DNA of 64,000 bases, from positions 512,001 through 576,000 of the forward strand of contig CAVOXA010000001.1 of the NCBI GenBank assembly GCA_963700285.1. Direction: 5' to 3'. Under the pieces are notes generated by a model that was not told where the DNA came from, did not search any database, and was given only the letters and a program-made list of their open reading frames with translations. This DNA comes from an uncultured Chloroflexia bacterium. Lineage in GTDB: Bacteria; Chloroflexota; Anaerolineae; JAAYZQ01. Shown here piece after piece: positions 1 through 64,000 of the stretch. Position 1 is the first letter of the stretch, and each line of letters opens with the position of its first letter. The position numbers were made by a program, and so were the translations under genes.

Positions 1-229
1 GGATCCAGAGATGATCAAAGAGGTCCTCGACGTCATGCGCGAGCTTGCTCAGTCTGGCATGACCATGATCGTTGTCACTCACGAGATGGGTTTTGCCCGC
101 GAGGCCGCCGATCGCCTGGTCATGTTTGACGAGGGCCAGATCGTCGAGGCCGCGTCGCCTGATGAGTTTTTTGACAATCCCAAAGAGGACCGGACCAAGC
201 TGTTCCTGAGCCAGATATTGACACACTAG
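1..229 (+). CDS. Amino-acid ABC transporter ATP-binding protein, C-terminal part (truncated by window edge)
   Basis: DPEMIKEVLDVM...TMIVVTHEMGFAREAADR is the GlnQ-family H-loop region. Confidence 0.9.
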   Translation, partial: DPEMIKEVLDVMRELAQSGMTMIVVTHEMGFAREAADRLVMFDEGQIVEAASPDEFFDNPKEDRTKLFLSQILTH

Positions 230-305
230 CGCTCCGGCGCTATAATCCAATGCAGTCTCTTGCTGACCGGCCTACAGGCCGGTCAGCTTGCGCGTTGGAG
301 GAAGA

Positions 306-1148
306 TTGAAAATCAGCCTGGCCACGGGTACACTTTACGTTTACCCTCTTCGAACGGTATTCCGCTGGGCCCGAGCGTGTGGCTTTGATGGGGTCGAGTT
401 GTCGGTCAATCCCGAGGCCATCCTACGTGGAGGCCGGGCCCTGCAGCAGTTGGCCGTACAGGCAGGCGTCAAAATCCTATCGGTACACCCGACTGTAGTA
501 CCGCTGCCTGGGTGGTGGGAGCGCAGAGATGGGATGGGGCCTACCATCCGGCTGGCGATGGACACCGGCGCCGGTGTCGTGGTGATGCACACCCCACGTG
601 CCGAAAGCCTGGATGCAGGGGACGGACTTGCATTCCGGCAGCGGATCGAAACCTGGCAGCCACGCCTGGCTGGTACCGGTCTGAGGCTGGCTGTTGAAAA
701 CAAAGCCATTCACCACGAGGCAGCACGGCGATACGCCCTCAGCCCACTGGATCGGCTTTGCGCTTTTGCCGATCGTTATGATCTGGGGCTGGTATTGGAC
801 ACAACCCACGCCGGCACAGCAGGTGAGGACCTGCTGCAGGCGCGCAAGATCTATGATGGGAGGCTGGTGAACGTCCACTTGAGCGATATCGGAGGCCGGA
901 TGCTCCTGGCAAAGTTGCCTCACGCCAGGAAATACGTCGGTGAGCACCGTCTCCCAGGGGCAGGCGATCTCGCGTTGGAGGGGCTGCTCGTCAGCCTTGC
1001 TGGCGAGGGTTACTCTGGCCTCTTAACCCTTGAGGCGAACCCCATTGAGGTGAGGATCTGGTGGCCTCCAGCCGTACGTCGCCATTTGGCGCAGGCTGCT
1101 GCCTGGATGCGGCGAGCAACCGGGCTGCGGGGGGAATCGACTTTCTAG
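306..1148 (+). CDS. Sugar-phosphate isomerase/epimerase (AP-endonuclease-2 TIM barrel)
   Basis: GFDGVEL, LAVEN, LDTTH, VHLSD and H.LPG.G motifs; TTG start at 306 after GGAGG. Confidence 0.8.
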   Translation: MKISLATGTLYVYPLRTVFRWARACGFDGVELSVNPEAILRGGRALQQLAVQAGVKILSVHPTVVPLPGWWERRDGMGPTIRLAMDTGAGVVVMHTPRAESLDAGDGLAFRQRIETWQPRLAGTGLRLAVENKAIHHEAARRYALSPLDRLCAFADRYDLGLVLDTTHAGTAGEDLLQARKIYDGRLVNVHLSDIGGRMLLAKLPHARKYVGEHRLPGAGDLALEGLLVSLAGEGYSGLLTLEANPIEVRIWWPPAVRRHLAQAAAWMRRATGLRGESTF

Positions 1149-1363
1149 CCCTCGGCTTCTGCGTCGCTATCCCCTTCTACGGCTTCCGGTTCAGGCAGGC
1201 GTACCCGTTTGAGAGAAATCTTGATTGCCTGCCGGCATTGAGGGCACTCGGTCGTATAGTGGGCTGGCTTCCGGGCAATCCCCTCCACAGCCAGCGCGTT
1301 GGCAACATATTGCTCAGTCAGTTGAAAAGCATTGCCGCACTTGAAGCACCGGACTTTGAGCAT
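1145..1363 (-). CDS. Small zinc-ribbon hypothetical protein (72 aa)
   Basis: CFKC and CPQC pairs; ATG at 1363 preceded by GGAGAG. Confidence 0.65.
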   Translation of the reverse strand: MLKVRCFKCGNAFQLTEQYVANALAVEGIARKPAHYTTECPQCRQAIKISLKRVRLPEPEAVEGDSDAEAEG

Positions 1364-1619
1364 GATTCTCTCCACAACCGATGCCCAGATATCTTGAGTG
1401 AGGGCATCGGCGAACACAGGCGGGCAGTACCACGAGGGTATGGCCCTCTCTTGTAACAACCAGTATAGCATCTCTCCAGTGTCCTGTCAAAGCATCGCGG
1501 ACCAGCACCAGGCTGTTGTACCTCCGCCTGGCATGGGGGAGTCTTTGATCAAAGGGCATGAACACCGCGATTCGGATCACTTCTGCCGGATGGTAGCGTT
1601 TGTCCAGAGAGGATGGGGT

Positions 1620-2618
1620 ATGAAGGACTTCTATGAACTCACCAACCGTGGCCAGGCGTTGCGCCTGCGCAAGATGGCGTTGGTCGCACTCCAGCACTAT
1701 GATCTAGATGTGGAGCGCGTTCGCCTCATGAGCAATGACTTCAACGGTATCTTTCGAGTGGACACGTTTGGTGGTGAGAAATTTATCGTGCGCGTCTGCC
1801 TGCCAGAGGGTGGGCACAGCCTCATAGAGGTCCGCTCGGAGATGATGTGGCTGGCAGCACTGCAGCGGGACACGGACCTTGGTGCCCCTCAACCACAGCC
1901 CACCCGGGACGGTGATCTGGTGACGACAGTGGAGCTAGCTGAGGTTCCAGGGCCGCGTCATTGCGTGGTTTTTGGCTGGGCACCTGGTCCAGATCTGGCA
2001 GACAGGCTGACGGTGGAGAATGTTTCCAAACTGGGCGAGCTTGCCGCCCGCCTGCATCAGTACACGATCAGCTTCAGCCCTCCAGATGGTTTCTACATCA
2101 AGACGGCGGATAAGGTCTTTCCTTGCGGGGAACCTGTGGTCCTCTTTGAAAAGGACCACCACCAGCTTATGCCATCAGAGAGACGCGATGTCTTTCAAAG
2201 CGCCGTGGAGTGCGTCGAGACGGCCATCGAGGGACTTTATGCTGACAGGCGAGGTCTGCGGGTCTTGCATTGCGACTTGCATCAGTGGAACATCAAAGTC
2301 TTTCGGGGCAAGCTGTATCCAATTGACTTTGAAGATCTGATGTGGGGCCATCCAGTCCAGGACATCGCTATTACCCTCTACTATCTACAGGGTTACGAGC
2401 AGTATCCTGCGCTGCGCGCGGCGTTTAGGCGCGGATACACCCGGCACAGTAGCTGGCCGGAACAGTACCCCGGGCAGATCGATGCCTTTATTGCCGGACG
2501 CGGGTTAGAACTGGCCAACTTTGTCCTCCAGGATCCCAATCCGGATTATCGGAATGAAGCGCCGGCTTTCATCGAGCGCACCGAGGGTCGGCTCCGGGCT
2601 TTTCTGGAAAGCCGTTAG
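1620..2618 (+). CDS. Phosphotransferase (APH/homoserine kinase type II family)
   Basis: HCDLHQWNI and IDFED kinase motifs; ATG at 1620. Confidence 0.85.
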   Translation: MKDFYELTNRGQALRLRKMALVALQHYDLDVERVRLMSNDFNGIFRVDTFGGEKFIVRVCLPEGGHSLIEVRSEMMWLAALQRDTDLGAPQPQPTRDGDLVTTVELAEVPGPRHCVVFGWAPGPDLADRLTVENVSKLGELAARLHQYTISFSPPDGFYIKTADKVFPCGEPVVLFEKDHHQLMPSERRDVFQSAVECVETAIEGLYADRRGLRVLHCDLHQWNIKVFRGKLYPIDFEDLMWGHPVQDIAITLYYLQGYEQYPALRAAFRRGYTRHSSWPEQYPGQIDAFIAGRGLELANFVLQDPNPDYRNEAPAFIERTEGRLRAFLESR

Positions 2619-2755
2619 CGCTGTCAGGGCGCGGTACAATCGGCAACCTGTCTGACGAGTTGTGAGGGTCCTTGGCATGGTCGCTATCGCCTCGGTTCAG
2701 ACCAACCCAGCGCTATCAGGTATACTCAACCAGCTGGCAGCATGCCGTCCACAGA

Positions 2756-3667
2756 TCAAGCCTTGATTTCGTGTTGAGGTTTGGTTGCACCGAGTTCTGC
2801 GCGCGAGGCGACATAGATACCAGCGAGGACCAATGCACCGCCAATGACAATGGCCGAAGTGAATGCTTCGTCGAGGAGCAGAAAGGCCAGGATCGCGGAC
2901 CCGATGGGTTCGGCCAGGGTAATAATGGAGACATAGGTGGCCGACAGCAGGTGCAGTGCCCAGTTGAGCGTTGTGTGGCCGACGAGCTGCGGGATAAGGC
3001 CCAGGGCCAGCAGCCAGACGTAGGCAGCAGGGCTGAAGCCAAACATCGGTTGCCGAGTCGCGATCACCAGAACGAGCACGGTGACTATTGCTACGCCATA
3101 CACCAGCGACACGTACACGATGAGGGACCGGCGGGCACGTACCTTGCGGCCGATCATCAGGTAGCCGGCTATCATGACCGCGCCGGCCAGCGCCAGTAGA
3201 TCGCCCAGTAGCTGGTCTTGGCCCTGGCCCAGGTCGGCCCAACTGATAACGATACTGCCCACCGCGGCCACGACGATACCCATGGCCAACAGGTAGCTCG
3301 GTCGCTCGCGTAAAAAGATCCAAGAGCCAAGGCCGACAAAAACAGGCCCCATGGAGACCAATATGACAGAACTGGCAACTGAGGTATAGCCCAGAGATGC
3401 GATCCAGGCTGCAAAATGAAGCCCCAGGAATATCCCGGAAGCCACCACCAAGCCTACTTCACTGCGTGAGAGATCCTGGATTTCGTCGCGGTGCTTGAGC
3501 CAAGCATAGGGCAGCAACATTGCTGCAGCGACGATCAGGCGCCAGGCAGCGATGGACAGACTGGGTACGCCCTCGGCCTGGGCCAACCGGATGAAAATCG
3601 AGGCGAAAGAGATGGCGACGATGCCCAGGCTCAGGTTGAGCAGGAATCGGGTGCGAGAGACTTCCAT
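2756..3667 (-). CDS. DMT/EamA family transporter
   Basis: About 10 hydrophobic helices in two EamA repeats; GHT.LNWAL and EPI motifs. Confidence 0.9.
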   Translation of the reverse strand: MEVSRTRFLLNLSLGIVAISFASIFIRLAQAEGVPSLSIAAWRLIVAAAMLLPYAWLKHRDEIQDLSRSEVGLVVASGIFLGLHFAAWIASLGYTSVASSVILVSMGPVFVGLGSWIFLRERPSYLLAMGIVVAAVGSIVISWADLGQGQDQLLGDLLALAGAVMIAGYLMIGRKVRARRSLIVYVSLVYGVAIVTVLVLVIATRQPMFGFSPAAYVWLLALGLIPQLVGHTTLNWALHLLSATYVSIITLAEPIGSAILAFLLLDEAFTSAIVIGGALVLAGIYVASRAELGATKPQHEIKA

Positions 3668-3770
3668 GATCGGCTCCTTGGCTCAGGCTTGTCCGAGCCA
3701 TTGAGTTGCGCTGCCGATAGTTGGACCATTATACCAGGACTTGGCACAGGAAGGAAGAAAGCGAGGACTG

Positions 3771-4268
3771 ATGCGGCCTGAAGAGATCACCAAACTCAAG
3801 GACAGGATCAGGGCGGCGCGGGTCAAGTTGCTGGCCTCGGTGAATGACCTGAACGAGGCTGCCTGGGACTGGAGGCCGGAGGACGATCGTTGGTCGGTGA
3901 GATTGACTCTGGCCCACGTGGGGTCAGCTCAGTGGGATCACCTCGACGTACTCAATCGTTTGCTTTCTGGTGAGCCGACTGCCATGTCAGATTTCGATCT
4001 AGATGCCTGGAACGCGGCCAGTGTGGCCAGACGGGATGATTGGGTACCAGCCCGCATCCTGGCTGACCTGGAGGCTGCCCAGCAGGAGACGATGGCCTTC
4101 CTGGATAGGCTCGATGATGGACAATTGGTAGTAACTGGTACACATCCGGCCCTGGGCAGGATCAGCGTGGCCCAGGTGCTCAGGATCATTGCCCTGCACG
4201 ACGGCCTGCACCGGCGGGATGTGCTGCAACTGCTGCGCGAGATGGATGAGCACGAGACCAGTCGCTGA
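3771..4268 (+). CDS. DinB family protein
   Basis: WSVRLTLAH and H...H (HDGLH) metal-binding motifs. Confidence 0.8.
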   Translation: MRPEEITKLKDRIRAARVKLLASVNDLNEAAWDWRPEDDRWSVRLTLAHVGSAQWDHLDVLNRLLSGEPTAMSDFDLDAWNAASVARRDDWVPARILADLEAAQQETMAFLDRLDDGQLVVTGTHPALGRISVAQVLRIIALHDGLHRRDVLQLLREMDEHETSR

Positions 4269-4340
4269 CTATTGTCTGTTACAGTGCGCCAACCTGTTTT
4301 CCACGCCTTGCACAGCTCATGGATACCTCTGGTATCGGAT

Positions 4341-4368
4341 TTGACATGCCCTGGATGTTGGGTATAAT
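4341..4368 (+). promoter_or_regulatory. Sigma70-type promoter
   Basis: TTGACA-16 bp-TATAAT directly upstream of the cNMP gene. Confidence 0.75.
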
Positions 4369-4401
4369 GGCAAGGTGCTCGCTAGGAGGTGATCGACGAG
4401 A

Positions 4402-7104
4402 GTGAAACTTGACTACGTCGGAAACGCTCCGTTTTTCTCTGCTCTGACGGAGCAGGAACAGGAACGCGTTTCCCAACAGATGCACCTGGAACACCGCCGC
4501 ACAGGCGATGAATTGTTTCAACCCGGCGATGATAGTACAGCGCTGTATTTGATCAAGTCGGGGTGGGTTCGCCTGAGTACTGAAGGCGGTATGGCGCTCG
4601 CCAGCCAGGGGCCTGGTAGCCTGGTTGGTGAAACGGATCTATTCTTTGACAAGCCCCGCTCCCTTGGTGCCAAAGTAGCAACAGATGCCGAGCTTTGGGT
4701 CCTCACCAAAGAAGACCTGATCGGATTGATGGCCGAGTCTCCCCAGATTGGCCTCAAGCTCGCTGTGGCTTTCGGCTCCCGTCTTGCCCTCTTTGACCAA
4801 TACCTCTGCGACCATCGTCTGAAGCCTCTCCCGTTCCTTTCGGGTTTGGACGGCGATGCTCTGGCGGCTATCGCCCACCGGCTGGTTCCGGTGGAAAAGA
4901 GTGAGGGCGAGTTTGTTGTGGAGGCGGGGCAGCCACCAGAGGCGCTGTTCATTGTTGAATCTGGACTGGTACGCCTCCCAAGTTCCGAGGAAGGTGGAGA
5001 TTTTTCGGAGCTTGGCGCCGGTGAGACTTTTGGCGAACTGGCTGTCCTGACCGGAAAGCCGCATGCACGGGCGGCGCAGGCTGCCACAGATGTTGTTCTC
5101 TGGGCCTTACCTGTTACTGAGTTTGAGTCCTTGGCGGTTGAATGCCCCGATGTCCGCTTGGCCCTCAGCGAGGCCTTCCGAGAACCGTTGTCTCCCCAGG
5201 ATCTGAACCTGGCGATGGAACGGTTGTCCGGTATGCGCTTGTTCTCTGGTCTCTCGGAGGAGGGCCTCTGGAATGTGGCCCAACGACTGCTGCTGCGCCA
5301 CGTGCCGGCAGGCGAACAGATCTATGCCGAGGGAATGCCAGGTGATGCACTCTATGTGATGGACACGGGCCGGGTCGAGATTGGACCGGATAGGCAGCCA
5401 GTAGAGCCGGGCGAGTTCTTTGGCGAGATGGCGCTCCTGACGGGCAAGCCGCGTTCGTCAGCCGCCACAGCGACTGAGCATACCAATCTGTGGGTCCTTT
5501 ACCGCTCTGATTTTGACGACCTGGTGAACCGGTATCCCGCGATCAGTGTGGGTCTCAGCAAGGAGCTCAGTGAGCGCCTGGCTGAGATGGATCGTCGCTT
5601 TACCGAGAGTCACTTGCGTGGCCTCAAGTTGTTGGCTGGCCTATCCTCGGCCCAACTTCAGGATATCAGCCACCGGCTGAAGCCGGCTCGATTCCGGCAG
5701 GCAGAAACCATCATCCAGGAAGGCCAGCCCGGCGACGAGATGTACTTCATCGAGTCTGGCCAGGTGCGGGTGTTGAGGACGCACGGGGCCCAGATTCTGG
5801 TCCTGGCCGAGATGGGCGCGGGCGATCTCTTTGGTGAGATGGCGCTTCTTACGGGAAAACCCCGGTCTGCTACTGTCACGGCTTTGACGGATGTGAACCT
5901 GTGGGTCTTGGGCCAGTCCGACTTTGACGAGTTGGTGACCAGCTATCCCACCCTCGCTCTGGCGCTCAGCCGCCTGTTGAGCGACAGGCTGAGCAGTACG
6001 GACGCCCACATCCTGCAGCAGCCAGCAATGGCTGTGCCAGCCGCGGCTTCGCTGCAACCCGCAGCCGCGCCCGTTGTCGCTGTACCGCTTCCGGTGGCCG
6101 CGTCAGTACCCCAGGCCCGCACGGCACCGCGTCCGCGACCAGCGCCAAAGCCCACGCCGCGACCGACCAGGGCAAAACCCGCGCAAAGTCTCACGTCTGA
6201 ACTGGGTGAATCGTTCAATGGCCTTGTTGGCTGGTTCGGCAGCCTCAGCCGTGGCGCCAAGGTGCGATTGGTTGTGGTTTCCATGCTCTTGGTTTGGCTG
6301 GTGTGCATTGTTGCGCCCGCCTTCTTGATCTCGACTCTGGCCGCTGAGGAAGTGACCAACCTGCAGGGTGCCATTGCCTTTGTGCAAACCGAGACCCCAT
6401 TGCCGACTGACACACCTCTTCCGACCATGACACCCATCCCGCCTACACCTATGCCGATTCCACCTACTCAGACGCCTCTGCCGACCACGACCCCGCTTCC
6501 GCCAACGCCGACTCTGGTCCCACCGACTGCCACTCCTGTGCCAACTGAGACACCTCTGCCGCCAACGCCAACGCCTGAACCGCCTACCGCCACGCCTGAA
6601 CCACCGACTGCCACGCCCGTCCCGACCAGGGCCGCGGCGCAACCTGCCAGGTCGTCTGCTGCAAGTGGGCCGGCGCCCAAGCCAAAGCCACCCCGCGAAC
6701 TCGATCCCAGGTTGCCCGCCCTGAATGTGGGTATTCAGGAGCCGAATGTCCAGCCGGGACAGAGCTACTGGCGTCTGGTTAAGGCCTTCTGGCAGAACAA
6801 AGAGGAGTCGGGCAACGACCATACCGTCTACCTTGAGGTTCTGGATGAAGGCGGCAGCCGTATCGTAGGCCAGCCGATAGAGATCCGCTGGCAGGATGGC
6901 AGCCTGGTCGTCGTTACTGAGGACAAGCCAAGGCCCGAGTATTCGGCCAACTTTCCTATGTTTGGAACCCTGGGTTCATACTCTGTGAGTGTTCTTGGCC
7001 TGCCCAGCGACACGATGGTGGGTCTGGGCATGGGTACGCCTGAACGCCCGGATTTCACCATTCACACCAATTTTCTGCTTACGTTCCAACGGGTCAAGCG
7101 CTAG
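4402..7104 (+). CDS. Membrane protein with four cyclic-nucleotide-binding domains, one TM helix, a Pro/Thr linker and an extracellular C-terminal domain
   Basis: Four repeats of G...Y.I.SG.V...(F/V)GE..L...PR..; hydrophobic stretch VRLVVVSMLLVWLVCIV; PTPT repeats. Confidence 0.85.
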   Translation: MKLDYVGNAPFFSALTEQEQERVSQQMHLEHRRTGDELFQPGDDSTALYLIKSGWVRLSTEGGMALASQGPGSLVGETDLFFDKPRSLGAKVATDAELWVLTKEDLIGLMAESPQIGLKLAVAFGSRLALFDQYLCDHRLKPLPFLSGLDGDALAAIAHRLVPVEKSEGEFVVEAGQPPEALFIVESGLVRLPSSEEGGDFSELGAGETFGELAVLTGKPHARAAQAATDVVLWALPVTEFESLAVECPDVRLALSEAFREPLSPQDLNLAMERLSGMRLFSGLSEEGLWNVAQRLLLRHVPAGEQIYAEGMPGDALYVMDTGRVEIGPDRQPVEPGEFFGEMALLTGKPRSSAATATEHTNLWVLYRSDFDDLVNRYPAISVGLSKELSERLAEMDRRFTESHLRGLKLLAGLSSAQLQDISHRLKPARFRQAETIIQEGQPGDEMYFIESGQVRVLRTHGAQILVLAEMGAGDLFGEMALLTGKPRSATVTALTDVNLWVLGQSDFDELVTSYPTLALALSRLLSDRLSSTDAHILQQPAMAVPAAASLQPAAAPVVAVPLPVAASVPQARTAPRPRPAPKPTPRPTRAKPAQSLTSELGESFNGLVGWFGSLSRGAKVRLVVVSMLLVWLVCIVAPAFLISTLAAEEVTNLQGAIAFVQTETPLPTDTPLPTMTPIPPTPMPIPPTQTPLPTTTPLPPTPTLVPPTATPVPTETPLPPTPTPEPPTATPEPPTATPVPTRAAAQPARSSAASGPAPKPKPPRELDPRLPALNVGIQEPNVQPGQSYWRLVKAFWQNKEESGNDHTVYLEVLDEGGSRIVGQPIEIRWQDGSLVVVTEDKPRPEYSANFPMFGTLGSYSVSVLGLPSDTMVGLGMGTPERPDFTIHTNFLLTFQRVKR

Positions 7105-7123
7105 GGTCTTCCAGACGAAAAAC

Positions 7124-7152
7124 AAGGGGCGGACATCTGTCCGCCCCTTTTC
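7124..7152. terminator. Bidirectional intrinsic terminator
   Basis: AAGGGGCGGACA/TGTCCGCCCCTT stem with A-tract and T-tract flanks between convergent genes. Confidence 0.8.
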
Positions 7153-7280
7153 ATTTCAGATCTTGTCCGCACCATAGGCTCACTGGACTGATCGGCCTTG
7201 CTTTGGGAGCTAACTGGCCTGGATGCCCGTGATTCTCGAACTTGTTCTGCGGCCTCCTCCCAGACATGGAGCCGGGGAGC

Positions 7281-8768
7281 CTACTTTTCCATCACAGCCA
7301 AGTCGCGGTACGCTTTTCGTGGATAGAACTGGGGATAGTTGGGCAAGGCGATAGACCACCAGTATTGCTCGTCCTGCTCGGTCCATTCGACACTGGGCAT
7401 GTAGATCAAGCTCATGACGCCGATCCAAGGCTGCCAATGTTCCTTGGCATATTGGTAGGCTCTGACAAAATAGTCGGCTTGTTCTTCCTCGGTGACTGCG
7501 TGCCAGGCATAGGGCGAGTCCGGCCGCTCATCTATGGTCCAGCCGAATTCCAGCACAGCGACCTGTTTGTCACTGTCGCCGTGGTCCACCATGATCTGGC
7601 GCAAATCCTCGATGTGACGAAAACTGTAGATCCGGCATGGGTCCCCAGGACAATTCGGGTCGCCCCGGTTATGGAAGTTGGGATCGGCGGCCACCTCGCC
7701 TGGGTCCTTCTCCGGCGGGGATTTGTAGCCCGCACCATGAGCCCCCAAGACATCAAAGTACTGTTGGGCGCCGGCGGCATACATCTGTCTGAGGAATTCA
7801 GTGTCAGGCATGGCCACGTTGTCCGATCTGGTAGTAGGGGCCAACCCAGCGCTAATCACAGAAGCGTCCGGGTCAGCTTGTTTGATGGCCCCGTAGCATG
7901 TCTTCAGCAGTTCAACATAGCCCGCTGGATTGGGAGCGCTGCCACCCCATTCGCGTCTTAGGTTCGGCTCGTTCCAGACCTGGTAGGCGGCAATCCGTCC
8001 CTTGTAGCGGGTGGCAACCGCACCGCAATAATCAGCAAAATCCTGCAGGTTCTGGGGGGGACTCATGATGATGTTCTGGTTATTGGGATAGGCTTGACCC
8101 GTCGCCCAGGTCGGGTCGTTGTCCAGGCGAGCGATGAGGTGCAGCCCTCCCACGTTTTCGACCTGAGCCACGAGTCTGTCAGTGACGTCCCAGTCGAACT
8201 GGCCCTTACCCGTCCCCTCGATCTCGCGCCAGGCAAAACCCTGTTTCACCCAGCCAAAGCCAGCATCACGGACCATCTCCAGGTCGCGCTGGGCCACCTC
8301 AGGCCGCCACCAAAGAAAGGCTTGCATCCCATAATCCGGGGATTTCATCTTGACCATCCCACTGGAGGGCTGGGGTAGTGTAGGGGTGGGTTCTGGCACG
8401 CCCCCTGGCGGTGGGGTCTCTGATGGCGTTACCTCAGCGCTTGCTGTCCCAGAGAGTGGTGTTGGGAGGGGAGACTCCAAACTCGTCGCACCCGCTGGCG
8501 TCTGAGTTGCTGTGGGAGCGGCATCTGTGGCATCTGTGCTTGTTGCCGTCTCCACAGCGGAAACGACGGTTGGTGTGAACGTGGCGACAAGCGTTGCCGT
8601 GGGAGTGATGGCTGGCGCATCGGTGGCGGAGCTGCCACATGAGACGAGGGCGCCTATCCCCACAGAGACGGCCAGTATGAGCGCAAAGGTTAGATTGTGA
8701 GGGGTGAGGGTAATTCTTTTGTATCGCTTCTTGAGGCCCGATAGCGGCCTGGGATCCAACTGATTCAT
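7281..8768 (-). CDS. Secreted or lipid-anchored GH-A clan glycoside hydrolase (GH5/GH39-like) with P/T linker
   Basis: YQVWNEPN acid/base motif and LEFGW nucleophile; hydrophobic N-terminus ending LVSC; start uncertain. Confidence 0.8.
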   Translation of the reverse strand: MNQLDPRPLSGLKKRYKRITLTPHNLTFALILAVSVGIGALVSCGSSATDAPAITPTATLVATFTPTVVSAVETATSTDATDAAPTATQTPAGATSLESPLPTPLSGTASAEVTPSETPPPGGVPEPTPTLPQPSSGMVKMKSPDYGMQAFLWWRPEVAQRDLEMVRDAGFGWVKQGFAWREIEGTGKGQFDWDVTDRLVAQVENVGGLHLIARLDNDPTWATGQAYPNNQNIIMSPPQNLQDFADYCGAVATRYKGRIAAYQVWNEPNLRREWGGSAPNPAGYVELLKTCYGAIKQADPDASVISAGLAPTTRSDNVAMPDTEFLRQMYAAGAQQYFDVLGAHGAGYKSPPEKDPGEVAADPNFHNRGDPNCPGDPCRIYSFRHIEDLRQIMVDHGDSDKQVAVLEFGWTIDERPDSPYAWHAVTEEEQADYFVRAYQYAKEHWQPWIGVMSLIYMPSVEWTEQDEQYWWSIALPNYPQFYPRKAYRDLAVMEK

Positions 8769-8951
8769 CAAGCTCTCCGGCGTACCATAATGTCTGGGAC
8801 AGGCTACCGGAGCGATCGCGTCCTCGCCCCGGGTCCTGACCATAGCTTCTCGGTGTGTTTGCTGGGCCATTAGCAAAGCAGCATTATAGCCAAAAAGCCA
8901 GATGTGGTCAAGAAACGAGAGCGCCAGCATTTTCCAGACTGGCGCCCCGAT

Positions 8952-9003
8952 TTGACATCTATGACGCAGTGTGTTATATTCAAAACATGATGCACTGCGT
9001 CAT
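8952..9003 (+). promoter_or_regulatory. Phasin operon promoter with candidate PhaR operator
   Basis: TTGACA-17-TATATT; ATGACGCA in the spacer and near-palindrome ATGATGCACTGCGTCAT at 8987-9003. Confidence 0.6.
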
Positions 9004-9118
9004 GCCGGATGTCACCGGCGCCGGTGGCAACGACGCGGGTTCAACGTGATGTCCAGTTGCCCGGCGCTGCATCATGATGGTTCACGTCTACCATTCAATC
9101 ATGGTTCTGGGAGGTGTT

Positions 9119-9529
9119 ATGATGGCCGAGGTGAAAGTTGTTGTCAATGATGTCCAAGCCGCTCCAGATGAAACAGAGGACATGGTGTTGCGGGAAGCAG
9201 CTCACAAGCTGTTCCTGGCCAGTGTTGGCGCGGTGGCCATGGTCCAGGACACGATGGTAGGATGTCTGGCCAGGTTTGTGGAACGGGGCGAGGTCGTAGA
9301 GCAGGAGGGCAGGCAACTGGTGCGCCAAAGGATGGAAAAGCGAAAGCACCAGGTTCGCAAGTTTGCAAGAAGGCAGGAAGAGGTCGCTATGGAGGCCGAT
9401 GTGGAGATGGAAGCAGAGGTTGAAGGGCTTTTGAACCGCATGAATGTGCCAACCAAGAGCGACATTGATGCCTTGGGCGCCCAAGTTGCCGAGCTAACCA
9501 AAAAGGTAGACGAGTTGAAACGGGCATAG
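9119..9529 (+). CDS. Phasin (PHA granule-associated protein, PhaI/PhaF-like)
   Basis: KLFLASVGAV...LVERGE-like segment and C-terminal NVPTKSDIDAL. Confidence 0.8.
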   Translation: MMAEVKVVVNDVQAAPDETEDMVLREAAHKLFLASVGAVAMVQDTMVGCLARFVERGEVVEQEGRQLVRQRMEKRKHQVRKFARRQEEVAMEADVEMEAEVEGLLNRMNVPTKSDIDALGAQVAELTKKVDELKRA

Positions 9530-9619
9530 ACTCTGGAGCGTGTCGTTCTTTCCGATGTGCCTTCCCAGAGAATGGACCACTCGAAGGGGAAGGCACGAAC
9601 AGACCTAGGAGGTGTAGCA

Positions 9620-10012
9620 ATGGCAGAAGAAGAACAGGCGGTTGAAGTAGAAGATGCAGCCGAGATCGAAGCAGAGGTAGCAGAGGAGATGGAGCGCAAT
9701 ACCGTGTTGGGATTGGCGCACAAAGTGTTACTGGCTGGAATTGGCGCCGTAGCCCTGACGCAGGAAGAGGTGGAGAGGTTTGTCGGCAAGCTCGTCGAGC
9801 GGGGTGAGATCGCTGAGCAGGATGGTAAGAAGCTGGTCGGCGATGTGATGGAAAGGCGCAAGAAGGAGGCCAAGAAGGCGGAAGGAGAGCTGGACAAGAG
9901 GCTCGAAGATCTCTTGGACCGAATGAATGTGCCGACCAAAAGCGACATCGACGCCTTGAGCGTCAAGATCACCGAATTGAGCAAAAAGGTGGACGAGCTA
10001 AAAGAATCGTAG
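9620..10012 (+). CDS. Phasin paralogue
   Basis: KVLLAGIGAV, KLVERGE and NVPTKSDIDAL; AGGAGG RBS. Confidence 0.85.
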   Translation: MAEEEQAVEVEDAAEIEAEVAEEMERNTVLGLAHKVLLAGIGAVALTQEEVERFVGKLVERGEIAEQDGKKLVGDVMERRKKEAKKAEGELDKRLEDLLDRMNVPTKSDIDALSVKITELSKKVDELKES

Positions 10013-10144
10013 GCATGTCCAATCCTAGAATTGGGAGACGGGACCCTAGTCCCGCCTCCCTCTTTGCTTTCTGGAGCTGCCGGCTACGTTTCATCAGGCG
10101 GGTCACCCTCACTGAACGCCGGAGAAAGCCAGAGGAGCCGGATC

Positions 10145-10699
10145 GTGCGGGCCATCAAACGCTATCCCAACCGAAAACTCTATGATACTGCGGCCAAGCA
10201 CTATATCACGCTGGACGGAATCGCTCTGCTTATTCGCGAAGGGCAGGAGGTCAGGGTTGTGGATCATGCCACAGGCGAAGATTTGACTGCGCTGACGCTC
10301 ACGCAGGTCATCTTTGAGCAGGAGAGGAAGCGGAGTGGTTTCCTGCCCCAGTCGGTGTTGACCGGTTTGATCCAGGCTGGGGGCGAGACCGTGGGCACGC
10401 TGCGGCGTACACTCGCCGCCCCGCTGGATATGGCGCGGCAGGTGGACGAAGAGATCGAACGACGGCTCCAGACGCTCATCGGTCGCGGGGAGCTGGCTGC
10501 CGAAGAAGGGCGGCGCCTGCGCGACCAACTCATGGCCCGTAGTCAGGTGCAGCCTTTGAGGCTGGCCCTCAGCGAAGAGGACCTGAAGGAGGCTCTGGTT
10601 AGGCGCAAGGTTCCGACCCGAGAGGATCTGCAAAGAGTTCTCGAGCAGTTGGAGACCCTGACCGCAAAACTGGAGAGTGTTTTCCCTCAGCCGGAGTAG
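10145..10699 (+). CDS. phaR: PHA synthesis regulator PhaR-family protein
   Basis: [12 protein letters not shown]...YITLD...TGEDLT signature; adjacent to phasins. Confidence 0.85.
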
Positions 10700-10724
10700 A
10701 TGAGCCTGCTCTCCAGTACTCCTG

Positions 10725-11237
10725 CTAGTCTTGATCCTCAGAGTCAGGATGCCGGTCGGCTCCCTTTCTGCCCTGCAAAAGATCGATGGCGTGCGGCAGA
10801 GCGGGCAGGATCGCCTCCAAATTCTCGCGTACAGCTTTGGGGCTTCCCGGCAGGTTCACGATGAGCGTCCGGCCACGTATGCCGGCCACCGCTCGCGAGA
10901 GCATGGCGTGAGGCGTGATCTGCAGGCTCGCCGCACGCATAGCCTCGGCCAGGCCAGGGGCTTCCCGCTGTATCACATCCCGTGTGGCCTCGGGCGTGAC
11001 ATCGCGGGGAGCAAAGCCGGTACCACCGGTGGTCAGTACCAGATCCAACTTCACCTCATCCGCCCAAGTCTTTAGCGTTCCAGCGATTGTGAGTTGCTCG
11101 TCAGGTACGATAGATTCTATCTCCACCGTGGCCGCCAATTCCTCTGTAATCAGTCTGTGGATGGCTGGACCACTCAGGTCCCTGTACGCTCCATGGTAGC
11201 CGCGGTCGCTGATCGTCAGGATGCCGGTTCTGATCAA
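10725..11237 (-). CDS. mogA: Molybdopterin adenylyltransferase (MogA/MoaB family)
   Basis: [27 protein letters not shown] and NLPGSPKA motifs; TTG start with GGAGAGG RBS. Confidence 0.9.
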
Positions 11238-11490
11238 TCTTCCTCTCCTTTCTCTCTGGCCGCAGCAACTGCCACTAGTATGTGCGCGAGAATGAGTGCA
11301 TCTTTGGCAAATAGGTAGAAGCCGGCAGCCAGCGAACACCAGCACAGGAGAACCTTGCCGTCTCCCTGTCTTTGCTGGCAGCAACAGGCAGGGAGAATCC
11401 TTGGCTCTCCTGTGGACAAGGCGGCCAGGTGCTTGGTTCGTGTTCCAAGGCTCAGGGGCGCGAACCAGCAGACCGGACTCGGGCGAGGAA

Positions 11491-13233
11491 CTACGAGTTA
11501 TTGTCCTGGGTGTCTGACTCCTCCTCCAGGAACAGGCGCCACGAGCCATCTATGCCATCTTCGGTCACGCCATAGTAAACGTGGATCTGGCCATCAGGCA
11601 TTCGCTGGACCAGATCGTACCGCACCTTGCCCGCCCGTTTTGAGGATTTCCACAGCCCCAGACGCTCGTCCTCAGCATGCCATTGGACCTCGTCCTCTTG
11701 GACTGGTTTGGTTTCCTGCTCGGTGATGGCGTAGCGCCAGAGCTTGCGAGCCGAAGAACGGGTGACGTTGCGTACGACGCTGCCGTTGCGAAGGTCTTTC
11801 ATTGTATGATAGAGGGCACCCCGGCGTTCGGTGCTTTCTACAATCTGTACCCCGGTTCCCGGTGGCTCCACGGCCCCAGGTGGTGTGTCCGTCTCTACCA
11901 TAGCCTGTGCTGCGTCGGGGCAAGGTTCTGGTTCAGCTACCAGCGTGCGTTTGACCAGAGCCACGATCTCGTCGCGCATAGCGACACTGGTCTGTGCCTC
12001 TTGCCGCACATAGATGCTGGTGCCGTCGATGGTGTATGGCACGTCTTCGCCTAGAGGTACGCTGAGTTGGAGTACCATCCGGCCAAGGGTCTCGACCGTC
12101 GTGATCTCGACTTCCAGGGGAGGCGCAATCTTGCGCTGGAATTCACCCTTTAGTGTAGCGCTGGCCTCATCAGGCTTGGCTACGCCGACCGGCAGTCCCT
12201 TGGGATCGGCTTTGACGCCCACATAGACCGTACCCCCATTGGTGTTGGCCATGGCGACGACGTCGCGCAGGATGGCATGCAGCCGTCCGCCCTGCTTGGC
12301 CATGCTTTCGTGGAACGCCTGCACGATGCTGGGGCCCTCTTCGCGGGCCGCTTGGACATGGTCAAAGGGGGCTTTTGTCGGGCGATAGGGACGCGTTCGG
12401 GAGAAATCCTCGCTCACAAACACGGCCTTGATGGCCTCAAAGCTCGGCTCGGGCAGCAAGATCTCTGTCACGCGGTCGCCCCATCCCAGGCGTTTGGGGT
12501 CGCTGGGGTGTTGGGTCAGGCGGTGGGCGTCGGAGCCCTGGATGCAGTGCATCCGACGGGGATATTCGGGCTTTCGCCCGCTAAAGAACCAGGCGGTCGT
12601 CCGCTGCCCCTTCTTCTCAAGATCGGTGACCTCCAGGGCGTGAAGGTGCCGGTCCTGGGTAAATGCGATTCGCGTCTGCCCGCCAAAATCGAGCCCTCGC
12701 ATGGCCACGCCGTGGGTAGAGTTGGCGTGGGCGGCGATGACCAGGCCCCCGGCTTCATCGATCACCCGATAGGCGGTCAGGACGTCGGTGGTTGCTCCCA
12801 CCTCGGTCGCGCCCTCATCCAGTTTGTCATCCGAGACGTTCAACTCAATGAGCAGATGCTCCAGACTGCGGACGCTGGTCTCCTGGGGGAAGATCGCCAG
12901 TATGTGAAATCCCATGGTCGCCGTGAACTCAAAGCCGGGTAATACCAGAATCTTGTTCCCAATGCGCCGGAATTCAGCCAGTCGGCGTTTCTCTTCCGGG
13001 TCGATGCGTCCCAATCGCTCGAGGAGTTGAAGCTGTTCAATTTCCTCCTGGAGGGCAGCACACCCGGCAACGGTGTTATGGTCAGTAATGGCCAGTATAT
13101 CTAGCCCTCGCATCTCCGCCTGGTGCAACAGATCCAAATATCTGACACCCGGCTCGTGCCAGTCGGCTGAAGCAGGCGTGTGGAGATGCACATCCATCTT
13201 GTACCACTGCATCTGTATCTTCTTTTTTGCCAC
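11491..13233 (-). CDS. PHP-domain phosphoesterase fused to an AlbA_2/Schlafen-like domain
   Basis: [17 protein letters not shown] and GSDAH PHP motifs; [15 protein letters not shown] AlbA_2 motif. Confidence 0.8.
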
Positions 13234-13274
13234 TGTAACTCCTCAATGATAGTCAATTGCCCAATAGCCTGTGC

Positions 13275-15840
13275 TCAATCTTCCGTGATGATCACCTCCT
13301 CAATCTCAAGATCGGTGTCTTCCGATTCCACTACATCTGGTGCCACTGGCTCAACTGGGGCCGCTCCCTCGCGCAGGGCAGCTGCAAAAACGTCGTCCAC
13401 CCATTCGGCAAAGACAAAGTTCATCTTGTTGCGGATCTCTTCTGGGATATCCTCTAGGTCAGGCTCGTTGCGCTGAGGCAGGATGACCGTGTCGATGCCT
13501 ACCCGGCTGGCGCCCAGGACCTTCTGCTTGATGCCACCCACGGGTAGCACCTGGCCGCGAAGGGTGATCTCGCCCGTCATAGCCACATCCGCTCGGACGC
13601 TGCGTTCTGTCAACAACGAAACGATGGCCGTGGCCATCGTCACGCCGGCCGACGGCCCGTCTTTGGGCACCGCACCAGCTGGCACGTGGATGTGTAGATC
13701 GCTCTTGGCAATAACCTGCTCATTAATGCCCAGCTCGCTGGCCTTGGAGCGCACATAGCTGACCGCGGCCTGGGCCGACTCTTTCATCACATCGCCAAGT
13801 TTCCCGGTCAGGATCAGCTGCTTGTTGCCTGGCATGCGGGTCGCCTCGATGAAGGTGATATCACCGCCCGTCGGCGTCCAGACCAGACCGGTTGCTACGC
13901 CTGGTACCTCGGTCCGCTCGGCTGGTTCAAAGTAGATGCGCGGTTTGCCCAGATAGGTACTCAGGCCATCTGCCTCGACATGCACCGAGGCACTTTCCTC
14001 TTCGGCTACTTTTGTGGCGACCTTGCGACACACGGTACCGATCTGTCGTTCCAGATTGCGCACGCCAGCTTCCCGGGTATAGTCGCGGACAATGTTGCGC
14101 ATGGCTTCGTCAGTGAATGTGATCTCGTCGGTACGCAGTGAGTTCTCCCGGATCTGGCGGGGGAGCAGGTATTGCTGGGCGATGCGTATCTTTTCGTCCG
14201 TCGGTATAGCCATCCAGCTCCAGGATCTCCATCCGATCACGAAGCGGCGCCGGAATGGTCGATAGCATGTTGGCCGTAGTGACAAACATCACCTGGCTCA
14301 GGTCAAAGGGTACGTCCAGGTAGTGGTCGCGGAAATCACGGTTCTGCTCGGGATCCAGTACCTCCAACAGGGCTGACGAGGGATCGCCCCGCCAGTCAGA
14401 GCCTACCTTGTCGATCTCGTCGAGCATAAAGACCGGGTTCTTGGTGCCCACTCGCTTCAAGCCCTGGATGATCCGCCCTGGCATAGCGCCAATATAGGTC
14501 CGGCGGTGCCCCCGGATCTCGGCCTCGTCGCGCATGCCACCTAGGCTCATACGGATGAACTTGCGGCCCATGGCCCGGGCAATGGAGCGGCCCAGGCTGG
14601 TCTTGCCTGTGCCTGGTGGACCGACGAAGCACAGGATTACGCCCTCCCGTTCCTCGCGAATATGGTCCTGCAGTTCGTCCTGCCCCCGCTCCTCCCGTCG
14701 ATCCAGCTTGAGCTTGCGTACGGCCAGGTATTCCAGGATGCGATCCTTGATATCCTCCAGGTCATAGTGGTCCTCGTCCAGCACCTGGCGAGCGTGGCTG
14801 ATGTCCAACTGATCCTCGGTGGCTACCTGCCAGGGCATATCGGTCAGCCAATCCAGATAGGTCTTGATGACCGAATACTCGGCTGCCTGGGGTGGCATCT
14901 TTTCCATACGGCCCAGCTCGCGCTGGGCCTCCTTCTCTGCCTCCTCCGGCATTCCAGACTCGGCGATCTTTTTGCGGTATTCCTCGATCTCGAGCGTCTG
15001 CTCATCCTCTTCGCCCAGTTCCTTCTGGATGGCCTTGAGTTGCTCCCGCAAGAAATAATCGCGTTGCATCTTTTCCATCTCGGACTGCGCTTCGGTCTGG
15101 ATCTTGCGCCCCAGCTCCAAGACCTCCAGCTCCTTGGTGAGAAGGGACGTCAGCTTGAGGAACTTTTCGCGGATGCTATCGATCTCTAGAATAGCCTGGG
15201 CGTTGGGGAGTTCCATCCGGACGTTGGTGGCGATAAAGTAAACCAACTGGCGGGGATCATCGAGATTGATGGCTGCCATCAGCAGTTCGTCAGGCAGTTG
15301 TGAGACAAGCGATACCAACCGGCGCAGGAGATCCGTGGTATTGCGCGTCAGTGCTTCAATCTCTAATTTGCCTTCGTCGCTGAGGTTGTCGAGTGACTCG
15401 TCAGGCCTGACTGTCACGCGCGCCTTCAAGTAGGGTACGTTGCCCGTCCACGCGTCGATGTGGATGCGCTCCACTCCCTGCACCAACAGGCGGACAGTAC
15501 CGTCGGGTGCCTTGATCATGCGATGAATCGTCGCTGCAACGCCAACCTCGTATACGTCCTCAGGTCCTGGTTCCTCCATCTCCGCATCGCGGGCGGCTAC
15601 CAGGCCGATCATCTGCTTGTTCACGGTGGCATCGTCGACCAACTGGATGGAGCGAGGTTGCCCTACATTGAGAGCCTGGAAGGTGAGTGGGTAGACCACC
15701 ACGCCGCGCAGAGGCAAGATCGCCAGTTCTTCAGGGACTGCGGTTTTCTCGTCTTCATTGGCGCCATCGAGTTCATCCGGGTTCGCTGTAGCTGTTTTAT
15801 GTTCGGGCAGGATGGCTTTGTAGTCATTTTTCTCTGTCAT
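13275..15840 (-). CDS. lon: ATP-dependent protease La, split by one frameshift near 14200 (probable sequencing error)
   Basis: [20 protein letters not shown] and PKDGPSAG motifs across two overlapping ORFs. Confidence 0.95.
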
Positions 15841-15856
15841 CTATCCGCTTCCTCCA

Positions 15857-16315
15857 CTACCAGGATTCCTCTGTCAGCTCCACGGCCTGGTTCACGACCG
15901 GTACCTGGTGTGGCTTGGCCTTGGGCAGGCGTACAACCAGAAAGCCCTGTTGGTAAGTGGCCTCGATGTCGTCCTCATCGATCGCCCTGAGTAAAAGCGC
16001 GTGGGTCTCAAATTGCCCATACAGGATCTCCATCTGCTGGTAGCTCAGCTTGGCGGCTGGATCACGCCGTGTGCCGCTTATGCTCAGTTTGTTGCCCTCC
16101 AGCGAGATGCTAAAATCCCCCTCGGCCATTCCGGCAATTTCGACTTTGACGATCACACAATCGTCGGTCTCGTACACATCTGTGGGTGGGCACCATGTTT
16201 GGTGCTGTCTGGTCGAGACCCAACGCTGACCAGGCATATTCTCGCGCAATACGCCCAGCATTTCTACATGTATGTGGTCCACGCTCGTACCTGCTTCCTG
16301 TTGACTTTCCCTCAT
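15857..16315 (-). CDS. Hsp20/alpha-crystallin family protein
   Basis: PPTDVYET, EIAG and ATYQQGFLVVRLPK motifs; directly upstream of lon. Confidence 0.85.
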   Translation of the reverse strand: MRESQQEAGTSVDHIHVEMLGVLRENMPGQRWVSTRQHQTWCPPTDVYETDDCVIVKVEIAGMAEGDFSISLEGNKLSISGTRRDPAAKLSYQQMEILYGQFETHALLLRAIDEDDIEATYQQGFLVVRLPKAKPHQVPVVNQAVELTEESW

Positions 16316-16515
16316 AATACTCCCTCATGCGTTTCTGGTCTGTAGGTCATCCCACCTTGCTCGAGACATGCAGCGGGGGCCTGCCACTCTATTTTACCAC
16401 AACTATTCATACTATTCAAGCCCTTGTCTACTGTGAGACGCAGCTTGGGCCAGCGACCGACCTATAGTATAATCCGACGAGGTTGGGCCAGGGTTACGGG
16501 ATAGGAGGGAACAGT

Positions 16516-18696
16516 GTGGCACAAGACAGGCTACGATTCACCAAAACCGACCTCAAAACGGAGGCTCGCGTCGATGAACTCCTGGCGCAGATGACACTGG
16601 GGGAGAAGGTGGGCCAGATGGTCCAGATCAGTGTCCGCGACATGGCCGGGGGAGAGGGCGAGGAACGCATCCGCAGGGGCCAGGCTGGATCGGTACTGAC
16701 CGTCTATGGCGCGGCTGAGACCAACCGATTGCAAAAGATCGCTGTTGAGGAATCGCGGCTGCGCATCCCCCTGATCATCGGCAACGATGTCATCCATGGT
16801 TTCCGTACCATCTTTCCCATTCCCCTGGCCGAGTCCTGTACCTGGAACCCGGGGTTAGTGCAGGCAGCCGCACGTATCGCGGCCGAGGAAGCCACCTCCC
16901 ACGGCACCCACTGGAACTTTGCACCGATGGTCGATATCTGCCGGGACCCACGCTGGGGCCGCATCGCTGAAGGAGCTGGGGAGGATCCATTGCTAGGGGG
17001 AACAATGGCCCGCGCCCGGGTGCTCGGCTTCCAGGCAGACGATCTGGCCAGCGGCCGCAGAATGGTCGCCTGTCCCAAGCACTATGTGGGCTATGGCGCA
17101 GCCGAGGCAGGCAAGGACTATAACACGGTCGACATCTCGGAGCGAGTGCTTCGGGACGTGCACCTGCCCCCTTTTAGGGCTGCCTTTGAGGCGGGCGCAG
17201 GCACTGTCATGTCGGCCTTTAACGAGATTGCCGGGGTTCCAGCCTCGGCCAACCCCTTCACGCTGGATACTGTCCTGCGAAAGGAGTTGGGTTTTGGCGG
17301 CGTGGTACTGAGCGACTGGAACGCCATCGGCGAACTGATCCCCCATGGCTTTGCCGCTGACTTGAAAGAGGCGGCGATGCTGAGCGTTTTGGCCGGTGTG
17401 GACATGGATATGGTAGCCGATGCCTACCACAACCACCTGGCAGAACTGGTGACTGAGGGCATGGTGCCGCTTGCCGTGGTCGACGCGGCCGTCCGCCGGG
17501 TGCTCCGCCTGAAAATCGCGCTGGGCCTGTTTGAGCAGCCCTACGTTGACGAGTCTCTTGCCATGCGGGCTGTGCTGCAGCCCGCATACCGGGCCAAGGC
17601 CCTTGAGGTGGCCCAAAAATCGATGGTCTTGCTCAAGAACGATGGCGGCCTCCTGCCGTTGAGCCCTGACCTGGGGCATGTGGCCCTGATCGGCCCCCTC
17701 GCCGGCGACCACCACGAGATCCTTGGTTGCTGGTACCGCTTCGGGCGCGATGAGGATGCCGAGAGCGTATTGGATGGCATGCGGGCAGTCCTACCGCCGT
17801 CTACAGAGATCAGCCATGTACCCGGCTGTGACCTGGCGGGAGCGGAGGAGCCCGATTTGGAGGCGGCCGTAACTGCTGCTCTGGCTGCCGATGTGGCGGT
17901 TCTCGTGCTAGGTGAGGGTGAGTACATGAGCGGCGAGGCACACTCGCGGGCTCATCTCGGCTTGCCGGGGCACCAGCAAATGCTGCTGGAAGCAGTATAT
18001 GCTACCGGCACGCCTGTAGTGGTTGTACTGATGAGCGGTCGCCCCCTGGCCATCCCGTGGCTGGCCGAGAACGTCCCCGCCATCCTCCAGGCATGGCACG
18101 GCGGCATCCGGGCGGGACGGGCTGTTGCTGATGTCCTGGTGGGGAGCGTCAACCCCAGCGGCAAGCTCACGGCCACCTGGCCGCGTGCTGAGGGACAGAT
18201 CCCCATCTACTATGCCCACAAGAATACGGGCCGGCCGGACAGTGGGGAGGGAACGGTGCAGCATGACCGGCCGCACCGGTCGAACTATATCGACGAGACA
18301 AACGCGCCCCAGTATCCCTTTGGCTACGGCCTGAGCTATACTTCATTTGAGTACAGCGACCTGACCGTCGAAATGCGACAGGTGGGCCTAGAAGGCACTC
18401 TGGTTGTTAGTGCCATGATTGCCAACGCGGGCCAGCGTCCGGGGGACGAGATCGTGCAACTTTACGTACGGGATCTCGTGGCCAGCGTCACCCGGCCCGT
18501 GAAAGAACTCAAAGCCTTCCAGCGCATCTCACTGGAGCCAGGCGAGAACAGGATGGTACGATTTGAGGTGCCTGTACAACAATTGGGCTTCCATGGACTC
18601 AAGATGAACTATGTGGCTGAACCGGGCGACTTTCAGGTTTGGGTTGGCCCCAACTCCGCTGAGGGCTTGAAGAGTTCGTTTAAGGTGCTTGGCTAG
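16516..18696 (+). CDS. bglX: GH3 beta-glucosidase (BglX-like)
   Basis: RDPRWGR, KHY, VLSDW nucleophile region, YPFGYGLSYT and Fn3-like tail. Confidence 0.9.
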   Translation: MAQDRLRFTKTDLKTEARVDELLAQMTLGEKVGQMVQISVRDMAGGEGEERIRRGQAGSVLTVYGAAETNRLQKIAVEESRLRIPLIIGNDVIHGFRTIFPIPLAESCTWNPGLVQAAARIAAEEATSHGTHWNFAPMVDICRDPRWGRIAEGAGEDPLLGGTMARARVLGFQADDLASGRRMVACPKHYVGYGAAEAGKDYNTVDISERVLRDVHLPPFRAAFEAGAGTVMSAFNEIAGVPASANPFTLDTVLRKELGFGGVVLSDWNAIGELIPHGFAADLKEAAMLSVLAGVDMDMVADAYHNHLAELVTEGMVPLAVVDAAVRRVLRLKIALGLFEQPYVDESLAMRAVLQPAYRAKALEVAQKSMVLLKNDGGLLPLSPDLGHVALIGPLAGDHHEILGCWYRFGRDEDAESVLDGMRAVLPPSTEISHVPGCDLAGAEEPDLEAAVTAALAADVAVLVLGEGEYMSGEAHSRAHLGLPGHQQMLLEAVYATGTPVVVVLMSGRPLAIPWLAENVPAILQAWHGGIRAGRAVADVLVGSVNPSGKLTATWPRAEGQIPIYYAHKNTGRPDSGEGTVQHDRPHRSNYIDETNAPQYPFGYGLSYTSFEYSDLTVEMRQVGLEGTLVVSAMIANAGQRPGDEIVQLYVRDLVASVTRPVKELKAFQRISLEPGENRMVRFEVPVQQLGFHGLKMNYVAEPGDFQVWVGPNSAEGLKSSFKVLG

Positions 18697-18779
18697 AGCC
18701 TTTGAATAATTGGTCACCGGATCCGGCATCGGCGCTTGAAGGATCTCACCAGGTCAATTTCGACGACGCTGGCTTGATC

Positions 18780-19145
18780 CTGTGCCTGGAGTGGAGTACC
18801 GGCTGTCCCTCAGCTTTGAGTTGGGCGGCTTTGACCAACGGAGATGGCGTGGGCCTGCTGGGCGTGGGGATGCCCTGGCTGAACGTCAGCGCCTACCCCT
18901 ACACAGCGTTGGACCTGGCACGGGCGCGGCATGTCCACGAACCCAAGCCACCAGAGAATCTCACGCTCAATCTGGACCTGGCCCAGTCCGGCCTGGAGAG
19001 CGAAAGCTGCGGCCCTGGCGTGCTGCCCCAGTACCGGCTGGAGGCGCACGACTATCGCTACCTACTGTGTTTGAGGCCCCTGCCAGGGCTTGAGGACACA
19101 CCGCAGGTGCTCAGCAGGCAGGTTCTGTCGCGACTGAACGAATGA
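18780..19145 (+). pseudogene. C-terminal remnant of a GH2 beta-galactosidase (domain 5)
   Basis: WAALTN..G.GL...LNLDLAQSGL.SESCGP.VLPQYRL resembles the LacZ/EbgA C-terminus; no upstream catalytic domains. Confidence 0.7.
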
Positions 19146-19193
19146 GGAATCTCCGGACACAAACCGGCGCCACTTTGGCGCTGGTCCTGTTAC

Positions 19194-20168
19194 CTACCCC
19201 CACAAGCCCTTTAAGAACCTCACCTTTTCCACCGTCTGGTAGTTGCCTCCACCCTCATGGTCGTTGTAGCGGTAGATGCGGATCTCCTTGGGGCCGGCAA
19301 AGTGGTTGTAGGCTGCAAATACCGTCGAAGGCGGGCAGATCATGTCCATGAGCGCTACGGAAAAGAGCGCCTTGGCCTTCGAACGGGCGGCAAAATTCAC
19401 ACCGTCAAAGTAAGACAGCGTCTTAAAAACCGTATCGACCTTGTCCCTGTAGGCCTTGCAGAAGCGGACGATCTCGCTATAGGGCGCTTCATCGGTGATA
19501 TCAGTCGCCCGCCGGTAATGGCACAGGAAAGGTACGTCGGGCATTACGACGGGTACACTGGGCTCGAGGCCACCAGCAGCCAACGTGATGCCGCCCCCCT
19601 GGCTGCCACCGGTCAAGGCAATGCGCTCGGCGTCTACTGCGGGATGCGCTCGGGCCGCCTCCACGGCGCGTACCGCGTCACTGAAAAGACGCCGGTAATA
19701 ATAAGTTGCCGGATCCAGGACTCCCCTGGTCATGAAGCCAGGATACTGGAGGCCGGAGTCCGGTGGTTCAAGGTCGGGTGTGTCACCCGTACGGATATGG
19801 CTGTAGCCCTGCCCCCGAGTGTCCATCACCAGGTGGGCGTAACCAGCACTGCTCCACACCAGCCAGTCGGTGGGAAAGGCTCGACCACCGCTGTAGCCGA
19901 TGTACTCTACAACGCAGGGCAGCGGTTCCTGGCGTTGCCGGGGCAGCAACAGCCAGCCCTTGATAGGCAAGCCGCTGTAGCCATTAAAGGTCACGTCAAA
20001 GGTTTCCACGGTGACCAGCCCATAGTCCACCGGCTCGAAGCGTGGTTCCAGGGGGAAGGTACGCGTCTCTGCCAGCGTCTGCACCCAGAATGCGTCAAAG
20101 TCGACTGGCTCTTCCCTGGCCGGCAGATAGGTTCTCAGTTCCTCCAATGGCATGTCGAACAGCATCAT
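19194..20168 (-). CDS. Acetylxylan esterase / cephalosporin-C deacetylase (CE7)
   Basis: [20 protein letters not shown] and HE motifs. Confidence 0.93.
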
Positions 20169-20327
20169 TCACTCCTTTTCTCAGCGATAGTGTCCAGACC
20201 TCGTAGATCACAGCCAGAACCTGCCTGCTTGGATGGCCTGCGGCCAAGTGCCGGTCCGGCTGGATCGAGTGCGCGCATTATACTCGAAATGCCGACAAAC
20301 AGCAAGCAGTCCAAGATGTCAAGGATA

Positions 20328-20379
20328 TGTACACACTGTTCAATAATACTTGCGTCTGTCGCATGTGGTGTGCTATAAT
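20328..20379 (+). promoter_or_regulatory. Operator plus promoter of the XRE-cupin regulator
   Basis: TGTACA-cac-TGTTCA, then 7 bp, then TTGCGT-18-TATAAT. Confidence 0.6.
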
Positions 20380-20508
20380 TGTGGCATAGATCTTTCAGCG
20401 GAATTTAGATTCCCGTCAGTGAGCGTGCCACTGGATATCTCAACAGCATGGATGTTTGCCGGCCCCAGATTGGTCATCGAACTGAACATGAGACAAGGAG
20501 CGTCCTGC

Positions 20509-21045
20509 ATGATTGGAGAAAGGATTCGTGACCGGAGACACGAACTCGGCTTGAGCCTGCGAGCCTTGGCGGATAAGGTGGACCTTACGGCCAGCTTTCT
20601 CAGCCAGATTGAGCGGTCACAAGCGGAACCATCCATCAAATCACTGCGTAGAATCGCTGATGCCTTGGGCGTATCCTTGTTCTACTTTCTTGCCGAGGAT
20701 GAGGTCGTCAGTCCTGTCGTGCGCAAAGATGAGCGAACGCGGTTGGAGCTGCCTGGCTCCAGGGTGATCTGTGAGCTGCTTACACCAAACGTCCGTCGCA
20801 AGATGGAGGTTCTCATGATCAATGCCGATCCTATCCGGGGAAATATCGCACAGCCGCTGCCTGAACCTACCGAAGAGTGCATTGTGCTATTGAAGGGTCG
20901 TCTGCACGTCAAGCTGGACGATGAGGAATACGAGCTAGAGCCAGGTGATAGTGTCTATTTCGAGGGACCCAGGCTGCGGTCTCTCTCAGCAGGAGGCGAC
21001 GAGGAAGCTCTCTTTTTCTCAGCAATGACGCCCGCTGTATTTTGA
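20509..21045 (+). CDS. XRE-family HTH plus cupin transcriptional regulator (PuuR-like)
   Basis: IGERIR...LSLRALA...FLSQIER..PSI HTH; EECIVLLKG and LEPGDSVYF cupin. Confidence 0.9.
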   Translation: MIGERIRDRRHELGLSLRALADKVDLTASFLSQIERSQAEPSIKSLRRIADALGVSLFYFLAEDEVVSPVVRKDERTRLELPGSRVICELLTPNVRRKMEVLMINADPIRGNIAQPLPEPTEECIVLLKGRLHVKLDDEEYELEPGDSVYFEGPRLRSLSAGGDEEALFFSAMTPAVF

Positions 21046-21202
21046 TTTTCCTTTCAGAAGGACCTGCCAGTCACTGGACGGTCGGCGTTTCCTACGCCCA
21101 CAAGGCCAGAGTCGCCGAGTGTTTGCGGGCTGTGAGCCCGAGTCCCTCTATCCCTGGTTCTTCTGTAGCCCGATTTCCTGTGGATGTGGGGAGGTATGAA
21201 AA

Positions 21203-22150
21203 GTGTCTATCCGGCTGCTATACATAAGCACACCTGAGTTCGGAGTTCCTGCGTTGTGGTTGCTGGCACAGGACAAGCGATTTGAAGTGGTCGGCGTTGT
21301 GACCCGGCCCGATAGGCCGGCGGGCCGGGGCCTCAAGGTCACGCCCCCGCCGGTCAAGTCGGCAGCGCTGGAGCTTGGACTCCGGGCGCTCCAGCCCCCA
21401 AGCCTTCGCACTCCCGAGGCTCAGGCTGCCATCCGCGCCCTTGAGCCTGATGTGGGTGCGGTAGCAGCCTACGGGCAGTGGATCCCCGCAGAGGTTTTTG
21501 ACCTCCCGCCAAAACGCTGTCTCAACCTGCATCCTTCGCTCCTGCCGCGGCACCGCGGCGCGGCTCCGGTTCCCAGTACCATTCTGGCCGGCGACAGTGA
21601 AGTGGGCCTATCCGTGCTCTTTGTCGAAGACGAGATGGACGCTGGTGATCTCTTGGCCCAACTTGCTATGCCCATTGGCCGGAATGATACTGCCGGCTCT
21701 CTCATGGCCAAACTGGCCGAGATTGGCGCCCCCTTCTTTGTGGATACGCTGGCCGCCTGGGTCGCTGGCGAAATTACGCCGCAGCCCCAGGACCACGCCC
21801 AGTCCACATGGATCGACCGCATGGTCAAAGATGCGGGGTACATGGACTGGTCCCTGCCGGCAGATCAACTCGCCCGCTGCAGCCGGGCCTTCTCTCCATG
21901 GCCCGGGACCTATACTTTCTTTGAGGGTAAACGTTTGCTGGTACGCTGTGCGTGGGCTCTCCCAGACTCGCTTGGGGCAGTTTCCGGCAATCAGCCCGGG
22001 ACCGTCGTGCGGTCCGGGGCCGAGGTTGCCGTGGTTACCGGCAATGGCTTGCTCTGTCTCGACAGGGTACAACTGGAGAGCCGGCGGCCGCTGGATATTC
22101 GCGACTTTGTGCGAGGCCAACGGAGGTTCATCGGTGCGACGCTGGGCTAA
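21203..22150 (+). CDS. fmt: Methionyl-tRNA formyltransferase
   Basis: TPEF, VVTRPDRPAGRG, NLHPSLLPRHRGAAP, MDAG and PWPG motifs. Confidence 0.92.
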   Translation: MSIRLLYISTPEFGVPALWLLAQDKRFEVVGVVTRPDRPAGRGLKVTPPPVKSAALELGLRALQPPSLRTPEAQAAIRALEPDVGAVAAYGQWIPAEVFDLPPKRCLNLHPSLLPRHRGAAPVPSTILAGDSEVGLSVLFVEDEMDAGDLLAQLAMPIGRNDTAGSLMAKLAEIGAPFFVDTLAAWVAGEITPQPQDHAQSTWIDRMVKDAGYMDWSLPADQLARCSRAFSPWPGTYTFFEGKRLLVRCAWALPDSLGAVSGNQPGTVVRSGAEVAVVTGNGLLCLDRVQLESRRPLDIRDFVRGQRRFIGATLG

Positions 22151-22219
22151 AAGGCGAGGTTGGCGAAAGAGATCGGTTGCGACCATTTGCGTGGCGATGT
22201 GTCCAGCGTATCAGATGAG

Positions 22220-22270
22220 AGTACACATTGTACAGCAAAAGTTGAAGAGAATCCGATTCTATGATATAGT
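22220..22270 (+). promoter_or_regulatory. Operator plus promoter of the nucleobase-catabolism operon
   Basis: AGTACA-cat-TGTACA, then 7 bp, then TTGAAG-17-TATAGT with extended -10 TG. Confidence 0.6.
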
Positions 22271-22395
22271 CTTGTCTGTGCTGAGTCACGTTCAGGCTTG
22301 CATTCATGGGTGGAAGGTAAATTGGAGCATGCAGGTGCACAAGCCTTTGCCATTTCCAAAAAAGTAGGTCATTTCGCCATAGAGATGGGGCAGGT

Positions 22396-23754
22396 ATGAC
22401 GATTCTCATTCAGGGCGCCTCATACGTTGTACGTTCTGCGGAACGCATCGAGTTCAATTGCGATGTGCTCATTGAAGGGACGCGTATCGCTGGTACGGGC
22501 CACTATGTGCCCCAAGCCAATTGGGACGTGATCGATGCGACCAACTGCGCTGTGATCCCTGGCCTGATCAATGCCCACACCCACCTCTATCAGAACTTTC
22601 TCAAAGGGCTGAATGATGGTGTTCCCCTGGTAGAGTGGTGTGACCGGGTGCTCTTTCCAGTGGCCGATGTAATCCATACCGATCACTGGCAAGCTCGCGA
22701 CGAGCGTCTGGGATACGCCTGGTCCCTGGTGAGCGCTCTGGAAATGATCAAAGCTGGTACTACCTGCTGCATTAACATGGATATGACCATGGATTCTGTG
22801 TTCCAGGCCTGGCTCGATATCGGTTTCCGTGGTGTGGGCGCAGTGACCCTGTCAGACCAGTGGCTCCCCGACAAGCTCCTTCGCTCGCCAGAGGTCGGCC
22901 AGCAGGAGGCGCTGGGCTACGCCCAGTGCTGGCAGAATACGCCTCCTGACAGCCCTCGCTTGCAGATCATCCTCGCTCCCTCAACGCCGTTTTTGGCCAG
23001 CCCAGACCTCTTAAAGTGGACGAGGGAGCAGCGGGACCGCCTCGGTGTGGGAGTACAGATACACGTGGCTGAAACCCGCTACGAGATGGAGCGCATGGCC
23101 GAGCAGACTGGGACCACTCCCCTGTGTTACCTGGATCGTTACAGTCTGGTAGACCACCGGCTAACCGCTGTGCACTGTGTTCACATGGACCAGGCAGACC
23201 TCGACCTGCTCCAAGAACGCGGCGTGATCCCGATCCACAATCCCAAGAGCAACATGAAACTGGGCAGCGGCATTTCGCCCGTGGCCGAGATGCTGCGCCG
23301 GGGCATTCCAGTTGCTCTGGGCAATGATGGCAGCGCGTCCAACGATCTGCTGGATATGTTTGAGGAAATGCGTTTTGCAGCGCTTTTGCAAAAGGTTGCT
23401 GCCCAGGATCCCGCGGTTATTTCGGCCGCGGATGTGTTCCGCATGGCCACGGAGAACGGCGCCAGGGCATGCCGCATTGACGCCGGTACCATCGACCCGG
23501 GCCGTTTGGCTGACCTGGCAGTTGTCAATCTACGCAAGCCGCATCTCGTGCCAGTCCACGATATCATGAACAGCTTGGTCTACTGTGCCAAAGGAGAAGA
23601 TGTAGAGACTACCATCATCAACGGCAGCATCGTAATGCGGGATCGTGCACTGGTTACCATGGACGAAGACGAGATTCTGGATCTGGCCCAAGAGTGGGGC
23701 AGTAGCTTGTACCAGCGTGGTCAGCAGAGTGAACTCTACCCCAAAGACGGTTGA
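22396..23754 (+). CDS. Amidohydrolase (MTA/SAH- or guanine-deaminase-like)
   Basis: NAHTH, IHVAET, AVHCV, NPKSNMKLGSG and LGNDG motifs. Confidence 0.88.
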   Translation: MTILIQGASYVVRSAERIEFNCDVLIEGTRIAGTGHYVPQANWDVIDATNCAVIPGLINAHTHLYQNFLKGLNDGVPLVEWCDRVLFPVADVIHTDHWQARDERLGYAWSLVSALEMIKAGTTCCINMDMTMDSVFQAWLDIGFRGVGAVTLSDQWLPDKLLRSPEVGQQEALGYAQCWQNTPPDSPRLQIILAPSTPFLASPDLLKWTREQRDRLGVGVQIHVAETRYEMERMAEQTGTTPLCYLDRYSLVDHRLTAVHCVHMDQADLDLLQERGVIPIHNPKSNMKLGSGISPVAEMLRRGIPVALGNDGSASNDLLDMFEEMRFAALLQKVAAQDPAVISAADVFRMATENGARACRIDAGTIDPGRLADLAVVNLRKPHLVPVHDIMNSLVYCAKGEDVETTIINGSIVMRDRALVTMDEDEILDLAQEWGSSLYQRGQQSELYPKDG

Positions 23755-23845
23755 TGGCTTGGTTCCACTGCGGAGGTGATGGGTGCCATGAAGACTGTCT
23801 GGGGTGGTAGTGGATAGCGACAAACTTGAGAGGAGGCGGCTAGCA

Positions 23846-25267
23846 ATGAGCCAGTTGTTAGAGCAATTGATGGACGTATGCGCACCGGCGCGGGTGTCCG
23901 ACAAACTACCGGATCGCATCTGTTATACCCGCGACGCCGGGCCCAGTCCAGGAGGGATCCCGGGCTATGTGGTGCGCCCCAAGACAACCCAGGAGGTAGC
24001 AGGAATCCTCGAGGTCGCGAATGCACATTGCACTCCCGTTTTCATCTGGGGGCGCTCCACGACTTTTATCGGGATGGGGATTCAGGACGGCTGCATTTTG
24101 ATGGCCCTGGATTTGATGGACAGGATCATCGAGATGGACTTTGACAACAAGGTGGTCGTTGTGGAGCCGGGCGCCGTTTGGCACTCGGTGGACGTGGAGC
24201 TGAACAAGCTGGGATGGGAACTGGCTGTTCCGGGCCCGGGCGGCATGTTCTCCTGTACCATCGGCGGTTCGGTAGCCTACAACGCTGTGCCTCATGCCTT
24301 GGCCGAGTACGGTATGACCGGCAACCACGTTATCGGCCTTGAGGTGGTACTGCCCGATGGCAAGATCATCAATACTGGCAGCGGCGCCAATGAGGCGGCA
24401 GGGCACCTGCACTTTGAGCGCTATGCCAACGGCCCGGATCTGACCGGTCTTTTTGTGGGTTCCTATGGCGTGTTCGGCGTCATCACCAAGGTTTACTTCC
24501 GCATCCGACGGGTTCCCGATGTTGAGACCTTTGCTTTTTACGGATTTGACCGCTTTGAGCAGGCCGTGGATGCAGCCCATGCGATCCAGCGGCAGGATGC
24601 AGCCACACACATGGTCGGCCTGTTTGGTGGACCAAAACCGGCGAACTATGATGCGCATGATGCCTTTCTACACATTGTCGTCCGTGACTCCCGCGTGGCA
24701 GCCCAGGAAAGGATCCGTGTGGCCGAGGCCGTGTGCGAATCCTTCGCCGGCTACCGGCTGGACAGCAATGCCACGCGATTGTACTGGGAGGGTCACATGT
24801 ACTCCTGGCTTCGGAATACGCCGCCCGACCACTACTATGGCAACCGTCCATTCATGTGTCCAGAGGTGGCGGGCTTTATGCCCACAGATAAGGTCAAGGA
24901 TGCCATCGCCTTTCTACGCAATGACGCCCTTGAGCATGCCGACGAATGGGCCAAGTACGATATCCGTACCAAGTGCAACGACGTCTACTTTTCCAGCAAT
25001 GCGGCCTTTATCTGGATCGATACACTCTATCCCGAGATGGACAAGGAAGCGTGGCAGTATGGTCTTGCCCTGCGCTCTCGGTACACGGAAGAATTGTGCC
25101 GGCGCTATATGTCCCCAGGTGGAATCCTGCAGGCTATTGCCCCAGAAGTCATGACCAAACTAGGTGCCGGATTCGACTTTATCAAGTTCCTCAAGGGCTC
25201 GTTGGACCCGAACTACATTCTGAACCCGGGCGTCATGTACCTGGAACCGGAGGCCACGCATGTCTAG
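23846..25267 (+). CDS. FAD-binding oxidoreductase (GlcD-like)
   Basis: TIGG, LEVVLPDG, GPDLTGLFVGS.G.FGVIT and LDPNYILNPG motifs. Confidence 0.88.
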   Translation: MSQLLEQLMDVCAPARVSDKLPDRICYTRDAGPSPGGIPGYVVRPKTTQEVAGILEVANAHCTPVFIWGRSTTFIGMGIQDGCILMALDLMDRIIEMDFDNKVVVVEPGAVWHSVDVELNKLGWELAVPGPGGMFSCTIGGSVAYNAVPHALAEYGMTGNHVIGLEVVLPDGKIINTGSGANEAAGHLHFERYANGPDLTGLFVGSYGVFGVITKVYFRIRRVPDVETFAFYGFDRFEQAVDAAHAIQRQDAATHMVGLFGGPKPANYDAHDAFLHIVVRDSRVAAQERIRVAEAVCESFAGYRLDSNATRLYWEGHMYSWLRNTPPDHYYGNRPFMCPEVAGFMPTDKVKDAIAFLRNDALEHADEWAKYDIRTKCNDVYFSSNAAFIWIDTLYPEMDKEAWQYGLALRSRYTEELCRRYMSPGGILQAIAPEVMTKLGAGFDFIKFLKGSLDPNYILNPGVMYLEPEATHV

Positions 25268-26474
25268 TGCAGAGAAAGAGACGCTGAAAATGGGTGAACG
25301 TCGCATTGATGAGCTAAAGAACTATATCTACCAGTGCAATCGCTGTGGACAGTGTTTGGACTTTTCTACCCTTGGGCAGGCCAAGAAATGCCCGGCATTT
25401 GAAGGGGGATTGTTCGAATCGTACGCGGCTCGCGGCAAGTACAACATCGCCCGTGCTCTGGTGGATGGGGTCATAGACTATGACATGGACCTTGCCGAGC
25501 GGGTTTTTGCTTGTAATGAGTGTCGAGCCTGCGCTGAGGACTGCTTCAAGTTCCTCGACACGACTGGCATGTTCACGGCACTGAAGGAGGACCTGGCCCA
25601 GCTTGGCCTGATCCCGCCTAACTTCAAGGAGGGCCTGGAGGGCGAGATGGGCCTGGATGAGACGCACAATGTCTACAAAGCCCCTCACGAGGAAAGGCTA
25701 GCCTGGCTGCAGGACCAGTCCCGGGTGGATGTGCCCGCCGAAACGGCGATCTTTGTTGGATGCTCGTCGGCCTACGTGCGGCAAAACATGGCTGTGGATA
25801 CCGTCGGCACGCTGGAACGGCTCGGTGTCGAATACACCCTGCTTAGCGACGAGTGGTGCTGCGGGCATCCCTACATGGCCGCCGGCCAGGTCGACAAGGC
25901 GCGCGAGGCGCTGGAGCACAGCATTTCGCAGTACATGGACCTGGGCGTCAAGCGCGTGGTGTTCAACTGTCCCGGCTGCCTCAAGACTTTTAAGCATGAT
26001 GCGCCCATGATACTCGGCAGGTCGCTTCCCTTCGAGCCGATGCACATCCTGGAGTTGATGGCCTATCTGGCCGAACAGGGCAAGATTCGCTTCAAACCGC
26101 TTTCACCCAAAATCAATATCACCTATCACGATTCCTGTACCATGGGACGTTGGCTGGATATCTATGAGGCTCCGCGCGTGCTGTTGAAGCATATCTATGG
26201 CGTGGCCCTCACAGAGATGCCCCGCAACCGTGGCAACGCCTACTGCTGCGGCGCTGGCGGCTTGATCCGCTATGACTATGCTGACATCTCGAATAATGCG
26301 GGAACCGAGAGATTCCAGGAGGCCGAGGCCACGGGCGCGGATGTGCTGATGACTTCTTGTCCGGCTTGCCTCGTCCAGTTCCAGCAGACGCGCAGCAAGC
26401 TCAGGAGCCGCATGAAGATCATGGACATTACGCAGATTATCTGGGAGCAGTTGATGCTTCCCGGCGAATCATGA
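25260..26474 (+). CDS. Fe-S/CCG-domain oxidoreductase subunit (GlcF/HdrD-like)
   Basis: CxxCxxC ferredoxin motifs plus two CCG domains (WCCG, YHDSC, YCCG, SCPAC). Confidence 0.88.
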   Translation: MSSAEKETLKMGERRIDELKNYIYQCNRCGQCLDFSTLGQAKKCPAFEGGLFESYAARGKYNIARALVDGVIDYDMDLAERVFACNECRACAEDCFKFLDTTGMFTALKEDLAQLGLIPPNFKEGLEGEMGLDETHNVYKAPHEERLAWLQDQSRVDVPAETAIFVGCSSAYVRQNMAVDTVGTLERLGVEYTLLSDEWCCGHPYMAAGQVDKAREALEHSISQYMDLGVKRVVFNCPGCLKTFKHDAPMILGRSLPFEPMHILELMAYLAEQGKIRFKPLSPKINITYHDSCTMGRWLDIYEAPRVLLKHIYGVALTEMPRNRGNAYCCGAGGLIRYDYADISNNAGTERFQEAEATGADVLMTSCPACLVQFQQTRSKLRSRMKIMDITQIIWEQLMLPGES

Positions 26475-26545
26475 TCGTAACCGTGCTTTAGGGATGCATG
26501 GCGAACCAATTTCTGGCAGAATCAGGTGGCAGGTGGTCGGCACCC

Positions 26546-28168
26546 TACAAGACACGAGCCATCGCCGTGCTCACCGAACGGGCGCTAGAAGAGGTGCTGG
26601 ACTCATGAAGCTCGAATTCATGTTAAATGGAGAAAAGGTGCGTGTCATCCAGGCCGCGGTCGGTGGCTCATTTGGCGGCAAAGATGACATTGGCTACCAA
26701 TCATCGGGACAGGTTGCTGCCCTGGCGCTCAAGACCGGCTGTCCGGTCAGGCTTGTACTGAGCCGCGAGGAGTCGATGATTGCCTCGTACAAACGCGAAC
26801 CGATGTCAGTCCACTTTTCCCTGGGCGCCGATGCTGATGGGAATCTGCAAGCCGCCAAGGTGGATATACTGGCCGACAGCGGTGCCTACGCTTCCCAAAC
26901 CACGTTGGCCATGCTGCGCGCCGCCCTGCATGCCGCGGGCGCTTATCGTTACCAGGCCGTCCACGTGGACGTGAATACGGTCTATACCAACAATGGATTC
27001 TGCGGCGCCTTTCGTGGTTTTGGTAACACCGATGCTGCCGCGGCCATTGAACAGGCTGTAGATGATCTGGCCCACCGACTCGACCGTGACCCGATTGACT
27101 TCCGTCTTCAGAACTGTCTCCGCCAGGGTGATCGGGCGATGTCTGGCAACAGGGTGGAGCATGAAGTAGGTCTCGCCGATTGCCTGGGCTGGGTCCGCCA
27201 GGAATCCGAGTGGGATCGAAAGCGAGCGGCCTATGCTCATCAAAGCGGCGCTCTGCGGTGGGGCATCGGGGTAGCCTGAGGCTACCTGCAATGCGCTCCA
27301 GACGCTGGGCGTGGAACCATCGCGCATCCACATGCTCTGGCCGGATACTGACACGGCCATAGAGTCGGGGCCGACGGTTGCGTCCCGCTCCACGATGCTG
27401 GGGGGAAATGCCACCAGGGTTGCTGCCGAGAAGCTCGATCGCCTGCTCAAGTACGCCGCCGCCAATGCATTCGGCTGCACACCAGCGGAGGTCTATCGCT
27501 ACGGAGATCTGTACCTCGGCCCCGAGGAAGACGAGCTACGCTTCGAGCAGGTGGTCGACAGGGCTCGCGAGATGGGACTGACGCTGTCGGTTCATGGCAA
27601 GTGGAGCATGCCCCAAGTGGAGTGGCATGTCGAAACGGGGACAGGCACCCCCTACTACTGCTACACCTTCGGCGCCCAGGTGGCAGAGGTCCAGGTCGAT
27701 ACCCGTACCGGCCAGACCGAGGTGCTCAAGGTCTGGGCCGCTCACGACGGTGGCAGAATCGTATTCCCGCAAGGCGCCTATGGGCAAATGTATGGCGGGG
27801 TCGCACAGGGCTTGGGCTACGGGCTGCTGGAAGAGATCAAGTTTCACCAGGGCTACCTGCAGACCCTCAATTTTGACACCTACATGATTCCCACTTCGTT
27901 GGACGTGCCCGAGATTCACGCAACCTTCATCGAGACCAGCTTCCCCGAGGGCGCCTATGGCGCCAAGAACCTGGCGGAGCCGGTTCTGGTGGCGACGGCG
28001 CCAGCCATTGCCAACGCGGTTTTTCACGCTACGGGTACAAGGCATCACACCCTGCCACTCACGCTGGAGCGAGTGCTGTTGGGCCACGACCTGGATCCCG
28101 GCAAGGGCGAATCCCAGTGCCGTCGTGCCCTGGGGTTTGACCTTGATCCAAGACTCACGGCTCTGTAG
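26546..28168 (+). pseudogene. Collapsed xanthine-dehydrogenase-family operon: FAD-subunit tail, 2Fe-2S N-terminus and two fragments of the Mo subunit
   Basis: YKTRAIAVLTERALEEVLDS* tail; MKLEFMLNGE joined to KVRVIQAAVGGSFGGK; AFRGFG; stop at 27277; second fragment with ASRST, GQMYGG..QGLG and YGAK. Confidence 0.75.
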
Positions 28169-28179
28169 GAGACACGCGA

Positions 28180-29514
28180 ATGACCATGACCCTGATTCTG
28201 GGCAAGTTCCTCTGGGCAGATACGACCCAGCCGCCAGAACCTGACTGGGGGTTGGCTATCGAGGGCGGGCGCGTAGCGGCCACCGCCGGTTGGGCAGAAC
28301 TCAGGAGCCTGTACCCCGATGCTCAGGTTGTCGACGCCAGCGACTGTGTCATCACCCCCGCTTTTGTCAACGCGCATCATCACATGTACGGTGTCCTTGC
28401 ACACGGGATACCGCTGGACAAAGCCCCCAGTGGTTTCTGGCCTTTCCTGGAGGACTTTTGGTGGCCGTTGGTCGAGGATCAACTGAACCACGAACTGATC
28501 GCCGCTGCCGTGGACTGGGCTTGCCTGGAGATGGTTCGGTCCGGAGTGACGAGCTTCTACGATTGTCTGGAAGCGCCCCAGGCATTGCCCGGCGCGCTGA
28601 GTGTGGAGGCAGAGATCGTGCGCAGGTGGGGCCTGCGCGGCGTGCTCTCCTTCGAGGCCACCGAACGGGTCAGTGCAGAAAACGCCGGTCTTGGCCTGCG
28701 AGAGAACATAGAGTTTATCGACGCCTGCCGGGCAAAGAACAGCCAGGTGTCTGGCATGATGTGCTTCCATACGACTTTTACTTGTTCCGCTGACTATATT
28801 CGGCGCGCCTCTGCGCTGGCAGCGGAACGAGATGCCCAAGTCCACATGCACCTGGCCGAGGGCGCCTATGAACCCGAGCACTGTTTGGCGGAATATGGCG
28901 CCCGCACCGTGGCGTACTATGACCGCTTGGGGGTACTTGGCGACCACGTGCTGGCCTCCCAATGCGTCCAGATTGACGCTGAAGAGATCGCCATCCTGGC
29001 GCAGAGAGGAGTACACGTCTCGCACCAGCCCTTGTCCAACTGTGAGGTGGGCGGTGGTCTGGCGCCAGTACCGGAGATGCTGGCCGCGGGCATCAACGTG
29101 GCCTTGGGTACGGATGGTTACATCAATAACTTTTTTGAAGTGCTGCGAGCCGCTGCCCTCATCCCCAAGGCGCGGCTCCTGGATCCAACTACGATGCCCG
29201 CCCAGGTTGTGTGGACCATGGCCACACAAAATGGGGCACGGGCGCTGCGGTTCAACGATCTGGGAAAACTGGTTCCTGGTGGTCAGGCTGACCTCTTGCT
29301 CATAACTTCAGATCTGCCTACTCCGTTGGCAGAGCATAACCTGGCCGATCAGCTCCTCCTGTGGCGAAATCCCAGCAACCTGAAGGGCGTCATGTGTGCC
29401 GGCAATTGGCTCATGCGCGATGGAATGATCGAGGGCATTGACGAGTCTGCTATTCGCGGACGGGCGGAAGAGGCTGCCACAATTCTGTGGCAGCGGGCAA
29501 GGAATGGAGGCTAG
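28180..29514 (+). CDS. Amidohydrolase (SsnA-like)
   Basis: NAHHHMYG, HMHLAE, PLSN and LGTDG motifs. Confidence 0.85.
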   Translation: MTMTLILGKFLWADTTQPPEPDWGLAIEGGRVAATAGWAELRSLYPDAQVVDASDCVITPAFVNAHHHMYGVLAHGIPLDKAPSGFWPFLEDFWWPLVEDQLNHELIAAAVDWACLEMVRSGVTSFYDCLEAPQALPGALSVEAEIVRRWGLRGVLSFEATERVSAENAGLGLRENIEFIDACRAKNSQVSGMMCFHTTFTCSADYIRRASALAAERDAQVHMHLAEGAYEPEHCLAEYGARTVAYYDRLGVLGDHVLASQCVQIDAEEIAILAQRGVHVSHQPLSNCEVGGGLAPVPEMLAAGINVALGTDGYINNFFEVLRAAALIPKARLLDPTTMPAQVVWTMATQNGARALRFNDLGKLVPGGQADLLLITSDLPTPLAEHNLADQLLLWRNPSNLKGVMCAGNWLMRDGMIEGIDESAIRGRAEEAATILWQRARNGG

Positions 29515-29515
29515 C

Positions 29516-30637
29516 ATGGCTGATCTAACTGTGAATCTCTGTGGCATCGAGCTCAAGAACCCGTTCGTGTTGGCATCCGGTCCTCTCACCTGGAGCGCCA
29601 AGGGCATCCAGGACGCCTACGCGGCGGGCGCTGCAGCGGCAGTCACCAAGACCATCCGTCCGGAGGCCACGGTGAACCCGGTGCCGCATATCGCTTCACC
29701 AAGACGCGGTGGAAGCCTGCTCAACATCGAGGGCTGGTCGGACTTTGGTGCTAACGAATGGTTGGAGCGAGAGCTTCCGCTCCTGACCCAACGCGAAGGG
29801 GTACTGATCGTCAGTCTGGGGCACACGGCCGCCGAGGTAGAGCAACTGGCCCGACCGCTGACAGAAGCGGGCGCAGACATTCTGGAATTGGTCTCCTATC
29901 GCGCGCACGATGCGGCGCCCATGGTGGCCGCGGCCAAGCAGGCGGTCTCGGTCCCGGTCCTCATCAAAGTCAGTGCTAATTGGCCAGACCTGCTTCCAGT
30001 GGTTGCTGATTGTTTGTCAGCCGGTGCGGATGGGGTCACGGCTATCGATTCGATCGGTCCGACGCTGCGTGTGGATATTGATGAGGGTGAGCCGCTGCTG
30101 GGCTCCTTTGCCTGGCTTTCTGGAGAGGCCATCCGGCCCATCTCCTTGCGAGTTGTGGCTGATATCTGCCTGCGGCACGATGTCCCGGTCGTGGGGACCG
30201 GCGGCGTTGGGATGGCTGAAGACGCGCTGGAAATGGTGATGGCCGGTGCTACCGCCGTGGGCGTCCATACGGCGCCGCTTCTGAGGGGTCTGGGCTGGCT
30301 GGGCAAGACGGAGAAACAGTTGCATCGCTGGTTGGATGCGCGCGGACACGCCAGACTGGCCGATCTCCGTGGCGTCGCCCTGGCCACGCTGAGGGCGGCC
30401 GGTGGGCACGAGCCTCAGCTTCCCAAAGCTCCGGCGCCACTCGCTTTCGACTTTGATTCGGACACGTGTACCCAGTGTGGCCGTTGCGTTACCGTCTGCG
30501 CCTACCAGGCCCGCGACCTCACTGCGGATGGCGATATGCTGTTGGATCTAGTCGAATGCCGTTCTTGCGGGCTCTGTGTTACGGTATGCGCTCCTCGCTC
30601 ACTGACGATCCGCGAGGAACATCTGGCCAGCGCCTGA
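29516..30637 (+). CDS. Dihydropyrimidine/dihydroorotate dehydrogenase-like flavoprotein with a C-terminal 2x[4Fe-4S] domain (PreA-like)
   Basis: NPFVLASGP, VTKT, SG.AIRP and GTGGV motifs; CTQCGRC and CRSCGLC. Confidence 0.8.
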   Translation: MADLTVNLCGIELKNPFVLASGPLTWSAKGIQDAYAAGAAAAVTKTIRPEATVNPVPHIASPRRGGSLLNIEGWSDFGANEWLERELPLLTQREGVLIVSLGHTAAEVEQLARPLTEAGADILELVSYRAHDAAPMVAAAKQAVSVPVLIKVSANWPDLLPVVADCLSAGADGVTAIDSIGPTLRVDIDEGEPLLGSFAWLSGEAIRPISLRVVADICLRHDVPVVGTGGVGMAEDALEMVMAGATAVGVHTAPLLRGLGWLGKTEKQLHRWLDARGHARLADLRGVALATLRAAGGHEPQLPKAPAPLAFDFDSDTCTQCGRCVTVCAYQARDLTADGDMLLDLVECRSCGLCVTVCAPRSLTIREEHLASA

Positions 30638-30929
30638 AGGGCAGAGGCGAACATCTTCTGGAGACAGTCTGTGGATGGGTGCGCTGTCTGTCACCTTCAC
30701 GAGGTGTCTGGATCGCGTCAACATCCAGGTTCGCCATAGTTCCCGCAGCAGTCGGAGCGCGTCTGGATCTTGCGCCAGTTGTTGCGCGCAAACAGCCTGA
30801 CTTTCACACGTAGGGGCATGGGCTGTCGCAGATTCTGTAGCGTTTCCGACGTGGTACCTTTCCGCTTACTGTCACACATCTGTACCCCCTATCCAGTTGT
30901 AGGTCATCCCACGCTCTGATCATACAATC

Positions 30930-31667
30930 TCATACGCTTTTGGGGAGGGATCCAGGGGCGCTGCCGGTGTGCAGCCTGTCTGACCAAACAGGCAGGACTA
31001 CGTCTGGTGGTGCGTCCAGAAGGAGATCGGTCCAAACCCGGTGCAGCGCCATATCCGTGCCAAAGGCCAGAAAGATCGTCTGCTTGGTCTTGGCGTCCGG
31101 GGTGTAGGTTAACCTCAGTACCTGCTGGGCTTTCCCACCAAAGTGGAGATGCCCCACGTCCATCTCAGAGATCATGGCCGGCTGGAAAAAGACGTACCAC
31201 CATCCCAACTCGTCAACAGACCAGCGCCCAAGCCGCAGAAACTGGGAGGGCCGGACACGGCCCAGCAGGATGTGTTCCCGGGTTGCCACTGTCTCGAAAT
31301 CGGCTTCCAGGTCCATGTAGTAGCAATCCCTGCCCTCGACGCTGAACCAGCCGCTGGCCCGCACCGGAACCAACTCTTCGGGTCGCAGTGGATGTTCGGA
31401 GGGGCCGTCATGGCGGAGCGCTGTCACGGTGGACTGGGATTCATAGTGGATGTATTCTCGCCGTGAAGACCAGGCAAGGATCAGAATGTATCCCAGGTAG
31501 AGCATGCCTATGAGCACCGCGGCCCAGGGACGGAGCCATGAGACCAGCAGTGAGCTCAGAGCGGCGGCCAAGAGCAGTATCCCCAACCAGCGCGACAGCG
31601 GCAATTCGGCCCACAGGTGGCGGCGTAATTTGTAAGTCGACTCGAGTATTACTCCTTTTATGCTCAA
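30930..31667 (-). CDS. Hypothetical membrane protein (2 TM plus soluble domain)
   Basis: Long ORF with two hydrophobic N-terminal helices; start uncertain. Confidence 0.6.
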   Translation of the reverse strand: MSIKGVILESTYKLRRHLWAELPLSRWLGILLLAAALSSLLVSWLRPWAAVLIGMLYLGYILILAWSSRREYIHYESQSTVTALRHDGPSEHPLRPEELVPVRASGWFSVEGRDCYYMDLEADFETVATREHILLGRVRPSQFLRLGRWSVDELGWWYVFFQPAMISEMDVGHLHFGGKAQQVLRLTYTPDAKTKQTIFLAFGTDMALHRVWTDLLLDAPPDVVLPVWSDRLHTGSAPGSLPKSV

Positions 31668-32038
31668 TGCCTCGATACCCTCTTGATAGGATCTTGCAGA
31701 CCGGAGTATAACATACCCCCTGGGGCGTGTCAAAGGGGCCCAATTCTTGCCAGCAAATCTCCAGTTGGTCTCGCCATACTGAGAATTGCTGCCGGTGCCC
31801 GGCGCCATTTGACCTGTGGCTACTCACCAAGTATAATACGCCGGTAGCTGGCAAGGGATAAACACAGATGATGGATTGATTCTTTCGCGCAGGTAGATTC
31901 ACGTCCACAGCAGTGCAAAGCAATTCGGATGGGCTGATTCCGGCTGCTTTTTCCCCCGTGGGTGCATTCTCGAGAGCCGTTCCGGCCTCTGGGCAATGCT
32001 ATTTGAGGGAAGTACCTGGTTGGAACAGGTAGCGGGCC

Positions 32039-32785
32039 ATGCCCTCCTTTCCTGTATGGCATTCTGGGCCACAGATGCCGGCCCTGGGCAATGACGAGGT
32101 CCATGTCTGGCGTGCTTTTCTGGACCTGCCAGCGCCACAGGTCTCAAGTCTACAACACACTCTTTCCACAGACGAACTCACCAGGGCTGACCGGTACTAC
32201 TTCCGCCAAGTCCGCGAGCGCTTTGTTGTCGGGCGCGGGTTGCTCAGGGCCATACTGAGCAGGTACCTGGGAATGGCAGCGGGCCATCTGCGCTTTTGTT
32301 ATGGTCCCAACGGCAAGCCCCATCTGGACAAAGAGACTGGTGGGGAAGTGCTCCGCTTCAACGTGACCCACTGCCAAGGGCTGGCTCTCTATGCCATGGC
32401 TAGCGACCGGGAGGTAGGCATCGACGTCGAATACATCCTTCCCGACTTGGCAAGGGAGGAAATCGCGGAGCGGTTCTTCTCACCACGGGAGGTCTCCACC
32501 TTGCGCGCGCTGCCAGTGGCAGTGCAGCCCCAAGCCTTTTTCAACTGTTGGACGCGCAAGGAAGCCTATATCAAGGCCAAGGGGGCTGGCCTCTCGCTGC
32601 CCCTAGATCAGTTTGACGTATCGCTGGCTCCAGAAGAACCGGCTGCCCTGCTGAGTACCAGGGATGACTCCCAGGAGGCTTCCCGGTGGGCGCTACGGGC
32701 GTTGGATCCTGGGCCTGACTATGCTGCAGCCCTTGCTGTAGAAGGCCATGGTTGGCAGCTCAAATGCTGGCAGTGGGAAAGTTGA
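32039..32785 (+). CDS. Sfp-type 4'-phosphopantetheinyl transferase
   Basis: GKP, FNVTH, VGIDVE and WTRKEAYIKA.G.G motifs. Confidence 0.92.
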   Translation: MPSFPVWHSGPQMPALGNDEVHVWRAFLDLPAPQVSSLQHTLSTDELTRADRYYFRQVRERFVVGRGLLRAILSRYLGMAAGHLRFCYGPNGKPHLDKETGGEVLRFNVTHCQGLALYAMASDREVGIDVEYILPDLAREEIAERFFSPREVSTLRALPVAVQPQAFFNCWTRKEAYIKAKGAGLSLPLDQFDVSLAPEEPAALLSTRDDSQEASRWALRALDPGPDYAAALAVEGHGWQLKCWQWES

Positions 32786-32877
32786 CCAGTCCTTTCAACG
32801 ACTCTTTAGGACACTGCGATGTGAGCTTGGAACTGCTGGATGCTGGTCAGATCCAGTATGGTTCTCCATCAAGGACT

Positions 32878-33092
32878 TTGACAGGTTCTCCCTTTGATGT
32901 TATACTGGCGCCGAAAAGTGTGGAGGGATTAGAGGTTTCTTTGAGCATACAACAAGATATCAGATCGGTGGCGTTCGACAACCCTAGCAGTGATCCTCTG
33001 CCGCCAGACTCCCGGTCTGGATAGCTATCGCGCGCCGTCGGTGCCTGCCTCTTAGGCCAGCTCTCCAGACCAGGGGAGGGACTGGTTTTTTT
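32878..33092 (+). promoter_or_regulatory. Promoter and candidate leader-peptide transcription attenuator
   Basis: TTGACA-17-TATACT; 27-codon ORF 32941-33024 with 4 Pro codons; mutually exclusive helices; terminator 33055-33092 with U-tract. Confidence 0.6.
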
Positions 33093-33127
33093 GTTGCGTT
33101 TGGCAGGGATGCTTTACAGAGGAAGAC

Positions 33128-33761
33128 ATGAAAGTCCTGGCCGTAAGCGACAAGGTGGATGAACTACTCTATAGTCCGGCCATCAAGCATCTGTTTGGTG
33201 AAGTAGATCTGGTATTAGGCTGCGGGGATCTGCCTCACTACTACCTGGAGTTCATCACGACCTTGCTGGGCGGGCCGCTGTTCTATGTCATTGGTAACCA
33301 TGCCAACGAGATCAAGCATTCCCATCAGCCCAGGCTCCGGTGGGAATACCCAGGAGGCTGTGTGAACATTGACGGGCGCGTCGTCCAGTCCAAGGGTTTG
33401 CTCGTTGCTGGTCTGGAGGGTTCGATGCGCTACAACGACAGGGAGCACTTTCAGTACCGTGAAGGGGAGATGGCCCGGAAGGCATGGGGCCTGGCTCCCT
33501 CGCTGGTGATGAACAAGCTGTTCCACGGTCGGTATCTGGATATCTTGATCACCCACGCACCGCCCAAAGGCATCCACGACAAGCCGGACCTGTGTCATCA
33601 GGGATTCCGCGCTTTTGTGACGTTCATGGATCGCTTTCGGCCGCGCTATCTGATCCATGGGCACGTACATGTCTACAGCCCGAACGAGACGACGGAGAGC
33701 GTGTATCGGGATACGACCGTAATCAACGCCTATGGCTATCGAACTCTGGAGATAAGTCCTG

Positions 33762-33772
<11 letters not shown>
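33128..33772 (+). CDS. Metallophosphoesterase (calcineurin-like)
   Basis: VSD, CGD, GNH, THAPP and HGH motifs. Confidence 0.9.
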
Positions 33773-35893
<2,121 letters not shown>

Positions 35894-35959
35894 GGGAGAC
35901 CCTACCAAAATAGGGCGGCCAAGTTGCTGTCTGCCGTGGCAAAACCATGGCTTTGGCTC

Positions 35960-35993
35960 AGAGCCCCCTCGTTGAGAGGGGGCTCTTTTTTTT
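35960..35993 (+). terminator. Intrinsic terminator after proS
   Basis: AGAGCCCCCTC/GAGGGGGCTCT stem plus T-run. Confidence 0.88.
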
Positions 35994-36204
35994 CCCAACA
36001 CCTGGTGTTTCTTGGCGCAGTCCATCTTCATCGTCAGTCTACTTTGCTCCACCCTTGTCGAACCGCATACCATAGACACAGAATACTGTATTTCATCCCC
36101 CTGTTTCTAGTTTCTGTACGCGAAGCTAATATTGTACAGTCCGCCATGAGTGTCCAGTATCCTGCTTTCTATATTAAAATTTCCGGCCTATGACCACATA
36201 ATGC

Positions 36205-36277
36205 TTGACACCAGTACATTAATATGGTATGATTAGTTCAGGATGAATAGCATAGATCAACTACTCAGTACTGAATA
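36205..36277 (+). promoter_or_regulatory. Promoter and palindromic operator of cytochrome operon 1
   Basis: TTGACA-17-TATGAT with extended -10; TACTCAGTACTGAATA at 36262-36277. Confidence 0.7.
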
Positions 36278-36336
36278 ATTCTTGACACAGAAATGCTTGC
36301 AAAGGAGCAGTTTCATGAATCATAAAGTTTGAAGGC

Positions 36337-37021
36337 TTGATCCCCGAAAGCGGAGGCCCATCTCTACCGAGCGACCAGAAAGCGGGAGTCTCCCGCCGGA
36401 CCTTTCTGAAGGTTGGCTTGGGAGGAGGTTTGCTGGTTGCGGTAGGCAGCAGATGGCTCCCTTATTCCCAGGCGCTGGAGCAAGTCGAGAGTGAGTATGT
36501 CCTGATCATCGACCTCAACAAGTGCACCGGCTGTGGCGCCTGCGAGCTGGCCTGCAACCAGCGCAACAACCTCCCCGAGGGCAAGAGCTTCATCCATCGC
36601 TTGCGCAAGGGCGATGACGCCAGATTGCTGGTGTCTTCCGGTCCAGTGCCAGCACTGCCAGGATGCACCTTGCGAGCAAGTATGCCCTGCCAGCGCCACC
36701 TACCATCACCCCAGCGGCGTGGTCCTGGTCAACGATAAGACCTGTGTGGGCTGCAAGTACTGCGCCGTGGCCTGTCCCTACGACGCCCGCGTCTATGACG
36801 AGGAGACAGGCGTGGTGAACAAGTGCTGGCTGTGCCTGGACTGGGTGCTGGGCGGCGGCCAGCCGGCTTGTGTCCAGGCCTGTGTCCAGGGAGCGCGGAT
36901 CTTTGGCCGGCGGGACGATCCCGAGATCGCCGAACTCCTGGCTTCGGGCCGCGCTCAGGCCCTGCATCCCGAATTCGGCACCAAGCCGGGCGTCGTGTAC
37001 TATATCTTTCCCGGCAGCTAG
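36337..37021 (+). CDS. Tat-exported 4x[4Fe-4S] ferredoxin subunit (NrfC/PsrB-like), frameshift near 36625
   Basis: SRRTFLK Tat motif; CTGCGAC, CQHCQDAPC, CVGCKYC and KCWLC...PACV. Confidence 0.9.
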
Positions 37022-37048
37022 GCGCAATCGCTGGAACGGAGGTCAACG

Positions 37049-37998
37049 GTGGCTGAACATCATTGGGGCTGGTTGGTCGCAATCTATCTCTTCCTGGGCG
37101 GCATGGGCGCAGGCTCGTTCATCATGGCCTCACTGGTCGAGTTGACCGGCGAGCGATACAAGCACAAATACTGTCCCACGACCATGGTCGGGCGCTGGCG
37201 TCAGCGGCCCGCTGATCCTGATCGGCACGGTCCTGCTCATCTTTGACCTGGGTGCCGGCTTGCGCGAGCCGTGGCGCATCCTCTACATGTTCACCAACTT
37301 CGAGCTCGGTCATGACCTGGGGCATCTGGATCCTGACCCTTTTCCTGCCCATCGCCTTTCTCTATGGGCTCCTGGAGATCATGCACGTCCACCCCGGGAT
37401 CCTGGCCTGGGCGCGCAAGCGGCTGCGCTTCCTGCCCGAGACGCTGCCCTACCGCGGCATCAAGCGTGTGGTGTGCAGCGTGGGCATCGTGCTGGCCGTG
37501 GGCACGGCCATCTATACCGGGGTGCTGCTCAGCGTGGTCAAGGCCGTGCCGCTGTGGAACACGCCGATCCTGCCCGCCCTCTTTCTCGTCTCGGCCATCT
37601 CCACGGGCATGGGCCTGTGCCTTGACCTGTCGGCCACCCTGGCCGTCCCCGAACTCCACCGCCGCTTCAACAACATGCCCCTCGTCCACATGATCCTCAT
37701 CGGGCTGGAGATGGCCCTGCTGGCTCTGCTGCTGATGCACGGCCCTGAACCAGGGCGGAGAGGCGGCCGAATCGGCCCAGCTGATCCTCATCGGGCAATG
37801 GGAGCGTGATCTTCTGGGTGCTGGTCGTCGGCTTTGGCATGTTGTATCCCCTTCATGGTTCACGTCTATGCCTTTGCCCGCAGCAGCCACGGCTACGTCT
37901 CCGGCATCCTGTCAGGAGCGGGGATCGTGATCGCTGGCCTGTTCGTGCGCTACCTGATCGTGGCCGCGGCCATCCCGGTTGGACCTTGGGGTGGCTGA
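37049..37998 (+). CDS. NrfD/PsrC-family quinol-interacting membrane subunit (several frameshifts)
   Basis: WGWLVAIYLFLGG, DLG, SVMTWG, YTGVLL...PLWNTP and terminal RY motifs. Confidence 0.88.
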
Positions 37999-38043
37999 GG
38001 CTGGATACCTGCCAGCACGATTTGAACCTCGAAGAGGAGAACA

Positions 38044-39181
38044 ATGAGTCAGAAACTCAGTCTTCGCCGAATCAGAAAGTGGCCACGGTGGACCATCATC
38101 CCCATCGGCCTGGCGCTGGCCGGGCTGGCCATCGTGCTGGGGCTGATGCTGGAGCCGGCGGCCGACGCCCTGAGTCCCGCCACGGTCGAGCCGACGCCCA
38201 CGATGCCGACCATTGCCTACAGCGAGGGCACAAGTCGGACGGCTGCCACGACTGCCACTTTTCGCTGGCGGCACTGCAGGCCAGCGCTGCAGACCCGAGC
38301 ACTGCCGAGACGCTATCTGATCGAGGCCGAGTCGATAGTGACGCCCCACGGCAAGCTGGGCTGCCTGGCCTGCCATGGCGGCGACGGCGAGGCCGCAGGA
38401 CAAGGAGACGGCCCACCAGGGCCTCGTCGCCGACATGAGCGCCCAGGATCCGGAAAAGTGCGTCATCTGCCACGAGGATCTGCCCGACGAGATCCCCAGC
38501 GACCGGCTGCGCGTGCCCCACGGCGACATCGTCGAGCGGCATCGAGCAGGGCGAGCCATGCGACGTCCACTGCAGCGATTGCCACGGCGGCGTGGGCCAC
38601 GGCTTTGACCCGTCTCGGGCGAAAAGTTCTGCTCCATGACCGTCTGCCTGGACTGCCACCAGGAGCAGAAACCTGGAGATCCAGATGGCCGACTGCGATG
38701 CCTGCCACCTCGGCCCGCACGACGTGGCCATCTCGCTCACCTGCAACGACTGCCACACCTCCACTGAAGTGTGGCAGCGAGGTGGACTGCGGCATCCACC
38801 CGTGGCGCTGCCGGGCAAGCATGGCGAGACGGCCTGCTTCCAGTGCCACCAGTATCCCAACTTTAAGGGGCTGAACAACGTCTGCACCGACTGCCACGTG
38901 TCGGGCCACACCGACTGGGGCGATCACGACTGTGCCGAGTGCCACGACCCGGGCGGCACCTGGGACATGACGGCCTCGACCTGGGAAGGCCACGTCGAAC
39001 ACTGGGATCAGTACAAGGGCCAGCACCTCAAGGTGACCTGTGCTGGCTGCCACTTTGAGGGCTACCGACCTCGATCCCAGCTGCACGACCTGCCACACGG
39101 TACCCGAGAGCCACGACGACGGGCGGGCCGAGGATCGACTGCACAGCCTGCCACCAGGCGGACCAGCCGTGGGCGGAATAG
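38044..39181 (+). CDS. Membrane-anchored multiheme cytochrome c (about 13 CxxCH; frameshifted)
   Basis: N-terminal TM; CHDCH, CLACH, CVICH, CSDCH, CLDCH, CDACH, CNDCH, CFQCH, CTDCH, CAECH, CAGCH, CTTCH, CTACH read across frames. Confidence 0.85.
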
Positions 39182-39231
39182 AGATCAGACAGGCGAAGCT
39201 CTGATCAGCATTGAGGCTGAGAGAGAGACTC

Positions 39232-40690
39232 ATGAGCAAAACAAAGAGGTTGCCGAGTATCATGGGGCTGGCAGTCGTGATAGTGCTGCTTGCTCCTGGC
39301 AGCCCTGGTCGCTGACCGGCTGTGCGCCGAGCCGGCGGCCATCGCCGCCGTGGAGCCGACGGCCACCGCTCTATCCCCCACCGCCGACCGACATCCCTGC
39401 CTCCGCCGCCGGGACCGACGCCGGCGGCCCTGGATTTTCCGCTTGCCGGCTCCCACGCATACGGTCGAGGTGGAGCAGGTGGACGACCAGAACTGCGTGG
39501 ATTGCCACACCGACGAGGAGACGTTAAAGGCCATGGCCACAGAAGGAAGAAGAGCCAGGAAGTCGACTCTGAGGGTGAGGGCTGAGGTGGCTCATTGCCT
39601 CCGTTGGAGGCATGGGAAAAGGTCATCCTCAACCAGGAATCGTTCTTTGAGACGGTGCACGGTCGCTATGGCTGCATCACCTGCCACGGCGGGACCGGCG
39701 ACGCGGTCGACAAAGAGGCGGCCCACGAGGGCATGGTCCGCGAGCCCGCTTCGGCTGAGGCCTGCGGCGACTGCCACCCCGACCAGGTGGCCACCGACGG
39801 CGAACAGCCTGCACACCAACCTGGCTGGCTATACGACCGTGCTGGCTGCCCGCAGCGCACCGGACAAGATGGCCCAACTGGACGTGATGATGGACAACCA
39901 CTGCGACAAGTGCCACACCACCTGCGGCCAATGCCACGTCAGCCGGCCCACGAACCTGGGAGGCGGCCTGGTGGCAGGGCCACGAGTTCAAGGGGATCCC
40001 GCCCATGAACCTGACCTGCACCGGCTGTCACGGCAGCCGCATCGAGAACGAGTACAAGGGCAAGAACGAGGGCGTCAAGGCTGATGTCCACTGGATCAAG
40101 GGCGGCATGCCCTGCTTTGACTGCCACTCGGCCGACGAGATGCACGGGGCCCTGGGCGAGTTCGACCACCGCTACGACGGCCCGCCCACACCAGGCTGCC
40201 AGGATCCGAGCTGCCACCCGACGTGGCGGCCGGCGATGGCATCAGCAGCACACCAGGGTACCACTTTGAGGCGCTGAGCTGCCAGGTGTGCCACTCGACC
40301 ACCTACAAGAACTGCTACAGCTGCCACGTGGCCCTGGAGGATGGTACAGCCTACTTCAAGACCGAACCTTCGGAGATGGCCTTCAAGATCGGGCGCAATC
40401 CGCTCCAGAGCGATGACCGTCCCTGGAAATATGTGCCGGTGCGGCACGTGCCCATCGACCGCGATTCGTTCGCCTACTATGGCGAGGATCTGCTGCCCAA
40501 CTTTGACGCGCTGCCGACCTGGAAGTATGCCACACCGCACAACATCCAGCGCATCACGCCGCAGAACGAGACCTGCAACGCCTGCCATGGCAACGCCGAG
40601 TTCTTCCTGACGGCGGACGACGTGGATCCGGACGAACAGGAGGCCAACAAGGACGTCATCGTCGAGGAGCTGCCGTTCTCGATGCCATAG
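39232..40690 (+). CDS. Multiheme cytochrome c lipoprotein, putative selenoprotein (UGA 39583-39585), copy 1
   Basis: LTGC lipobox; 10 CxxCH plus one CX4CH; EGEG-TGA-GGSLPPLEAWEKV in frame; hairpin after TGA; additional indels. Confidence 0.82.
39586..39616 (+). promoter_or_regulatory. Candidate bacterial SECIS element
   Basis: CTCAT-T-GCCTCC GTT GGAGGC-ATGGG hairpin; loop G follows 17 nt after the UGA. Confidence 0.7.
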
Positions 40691-40760
40691 GTCCTGACTC
40701 CCACGGGCGCTAGGAGGCAAGCCCGTGGGGGGCTGAGAAGCCGGAAAGCTGGGAGTAGAA

Positions 40761-42284
40761 GTGATGACGATGCCAGCCACGACCAAAACCGACCTGCTGC
40801 TTCTCGGCCTGTTGCTGGACCGGCCCATGCACGGCTATGAGCTGTACCAGCAGATCCAGGCCGAAGGCATTGACCGCTGGTTCAACATCAGTGCCGCCGG
40901 CGTGTACTACTCTCTGCGCAAATTGCGCGATCAGGGACTGGTGGCCGAATCCCGCCAGCGAGCAGGAGGAAGCGCTCGCAAATCTATCTATCGCTTGACC
41001 GAGAAAGGCCGGATCGCCTTCTTTGAAGCGATGGACGTGGAGCTGGCCAACCGGGATGAGATCTATCTGGACTATGACCTGGCCATCTATCTGTTAAACA
41101 AGTATCCTCTGGTACGGGCACTGTCTCACCTGGAGCAGCGCCAGGCTTTTCTTGAAGAACAGGCTCAAGTGGTGCGGTCAGCCGTGACTGCGGAACGAAA
41201 CAATGGTAGCTCGCCCCTGAAACTGGCCATTCTGGACCACAAGCGCCGGTTCCTGGAGATGGAGCAGAAATGGCTGGCCGACGTCATCCAGAATATTCAG
41301 GAGAACGGTGAAAATTCCGGCGTCGAGGAGGGAGGACGGCGACGTCTAATGGTCCTTAGCGGGGAACTGCGTCACTATCACCTGCCTGACCTGATGCGCC
41401 TCATTGTCTCGGGCCGGCACAGCGGTACGTTGAAGGTCACCGATGGGGCAGAACTCCGCACCCTGAGTTTCGAGGGTGGGCAGCCGGTCTATGCTTCCTA
41501 TGTGCGTGCTGGTGAGCCGCCCGTGGCGCTGCCCTCCTGTGATGAGGTACTGGATGGACTGTGCGATCTGTTTCGCTGGCAGGAGGGCCAGTTTACTTTT
41601 GACCAGCAAACAGACCATGAGGAATGGAGCGTGGCTCTGGAATGCAGCGCTGAGGAACTGATGTTGCGGGGCTGCCGCAAAGTGGACAATTGGGCCATCA
41701 TCCAGAACCTGGTTGCTTCTGGCGATGCCATCTTTGAAGTGGGTTCTGCTGCCAGCACGCTGGAACGTCTGACGCTTCTGCCGGGTGAGGAACGGGTGGT
41801 GGCAGCGGTAGATGGCGTCAAGGACGTGGCGACCGTCGCCCGAGATCTGGATCTGACATTGTTTGAGACCAGCCGGATCTTTTACTGTCTGGCCGCCATT
41901 GGGGTGTTGCGTACCGCCGACCTGGACAAGATCCGCTTGCGGCGCGTCTTTCGAGAGATAGCCGAGCTGATATGTACCAGCACCATCCCCTGGCGTGCTA
42001 GCCCGGATGATAGGGCCTGCGAGGAGGAGGTCAACCATAGGGTTAGGCATTTACCTCTGAGGCTGGAAAACGGACGGATGATAGACCTGGCCGATCCCCA
42101 ACTGGGGATGGAGGAACTGAAAGAGATGTATCTCCAGTTTCTGGTGGACCAGTTCCGGGTCATCAGCCAGCGCTTTGGGCACTCGAACGCCCGTCAAGCT
42201 TTCGAACGGGCTTTGCACCAACTGGCGCCTGAGCTACAGGCAGTGGCCAAGCGCTATGGCTTTGATCGACTGACGATTAACTAG
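40761..42284 (+). CDS. PadR-family regulator fused to a DUF4388/PATAN-like domain, copy 1
   Basis: LLGLLLDRPMHGYEL...YRLTEKGR PadR; LSGEL....LPDL......SG.L...LFRWQEGQFTF DUF4388-like. Confidence 0.85.
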   Translation: MMTMPATTKTDLLLLGLLLDRPMHGYELYQQIQAEGIDRWFNISAAGVYYSLRKLRDQGLVAESRQRAGGSARKSIYRLTEKGRIAFFEAMDVELANRDEIYLDYDLAIYLLNKYPLVRALSHLEQRQAFLEEQAQVVRSAVTAERNNGSSPLKLAILDHKRRFLEMEQKWLADVIQNIQENGENSGVEEGGRRRLMVLSGELRHYHLPDLMRLIVSGRHSGTLKVTDGAELRTLSFEGGQPVYASYVRAGEPPVALPSCDEVLDGLCDLFRWQEGQFTFDQQTDHEEWSVALECSAEELMLRGCRKVDNWAIIQNLVASGDAIFEVGSAASTLERLTLLPGEERVVAAVDGVKDVATVARDLDLTLFETSRIFYCLAAIGVLRTADLDKIRLRRVFREIAELICTSTIPWRASPDDRACEEEVNHRVRHLPLRLENGRMIDLADPQLGMEELKEMYLQFLVDQFRVISQRFGHSNARQAFERALHQLAPELQAVAKRYGFDRLTIN

Positions 42285-42320
42285 GCAGTACTTTCTCCAA
42301 ACCCTGGAAGGAGGAACATT

Positions 42321-42722
42321 ATGGCAACGGATCAGAAGGGTGGAAATGGTTGGACGGGGCTTATGCGCTGGACAGCGCGGATCTTGGCTCTGATCGTGGG
42401 CGGTCTCTTTGCGTACTTTGCGGTCGAGTTCGGCGCAAAGGCATTCTCCAGTCTGTCTCTAACTAGCGCTCAGGGCCTGCCTCTGCTGCTTGGCTTGCTG
42501 GTGGCGATCCTGGGCACCCTCATCGCCTGGCGCTGGGAGCTGGTTGGCGGTGTGATGGCCGTGGCTGGTGCGGTTGTCGTCATGGCCCTAGTCTGCGTAG
42601 GGTCGGGCCTTGACATGCTGTACTGTGCTTTCCTGTTCACACTGCCCCTGCTGACGGCTGGCGTCCTATACCTGGGCTGCTGCTGGCAGACGAGGCAGAC
42701 CAGGTCTTTGCACAGCGCATAG
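42321..42722 (+). CDS. Small 4-TM membrane protein with Cys residues, paralogue A
   Basis: Hydrophobic 133 aa; AWRWELVGG; AGGAGG RBS. Confidence 0.75.
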   Translation: MATDQKGGNGWTGLMRWTARILALIVGGLFAYFAVEFGAKAFSSLSLTSAQGLPLLLGLLVAILGTLIAWRWELVGGVMAVAGAVVVMALVCVGSGLDMLYCAFLFTLPLLTAGVLYLGCCWQTRQTRSLHSA

Positions 42723-42880
42723 TGTACGGGCTGGGTGAGAGATGGTTCCAAGCCAGTCTGGGATTGGTGTCGGCCATCCCAGCAGGCGATGGCCAGGCGC
42801 CATGGTTGTGACTGGCCAAAGGCTGTTAGAACGGTGTGTATATGTATACTCTGTCTTGAACGTGAAAAAGGAGGTTAATC

Positions 42881-43282
42881 GTGGCAAAGGTTGAGAGATG
42901 TGACAGTGGTTGGACGACGGCCATGCGCTGGACTGCCCGTATCCTGGCTCTGATTGCGGTCGGACTCTTTGTGTACTTTGCCGTTGAGTTCGGCACCAAG
43001 GTCTTTCCGTCGCTGGCTTGGACCAATCCGCAAGGGATCCCGCTCCTGATCGCCCTGGTATTGGCGCTGGCGGGGGTCATCATTGCCTGGCGGTGGGAGC
43101 TGATCGGGGGCATGATCGCGGTCGGTTGCTCTGCAGCGATCATCGCCCTGGTCTGCGCAGGGTCGGGTATGGACATGCTCCTCTGCGCCCTCTACTTTAC
43201 TCTGCCGCTTTTGCTGGCTGGTGTTCTGTACCTGGTTTGCTGCTGGCGGACTAGAAGGGCGTCTCAGTCACAGAGTGCATAG
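42881..43282 (+). CDS. Small 4-TM membrane protein with Cys residues, paralogue B
   Basis: Same length and motifs as paralogue A (RWTARILALI, AWRWEL.GG, YL.CCW). Confidence 0.75.
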   Translation: MAKVERCDSGWTTAMRWTARILALIAVGLFVYFAVEFGTKVFPSLAWTNPQGIPLLIALVLALAGVIIAWRWELIGGMIAVGCSAAIIALVCAGSGMDMLLCALYFTLPLLLAGVLYLVCCWRTRRASQSQSA

Positions 43283-43364
43283 ACACCCGGAGGAAAGGAA
43301 GCGACACGACGGGCAGGAGCATCTTGCTGGCTGCCAAGATTGGTCGCGGGCGCAAATAGCGCGC

Positions 43365-43958
43365 CTAGGGGTGCAGATGCTGGTCCAGATGTTGGTGTCT
43401 TTCCTCAAACATCTGCATGACTAGCAGGAACTTGACCGGGCGGTCATTTACATTCTGCCAGCGGTGGGGTAGATCAGCGTGGAAAAGCAGGGCATCACCC
43501 GCTGAGAGGTGGTGGTGCTCGCCATCGATCTCATAATCAAGTTCACCCTCGAGGCAGAAGACCAACTCGTGTCCGGAATGGACCATTACTCTTTTTCCAC
43601 TGCTGGCACCGGCCTCCATGGTGACCATGAAGGGGTCGCATGCCTGCTGCTCCAGGCCATAGCCGATGCTTTCCAGGACGACGCTGGCGCTTCCGGAGCG
43701 AGCACGCGCGCCAGCCCGAGTGAGGATAACCCCCTTTTTCTCCACTGGTCCTGTGAAGAATGACGTGATGGGTACCCCCAGGGCCATGGCCAGACGGTGC
43801 AGGGTGGATACGCTGGGAGAAGTCACGCCTCGTTCGATCAGGCTGATAGTATTGGGTGAAAGATCGCAGAGTTCGGCTAACGCGCGCAGCGAAAGACCGC
43901 GCTGGCCACGCAGTTCCTTCAAATACGTCCCAACGTCCGGGGTTTGTTGTTCGCTCAT
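43365..43958 (-). CDS. XRE-family HTH plus cupin regulator
   Basis: LSLRALA...ISLIERG..SPSV HTH; HSGHELVFCLEG cupin. Confidence 0.9.
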   Translation of the reverse strand: MSEQQTPDVGTYLKELRGQRGLSLRALAELCDLSPNTISLIERGVTSPSVSTLHRLAMALGVPITSFFTGPVEKKGVILTRAGARARSGSASVVLESIGYGLEQQACDPFMVTMEAGASSGKRVMVHSGHELVFCLEGELDYEIDGEHHHLSAGDALLFHADLPHRWQNVNDRPVKFLLVMQMFEERHQHLDQHLHP

Positions 43959-44003
43959 CGTGGTTCTCTCCTGGAAGTGATCTACCTCAATCCAGGATTA
44001 TAC

Positions 44004-45251
44004 CACGGCTGTGCGTAGGGACCGGAAAGGCTACCGCTCGGAGATTGGCCGGTAGTGCGACGCGCATCCGGCAGGGTCTCAAAACTGACATCCCGTAGCA
44101 AGCCCAACACCAGGTTATTGATAGCGGCCATCGCTTGTGCTCCTTGGCCCTTCAATCTGCAGCGATCCTCTTTTAGGGTATCATCGCGACGGAAATGAAG
44201 CCCGTTTTCAATGCCCAATGACCACGATTAAGCGCTAACAGTCGGTCCGCATTCGCCTCATCTCTTGTCAGGCTGCTTACGCCATACGAGACTTCCTGGA
44301 AGACCTTGTCATCCGAGGTGCGTACAAAATGGCGTTCTAGACGGAAGACCTGCTCGCAATCAGGCCACTTTACATACTCCTTCAGCATGCTACTGCTGGT
44401 CAGGGTTCGTCGTTCCCGGCGGCCATGTCCTTTTCCATGAGTGGTTGCCGTCTGGAAATCTTTGTGACACGGACTGAATCCACCGGTGCACATTTCGGGC
44501 TCAAACAAGGTTTCGATGTCTCGTTTCAACTGCCCCTGATTGTCCTTCACCCTCCAGACATAGTCCCCACCATCTTCCACTATCGCCATCGATAGCTCCC
44601 GCTGCGTCAACAATGCGTCGCCGGTCACTACTTTTCCTCGCAAATCAAGCTGTTTGATGGCTCGCATGGCGGCTGGAATCTCGTTTTCGTGGCTACCCAC
44701 CTCGACCTGAAACGCGACCCAGCCCTCTTCCGGCAAATATGCGCTTAGTAGATGAACACCTCTAGTTTTACCCTCCGGGATCGTGGCCCGCATCGTCTTG
44801 CCATCCAGATTGATCAGAATGCTTTGTCCTGTCCCCGGCTGCTCCTGAAAGAAATCACGGACTACTTGTTCAAAGGCATCAATGTCTATTGCCTTGTTCA
44901 GAACGCGGCTGTACGTCGTGGCGTGTGGTGCTCGCGCCTTGGACAGCCCCAGGGCCTCGGCCAAAACCTCTTTGCGGAGCGCTACCCACTGTGCAATCCC
45001 GCGTAGATGGTCTTCTCCACTCAGCTTGGCCAGGACGATGAATACCAATACGGTCACCAAGGTGAGCGCAGCCCGCGCGCATCACGTCGATCCTGGAGCT
45101 CGGCCAAGGCGGCGAACAAACTGTCCAAATCAATGACGAGTCCTTCGGGCCTCAGATTGACATCGAACGAAAGCGGAATATACTTCATCTTGCCCCTCCT
45201 TGGTTCCTGGGTTGCTCATCACTCTCCCAATACCAAGGTAGGGGCTTTTTT
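44004..45251 (-). mobile_element. ISAs1-family insertion sequence; transposase starts at 45188 and is frameshifted near 45070 and 44200; ends approximate
   Basis: LDGKT.R, ENEI, VTGDALLTQ, VKDNQ, HGRRERR and RGHW.IEN.LH motifs. Confidence 0.85.
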
Positions 45252-45636
45252 CACACTGTCCGCAGAGTTGCCAATCTGGATGTCACGGGTAATCAGGTTT
45301 GTCGCTCGCGGCCGACTTGTTTGACTTTCTGCTGCGAAGCACCTTAAGGTCAGGCCTGGATGTCACCGACCAGGCCGAGTAACTGGTTCATACGATCCTC
45401 GGTACGGGCCGGCGCATCATTGAGCTGTGGATCCCCCTCGTGCTCCAGATACCTTGGCGCAGCCACCAGCGATCTCGAGGCTGTGACAGGGGACCTGAGT
45501 CCGTGCACCAGCATTGTAGCCAGGTAACGTCTCTGGCTTGTCTCGTTCGATACAGGGTCCAGAAAAGCCCGGGATCATCTGGAAATTGACCGCGCTGTTT
45601 GGTTCCACGATGCACGTGCATTTCTGCTTGCGTGAC

Positions 45637-45686
45637 TTGACATGGCACAGTCCCTGGTGTAGAATACATTCATCTATTGGAATATT
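45637..45686 (+). promoter_or_regulatory. arsR promoter and imperfect inverted-repeat operator
   Basis: TTGACA-17-TAGAAT followed by ATTC-ATCTATTG-GAAT. Confidence 0.6.
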
Positions 45687-45701
45687 CAGGAAGGAGCATG
45701 A

Positions 45702-46073
45702 ATGACAGGCGCCGCAAATGGTTTCAAGGCCCAAGCCCAGCTTTTCCGGGCGCTCTCGCACCCGGTGCGGCTGCGTATCTTGGACATCTTGGCTCACCAG
45801 GAAGCCTGCGTCTGTCACCTGACGTGCATCCTAGGCCAGCGTCAGCCCTACGTCTCGCAACAGTTGGCCACCCTCAGAGATGCCGGCCTGGTGGCCGATC
45901 GCCGCGAGGGCACCTTGATCTACTACCGGCTCGCCGACGATCACCTGGCTAGACTGCTCGACGCGAGCAGGACGGTGGTTCGAAATCTTGACGGAGATGG
46001 CCTGGTTTTTCCGGTGGCTCCAGAAGTGGCCCTGGAGAACTGCCCCTGTCCGCGCTGCCAGGGCGAGGGCTAA
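45702..46073 (+). CDS. ArsR/SmtB family metalloregulator
   Basis: FRALSHPVRL, ACVC, SQQLA.LRDAGLV and C-terminal CPCPRC. Confidence 0.9.
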   Translation: MTGAANGFKAQAQLFRALSHPVRLRILDILAHQEACVCHLTCILGQRQPYVSQQLATLRDAGLVADRREGTLIYYRLADDHLARLLDASRTVVRNLDGDGLVFPVAPEVALENCPCPRCQGEG

Positions 46074-46151
46074 CTCGTTCCATTATTCGGGTAGATCCTC
46101 AATCCTGTGAATCTGCGGGTGAACAGCTGGCAGAGACCGATGGAGGTCGAT

Positions 46152-47648
46152 ATGTCTATCGCGGAATGGATCATCACCCTGCTGCAGTCGGGAGTCAGCA
46201 GCCTGGCATCCTACCTGGCTGCGCACGTTCTGCTCTGCCTGGTACCCGCCTTTTTCATCGCCGGGGCCATGACGGCGCTGGTTCCCAAGGAGGCCATCAC
46301 ACGCTACCTGGGCCGCAACGCCTCGCCGTGGGTCTCCTATCCCATGGCCGCTGCGGGGGGCTTTGTCCTGGCCGTTTGCTCCTGTACGATCCTGCCTCTC
46401 TTTGCCAGCATCTATGCCCAGGGCGCCGGGCTGGGACCGGCCATCACCTTCCTGTTTGTCGGGCCGGCCATCAACATCCTGGCCGTCAGCTACACCGGTG
46501 TGGCCCTAGGTATGGATATCGCCATCGCCCGCATTGTCCTCTCACTGGTGTTTGGCATCGGCATCGGCTTGATCATGGCCTTCCTCTACCGCCGCGATGA
46601 ACAGGCTCGAACTGAGGCGTTGGGACAGAGCAAGGTAGCTGCCGGTCAAGCCTTTGCGGCCAGCGCCAGTATCAAGGGTGCGATCCTTATCTTCTTGTTG
46701 TTGCTTCTGTCGGCCCTGATCGTCGGTACACTGCGGGTGGATCTCCTGACCGGTACCTACAGCCAGGTCAACCTGCCTTTGGCTAATGCTGACGGCTGGC
46801 AAGTTGCCCTGGACCGGCTGGTGCCCTACGACGCCAGTCAGGGACAGGAGGGGGTTTCGGTCCATGGCCTGTTTCTCATCGGCCTGCTGGGCCTCATCGG
46901 CGTGGCGTCCTGGTTGGGGCTGAACAACATCGACGAGGGGTTCCACGCCTGGTCTTGGGTGGCGCTGGGCCTCATCGTGCTGACCCTCCTGGTGGCGGCG
47001 TTGCAGATCACGGTCACGGCCAGTGGCGTTCAGATCAATATCACCGGCCGGTTTGTTGCCGAAGTGATCGTCATCGGCGCCGTGGTGTTAGTCGCCTGGA
47101 AAGGGCTGGACGAGTTCGAGGTACAGGAATGGTTGTGGGAGACGTGGCGATTTGTAAAGCAGATCTTCCCTTTGCTCATCGTGGGCGTCTTTTTGGCTGG
47201 CATGGTGCGGGTGTTGATCCCGCCCCAGTTGATCGAGACCATTGCCGGGGAGAATACCCTGCTGGCCAACCTGGCCGGCGTGCTCTTTGGCGTGTTCATG
47301 TACTTTCCCACGCTGGTCGAGGTGCCCATCGCCAGGATGTTCCTGGAGCTGGGCATGCACCGCGGGCCGTTATTGGCCTATCTGATCGCCGACCCGGCGT
47401 TGAGTATCCAAAGTATCCTGATTACGGCCAAGGTCATTGGCAAAGCCAAAACTTGGATCTATGTTGGCCTGGTGACGGTATTTGCCACAACGGCTGGCTT
47501 GCTCTACGGGGCCTGGGTGGATGGGGCCAGCCTGTGGCTGATCCTCGCGGCCCTGGCAGTTTTTCTGGGCCTTTTGGTTCTGGCGCTGTGGCTGGTTGGC
47601 CGCCGTACGAACCGTGCCCCGGTCCCGGCCAAGACAGCGCAGACGTAG
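46152..47648 (+). CDS. ArsP/DUF318-family permease
   Basis: HVLLCLVPAFFIAG, AVCSCTILPLF and YFPTLVEVP motifs. Confidence 0.88.
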   Translation: MSIAEWIITLLQSGVSSLASYLAAHVLLCLVPAFFIAGAMTALVPKEAITRYLGRNASPWVSYPMAAAGGFVLAVCSCTILPLFASIYAQGAGLGPAITFLFVGPAINILAVSYTGVALGMDIAIARIVLSLVFGIGIGLIMAFLYRRDEQARTEALGQSKVAAGQAFAASASIKGAILIFLLLLLSALIVGTLRVDLLTGTYSQVNLPLANADGWQVALDRLVPYDASQGQEGVSVHGLFLIGLLGLIGVASWLGLNNIDEGFHAWSWVALGLIVLTLLVAALQITVTASGVQINITGRFVAEVIVIGAVVLVAWKGLDEFEVQEWLWETWRFVKQIFPLLIVGVFLAGMVRVLIPPQLIETIAGENTLLANLAGVLFGVFMYFPTLVEVPIARMFLELGMHRGPLLAYLIADPALSIQSILITAKVIGKAKTWIYVGLVTVFATTAGLLYGAWVDGASLWLILAALAVFLGLLVLALWLVGRRTNRAPVPAKTAQT

Positions 47649-47713
47649 ACCAGACTGGATCTTGAGGTACCAGCATTCATATGCTGAGCTTTATACTGGA
47701 AGGAGAGTTTGTC

Positions 47714-47983
47714 ATGGAAGTCAAGGTTCTGGGCACGGGCTGCCCCAACTGCAAACGGCTGGAAAAGGTCACGCGCCAGGCTCTGGATGAGCTGGGCGTC
47801 GAGGCTTCGGTCACCAAGGTGACCGATTTCGGCGAGATCATGACCTACGATATCCTGTCGACGCCAGGCTTGGTCATCGATGGAACTGTGGTTTCTTCAG
47901 GACGGGTACCCAGCAAGGCCGAGGTGGCTTCCCTGATCACTGCGGCCCTGCCGCCGGCCGGGGAGCAAATTCACCGAAGCTAA
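47714..47983 (+). CDS. Small redox-active disulfide protein (MTH895-type thioredoxin)
   Basis: VLGTGCPNC...TPGLVIDG. Confidence 0.9.
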
Positions 47984-47995
47984 AGGAGGCGACAA

Positions 47996-48253
47996 ATGTT
48001 GCAGATCAAGGTCTTTGGCACCACGCCGCCCTGCGCCAACTGCAAGCGGGCGGAGAGAGAGGCCCGCAAGGCGGCCGAGAAATTTCCCGGCCAGGTGGAG
48101 GTCGTGCACCTGGACGCGCTGGGATCGGAGGCCCAACGGTACGGGCTGATGGTGACGCCCGTCGTCGTCATCGGTGACGAGGTGGTCAGTAGCGGCAAGG
48201 TCGTACCGGCCCCCAGGCTGATACCCATGGTCGAGCAAGCATTGCAGAACTAA
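47996..48253 (+). CDS. Thioredoxin-like protein
   Basis: PPCANC and cis-Pro TP motif. Confidence 0.85.
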   Translation: MLQIKVFGTTPPCANCKRAEREARKAAEKFPGQVEVVHLDALGSEAQRYGLMVTPVVVIGDEVVSSGKVVPAPRLIPMVEQALQN

Positions 48254-48268
48254 TCAAGGAGGCAAAAC

Positions 48269-48538
48269 ATGGTCAATCTGGAGATATTCAGCGGCGACCC
48301 ACCCTGCCCGGGCTGCGTCGCCATCATCGATCTGGCCGAGAAGGTGGCGGCCAGGTATCCCGGCGAGCTGGCGTTGAGCATCTTGAAAGGCCAAGACGCC
48401 ATGGAAAAGTTTGAAGCTTATAAACTCTTCTGCGTGCCGGCGGCCGTCGTCAATGGCTCCATCCGCATCGAGGGCATGTGCCCCAGCGAAGCGACTCTGA
48501 ACAACGCACTGCGGGAGGGGGGACTATGCTTAAAGTAA
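48269..48538 (+). CDS. Thioredoxin-like protein
   Basis: PPCPGC, CVPA.VVNG and GMCP. Confidence 0.82.
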   Translation: MVNLEIFSGDPPCPGCVAIIDLAEKVAARYPGELALSILKGQDAMEKFEAYKLFCVPAAVVNGSIRIEGMCPSEATLNNALREGGLCLK

Positions 48539-48792
48539 AGATGGAGGCTTTTGTGTCGATCCCACCCTGCTCCGGCGGGGTGGCCCTGAAACGGTTGCTG
48601 AAAGAGATCGAGTCGGAATTCGGCGAGCAGGTGGAGGTCGTCTTTCACACCGGCCCGGGCGATCCCGAGTGGGACGAGTATGCCATCAACAACGCCCCGG
48701 CCCTGGTCGTGGGCGACCTGGTCAAGTTCGTGGGACTGGCCCCCAGCAAGGCCAGCCTGGTCGGCGCCCTGCGCGAGGCAGGTCTAGAGTAG
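48526..48792 (+). CDS. Monothiol thioredoxin-fold protein
   Basis: PPCSGG and APALVVG; overlaps the upstream stop codon region. Confidence 0.78.
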   Translation: MLKVKMEAFVSIPPCSGGVALKRLLKEIESEFGEQVEVVFHTGPGDPEWDEYAINNAPALVVGDLVKFVGLAPSKASLVGALREAGLE

Positions 48793-49179
48793 GCGGAGAT
48801 TTTCACCTCTCGGCTGGACCGTCCGGCAGGATGAACCCCGGGCGGTCCTTTCCCCGTCACCGTACCGGACTGCCAGCCAGCCAGCCTCGTAAGAACAAGG
48901 GGACTGATTCCGAATGCATGATCTTGTCTGTTATTGTTTTGGGTTTTCGACTGCGGATATCCGGGAGGATGTCAGGGCAAACGACGGCGAATCGACCATC
49001 CTGGCCAAGATAACGGCGGAAAAGAAGGCGGGCACCTGTCGCTGCGCGACGGTGCATCCAGAGGGGCGCTGATGCCTGGCTGATGTCCGCCGTGTCGCGG
49101 ACGAAACGATGGCAGAGTTGTAGGGTACAATCGATCTGGCTGCTGTAGGCTGGGGTGGGGACCTATGCAATGCTCCAGG

Positions 49180-50701
49180 CTAAGGAGCCAGCAGCTTGTC
49201 AAACTCGTATCGCCTGGCCACAGTCTGGAGTTCGGGGGCCAGTTGATTCAGCGTCCGCTTGAAGGACTGGCGGGCGTTCTCACGTCCAAATCGCCGGCTG
49301 ACCACGTCCAGTTGAGCCAGCAGGAAGGCGCGGTACATCTCTACCAATCCGTCGGTTTTCAGCCGAGGATCAGCCTGGTCCTCGATCCGACCCTGGTTGA
49401 TGCACAGGGGCAGACCGTCAGTGAGCCGATTCACTTCCTGTTCGCAAGAACGATCATCGGGTGCGTTTCGCCAGGCGACGGTGCTGCTGCACATAAGCTC
49501 TGCGATCTCGCGAAAGACGCGGCGCAAGCGGATCTTGTCCAGGTCTGCGGTGCGTACCACGCCCACAGCCGCCAGACAGTAGAAGGCCCGGCTGGCCTCA
49601 AAGACAGTCATGCCCAGTTCGCGGGCGATGCTGGCCACATCCTTTACGCCGTCGAGGGATTCCAGGATCTGCTGCTCGGTGGGTGTGAGCGTCAGCCCTT
49701 CCACGCCCTCAGGGGCCATACCCAGCTCAAAGATAGCGTCGGCCGAGGATACCAGGCGCTGGATGATGGTCCAGTTGTCCACCCAGCGGCAGCCACACAG
49801 GATCAGGTCCTCGGCGCTGAGCGTCAGGGGCACGCACCATTCCTCGGATGCCATCTCCTGGTCAAAGGTGAACTTGCCCTCCTGCCAGCGGAACAGGTCG
49901 CACAGGCCCTCGATCACCTGTTCTGGCGCCGGTGGGGGAGTCGCCGGCTCGTCCTTGCGGTGGGACGTGGCGCAGACCGGCTGGCCTTCCTGGAAGGTCA
50001 GGGTACGAACCAGTATGCCATCGGTGACGGTTAGCCTGCCGCTGTGCTGGCCCGAGACGATAAGGCGGATCAGATCGGGCAGGTGATAGAGGCGCAGATC
50101 ACCACTCAGGATCATGAGCCCACGCTGTTCGTCCGTTCGGGCATCATCCGCCTGGCCCTTCCCCTGGATACTGCGGATCACATCGGCCAGCCACTCTTGC
50201 TCCATCTCCAGAAAGCGGCGCTTGTGATCCAGGATGGCAAGTTTCAGAGGGGACCGGCCATGTGCTCGTTCTTCCACCAGAGCGGCCAGCAGGTCCCCAT
50301 CTTGCTGGACCAGGAATGCCTGGTGCTGCTCCAGCAGATCGATGGCTCGCTGCAGGGGAAGTTTGTTCAGCAAGTAGATGACCACGTCATAGTCCAGGTG
50401 AGGGCTTGTCCTGGCTGACCGCCTGCTCCTCCATGGCCGCGAAAAAAGCGGCCCGGCCATCTTCGGTCAGACGATAGATCGACTTGCGGGCGCTGCGCCC
50501 TCCCCGCTGGCGCGATTCTGCCACCAAGCCCTGATCCCGCAGCTTGCCCAGGGAATAGTACACGCCGGCCATGCTGACGTTGAACCAGCCGTCAATCCCC
50601 TCGGCCTGGATCTGCTGGAAAAGCTCGTAGCCGTGCATCGGCCGGTCCAGCAGCAGGCCCAGGAGCAATAGATCGATTTTGGTCGCGGATAGTGCGCTCA
50701 T
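49180..50701 (-). CDS. PadR-DUF4388 regulator, copy 2 (frameshift near 50400)
   Basis: Colinear with 40761-42284, for example LDKIRLRRVFREIAEL.C and PDDR.CE.EVN. Confidence 0.85.
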
Positions 50702-50773
50702 ACCTGTTCGTGCCCCTTCATGTTAAGATCAGTATATCAGAGAACGGGCGAAAGGTCAAACACTCTCATATTT

Positions 50774-50843
50774 TTGACAAGCATTGGAGGCTATGTTATA
50801 ATCCAGCCCGAGTCAGAATCAATAGAGTATTCAGGATTGAGTA
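50774..50843 (+). promoter_or_regulatory. Promoter and operator of the rhodanese operon
   Basis: TTGACA-17-TATAAT with extended -10; TATTCAGGATTGAGTA at 50828-50843. Confidence 0.72.
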
Positions 50844-50949
50844 TTGTGCCTTTTTCAGAGGCAAGTACCGGCAGTTGCCGGCTGTACGAACGTCCCAATC
50901 CCATTCGAGATCGAAAAAAGCAAGAAAAAAAAGAAGGAGACAAAGAACC

Positions 50950-52110
50950 ATGAAAAAGCTCGCAGTATTGAACCTCGTTTTGGCCCTCAGCTTGCTGCTG
51001 GGGTCCGCCGCCTTGGCCCAGGAGCCTGAGGGTGACTTTGGCGTTATCCAGCGCACCCTGGACGCCGCCCTGGACGGTTGGAGCCCGGTCATCGGCGCCG
51101 ACGCCCTGTTCGAGAATCTGAACGACGGCGATACCTCCAATGACCCCTTTATCGTCAGCGTCCGCGCTCCCGATGACTACGCGTTGGGCCACATTCCCGG
51201 CGCCATCAACATTCCCTGGAAGACCATCGCCAAGCCCGAGAGCCTGGCCCAGCTGCCCACCGACAAGCCGATCGTGGTCTATTGCTACACCGGCCACACC
51301 GGCCAGCTTTCGGCCACCATCCTGAAGGCCCTGGGCTACGACGTCCAGAACCTCAAGTTCGGCATGATGGGCTGGACCCAGAATGACAAAGTACTGGCGA
51401 CGACACGCTTTGGCCCCGACACCGATCAGCGCGACTACCCGACGGAGACCGAGGCCAACGAGGCCACCGAGACCTATGCCTATCCCGAAGTCGCCACCGG
51501 CGAGGAAGATGCCTTTGAGATCGTGCGCGTCGCCGCCGATACCTGGATCAACTCTGATGCATCGCCCATCGTCTCGGCTGACTCGGTCTTTGACGTCCTG
51601 AACGACGGCGACGACAGCAATGACCCGTTCATCGTCAGCGTCCGCGCACCCGACGACTATGCCCTGGGTCATATCCCTGGCGCCATCAACATCCCCTGGG
51701 CGGCGATTGCCAAGCCTGAGAACCTGGCCAAGTTGCCGGCTGACAAGCCAATCCGTACCTACTGCTACACAGGCCACACCGGTCAGGTGGCGGGCACGGC
51801 TCTGGGCCTGCTGGGTTACGATGTCGCCAACATAAAGTACGGCATGATGGCCTGGACCGAGGATGACGAAGTGCTGGCCACGGCCCGCTACAATCCCGAG
51901 ACTTCGCCCGATTACACCATCGAGGGTACGGCCGCTGAGGCACCTGCCGCCGAAGAGGTAGTCGCCGAAGAGACTGCAGCCGAAGAAACAGCCCCCGCGA
52001 CCGTGCCTGAGACCGGTGGCGCTGCCTTCCCGGTCGAAGGTCTGCTGCTGGGCTTTGGTACGCTGACCGCTGCCGCTGGTCTGTACCTGCGCCGGCGCAA
52101 CGCAGCCTAA
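50950..52110 (+). CDS. Secreted tandem-rhodanese sulfurtransferase with VPETG sortase-type sorting signal
   Basis: Signal peptide ending ALA; two GHIPGA..CYTGHT domains; VPETG, hydrophobic helix, RRR. Confidence 0.88.
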   Translation: MKKLAVLNLVLALSLLLGSAALAQEPEGDFGVIQRTLDAALDGWSPVIGADALFENLNDGDTSNDPFIVSVRAPDDYALGHIPGAINIPWKTIAKPESLAQLPTDKPIVVYCYTGHTGQLSATILKALGYDVQNLKFGMMGWTQNDKVLATTRFGPDTDQRDYPTETEANEATETYAYPEVATGEEDAFEIVRVAADTWINSDASPIVSADSVFDVLNDGDDSNDPFIVSVRAPDDYALGHIPGAINIPWAAIAKPENLAKLPADKPIRTYCYTGHTGQVAGTALGLLGYDVANIKYGMMAWTEDDEVLATARYNPETSPDYTIEGTAAEAPAAEEVVAEETAAEETAPATVPETGGAAFPVEGLLLGFGTLTAAAGLYLRRRNAA

Positions 52111-52199
52111 GCTCTACTAGTGTTTTCGCGCTCGGGTGGGTGCTGCTGCATGCGGCACTCACCCGTTTGCTATGTGACAAAGAAGGGAGCAACCAGAAG

Positions 52200-53300
52200 A
52201 TGAAAAAGCTCTCAGTATTGAGTTTCGTGTTGGTCCTCAGCCTGTTGTTGGGTACGGTGGCCTGGGCCGCCGATGACATCCTGGCGGCCGCGGACGACTA
52301 TTTCAGCGGCGGTACCAAGAATATCTCTGCCAGCGATCTCTTTGACAACCTGAACGACGGCGACGATATCAACGACCCCTATGTCATCAGCGTTCGCAGC
52401 CAGGAAGACTATGATAAGGGCCACATCCCGGGAGCGGTCCACATGGACCCCAAGACCATGTTCACCGCGGAGAGCTTGGCCACCCTGCCCACCGACAAGC
52501 AGATCGTCGTCTATTGCTATACCGGCCAGACTTCCAGCCAGGTCGTGTCGGCCCTCAACATGCTGGGCTACGACGCTTACAGTATGCTCTTTGGCTTTTG
52601 CGCCTGGAATTCGGACCCCAATGCTGGCGGCAAGTGCTTTAGTGACAGCATGGGCAGCGATTATCCGACCACGACCGATCCCACCGCCGTGGCCATGATC
52701 GCTTATCCACCGGCCACTCCGCTGGCCGACACCACCCAGGCCGCGGCCGATGCCTATTTCAACAACGGTACCAAGAACATCAAAGCATCTGACCTGTTCG
52801 ACAACCTGAATGATGGGGACAGCAGCAACGATCCCTGGATCATCAGCGTTCGCTCGGCGGAGGACTATGAGAAGGGCCACATTCCCGGTGCTGTCTGGGA
52901 AGATTACAAAACTATGTTCGGCCAGGATGGCCTGATATCCATTCCGCCCGAGAAGCTGATCGTCGTCTACTGCTACACCGGCCAGACCGCCAGCCAGGTC
53001 ACCTCGGCCCTCAACATGCTGGGCTACGATGCCTCCAACCTGCTGTTTGGCATGCAGGGCTGGACGATGGACAAGGACGTGCGGGCCAAGTTCTTTGACC
53101 CCGAGACACAGCTCAACGAGTATCCCTACGAGGGAACCGCGGCTGAAGGCGCCGCGGAAGAGACCAGCACCGAATCTGTTCAGCCTGAGACCGTGCCCGA
53201 GACCGGTAGCGCGGCGCCGCCGGTGGACGGTATCCTGCTCGGCTTTGGTGCGCTCACTGCTGCCGCAGGCCTGTACCTGCGCCGGCGCAAGGCAGTGTAG
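52200..53300 (+). CDS. Second secreted tandem-rhodanese with VPETG sorting signal
   Basis: Signal peptide ending AWA; two GHIPGA..CYTGQT domains; VPETG, hydrophobic helix, RRRK. Confidence 0.88.
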   Translation: MKKLSVLSFVLVLSLLLGTVAWAADDILAAADDYFSGGTKNISASDLFDNLNDGDDINDPYVISVRSQEDYDKGHIPGAVHMDPKTMFTAESLATLPTDKQIVVYCYTGQTSSQVVSALNMLGYDAYSMLFGFCAWNSDPNAGGKCFSDSMGSDYPTTTDPTAVAMIAYPPATPLADTTQAAADAYFNNGTKNIKASDLFDNLNDGDSSNDPWIISVRSAEDYEKGHIPGAVWEDYKTMFGQDGLISIPPEKLIVVYCYTGQTASQVTSALNMLGYDASNLLFGMQGWTMDKDVRAKFFDPETQLNEYPYEGTAAEGAAEETSTESVQPETVPETGSAAPPVDGILLGFGALTAAAGLYLRRRKAV

Positions 53301-53331
53301 AGCGTTACACCTGGATTTCTGCCTCATCCTC

Positions 53332-53358
53332 GCGGGCGCAGCCCAGGGCTGCGCCCGC
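53332..53358. repeat. Perfect GC-rich palindrome (REP-like or mRNA hairpin)
   Basis: GCGGGCGCAGCCC-A-GGGCTGCGCCCGC. Confidence 0.7.
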
Positions 53359-53418
53359 TTGCTCTCCCATCTCTAGGGCTGCTGCATTGTCCCTTGACAT
53401 GCACTGCCAGTCAGATCT

Positions 53419-53543
53419 GTCATTGCGAGACGCGCTGTTTGCGCCGTGGCAATCCCCAGGGCACAAGTGGAGATCGCTTTCCCTCGGCAGGCCCTTCGCG
53501 GACTCAGGACATGCTCGGGACAGGCGCTGACGCTCGCGATGAC
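53419..53543. repeat. MITE-like palindromic element
   Basis: Ends GTCATTGCGAG and CTCGCGATGAC (10/11 inverted); internal GCAATC...GATCGC. Confidence 0.6.
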
Positions 53544-53580
53544 GACTTTGCAACAGCCGTACTCCCATCTCTTCAGAGAC

Positions 53581-53609
53581 TTGACGGATCAGGCATGCTG
53601 TGATAGAAT
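53581..53609 (+). promoter_or_regulatory. Promoter of selenocytochrome copy 2
   Basis: TTGACG-17-TAGAAT with extended -10 TG. Confidence 0.55.
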
Positions 53610-53712
53610 TCACACGAGACCTCTGCGCCAGCGGCTGGCACATCCAGCGAGCATCGGGCTCTGCCGGGGTTTGCTGACCAACAAGTCGCTGAGTATATCC
53701 GGAGAAAGGCTT

Positions 53713-55259
53713 ATGGGTAGAACAACAAAGTTCCCAAAGATGTGGAGTGAGGCGCTGGTTGCCCTTCTCATGCTCATGGTCCCCTTGCTGCTGATCACCT
53801 GCGGTGGGCAGCCTACAGAGGTGGCCGTGGCGCCGACGGACGCGCCCGCTGAGGTCGCTCCGACCGATGCGCCTCCAACGGAGGCACTTACTGATGTACC
53901 TCCTACGGAGCCCCCGCCCACTCAGGCGCCAACCGAGCCTCCGCCGACCGAAGCTCCTACGGAACCGCCGGCGACCGACACGCCAGAGCCCACGGATGAA
54001 CCAACGCCGGAGCCAACAGACGCGCCGATACCGGAAGCTGTGGACGATACGGCTTGCATCGGTTGCCATACGGACGAGGAAACCCTCAAGCTCGTCGCTG
54101 AAGAGGAAGAAAAGCCCGAGGTAGAATCCGAAGGCGAGGGCTGAGGCGGCTCTGTGCCTCCGTTGGAGGTATGGGAGAAGGTCTTATATCAGCGACGAGA
54201 CCTTTGTAGATTCGATCCACGGCAAGATGGGCTGCATCACCTGCCACGGTGGTGCCAGCGGCGTCGAGGACAAGGAAGCGGCCCACGAAGGCGTGGTCCG
54301 TGATCCCGATTCGGTGGAGAAATGCGCCGTCTGCCACATGGAGACGGTTGAGGCAGACCAGAATAGCCTGCACTCGCAACCTGGCTGGCTATACTGACCG
54401 TTCTCTCCGCCCGCTCCACCCCGGACAAGATGCCCCAGCTCGAAGAGATGATGGGAAATCACTGCGACTACCTGCCACACGAGCTGCGGCCAGTGCCACG
54501 TCAGCCGGCCCACCAACCTGGGCGGCGGCCTGACGGCGGGTCATGAGTTCAAGAAGGTGCCCGCCCATGAACCTGACCTGCACTGGCTGTCATGGCAGCC
54601 GCATCGAGAACGAGTACAAGGGCAAGAACGAGGGCGATCAAGGCCGACACCCACTGGATCAAGGGCGGCATGCCCTGCTTTGACTGCCACACGTCTGACG
54701 AGATGCACGGCAAGCTGGGCGAGGCCGAGCATCGCTATGACGGCCCGCCGACGCCCAGCTGTACGGACGCGGACTGCCACCCAGATGTGGGCCCGGCGAC
54801 GGCAATGTCTACCACAGCGAGTTCCACTATGATGCGCTGAGCTGCCAGGTCGTGCCACTCGACGACCTACAAGAACTGCTATAGCTGTCACGTGGCCCAG
54901 GAAGACGGCGTGCCCTTTTTCAAGATCGAGCCGTCGGTGATGGACTTTAAGATCGGCCGCAACCCGCTCCAGAGCGACGACCGGCCCTGGGAGTACGTCC
55001 CGGTCCGGCACGTGCCCATCGATACCGAGTCCTTCGCCTACTATGGTGAGGACCTGCTGCCCAATTTTGACGCGGTGCCGACCTGGAAGTATGCCACGCC
55101 ACACAACATCCAGCGAATACACCTCAGACCGAGAGCTGCGATGCCTGTCACGGCAATGCCCAGTTCTTCCTGACGGCCGAGGATGTGCTGCCCGAAGAGT
55201 TGGAGGCCAACAAAGACGTTATCGTCGAAGAGCCGCCACCAGCCATGGGTGGGAGGTAA
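53713..55259 (+). CDS. Multiheme cytochrome c lipoprotein, putative selenoprotein (UGA 54142-54144), copy 2
   Basis: LITC lipobox and PTE linker; EGEG-TGA-GGSVPPLEVWEKV; same 11 heme motifs as copy 1; several indels. Confidence 0.82.
54145..54175 (+). promoter_or_regulatory. Candidate bacterial SECIS element
   Basis: GTGCCTCC GTT GGAGGTAT hairpin at the same offset from UGA as in copy 1. Confidence 0.7.
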
Positions 55260-55320
55260 GCTCTTACCCTGAAGAACCCCCTGCGAAGGAACCAAACTTC
55301 GCAGGTCAAGTAGGCACAAG

Positions 55321-55355
55321 AATCGCCCGCGGTGGAGTACCCACCGCGGGCGATT
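55321..55355. terminator. Hairpin between convergent cytochrome genes
   Basis: AATCGCCCGCGGTGG/CCACCGCGGGCGATT 15 bp stem. Confidence 0.75.
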
Positions 55356-55386
55356 GCTTATTGGAAGGGTGTCCCTCAAACAGGTT

Positions 55387-56613
55387 TTACTCAGCTCCGT
55401 GGCACACCGTGCACTGCGTGTTGGCATAGTCGCCGTGGTTGGATGGGGCAGGCCTGACTTGCCCGTCAAGGCTGTGGCACATCAGACAATCCTCCTGGCC
55501 TGCCAGCCCGTGGGAGATCTGTGGCGAGAGGCTGACGACCAAGGCGGCCATGGAAGATGCCCATCCTTCCGGCGTGTGGCAGACGGTACAGTCGCCCGAT
55601 AGGTGGCCCTCTGGCCGCTGATGGCATGTGCTGCACTCGTGCTTCGGTGCGGGCTTGCCCCCGCCATGGCATCCCTCGCATGGCGCGCTCTGATGGGCAC
55701 CGGTCAGTTCCACGGGGTGCAGTTCTGCTGGCAGGACCGCCGCGTCCTGGAAGCCTATGGGCGTGTGGCAATCCTCACAGGCTGGGCCATAGTGGGGCTG
55801 TCCTGGCGGCTCGTGGCAGTCGCTGCAGCTGACTCCAGTCGCCTGCTCAAAGCTCGTGTTCGGGTGACAGTCGGAGCAAGCAGCCTGGGCATGCCCGGCC
55901 GTCAGCTCTAGCGGGTGTGTCGCCATCTCTACCTGCTGCCATGCCTCTGTCGACTGGTGGCACCCGCTGCAGTCCATGGTTCCCGTTGGTTCATGGGCAG
56001 CGATGTGGCAGGTGTCGCAGTCGCTCAGCTCGCTGTTCAGCTGCTGCGTCTGGTGGCAGTCCAGGCAGACACGCATTGGACAGATGATCTCCCCACTAAC
56101 CGGGTCATAACCGTGACCGACGCCACCGTGGCAATCACTGCAGGCTACTCCCACGGCCTCGCCGTGGCTCACGGCGTCGTGCGGGGTGCGCAGCCGGTCT
56201 TCCGGGAACTCGGCGGGTAGGTCTGGGTGACAGGCAATACAAACTCCGGCATTGCCGATACTTGGGTCAGTGACCATGCCCCTATGGGCCCTTTCCCTAT
56301 CTACAGCGACGGCGTCGCCATAATGACACGTTGCGCAGGTCAGCCGGCCGTGGGGAGTATCTTTCGGTTGAGGTTCGATGACCAGGCGTGCCATCTCGCC
56401 ATCTGTGGCGCCCTCACTGGCCAGTACTTTTGGGTCCAGGTGGCATGTCTGGCAGTTTTCTGAGCGTGGATCGGCTGTCGCTGGCTGCTGGGCCCTGGAT
56501 GCCTCCGCTCGGGTCAGCGGTTGTAGAAGCAGTACTACAAAGACTGTGAGCAGGATCAGCCCCGTGCCGGCCAAGACCACGGCCCGGCGAGACCATCGTC
56601 GGGTCGCCGGCAC
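55387..56613 (-). CDS. Membrane-anchored multiheme cytochrome c (15 CxxCH)
   Basis: 15 CxxCH counted in one ORF; N-terminal TM; paralogous to 38044-39181. Confidence 0.9.
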   Translation of the reverse strand: MPATRRWSRRAVVLAGTGLILLTVFVVLLLQPLTRAEASRAQQPATADPRSENCQTCHLDPKVLASEGATDGEMARLVIEPQPKDTPHGRLTCATCHYGDAVAVDRERAHRGMVTDPSIGNAGVCIACHPDLPAEFPEDRLRTPHDAVSHGEAVGVACSDCHGGVGHGYDPVSGEIICPMRVCLDCHQTQQLNSELSDCDTCHIAAHEPTGTMDCSGCHQSTEAWQQVEMATHPLELTAGHAQAACSDCHPNTSFEQATGVSCSDCHEPPGQPHYGPACEDCHTPIGFQDAAVLPAELHPVELTGAHQSAPCEGCHGGGKPAPKHECSTCHQRPEGHLSGDCTVCHTPEGWASSMAALVVSLSPQISHGLAGQEDCLMCHSLDGQVRPAPSNHGDYANTQCTVCHGAE

Positions 56614-57746
56614 TCTGCCCCGATAGGCGACCGCCTGGCAGGATGGGTAGGAAGCGAACCGCTAGCGCAAAGATGAGCACGCCGGCCGCGATCGCCGCCG
56701 CTGAGACGACCAGCTCCATCCAGTGCGGAAAGTACGACGCCCCAGACGGGGCGCTCTGGGCCACCAGGGCGACGCTGGTGCGGTTGATAGGCCAGGCCCA
56801 GCAGCACACAGCCGGATCCAGCGATCAGACCCGTGCTGCTTTCCCTGATCTTGCGCTGGCCAAAGAGCACCATGGGCAAGATCACGCCGATCAGGATTTC
56901 GGCCAGGAACAGAGCCGCTGTACCTGCCCTCCGAGAACACCATCCCAGCTCGCCAGCAAGGATCAGGTCGGCTACCTTGAGTACCAGGTAGAAGCCCAGC
57001 AGCACCGACACGACCCGGGCCAAGTTGCTGAGCAAGTTCAGGTCCAGACCGCAATGAAAGATCCTCTTGCAGATCGATCCGACAAAGATGGCCATGGATA
57101 GCCCGGCAAAAGCGGCCGATGTGAAGAAAAATAGTGGCAGCAGCGGCGTCCACCACAAAGGATGGAGTTTGTAGGGCATGAGCAGGAACAATGAGCCCAG
57201 CGAGGACTGGTGCAGCGACGACAGCACGATCCCGGCGCCAGCAGTCAGCACGGTGAGCATCCCGATAAGGCGCAGAGGTTTCTGCCAGTTCAGGCGCTCC
57301 AGCACGGCAGGGGCAACCTCCAGGAGCATGATGCCCATATAGATGGTCAGGCAGATGCTGACCTGGAACATAAAGGAGTGGATGTTCCAATACCAGGGAA
57401 TGAGGACGTTGTAGAACTGGTGCCAACGACCCAGATCCATTACCAGGACTGCAATGACCATCACTTCGCCAAGAAAGCCGGCCAGAACTACCGGTCGAGC
57501 GATGCTGTGGTACTCCCTGCGGTTGTAGATGTGGGTTACGGCCAGGATCATGAACGCCCCGGCAGAGAAGGGCACAAAGAATACATCATACACGATCCAC
57601 AGGCCCCAGGGATAGCCATCGCTCAGGCTCGTCGTAGAGCCCAAGCCGTTGATCATGCGGACGATGCCCACCCCCGCCCCAACGGCGACGAGGACGGCCA
57701 GGAGAAGGAGGCCGATGGGCACACGGCGTTTGCTGGTCAGGATCAT
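56614..57746 (-). CDS. NrfD-family membrane subunit (HybB/HmcC-like); frameshifted, 3' end uncertain
   Basis: GLG..T.LSDGYPWGLWI, DLGRW, SSLHQSSLGSL and LHPLW motifs. Confidence 0.88.
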
Positions 57747-58675
57747 GGCTCGATCTCCTCTTCTTCGCCCGCCTTTTGGTCAGGCAGCGACTCCTCGTAC
57801 CGGATCTTCTGCCGCCGGCCGCCGGACAGGTAGTAGAGGCCGCCCAACATGAATGCAACACTCGCCGCAACACCAGCCGAGCCATAGGTGGCTACCGCCT
57901 CACTCAGTGCCGTGACAGGCTCTGACTTGAGCTCGGGGAAGCCCAATTCCTCAAAGGGTACGGGGGAAAGATAGATCCAGGATGTGCCCCCGACCTCTTC
58001 CCTGCCGTAGACGTGATGGACATACCGATCAGGATCTGCCTGGATGCGCGCCTCGGCTTCCACGATCAAGGCATCCCGGTCGCCGAATACAAGGGCCCCG
58101 GTCGGGCAGGCCGCAGCGCAGGCGGGCTCCATCCCCATTTCCTGCCGGTCCACACAGAAGGTGCATTTGCGAATCCGGGGCAGCGCCTCAGCCCATTCGA
58201 ACTTGGGTACGCCAAAGGGGCAGGCCACCATGCAGTAGCGACAGCCGATGCACCGGCTGCAGTCATAGACCACGGCGCCATTCTCCAGTTTTTGCAGGGC
58301 GCCCACCGGGCAGGCTGACACGCAGGCCGGATCCTGGCAGTGCATGCACTGCCGCTTGACAAAGACCCGGTATTGCTGGCCGTTTCTCTCGATTTCATAC
58401 AATTCGGGTAGGGTCCAGGTTTCTGCTGAGAGGCAGGTTCCGGTCGGGTTGCTCTCTTGACCTGGGCCCTGCTCCCCCTGCAGGTGATTCCACTGGCTGC
58501 ACGCTTCCTGGCACCATCCACAGCCAATGCACTTTGTGAGATCGCTCAGCATACCCTTCGATCCGGTCGATGGGGTCCTAATGGACGGTGACGCGTTGGT
58601 GGTGCTGCCTGGCAGCAACATAGCCCCCGCAGCGATCCCGCAGACCTGAAGGAATTTTCTTCGATCAAGCTCCAT
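57743..58675 (-). CDS. Tat-exported 4x[4Fe-4S] protein (HybA/HmcB-like)
   Basis: DRRKFLQ; CIGCGWC, CMHCQDPAC, CIGCRYC, KCTFC; YG..EVGGT; C-terminal TM. Confidence 0.92.
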   Translation of the reverse strand: MELDRRKFLQVCGIAAGAMLLPGSTTNASPSIRTPSTGSKGMLSDLTKCIGCGWCQEACSQWNHLQGEQGPGQESNPTGTCLSAETWTLPELYEIERNGQQYRVFVKRQCMHCQDPACVSACPVGALQKLENGAVVYDCSRCIGCRYCMVACPFGVPKFEWAEALPRIRKCTFCVDRQEMGMEPACAAACPTGALVFGDRDALIVEAEARIQADPDRYVHHVYGREEVGGTSWIYLSPVPFEELGFPELKSEPVTALSEAVATYGSAGVAASVAFMLGGLYYLSGGRRQKIRYEESLPDQKAGEEEEIEP

Positions 58676-58722
58676 TGCTTTTCTCCTCATTCCTTTTCCA
58701 GATTATTCTTGGCTGAATGGCC

Positions 58723-58899
58723 TCAAGCCGCCTTGCCTCCGGACCTATACCTCCGGATGAGATCGCTCGAGCCAAGCTGCCGGAACGCCAGGAAGGCACC
58801 CAGCACGACCAACCAGACGAGTGTTCCCGGCAAGAGGGCAAAGAACCCGCCCAGGATGACATGTCCAACCGTCACGATACTCTGTAGAACCTGTTCCAT
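58723..58899 (-). CDS. Small membrane protein, 58 aa (not in the ORF track)
   Basis: MEQVLQSIVTVGHVILGGFFALLPGTLVWLVVLGAFLAFRQ...; AGAGGAG RBS. Confidence 0.6.
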   Translation of the reverse strand: MEQVLQSIVTVGHVILGGFFALLPGTLVWLVVLGAFLAFRQLGSSDLIRRYRSGGKAA

Positions 58900-58960
58900 T
58901 GCAAGGTCTCCTCTCTGACAGTAAGGTAGTGTTCTCAGGATGGAGCGGCAACACAGCGCT

Positions 58961-59089
58961 TTAGTGTCGCTGTGTCTTGGCCCGCGCGCTCTTGAATCGC
59001 TCCAGCAGATCGGTTGACAGAAGTAGGGCGGGCGCCAAGAGTACGAGAAGCGTCCCCAACACCAAAGCGACTACTGCATACGTGTTCAT
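58961..59089 (-). CDS. Small membrane protein, 42 aa (not in the ORF track)
   Basis: MNTYAVVALVLGTLLVLLAPALLLSTDLLERFK...; AAGGAG RBS. Confidence 0.6.
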   Translation of the reverse strand: MNTYAVVALVLGTLLVLLAPALLLSTDLLERFKSARAKTQRH

Positions 59090-59105
59090 GGCTATAACTC
59101 CTTTT

Positions 59106-59381
59106 CTAAATGGATTGCCTGGGCTGTTCTTGAGTCATTTGGCTCGGACTGGGGGACAGGACTCTGGACATCAGAAGTATGGCTCTTGTGCCCACCGCAG
59201 ACCCACGTGCAAACCCCTGGATGTGCCCGGCTCGTGGCAGCGTTACTTCCTCTTTGTGTACTTTGTCCCGTACGATCGAGATCAGGCCTACAATCACCGC
59301 GACCCACACCAAGGCGGGTACAAAAAGGGTGATCACGATTCGCAAGATCCAGTCGACTGCAACCTGGAGTGATTCCATCAC
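59106..59381 (-). CDS. Small membrane protein, about 90 aa
   Basis: ILRIVITLFVPALVWVAVIVGLI helix; GAGG RBS. Confidence 0.6.
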   Translation of the reverse strand: MMESLQVAVDWILRIVITLFVPALVWVAVIVGLISIVRDKVHKEEVTLPRAGHIQGFARGSAVGTRAILLMSRVLSPSPSQMTQEQPRQSI

Positions 59382-59508
59382 TGTACTTCCTCTCAGATTC
59401 CCGCCAGAACCGATACACCTCCAATGGGCTTCACGATTCTCCCTACTGGGTGTGCAGTCTGCTGGACTCCAACGAGAGACTCACAGACAACCGTACCACG
59501 CTGCAACC

Positions 59509-59685
59509 AATATACCACCGCGCGCCGGCCCTGTCATCGGCCAACACGCCAAATCCGCACTGGCAGAAAAGCGAGTCTCTGCCCTCCACCGGCTGCCCAA
59601 CAGTGGCATCGGTCTAGGCAGATCTGCCCAGATGCCGGTGGGGCCGGCCAGGTATTCTTGCCAGTGTGGGCTAGGCATTCTTGCC
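59509..59685 (-). promoter_or_regulatory. Promoter of cytochrome operon 2 and upstream operator array
   Basis: Minus-strand ATGACA-17-TATATT at 59509-59537; three GG(C/T)A-N4-TGCC boxes at 59617, 59651 and 59674. Confidence 0.5.
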
Positions 59686-59783
59686 CGGTCTGTGCGCAAG
59701 TCCGCTCCACTCCTTCAAAGCCAATGACCTGTGGTCAGATGATGGTTGCTCACTGGTCAATCATGCTAGGCCCAAGATCGTTA

Positions 59784-59812
59784 TTGACAGGCTCCCTGAG
59801 GGTGGATATAAT
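59784..59812 (+). promoter_or_regulatory. Consensus sigma70 promoter
   Basis: TTGACA-17-TATAAT upstream of the response regulator. Confidence 0.75.
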
Positions 59813-59843
59813 CCATCCACCTGATAGCAGGCAGAGGAGCAGA

Positions 59844-60509
59844 ATGCACAGGATACGAGTTCTCCTGGCCGAAGATCATATCTTGGTTCGGGAGGGAACC
59901 AGGCAACTTCTGGAGCGCGAGAAGGACCTCCAGGTAGTGGCCGAGGCCGGCGATGGTGAGGAGGCCGTGCGCCTTGCGGCCCAGACCAAGCCTGACGTGG
60001 CCCTGGTGGATATTTCCATGCCCAAGCTCAATGGCATCGAAGCCACCAGGCAGATCAAAGAGATTTCGCCCGGTACGGCCGTTCTGATTCTCACAGCCTA
60101 CGATGACGATCAATACGTTTTCGCCCTTTTGGAGGCCGGGGCTGCCGGATACCTGCTCAAGAACGTCCGGGGCCGCGATCTTGTGGAAGCCATCCGAGCG
60201 GTCAACGCTGGTGAATCAGCCCTCCATCCCGTGATTGCCCGCAAAGTTATCGACCGCTTCTCGCGTACCTCCGGCCAGCCGCCTGAGCGACCTGCCTCGG
60301 ATCCGCCAACTGAACGGGAAATGGAGGTGCTGAGGCTGGCGGCCAAGGGGTTGAGTAACAGAGAGATTGCGGATCAACTCTGTCTGAGTACCCGCACCAT
60401 CCAGGCCCACCTGGGCACCATTTTCACCAAAATGGAAGTCGGCTCGCGCACTGAGGCCGTGGTTCAGGCCCTGCGCAAGGGCTGGCTGGTGCTGGAAGAT
60501 ATCGAGTAG
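59844..60509 (+). CDS. NarL/LuxR-family response regulator
   Basis: AEDH, VDISMP and GYLLK receiver motifs; TEREMEVL HTH. Confidence 0.93.
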   Translation: MHRIRVLLAEDHILVREGTRQLLEREKDLQVVAEAGDGEEAVRLAAQTKPDVALVDISMPKLNGIEATRQIKEISPGTAVLILTAYDDDQYVFALLEAGAAGYLLKNVRGRDLVEAIRAVNAGESALHPVIARKVIDRFSRTSGQPPERPASDPPTEREMEVLRLAAKGLSNREIADQLCLSTRTIQAHLGTIFTKMEVGSRTEAVVQALRKGWLVLEDIE

Positions 60510-60519
60510 GCAGGTTGGC

Positions 60520-62080
60520 ATGGAAAGAGACGCGACAGCCCTGGCAGAATCGCCGGGAGGGGTGGGACAACGCCTGATGCGGGTGTTACGCAGTCGCTAC
60601 TTTTGGATAGTGGTGGGCATGCTGGCCATCAGTTCCTTCTTTCACTACTTGGGCCTTCACTCCTTTCTTAGGCCTGTGTCTTCTCTGCCCATCACGCGGT
60701 ACGCCGTAGGGCGCATCATTTTTCTCCTGCCCGTCGCCGCAGCAGCTTTTGCCTTCGGTTACGTGGGGGGCCTGGTCACGCTCCTCGTTGCTATCCTAAT
60801 CATGTTGCCGCGGGTGTTTCTCGTTTCGCCCCACCCCCTGGATGCTCTCATTGAGACGATCGGCATTACCCTGGTTGGTCTCATCATCGTCTGGATGATC
60901 GAGACACAGGACAGGGAGAAGAAGTTGCGCCAGCGGGTTGTCGAAGAGTTGGAAACGATCAATGCCATCAGTGCTGCACTCTGCCAGTCCCTGGATCTGG
61001 ACCTCACGCTTGACCAGGTACTGGGCAAGGTCCTGGATGTGGTCCCTGGCCTGGGCGCAAAGGGCGGACTTTTCCTGTTGGATGCCCAGGGGCAAACCTT
61101 GCACCTCCGGGCCCACCGGGGACTGACAGCCGAGTTTGTCCAACAGGCATCAGAGGTTCCCCTGGATGAGTGCCTGTGCGGGCTGACAGCCGAGACGAAC
61201 GAGGTGACTGGTTGTGGAAGATGCGCTGAATCACCCCCGGCATACCCGATGTCCTGAGCGGGAGCCTCATTCGCACATCTGCGTCCCCTTGCATTCCAAG
61301 GATAGGCTGCGGGGTGTCATGGACTTTTGTCTCCCGGAGACAAGAGTGGTGGACGCTTTGGACAGGCAGATGTTCGCCGCTATCGGCAGGCAGATTGGCG
61401 TGGCGGTCGAGAACGCGCGCCTGTATGAAAACTTGCGTTTCTACGTCAGGCAGATCACCAGGGCGCAGGAGGAGGAGCGTAAGCGGGTCGCCCGCGAACT
61501 GCACGACGACACGGCCCAGGGCCTGATCGATCTCACGCGCCGGCTCGACGATCTTGCTGCCTCGGGCGAGGTACATTCCGAGTACGCCACGGCGCGCCTC
61601 GAGGAGTTGCATGAGCGAATTGAGGATCTGTTGCAGGGTGTACGGCGCTATAGTCGTGACCTTCGGCCATCTGTGCTGGACGATCTCGGATTGCTGCCAG
61701 CAGTGGAGGGGCTGCTAGCCAATATTCAGGAGACCGGGACGAGGGCCGAACTGCTGATCGTTGGTGATCAGCGGCGCCTGTCCCTGGAGGTAGAGTCGGA
61801 GTTGTACCGCATCGTGCAGGAGGCCCTTCACAATGTGCGGTGGCATGCCCAGGCCTCGCAAGTTACGATTACCGTCGAGTTTGGGCAGGACCGTGTCCGG
61901 GTCAACCTGCAGGACAATGGCCGCGGCTTTGAGGTTCTGGGCACAACCAGCGATCTGGCATCGATGGGTAAGTTTGGCCTTGTTGGGATAGCGGAGCGTA
62001 CCCAACTGTTGGGGGGGCACTTTTCGGTACAGTCGGAAGTAGGTGTGGGGACGACGGTCACTGTGGATGTGCCGGTGTAG
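60520..62080 (+). CDS. Membrane GAF plus HisKA_3 sensor kinase (frameshift near 61210)
   Basis: TM helices, GAF (ECLCG, HICVPL), EERKRVARELHD, QEALHN and DNGRGF. Confidence 0.9.
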
Positions 62081-62112
62081 AACTGCCGGGCAAAGGTGCG
62101 ACCGTCACCCGA

Positions 62113-62763
62113 TCACACATAGTCCTCGATACGATTCCGCGCGGCGTAGGCCGCCGCCTGGGCCCGGGAGTTCAGGTCCAGTTTGCTCAGGATCATGCTG
62201 ACATAGTTGCGCACCGTCTTTTCGCTCAGGTGCAGCGCCTCTCCGATCTCACGGTTGGTCTCTCCCTCGGCCACGCGGGCCAGAATCTGCATCTCCTGGG
62301 CGTTGAGACCTGCAAAGGCGTGGGCCCGCTCCTGTAGCCGCATCTCGCGCATCTTGGCAAAAACGCGGCCCATGACTGCCGGATCGATCAGGCTTTCGCC
62401 ACGTCCTACCCGCTCCAGAGCCCCGATCAATTCGTCGGAGCCGATCTGTTTGAGGACATAGCCATCGGCGCCATTGGCAATGGCCTCAAAGAGGACCTCG
62501 TCGTCGGGGAACGAGGTCAGCATGATCACACGCGTCTCGGGCCGGTCAGCCTTGATCTGCCGGCAGGCCTCCAGGCCGGTACCGCCCGGCAGACGCACGT
62601 CCAGTACGACCACGTCAGGCGCCAACTTGCTGGCCTGCTCCACTGCTTCACGGACTGTGCCGGCCTCGCCGACTACCTCCATCTCTGGCTGGCGATCGAT
62701 GAGGGCTCGTACCCCCACGCGTACCACTTCGTGGTCGTCGACCAGCAATACCCTCAAGCCCAT
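62113..62763 (-). CDS. NarL/DevR-like response regulator
   Basis: DDHEVVR, LDVRLP and [11 protein letters not shown] motifs. Confidence 0.93.
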
Positions 62764-64000
62764 GTTTCCTCAGGTTCTAGTTCCAGGGTTGCTTCATCCT
62801 TGCCTTCGCAGGGGATCGTCAGTACCAGGCCAAGCCCCTGCCCAGGGTTACCATCCAGGACAAGCTCTGCCCCCAACATATCCGCCCGTGCCTGCATGTT
62901 GGCCAGCCCTGACCATGATAGACGCCATCAGATAGACCCTTGGGCGCCATTCCCTTGCCATCGTCCGCAATCGTCAGGCGTGTGGCGCTGCCCAGATAGC
63001 TCAGTCTGACGGTCACGTGCGTGGCCTGTGAATGCTGTACCACGTTGCTCAATGCCTCGCGCGCGATCTGTGTGATCTGCGACACATCCCCAGAGCCCAT
63101 CCAGCAGCAGCGCTGTCCCCGTGACCTCCAGGTCCACTTCCAGCAGGGTGTCCAGCCGCAGATCCCGGACAAGCTCTTCCAGGACCATCTCTAGCTCACG
63201 GGTCTGCTCCGCGGTCTGTAGATCAAAGATGTAGCGGCGGATATCCTGGATCGTTAGGTTGAGGGCGTCCATCACGCCCCGGATGCGTGTCTGGGCCTGA
63301 GGAGGATCTTCAACGACCAGGAGGTGGGCATCCTCCAGGCTGAGGCCGGCGGCATAGATCCTTTGAATGATGCCATCGTGCAGCTCCCGGCCGATCCGCT
63401 CCCGGTCCTCGGCCAGGTGCCGCGCCAGGTCCATTTCTGCCAGGCGGCGGTCATCTTCCGCCTGGAATATCTCCAGGGAACGGACGACAAAGAAGGCCAT
63501 GGCCAGGCCGCACAGGGAACGAAAGACGGGCGCCGGAATGCGCACAGTCGCATCCAGGAGGCTATAGTTCAGAATACTGGCTGGAAAGACGGGGGCCGCA
63601 GGTACCAAAATGCCGCCGACAAGGGCATACACCAGGAAGGAAGCCGCCGCACCGTTCAGATAGGTGGCAATGCGGCTCAAGCCTAACCCCCGCACTTGGC
63701 GGGCCTGGCGGAACAAGCCCACGCTGGCCAGGATCGCTCCGGGGAGACATAGAACGTAGCGGGCCCAAACCTCGCCAACCGCGACCAGCATGTTGAGGGC
63801 GTCCTGGGCCAGCAGGCCGCGCAGAAAGACGGCGGTACCCCACAGCATGAGGACCACGGCCGGTACGGCGCGCAGCCACTGCTGCCGGGGCAGAAGGGGT
63901 AGCACCATCTCGACGCCAAACTGGAGCAGGAAAAAGTACGAGACGGCCAGCAGCAACAGGTGGGCGACGACCATCACGCGTACGACGGGGTCCGGCAGGT
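62754..64000 (-). CDS. Multi-TM HisKA_3 sensor kinase (partial at window edge, frameshifted)
   Basis: [18 protein letters not shown] and DDGKG motifs across frames. Confidence 0.88.

Follow-up and report, generated by a model that had tools for sequence, protein, structure and literature searches.

A candidate proline leader-peptide attenuator ahead of proS in Anaerolineae, and homologous leaders with Arg and Lys control codons

Introduction

Attenuation of transcription by a translating ribosome is in itself a textbook principle. Its classical leader-peptide examples include trpL, hisL and thrL of Escherichia coli, with pheM-pheST as the case in which an aminoacyl-tRNA synthetase is the target, and in classical attenuators the switch between RNA structures is kinetic. 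A leader peptide with Lys codons is found ahead of homocitrate synthase and the aminoadipate lysine pathway in Thermus thermophilus, and we know of no proline version of it. The usual regulator of proS, which encodes prolyl-tRNA synthetase (ProRS), is the T-box (RF00230) in Firmicutes, and work by Lopatovskaya from 2010 is said to list no attenuator for this gene. The mgtL leader of Salmonella is Rho-dependent.

Several described systems come closer in one respect or another. E. coli leuL counts among the classical leader-peptide attenuators (PMC5314783, PMC8384417). For Salmonella mgtP/mgtL, a response to low levels of prolyl-tRNA was shown by codon replacement (PMC3641672), and uORFC-8-2, located before cysS in Rhodobacterales, is described as a cognate-codon uORF attenuator predicted by comparative genomics (PMC8632094). 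A literature search of openly available papers gave no account of a proline leader before proS or of a Chloroflexota scaffold family of the kind described below.

Here we analyse a leader in a 64,000-nt stretch of DNA (the window, which denotes this whole stretch) from an uncultured Chloroflexota bacterium of the class Anaerolineae. As judged from sequence and its comparison, the leader is very probably a classical ribosome-mediated attenuator that would raise expression of the proS operon when prolyl-tRNA is scarce.

Results

The leader and its parts

All the elements that a first-pass annotation had proposed for this leader, namely a promoter, a 27-codon ORF with a TTG start, helix 1:2, an antiterminator and a terminator, are present where it had placed them (Table 1). 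The same is true of its count of four Pro codons in eight, which include a Pro-Pro-Asp motif and start at 32983, 32995, 33001 and 33004. Helix 1:2 has a folding energy of -9.6 kcal/mol, and the terminator stem, within 33055-33086, one of -16.8 kcal/mol with a T7 tract at 33086-33092. The antiterminator pairs 12 of 13 positions, and its sole mismatch falls on the T of TAG. The folding energy of the leader as a whole is no better than chance when compared with shuffled sequences (z = 0.12); the case against chance lies in conservation.

Table 1. Positions of the leader elements and operon genes in the window
Feature	Position	Strand	Remark
Sigma-70-type promoter, TTGACA-17-TATACT, extended TG	32878..32906	+	11/12 consensus matches
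Probable transcription start	near 32913	+	
Shine-Dalgarno-like AGAGG, 5 nt ahead of the leader-ORF TTG	32931..32935	+	sequence
Leader ORF, 27 codons, TTG start, TAG stop; putatively translated	32941..33024	+	
Control region: Pro codons -13 (CCT), -9 (CCT) and -7 (CCG) relative to the stop	32983..33003	+	
Segment 1, CCAGACT, with the structural Pro codon CCA at -6	33004..33010	+	pairs with 33014-33020
Segment 2, antiterminator 5' arm; covers the TAG stop and the two codons before it	33014..33026	+	
Segment 3, antiterminator 3' arm; overlaps the terminator 5' arm	33059..33071	+	
Intrinsic terminator 3:4 with T7 tract	33055..33092	+	
Metallophosphoesterase gene (PF00149), first of the operon	33128..33772	+	
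LOG-family (TIGR00730/TIGR00725-like) gene, frameshifted in the assembly	33762..34310	+	
G+C-rich hairpin without U-tract after the LOG stop; also in a same-genus genome	34313..34342	+	
proS, prolyl-tRNA synthetase family I (archaeal/eukaryotic type), likely regulated target	34445..35893	+	frameshifts in 3' third

Conservation among relatives

The metallophosphoesterase gene is present in 29 of 41 genomes, and the core motif of the leader lies upstream of it at 19 of 29 distinct loci, with 18 of 19 in the family to which the window belongs. Promoter, leader ORF and terminator occur together at 18 of the 19 same-family loci; at the remaining locus the contig breaks off. A promoter with at least 9 of 12 consensus matches stands upstream of 25 of 27 proS-operon leaders, the slices for the other two being too short. 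Conservation of the leader ORF, the lack of which would by the first-pass annotation have counted against the proposal, is evident from the frame in which its signals are kept: a Shine-Dalgarno-like motif with an in-frame start is found in 25 of the 27 leaders, as against 4/27 and 5/27 for the other two frames. Twenty-seven codons is the modal length (9 of the 25 leaders with a called start), and the TTG start and short ribosome-binding-site spacing, both of which had been entered as caveats, are common to the relatives.

The primary sequence of segments 2 and 3 is highly conserved, and pairing is conserved with it. In an unfitted alignment of 40 sequences, 99.6% of 236 cells in the antiterminator core are paired and three of its six pairs show two-sided changes, values for pairing and covariation that none of 500 shuffles reached, so that the compensatory changes for which the annotation had called are found. 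For helix 1:2, 93.8% of cells are paired and covariation is weak, the pair count being reached by 27 of 500 shuffles. Each of ten terminator stem positions is paired in 24-26 of 26 homologues. The lone antiterminator mismatch is the stop-codon T in 26/26 leaders, which were themselves selected on that motif. Locus L069 (indel) does not enter the pair counts, nor do L103 and L120 (no anchor) the counts for 2:3 and 3:4.

A pattern scan of genome contigs returned 52 matches, 28 of them from Chloroflexota and with a terminator: 25 before the metallophosphoesterase operon, two before argG-argH with Arg-rich leaders, and one truncated. proS is in view for 23 of the 25, and the other two are cut short. 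The remaining 24 matches (23 from outside Chloroflexota, one from Dehalococcoidia) lacked both a terminator, as judged by eye, and any of the genes tested for, and were treated as chance occurrences.

A covariance model that spans codon -7 to the terminator, and so excludes the control codons, found matches in 92 of 151 genomes of the class. Across a phylum-wide sample, 8/151 genomes match, these being the window's own genome and seven of nine genomes of one other family, in which Lys and Arg leaders but no proS leader were seen. Within the class, the proS version has a patchy distribution: family I proS is present in 115/151 class genomes, and 40 sampled regions upstream of family I proS without a class-search match yielded one clear and one possible diverged leader.

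Within the own genome, blastn and a mostly Pro-type nhmmer profile recovered only the window copy. Other searches brought the significant matches there to two and revealed a paralogue, an Arg version with CGA-CGA at G000:C4:111996-112084 on the minus strand (L151, L243), ahead of argG-argH-lysX-type genes of a LysW pathway.

Modelling of the switch

In a folding model of the window in which the ribosome footprint is masked, the probability of antiterminator pairing, P(2:3), is 0.82-1.00 with a Pro codon in the A site and falls to 0.00 from codon -4 on, with the terminator formed up to the stop; the modelled change of state thus comes directly behind the last Pro codon. When the transcripts of 45 proS-type leaders are made to end behind segment 3, the antiterminator 2:3 is formed in 31, 34 and 40 of them with the A site at -12, -9 and -7/-6, respectively, and in 11 without a ribosome. 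At full-length equilibrium with a stalled ribosome the antiterminator wins in just 15-20 of 42 proS-type leaders, and this weakness of 2:3 implies that the switch must be kinetic, that is, co-transcriptional. The ribosome-free fold is the antiterminator in the window and, by a loose measure that counts partial pairings too, the terminator in 38 of 42 relatives.

Under the proposed mechanism, a ribosome supplied with ample prolyl-tRNA would reach the stop and cover segment 2, and 3:4 would terminate transcription at about 33090. When prolyl-tRNA is low, the ribosome would wait with one of the Pro codons (-13 to -6) in its A site, where it would cover segment 1 and leave segment 2 free, so that 2:3 could form before segment 4 is made; polymerase would then read through the metallophosphoesterase gene, the LOG gene and proS. 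Other causes of low prolyl-tRNA charging, such as the loss of m1G37 (PMC8384417), would be expected to act on the switch too.

Control codons and target genes

The class search gave 129 rows, of which 87 were analysed, 31 viewed and 10 already covered by the earlier collections, with one contig-edge row left out. The scaffold precedes proS, argG or argC, and homocitrate synthase or lysX: the analysed rows comprise 23 proS-type, 27 arg, 32 lys and 5 other leaders, and the viewed rows 13 lys, 13 arg, 5 other and no proS leaders. L206 was counted as proS-type from its MazG-metallophosphoesterase context, proS itself not being in view.

Control codons follow the target. At codons -15 to -8, a region never seen by the model, and with three training rows left out, Pro outnumbers Arg and Lys in 22/22 new proS-type leaders. 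Arg leads in 18 of the 25 arg leaders, with 5 ties and 2 misses, and Lys in 28 of the 32 lys leaders, with 1 tie and 3 misses. Leaders rich in Pro at these codons, as the first-pass annotation had described for the window, are confined to the proS type. Cognate codons in this region number 209 in the 79 non-training matches with an assigned target; 10,000 shuffles of the labels averaged 92 and never exceeded 137, a contrast that is inflated by relatedness, kin not being independent. An ArgG search placed the same scaffold before argG at 14 of 30 loci, that of the own genome among them, and the leaders there have CGA codons in tandem around -13 to -10. At locus L053 the leader holds a single Pro.

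CCT makes up 40 of 87 Pro control codons, compared with 15.8% in the own genome's long ORFs, and CGA 36 of 43 Arg control codons, compared with 10.5% genome use; this leaning towards rare codons fits sensitivity to charging. No tRNA-Pro with anticodon AGG was found in the own genome. The stop varies (TAG, TGA or TAA), but it lies six codons after CCA in 18/22 proS-type, 18/25 arg and 30/32 lys leaders.

CCA or CCG at codon -6 is found in the Arg and Lys leaders as well, where Pro is kept because CCAG pairs with CTGG, and the Pro-Pro-Asp of the window is therefore half structural. This bears on the sensing of EF-P, which the first-pass annotation had offered as an alternative. On a reading of this kind, what the leader detects would be EF-P activity or the slow making of Pro-Pro bonds, and not the supply of prolyl-tRNA. 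We consider such a reading very unlikely. It can draw on the Pro-Pro-Asp of the window, on Pro-Pro in 18 of 27 proS-operon leaders, on an efp gene in the own genome and on the precedent of Salmonella mgtP, a leader with Pro codons that receives EF-P input (PMC5021804). Pro-Pro is absent, however, from 9/27 proS-operon and 17/22 class-search proS-type leaders, and its second Pro is the structural CCA, which is present in Arg and Lys leaders too. A ribosome stalled with Asp in its A site would stand at the edge of the switch, with P(2:3) at 0.82 or 0.00 according to the footprint assumed, and no examined match precedes efp, the two in the own genome included. EF-P or Pro-Pro-Asp sensing is the part of the annotation that finds no support: Pro-Pro is dispensable, and the CCA at -6 is part of helix 1:2. 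EF-P could be a secondary input at most, in members that bear Pro-Pro.

Sensing of prolyl-tRNA through a translated ORF also has to be weighed against the view that the conserved RNA is a riboswitch, a T-box or a protein-binding element and the ORF incidental. High conservation of the primary sequence of segments 2 and 3 would suit such an element, as would C-rich repeats that read as Pro in the -1 frame too (67 of 243 codons are CCN there, 53 of them CCC), a property that makes an RNA-level constraint on the C-rich stretch possible. Yet the Shine-Dalgarno motif and start are kept in one frame only, and control codons differ from target to target over an unchanging RNA core. Rfam 15 gave no match at gathering score in the window and none on the leader up to E 10, so the annotation's own concern that an Rfam riboswitch might explain the structure finds no support there; the six sub-threshold T-box-like matches of the own genome all lie elsewhere, four of them followed by first ORFs that resemble other synthetases by eye. 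Taken with the control-codon pattern, these observations leave an incidental ORF extremely improbable. A resemblance of the leader's 5' end to SAM-I and T-box elements, judged by eye, was dropped.

The scaffold with Arg or Lys codons is predicted from sequence to control arginine and lysine synthesis. The lysX-first leaders L135 and L214 carry the Arg-type scaffold, and they may head LysW-dependent arginine operons, given that the argG operon of the own genome includes lysX-type genes.

Variant arrangements of the scaffold were also noticed. Tandem attenuators occur as two Lys-type copies before homocitrate synthase in L162, L173 and L177 and as two Arg leaders before argG in L100. In the argC-type copies L143, L172, L182, L190, L191, L212, L298 and L299 the stop lies 3-7 codons upstream or the scaffold frame is shifted, often with AGG codons, possibly as a variant geometry. 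In L161, L159 and L309 the scaffold stands before genes for two binding proteins, one of the Lys/Arg/Orn ABC type and one of the branched-chain type, and before a gene whose product resembles citrate synthase at its N-terminus when judged by eye.

The operon and proS as its target

In the window the leader is followed by the metallophosphoesterase gene, the LOG-family gene and proS, in that order. The LOG and proS genes are frameshifted in regions 33960-34230 and 35440-35700. As the LOG gene is intact in the same-genus genome and argG is also split in the window's assembly, these frameshifts are likely to be assembly indels.

That proS is the third gene had been raised as a caveat, and for the window the gene order stands as described. 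For the family the caveat is answered, since the leader lies directly upstream of proS in 16 of the 23 proS-type matches, ten of family I and six of family II; the remaining seven precede MazG-like, metallophosphoesterase or LOG genes. Standing directly before either ProRS family, the leader goes with the ProRS function rather than with the accompanying genes, and the metallophosphoesterase and LOG genes are probably passengers.

One could still suppose that the attenuator is real but in the window controls the metallophosphoesterase and LOG genes alone, with proS served by a promoter of its own in the gap of 134 nt, which has a strong hairpin, between LOG and proS. Against this, promoter calling gave nothing like a sigma-70 promoter in that gap, its hairpin has no U-tract, and among relatives the genes in between differ (MazG-like, DUF4032, LOG, or no gene at all), with proS as the constant member. 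We judge a separate proS promoter highly improbable, and take proS as the likely target of the attenuator.

Other features of these operons and of the own genome were recorded alongside. A strong intrinsic terminator at window positions 35960-35996, after proS, closes the operon. MazG-like, metallophosphoesterase, DUF4032 and LOG genes accompany proS in varying subsets, and locus L047 has a DUF4032-LOG fusion. No proB gene scored above cut-off in the own genome, which is 89% complete. A second, diverged proS family II-like gene, below NCBIfam cut-offs, lies at G000:C9:161001-162566 (L242:1502-3067) and is preceded by a promoter of its own and by a short ORF that does not belong to the present family. 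Leaders composed of a promoter, a short ORF and a terminator with a GCCGTGGG-type arm were seen at G000:C10:~930750-930860, C10:~728800-728960 and C9:~301060-301220 (L244, L245, L246); they precede two ABC-F ATPases and a transporter-like gene and are candidate translation-stress attenuators. The leader at G000:C10:~986400-986570, before an mtnA-like gene, we take by eye to resemble a SAM-I riboswitch.

Discussion

The comparative data support the classical attenuator geometry, the Pro control codons and the proS target that the first-pass annotation had put forward for this leader. We think it likely that Anaerolineae and at least one further family of Chloroflexota share an undescribed modular attenuator, in which one RNA cassette has been copied and its copies redirected to new targets through exchange of the control codons alone (Pro, Arg or Lys), and of which the Pro version is a prolyl-tRNA feedback sensor that stays with proS where ProRS family II replaces family I.

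If this is correct, proline and ProRS would join the amino acids and synthetases served by classical attenuators, which would stand beside the T-box as another means of control, and a proline-specific classical attenuator would come together with a natural codon-swap experiment on how attenuators gain their specificities. Such a scaffold family bears on the origin of attenuators for different amino acids: its members can still be recognised as homologous, the codons assigned to sensing occupy a sharply defined stretch (-15 to -7), and some copies stand in tandem. A cassette with exchanged Pro, Arg and Lys blocks could also yield a portable sensor of charged tRNA.

The T-box likewise senses the charging of its cognate tRNA through an antiterminator; unlike the T-box, the proS leader would sense by way of translation, and no RF00230 match lies at the locus. 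The Lys branch of the scaffold resembles the homocitrate-synthase leader of Thermus thermophilus in its Lys codons and in the pathway that follows. With uORFC-8-2 the leader shares cognate codons ahead of an aminoacyl-tRNA synthetase gene, but that case concerns cysteine and a different phylum, and no Rfam similarity was found for the proS leader (PMC8632094). The Salmonella mgtP/mgtL leader ORFs also carry Pro codons, three of them consecutive in mgtP; unlike the proS leader, they control Mg2+ transport and virulence genes, and their output is not a 3:4 terminator scaffold (PMC3641672). The closest likeness is to trpL, leuL and pheM-pheST, with which the leader shares a short ORF whose control codons match the operon, the segments 1-2-3-4, an intrinsic terminator and a target that is either a synthetase gene or a biosynthetic operon. 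It differs from the classical E. coli attenuators in being directed to proline and proS, in the position of its control codons, which precede the stop by 7-15 codons and are followed by a structural tail with a fixed length of six codons, and in belonging to one homologous RNA scaffold that serves three amino acids.

Follow-up and report, generated by a model that had tools for sequence, protein, structure and literature searches.

Predicted cell-wall-anchored tandem rhodaneses encoded beside a putative selenocysteine-containing multiheme cytochrome in an uncultured Anaerolineae bacterium

Exported rhodaneses have been described next to several extracytoplasmic reductases. In Wolinella succinogenes, the exported Cys-rhodanese Sud concentrates polysulfide sulfur for the terminal reductase Psr (PMC6378623), which is the role proposed here, and the Psr operon of Desulfurivibrio dismutans is reported to include a secreted tri-rhodanese (PMC12142623). 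As described, both have a molybdopterin enzyme as partner and their rhodaneses are periplasmic or lipoproteins, whereas the partner here is a predicted selenocysteine (Sec)-haem protein and the rhodaneses, encoded by genes A and B, are xPxTG-tailed. In Bacillus selenitireducens, a monoderm host as here, two proteins with rhodanese domains, SrrE and SrrF (38 and 45 kDa), accompany an extracytoplasmic reductase (PMC12481199); the catalytic subunit encoded in that operon is a Tat-exported molybdoenzyme type, and the proteins are likened to A and B by description, not by sequence.

Similar in composition is the Geobacter extHIJKL(MNOPQS) system, which is described as combining an exported rhodanese, a Sec multiheme cytochrome and a quinol-linked electron-transfer module, as predicted here. 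Its rhodanese lipoprotein, ExtH, is encoded in one cluster with MccSep, a polysulfide reductase of the Sec-haem kind (PMC5877670, PMC13510729). The MccSep paper, in its accessible text, leaves open the route of polysulfide to the catalytic site and the existence of sulfur-transfer partners (PMC13510729). Unlike the Geobacter system, the host here is monoderm, with sortase or lipid anchoring and no porin. The ExtH model NF040901 scored A and B at only 12.5 and 14.1 bits against a cut-off of 200. MccSep is described with five haems and Sec at position 325 in a C-terminal Ig-like domain, while the cytochrome here has 10-11 haem motifs and its predicted Sec between haems 1 and 2.

In Dethiobacter alkaliphilus, a 10-haem protein encoded beside a rhodanese (DealDRAFT_1917/1918) is up-regulated on thiosulfate; it has no signal peptide and was once mislabelled as a thiosulfate sulfurtransferase (PMC10376724). 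The accessible text of that paper treats the protein as SirA-like and does not mention selenocysteine. Its size and labels match the fragment that follows the TGA in the cytochrome described below, a likeness by size, haem count and neighbourhood only; by the same three features, we infer that WP_008516925.1 is DealDRAFT_1917.

Tandem rhodaneses and their sorting signals

The window is the whole stretch of 64,000 nucleotides that was analysed, and its relevant features are collected in Table 1. Genes A and B are each preceded by a ribosome site of the AAG(A/G)AGG type, and each encodes, in order, a signal peptide, two rhodanese domains, an acidic spacer and a VPETG sorting signal. The secretion signals (MKK, a hydrophobic stretch and A-x-A) were judged by eye; the predicted structure model has an N-terminal helix, in agreement with a signal peptide, and the rhodanese fold. 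PF00581 matched twice in each protein (120.6 and 110.2 bits against a cut-off of 22.2). The six-residue active-site loops begin with Cys and read CYTGHT in gene A (at 51283 and 51763; C112 and C272) and CYTGQT in gene B (at 52515 and 52971; C106 and C258). These cysteines are invariant in alignments of 55 and 51. All four domains carry NDGDxxNDP (51121, 51601, 52353 and 52809), and the DGDxxNDP acidic loop, a candidate Ca2+ site, is kept in 492 of 506 homologue domains. The signal peptides, paired Cys-bearing rhodanese domains and acidic loops described in the initial annotation were confirmed in both proteins. A sequence search of solved structures with a rhodanese query returned generic rhodaneses only, and a locus search of genome contigs with gene B alone yielded one marginal, unrelated locus.

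Table 1. Features of the rhodanese-cytochrome locus and related elements in the window
Feature	Position	Strand	Remarks
Second selenocytochrome copy	39232..40690	+	TGA at 39583, same hairpin; frameshifted in this assembly
Sigma-70 promoter, TTGACA-17-TATAAT with TG extension	50774..50802	+	12/12 match, consensus only
Gene A, H-type tandem rhodanese	50950..52110	+	ATG to stop, 386 aa
Sorting signal of gene A: VPETG, hydrophobic stretch, RRR	52003..52110	+	
Terminator-like hairpin between A and B	52133..52165	+	14 pairs
Gene B, Q-type tandem rhodanese	52200..53300	+	ATG to stop, 366 aa
Sorting signal of gene B: VPETG, hydrophobic stretch, RRRK	53193..53300	+	TIGR01167 above cut-off
Promoter-like site before cytochrome gene	53581..53609	+	10/12, consensus match only
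Lipoprotein multiheme cytochrome c	53713..55259	+	Pro/Thr-rich linker, in-frame TGA
In-frame TGA, predicted selenocysteine	54142..54144	+	SEGEG-U-GGSVPPLEVWEK
SECIS-like hairpin 3' of TGA	54152..54175	+	
HybA-like 4Fe-4S protein, NrfD-family membrane protein, 15-haem cytochrome	55387..58690	-	convergent

Proteins A and B share 47% identity over their aligned part. In a domain tree computed with the loop removed and two long-branch L072 rows left out, the H and Q domains form two subfamilies, and a tree including the H/Q column gave the same result. Four-domain HHQQ proteins recur in 7 of 120 listed homologues. Both observations give partial support to the earlier idea that the two loops divide substrates. 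On the other hand, one type usually suffices, since most loci bear only H or only Q and a same-genus genome has the H gene alone. We infer that the two are paralogous subfamilies, interchangeable for the core job, that may differ in donor preference.

As in LPXTG-type substrates (TIGR01167), the signal peptides of A and B are combined with a motif, a hydrophobic stretch and a basic tail. The tail measures exactly 108 nt from VPETG to stop in both genes, as first annotated; it had also been called near-identical, but the two tails are merely similar (28 of 35 aa and 87 of 108 nt identical), and their length is not peculiar to this pair, being common to nearly all close homologues. The 35 residues before VPETG include 10 D/E in A and 9 in B. 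With TIGR01167 (cut-off 15.9), B scored 16.9 and A 12.5. Seven homologues among the matches listed bear the JGI label 'LPXTG-motif cell wall-anchored protein'.

The genome encodes five sortases, each with the catalytic His, TLxT/SC and Arg, together with murG and three transglycosylase-domain genes for peptidoglycan. About eight further xPxTG substrates were found besides A and B, so that the search for sortases and other substrates proposed with the initial annotation turned up both. A strict scan of 9244 stop-to-stop frames of at least 200 aa gave 12 xPxTG tails compared with 0-4 for each of seven control motifs. Unrelated proteins bear LPxTG tails, two of them adjoining sortases, and two sortase genes are divergent to neighbouring PPDTG substrate genes. 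None of the five sortases reached the class cut-offs of the sortase models; relative to LPXTG-type systems, the host enzymes fit no defined class and the cargo is a predicted redox sulfur carrier. A sortase was present in 49 of 49 genomes tested, and this near-universal presence makes sortase co-occurrence uninformative.

With tail and lipobox assigned by regular expression throughout, the two occurred together in 0 of 120 and 0 of 120 listed homologues (two lists with 3 proteins common to both) and in none of 44 locus genes, which comprised 24 with a tail, 11 with a lipobox, 2 fusions and 7 with neither or truncated. Because the tail is replaced by a lipobox or a fusion, and never stands beside a lipobox, it is likely an anchor. 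Taken together, the sortases, the peptidoglycan genes and this mutual exclusion lend good support to the annotated sorting signal, and we consider it likely that A and B are anchored to the cell wall by sortase.

A probable selenocysteine-containing partner cytochrome

Genes A and B lie directly upstream of a multiheme cytochrome gene, and this arrangement extends well beyond the window. Among the genomes of the class that have the rhodanese, 47 of 50 also have the cytochrome, against a base rate of 66/301 (compared by hand; related genomes in these counts are not independent samples). In 36 of 47 loci, the cytochrome lies at most 1.5 kb downstream of the rhodanese; the remaining 11 consist of 9 contig ends and 2 loci without the loop, and thus 36 of 36 assessable loci have it. 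Complete fusions of four rhodanese domains with the Sec cytochrome occur in two genomes, and 9 of 120 listed rhodanese homologues end at the TGA. In a separate fusion architecture, the cytochrome carries a C-terminal SseA-like sulfurtransferase (P0270, P0308). Of 20 further regions, 7 have distant rhodaneses (27-36% identity) adjoining the cytochrome, and at one locus (L090) a TGA-bearing cytochrome has no rhodanese match within 16 kb. The synteny and the fusions strongly support the original proposal that the rhodaneses feed the cytochrome, and on these genomic grounds the two very probably work in one pathway.

The cytochrome is probably a selenoprotein, a point that the initial annotation missed. 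The gene in this assembly is frameshifted several times, with single-base indels at 54183, 54466, 54560, 54635-6, 54852 and 55113 that have no match in RNA-library contigs; these frameshifts are probably sequencing errors. An intact copy from the same genus has 10 CxxCH motifs and one CxxxxCH. An in-frame TGA was found in 56 of 58 junctions, with the coding sequence conserved on both flanks, and the hairpin that follows it in 51 of 51 unique contexts. The first Pro codon is CCT in 42 of 43 cases and the second is CCG in 50 of 50, in comparison with mixed codons at control prolines, and the hairpin is retained in one copy with TGG instead of TGA. The genome has selA, selB and tRNA-Sec. Since selA is near-universal (48 of 49 genomes tested; 261 of 301 in the class), its co-occurrence is uninformative. 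From the conserved TGA and its codon context, the hairpin, the Cys-containing homologues and the Sec machinery, we predict with high confidence that the TGA is decoded as Sec. The corresponding column of 37 read-through homologues holds Cys in 14 and Trp, Leu or another residue in 23, so Sec or Cys is not required in all family members. A second copy within the window comes last in an FeS-NrfD-multiheme gene cluster (about 36300-39200).

No curated family matched the cytochrome, and none of 18950 NCBIfam models covers it. Identity with MccSep/ExtKL (NF040886) was rejected: no ExtKL row appeared at E<=1, and the protein has 10-11 haem motifs with the predicted Sec after haem 1 rather than five haems with a C-terminal Sec. 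The octaheme tetrathionate reductase model TIGR04315 gave no row for three Anaerolineae proteins and scored 24.4 against a cut-off of 375 on one distant homologue. The nearest solved fold to the predicted cytochrome model, which was built without haems, is the Shewanella oneidensis octaheme tetrathionate reductase OTR (1sp3; Z 9.4, rmsd 4.7, 269 aligned; next Z 4.3), although this Z barely exceeds a typical best chance value of 7-8. The alignment spans most of OTR. In contrast to OTR, with which it shares 16% identity, the cytochrome has more haems, and its N-terminal haem and Sec loop fall outside the aligned range. Foldseek returned no match to the model at E<=0.001, and a sequence search of solved structures returned nothing; the absence of MccSep from the fold-comparison rows is uninformative. 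Most database entries for the cytochrome begin right after the TGA. It was missed by annotation because gene callers cut at this codon. Our literature search found no description of the selenocytochrome-rhodanese pairing, and the cytochrome passages of a 2026 selenoproteome review do not include this one.

Proposed function and gene expression

Based on these observations, we propose that sortase likely cuts the VPETG tail of A and B and links the proteins to the cell wall. There, the two active-site-type cysteines of each protein would be loaded with sulfane sulfur, bound as cysteine persulfide, for delivery to the eleven-haem lipoprotein cytochrome encoded alongside. The cytochrome likely reduces this sulfur to sulfide, drawing electrons from the quinone pool. 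By analogy with MccSep, Sec may attack the persulfide S-S bond beside a haem, and electrons may arrive through adjacent HybA/NrfD/multiheme modules; we hold both of these steps with moderate confidence. The convergent genes at the 3' end of the locus are a candidate quinol-to-cytochrome electron donor module, in which NrfD and the 15-haem cytochrome form a single 785-aa gene in a same-genus genome. We somewhat favour this model of wall-anchored carriers feeding a Sec-haem sulfur reductase as a whole. The same degree of confidence attaches to a reductive, extracellular reaction with polysulfide, elemental sulfur or thiosulfate as substrate.

Several alternatives were weighed against this model. 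Concerning the anchoring step only, the VPETG tail could be an uncut C-terminal membrane anchor or be processed by exosortase. VPET is similar to VPEP, an exosortase is encoded in the genome (TIGR02602, 140.6 against 105.55), gene A scores under the TIGR01167 cut-off, some homologues have PxNG, PxSG or AxTG variants, and the rhodanese-cytochrome fusions finish with a plain transmembrane helix and RR. Nevertheless, P, T and G are nearly invariant in homologues and the first residue varies (L, M, V, I, T, S or A), which is the sortase pattern. The genome scan found no [VI]PEP tails, and the unrelated LPxTG proteins, two beside sortases, point the same way. The motif itself, PETG with its T and G conserved rather than PEP, speaks against an exosortase (PEP-CTERM-type) substrate, and we regard a tail independent of sortase as improbable. 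It is far less probable still that A and B act at the surface in sulfur scavenging or cyanide detoxification without any relation to the cytochrome, with a gene order kept by descent only. The strong promoter consensus of gene A and the terminator-like hairpin after it would suit such independence, but two independent fusion architectures, the substitution of distant rhodaneses in the same position and the cytochrome in every assessable locus largely refute it.

A further question is what the carriers deliver and in which direction. The same anatomy could serve the respiration or detoxification of a selenium or tellurium compound (selenite, Se0 or polyselenide), with the rhodaneses handing selenium on to the cytochrome in perselenide form. 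The srrE/srrF genes belong to a selenite reductase operon (PMC12481199), MccSep is reported to reduce selenite in vitro (PMC13510729), and genes for an ArsR regulator, an ArsP-type permease and small thioredoxin-like proteins are found 3-5 kb upstream. Against this reading, the ArsP link was assessed within the same genus only, the module is found in 17-22% of the genomes of the class, and ordinary sediments are the source of the near-identical RNA-library contigs (for habitat, runs with small word shares were left out). In such sediments, selenium is far scarcer than sulfur species. Selenium therefore seems an unlikely substrate. NrfD/HybA modules run in either direction, and the Sec-haem site could instead oxidise sulfide or thiosulfate, or take part in sulfur disproportionation, with the rhodaneses collecting the sulfane product and electrons passing to the quinone pool. 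The His/Cys-haem enzymes TsdA and SoxAX are cited as catalysing an oxidative reaction (PMC13510729), and secreted rhodaneses are described as abundant in sulfur disproportionators (PMC12142623, PMC6378623). In contrast, MccSep and OTR, the two nearest functional analogues, are reductases; a search of this genome (89% complete) found no dsrA, which leaves no evident route to oxidise sulfur further. We judge the oxidative direction to be slightly less probable than selenium.

Returning to the reductive sulfur model, carrier and predicted Sec-haem enzyme are linked genetically, in some cases within one polypeptide, so sulfur hand-over is directly testable. Should the cytochrome prove to be a sulfur reductase, a respiratory pathway that dsr/psr marker surveys cannot see would be added to 66 of the 301 genomes sampled from a class abundant in sediments, and sediment Anaerolineae would have a route of sulfur-compound respiration not described before. 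Proteins A and B would also be concrete candidate redox substrates for Chloroflexota sortases, on which our literature search found no experimental paper. More tentatively, at somewhat under even chances, we speculate that sulfur reductases include a widespread third type, represented by this cytochrome: a selenoenzyme with eleven haems, similar to OTR, in which Sec-haem S-S cleavage evolved independently of MccSep. Rhodaneses dedicated to this task and held in place by sortase, lipid or fusion would supply its substrate, the H and Q carriers being tuned to different sulfane donors. Roughly one in five Anaerolineae genomes, long interpreted as those of fermenters, would then belong to extracellular sulfur respirers.

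The terminator-like hairpin between A and B and the separate promoter-like site before the cytochrome gene suggest that the three genes may not form one transcript. The case for the hairpin as a terminator is weak because one was found compared with 2.7 expected by chance. The sigma-70 consensus site lies 147 nt 5' of gene A and is one of four such sites, against 1.5 expected. The RNA control was run at a stricter identity (97 vs 88), and missing cover elsewhere is not evidence of silence. In four runs, which were chosen for containing this stretch and give no ranking of expression, RNA-library contigs without differences span most of gene A.

Anatomy of the rhodaneses and their probable sorting signal

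Our studies have established the anatomy, machinery and gene order of a rhodanese-cytochrome module in this Anaerolineae genome (7.05 Mb, 22 contigs, 89% complete, with many frameshifts), and fusions of its parts in other genomes. Translation and a profile search bore out the architecture proposed in the initial annotation, a signal peptide followed by two rhodanese domains with an acidic loop in each. Genes A and B both begin with an MKK-hydrophobic-AxA N-terminus (judged by eye) and encode two PF00581 domains, whose active-site loops read CYTGHT twice in A (H type) and CYTGQT twice in B (Q type). NDGDxxNDP is present in all four domains, and an acidic spacer precedes the VPETG tail in both proteins. 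The distance from VPETG to the stop codon, previously noted as 108 nt, is exactly that in both genes. Identity between A and B is 47% over the aligned proteins, 16/23 residues in the signal peptides and 28/35 in the tails. Structural matches to an AlphaFold2 model of gene B (pLDDT 86.8) were rhodaneses (best E 1.7e-12); its single domains resembled small rhodaneses (TM ~0.84), and the two-domain arrangement superposed poorly on classical tandem sulfurtransferases. The loop DG[DN]xx[ND][DN]P is retained in 492 of 506 rhodanese domains; that it binds Ca2+ is a guess. Homologues with names belonged to Anaerolineae or Chloroflexota.

Locations of the module and related features (window coordinates unless marked genome)
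Feature	Location	Strand	Detail
Sigma-70 consensus	50774-50802		perfect; upstream of gene A
Gene A	50950-52110	+	386 aa; translation
Gene B	52200-53300	+	366 aa; translation
Partner cytochrome	53713-55259	+	predicted selenocytochrome
Cytochrome paralogue	39232-40690	+	same junction; TGA 39583
PPDTG-tailed surface protein	genome C5:94092-97553		divergent from sortase gene
PPDTG-tailed surface protein	genome C1:1227991-1231112		divergent from sortase gene
PPGTG (third PPxTG-like) tail	genome C10:1228138-1228776		

The sortase and further xPxTG substrates anticipated by that annotation were also found. Five PF04203 matches in the host genome exceed the cut-off; all have G-H, TLxT/SC and Arg, and none reaches a class-specific profile cut-off. 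The host also has murG and three transglycosylase-domain genes. A strict tail scan of 9244 host frames returned 12 xPxTG tails, and seven control motifs gave 0-4 each; the 12 comprise A and B, eight convincing other substrates and two that are probably chance. Two PPDTG proteins each adjoin a divergently oriented sortase gene, and the host possibly has a PPxTG signal with a dedicated sortase class. Genome C14:696586-746633 encodes three secreted paralogues with VHASPDAPAVD repeats and LPTTG/MPETG tails, presumably DUF4397-like, and a repeat protein with an LPQTG tail (genome C14:654674) is one we take to be lipoprotein_15-like.

Against the sortase reading, the tail could instead be processed by an exosortase. 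The host carries an exosortase gene, gene A scores below the TIGR01167 cut-off, and sortases occur in 49/49 genomes tested, whatever the anchor. A scan of the host genome found no PEP-type exosortase substrate. Among homologues the tail is the rule (95/120 and 104/120 in two lists), with P, T and G nearly invariant and a variable first residue. Most members lacking it carry a lipobox or form part of a cytochrome fusion, and tail and lipobox never occurred together (0/120 and 0/120 homologues, 0/44 locus genes). The exosortase, at C1:1373206-1374084, adjoins an EpsI-like gene in a monoderm genome.

With regard to the suggestion that H and Q loops divide substrates, two subfamilies and a recurring pair were found, but most loci carry one type only. 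In a 93-domain tree with the loop masked, built from a short alignment by a quick method, 45 of 46 H domains formed one branch (SH-aLRT 99), and the H/Q label required two changes versus a shuffled mean of 31. The types differ at five further columns. The pair recurs: in one family member Q is followed by H ahead of the cytochrome, and 7/120 homologues are HHQQ four-domain lipoproteins. Of the two genes the same-genus genome carries just H, and the host has both genes and two cytochrome copies. Because of the tree split, the recurring pair and the mostly single-type loci, H and Q are taken as old paralogues, each able to serve alone; divided substrates are possible.

The partner cytochrome and its linkage

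The ORF from 53713 opens with a lipoprotein-type N-terminus, followed by a Pro/Thr linker and a single CxxCH, and reaches a TGA stop at 54142, read-through of which gives SEGEG-U-GGSVPPLEVWEK. Only two copies, at 53713 and 39232, exist in the host genome. Since the same-genus gene is intact (516 aa) and the single-base indels disrupting the window copy are absent from RNA-library contigs, the frameshifts in the window copy are probably assembly errors. One pattern caught 58 junctions, with TGA in 56, TTG in one and TGG in one, a count that leaves out two more diverged TGA-less copies missed by the pattern. Downstream prolines are CCT in 42/43 and CCG in 50/50 cases, control prolines having mixed codons, and a hairpin lies at +11 to +34 in 51/51 unique contexts (z ~ -3.1 for the two window copies). 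The host holds selA, selB and tRNA-Sec. Of 37 read-through homologues, 14 have Cys in the predicted Sec column, 8 have Trp and 15 another residue. Close homologues most often replace Sec by Trp, whose codon is one base away from TGA, and distant ones by Cys. One rhodanese-cytochrome fusion (P0257) has Trp replacing Sec.

No NCBIfam model, the MccSep/ExtKL (Sec multiheme polysulfide reductase) model included, covers the cytochrome. Its homologues number 495 representatives at E<=0.001, and their carriers include Desulfovibrio ferrophilus, other Desulfobacterota, Sulfurovum and members of further phyla. For a haem-free model (pLDDT 84), the nearest structure was octaheme tetrathionate reductase (OTR, 1sp3; Z 9.4, rmsd 4.7, 269 aligned; next Z 4.3), a moderate match between a prediction and a known fold; Foldseek returned no match.

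The proposed partnership of rhodaneses and cytochrome was corroborated by synteny and fusions. Among 301 sampled genomes of the class, the rhodanese occurred in 50 and the cytochrome in 66, with both in 47 of the 50 rhodanese-bearing genomes (lists matched by hand). A cytochrome junction lies <=1.5 kb downstream of the rhodanese in 36 of 47 fetched loci; nine of the other 11 end too soon and two have no recognisable loop; no locus among the 47 had enough DNA but no cytochrome. In two genomes a single frame (1120-1180 aa, with a terminal transmembrane helix) joins four rhodanese domains and the Sec junction to the cytochrome, 9/120 homologues of B terminate at the cytochrome's TGA, and in two other proteins the cytochrome is fused to a C-terminal SseA-like sulfurtransferase. 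Twenty cytochrome regions, from 18 of 19 "cytochrome-only" genomes and from two additional copies, contained distant rhodaneses in seven cases and A/B-family fragments at contig ends in three; four TGA-less copies had no rhodanese match, two of them being on short contigs, and one TGA-bearing copy had none within 16 kb. Because fusions exist in both orders and other rhodaneses act as replacements, these comparisons argue for function rather than inertia, though related genomes are not independent.

Proposed sulfur transfer and its alternatives

We predict that sortase attaches A and B to the cell wall beside the lipid-anchored cytochrome, where their cysteines would take up sulfane sulfur. The cytochrome's predicted Sec would then receive this sulfur, and sulfide would be released by electrons reaching the haems from the NrfD module, by analogy with MccSep and Sud/Psr (polysulfide transferase/reductase). 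MccSep is the analogue for the Sec-haem step (PMC13510729) and Sud/Psr for rhodanese-to-reductase delivery (PMC6378623; PMC12142623). The module would resemble ExtH-MccSep (ExtH being the rhodanese partner) and Sud-Psr in its way of working, but is a member of neither. In D. alkaliphilus, according to PMC10376724, thiosulfate up-regulates DealDRAFT_1917, a 10-haem protein that has no signal peptide and whose gene neighbours a rhodanese; a 39.3-kDa hypothetical protein adjoining the rhodanese shows a 2.4-fold higher level on thiosulfate versus Fe(III). As a candidate family member, DealDRAFT_1917 gives circumstantial backing to sulfur reduction. The substrate may instead be a selenium compound, for which SrrE/F is a precedent (PMC12481199), or the module may run in the oxidative direction. 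In its passages on cytochromes, a 2026 selenoproteome review names ExtKL, GSU2204 and a TIGR04315-type octaheme (PMC13188914); neither a sortase-anchored rhodanese nor a cytochrome of this kind turned up in the literature searched, which lay mostly outside subscription journals.

Expression and neighbouring genes

In four sediment metatranscriptomes, probably from one campaign, difference-free contigs cover the greater part of gene A, and B and the cytochrome in short stretches; a 19.6-kb control stretch had 16 short RNA records in all. This fits transcription in sediment, RNA contigs being unable to rank genes. A pair of PadR + DUF4388 regulator paralogues flanks the region (window 40761-42284, +; 49180-50701, -), and the latter, divergent from gene A with a common promoter region, may regulate the module.

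HybA/NrfD/multiheme modules flank both cytochrome copies, in the window and in the same-genus genome. Window 36300-40690 (+) encodes an FeS protein, an NrfD-type membrane protein, a multiheme cytochrome and the second predicted selenocytochrome, with no rhodanese in the cluster. Because three relatives have lost the TGA at this second position (Leu, Trp or diverged), sequence comparison suggests a non-catalytic or differently fed paralogue there. NrfD and 15-haem cytochrome genes overlap at window 55387-57746 (-); since the same-genus genome has a single 785-aa gene, the split is probably a frameshift. Directly past the window end (genome C1:576516-585485) lie four more frames with 5-13 CxxCH motifs; six of the 11 host frames with >=4 such motifs sit in this single island. 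Between the cytochrome clusters are a transposase-like gene (window 44173-45060, -), presumably ISAs1-type, and, at window 45702-48792 (+), an ArsR regulator, an ArsP-type permease (also in the same-genus genome) and four small thioredoxin-like CxxC genes. Further away, two genes that we take to be phasin-like and a presumably PhaR-like regulator (window 9074-10699, +) suggest polyhydroxyalkanoate storage.
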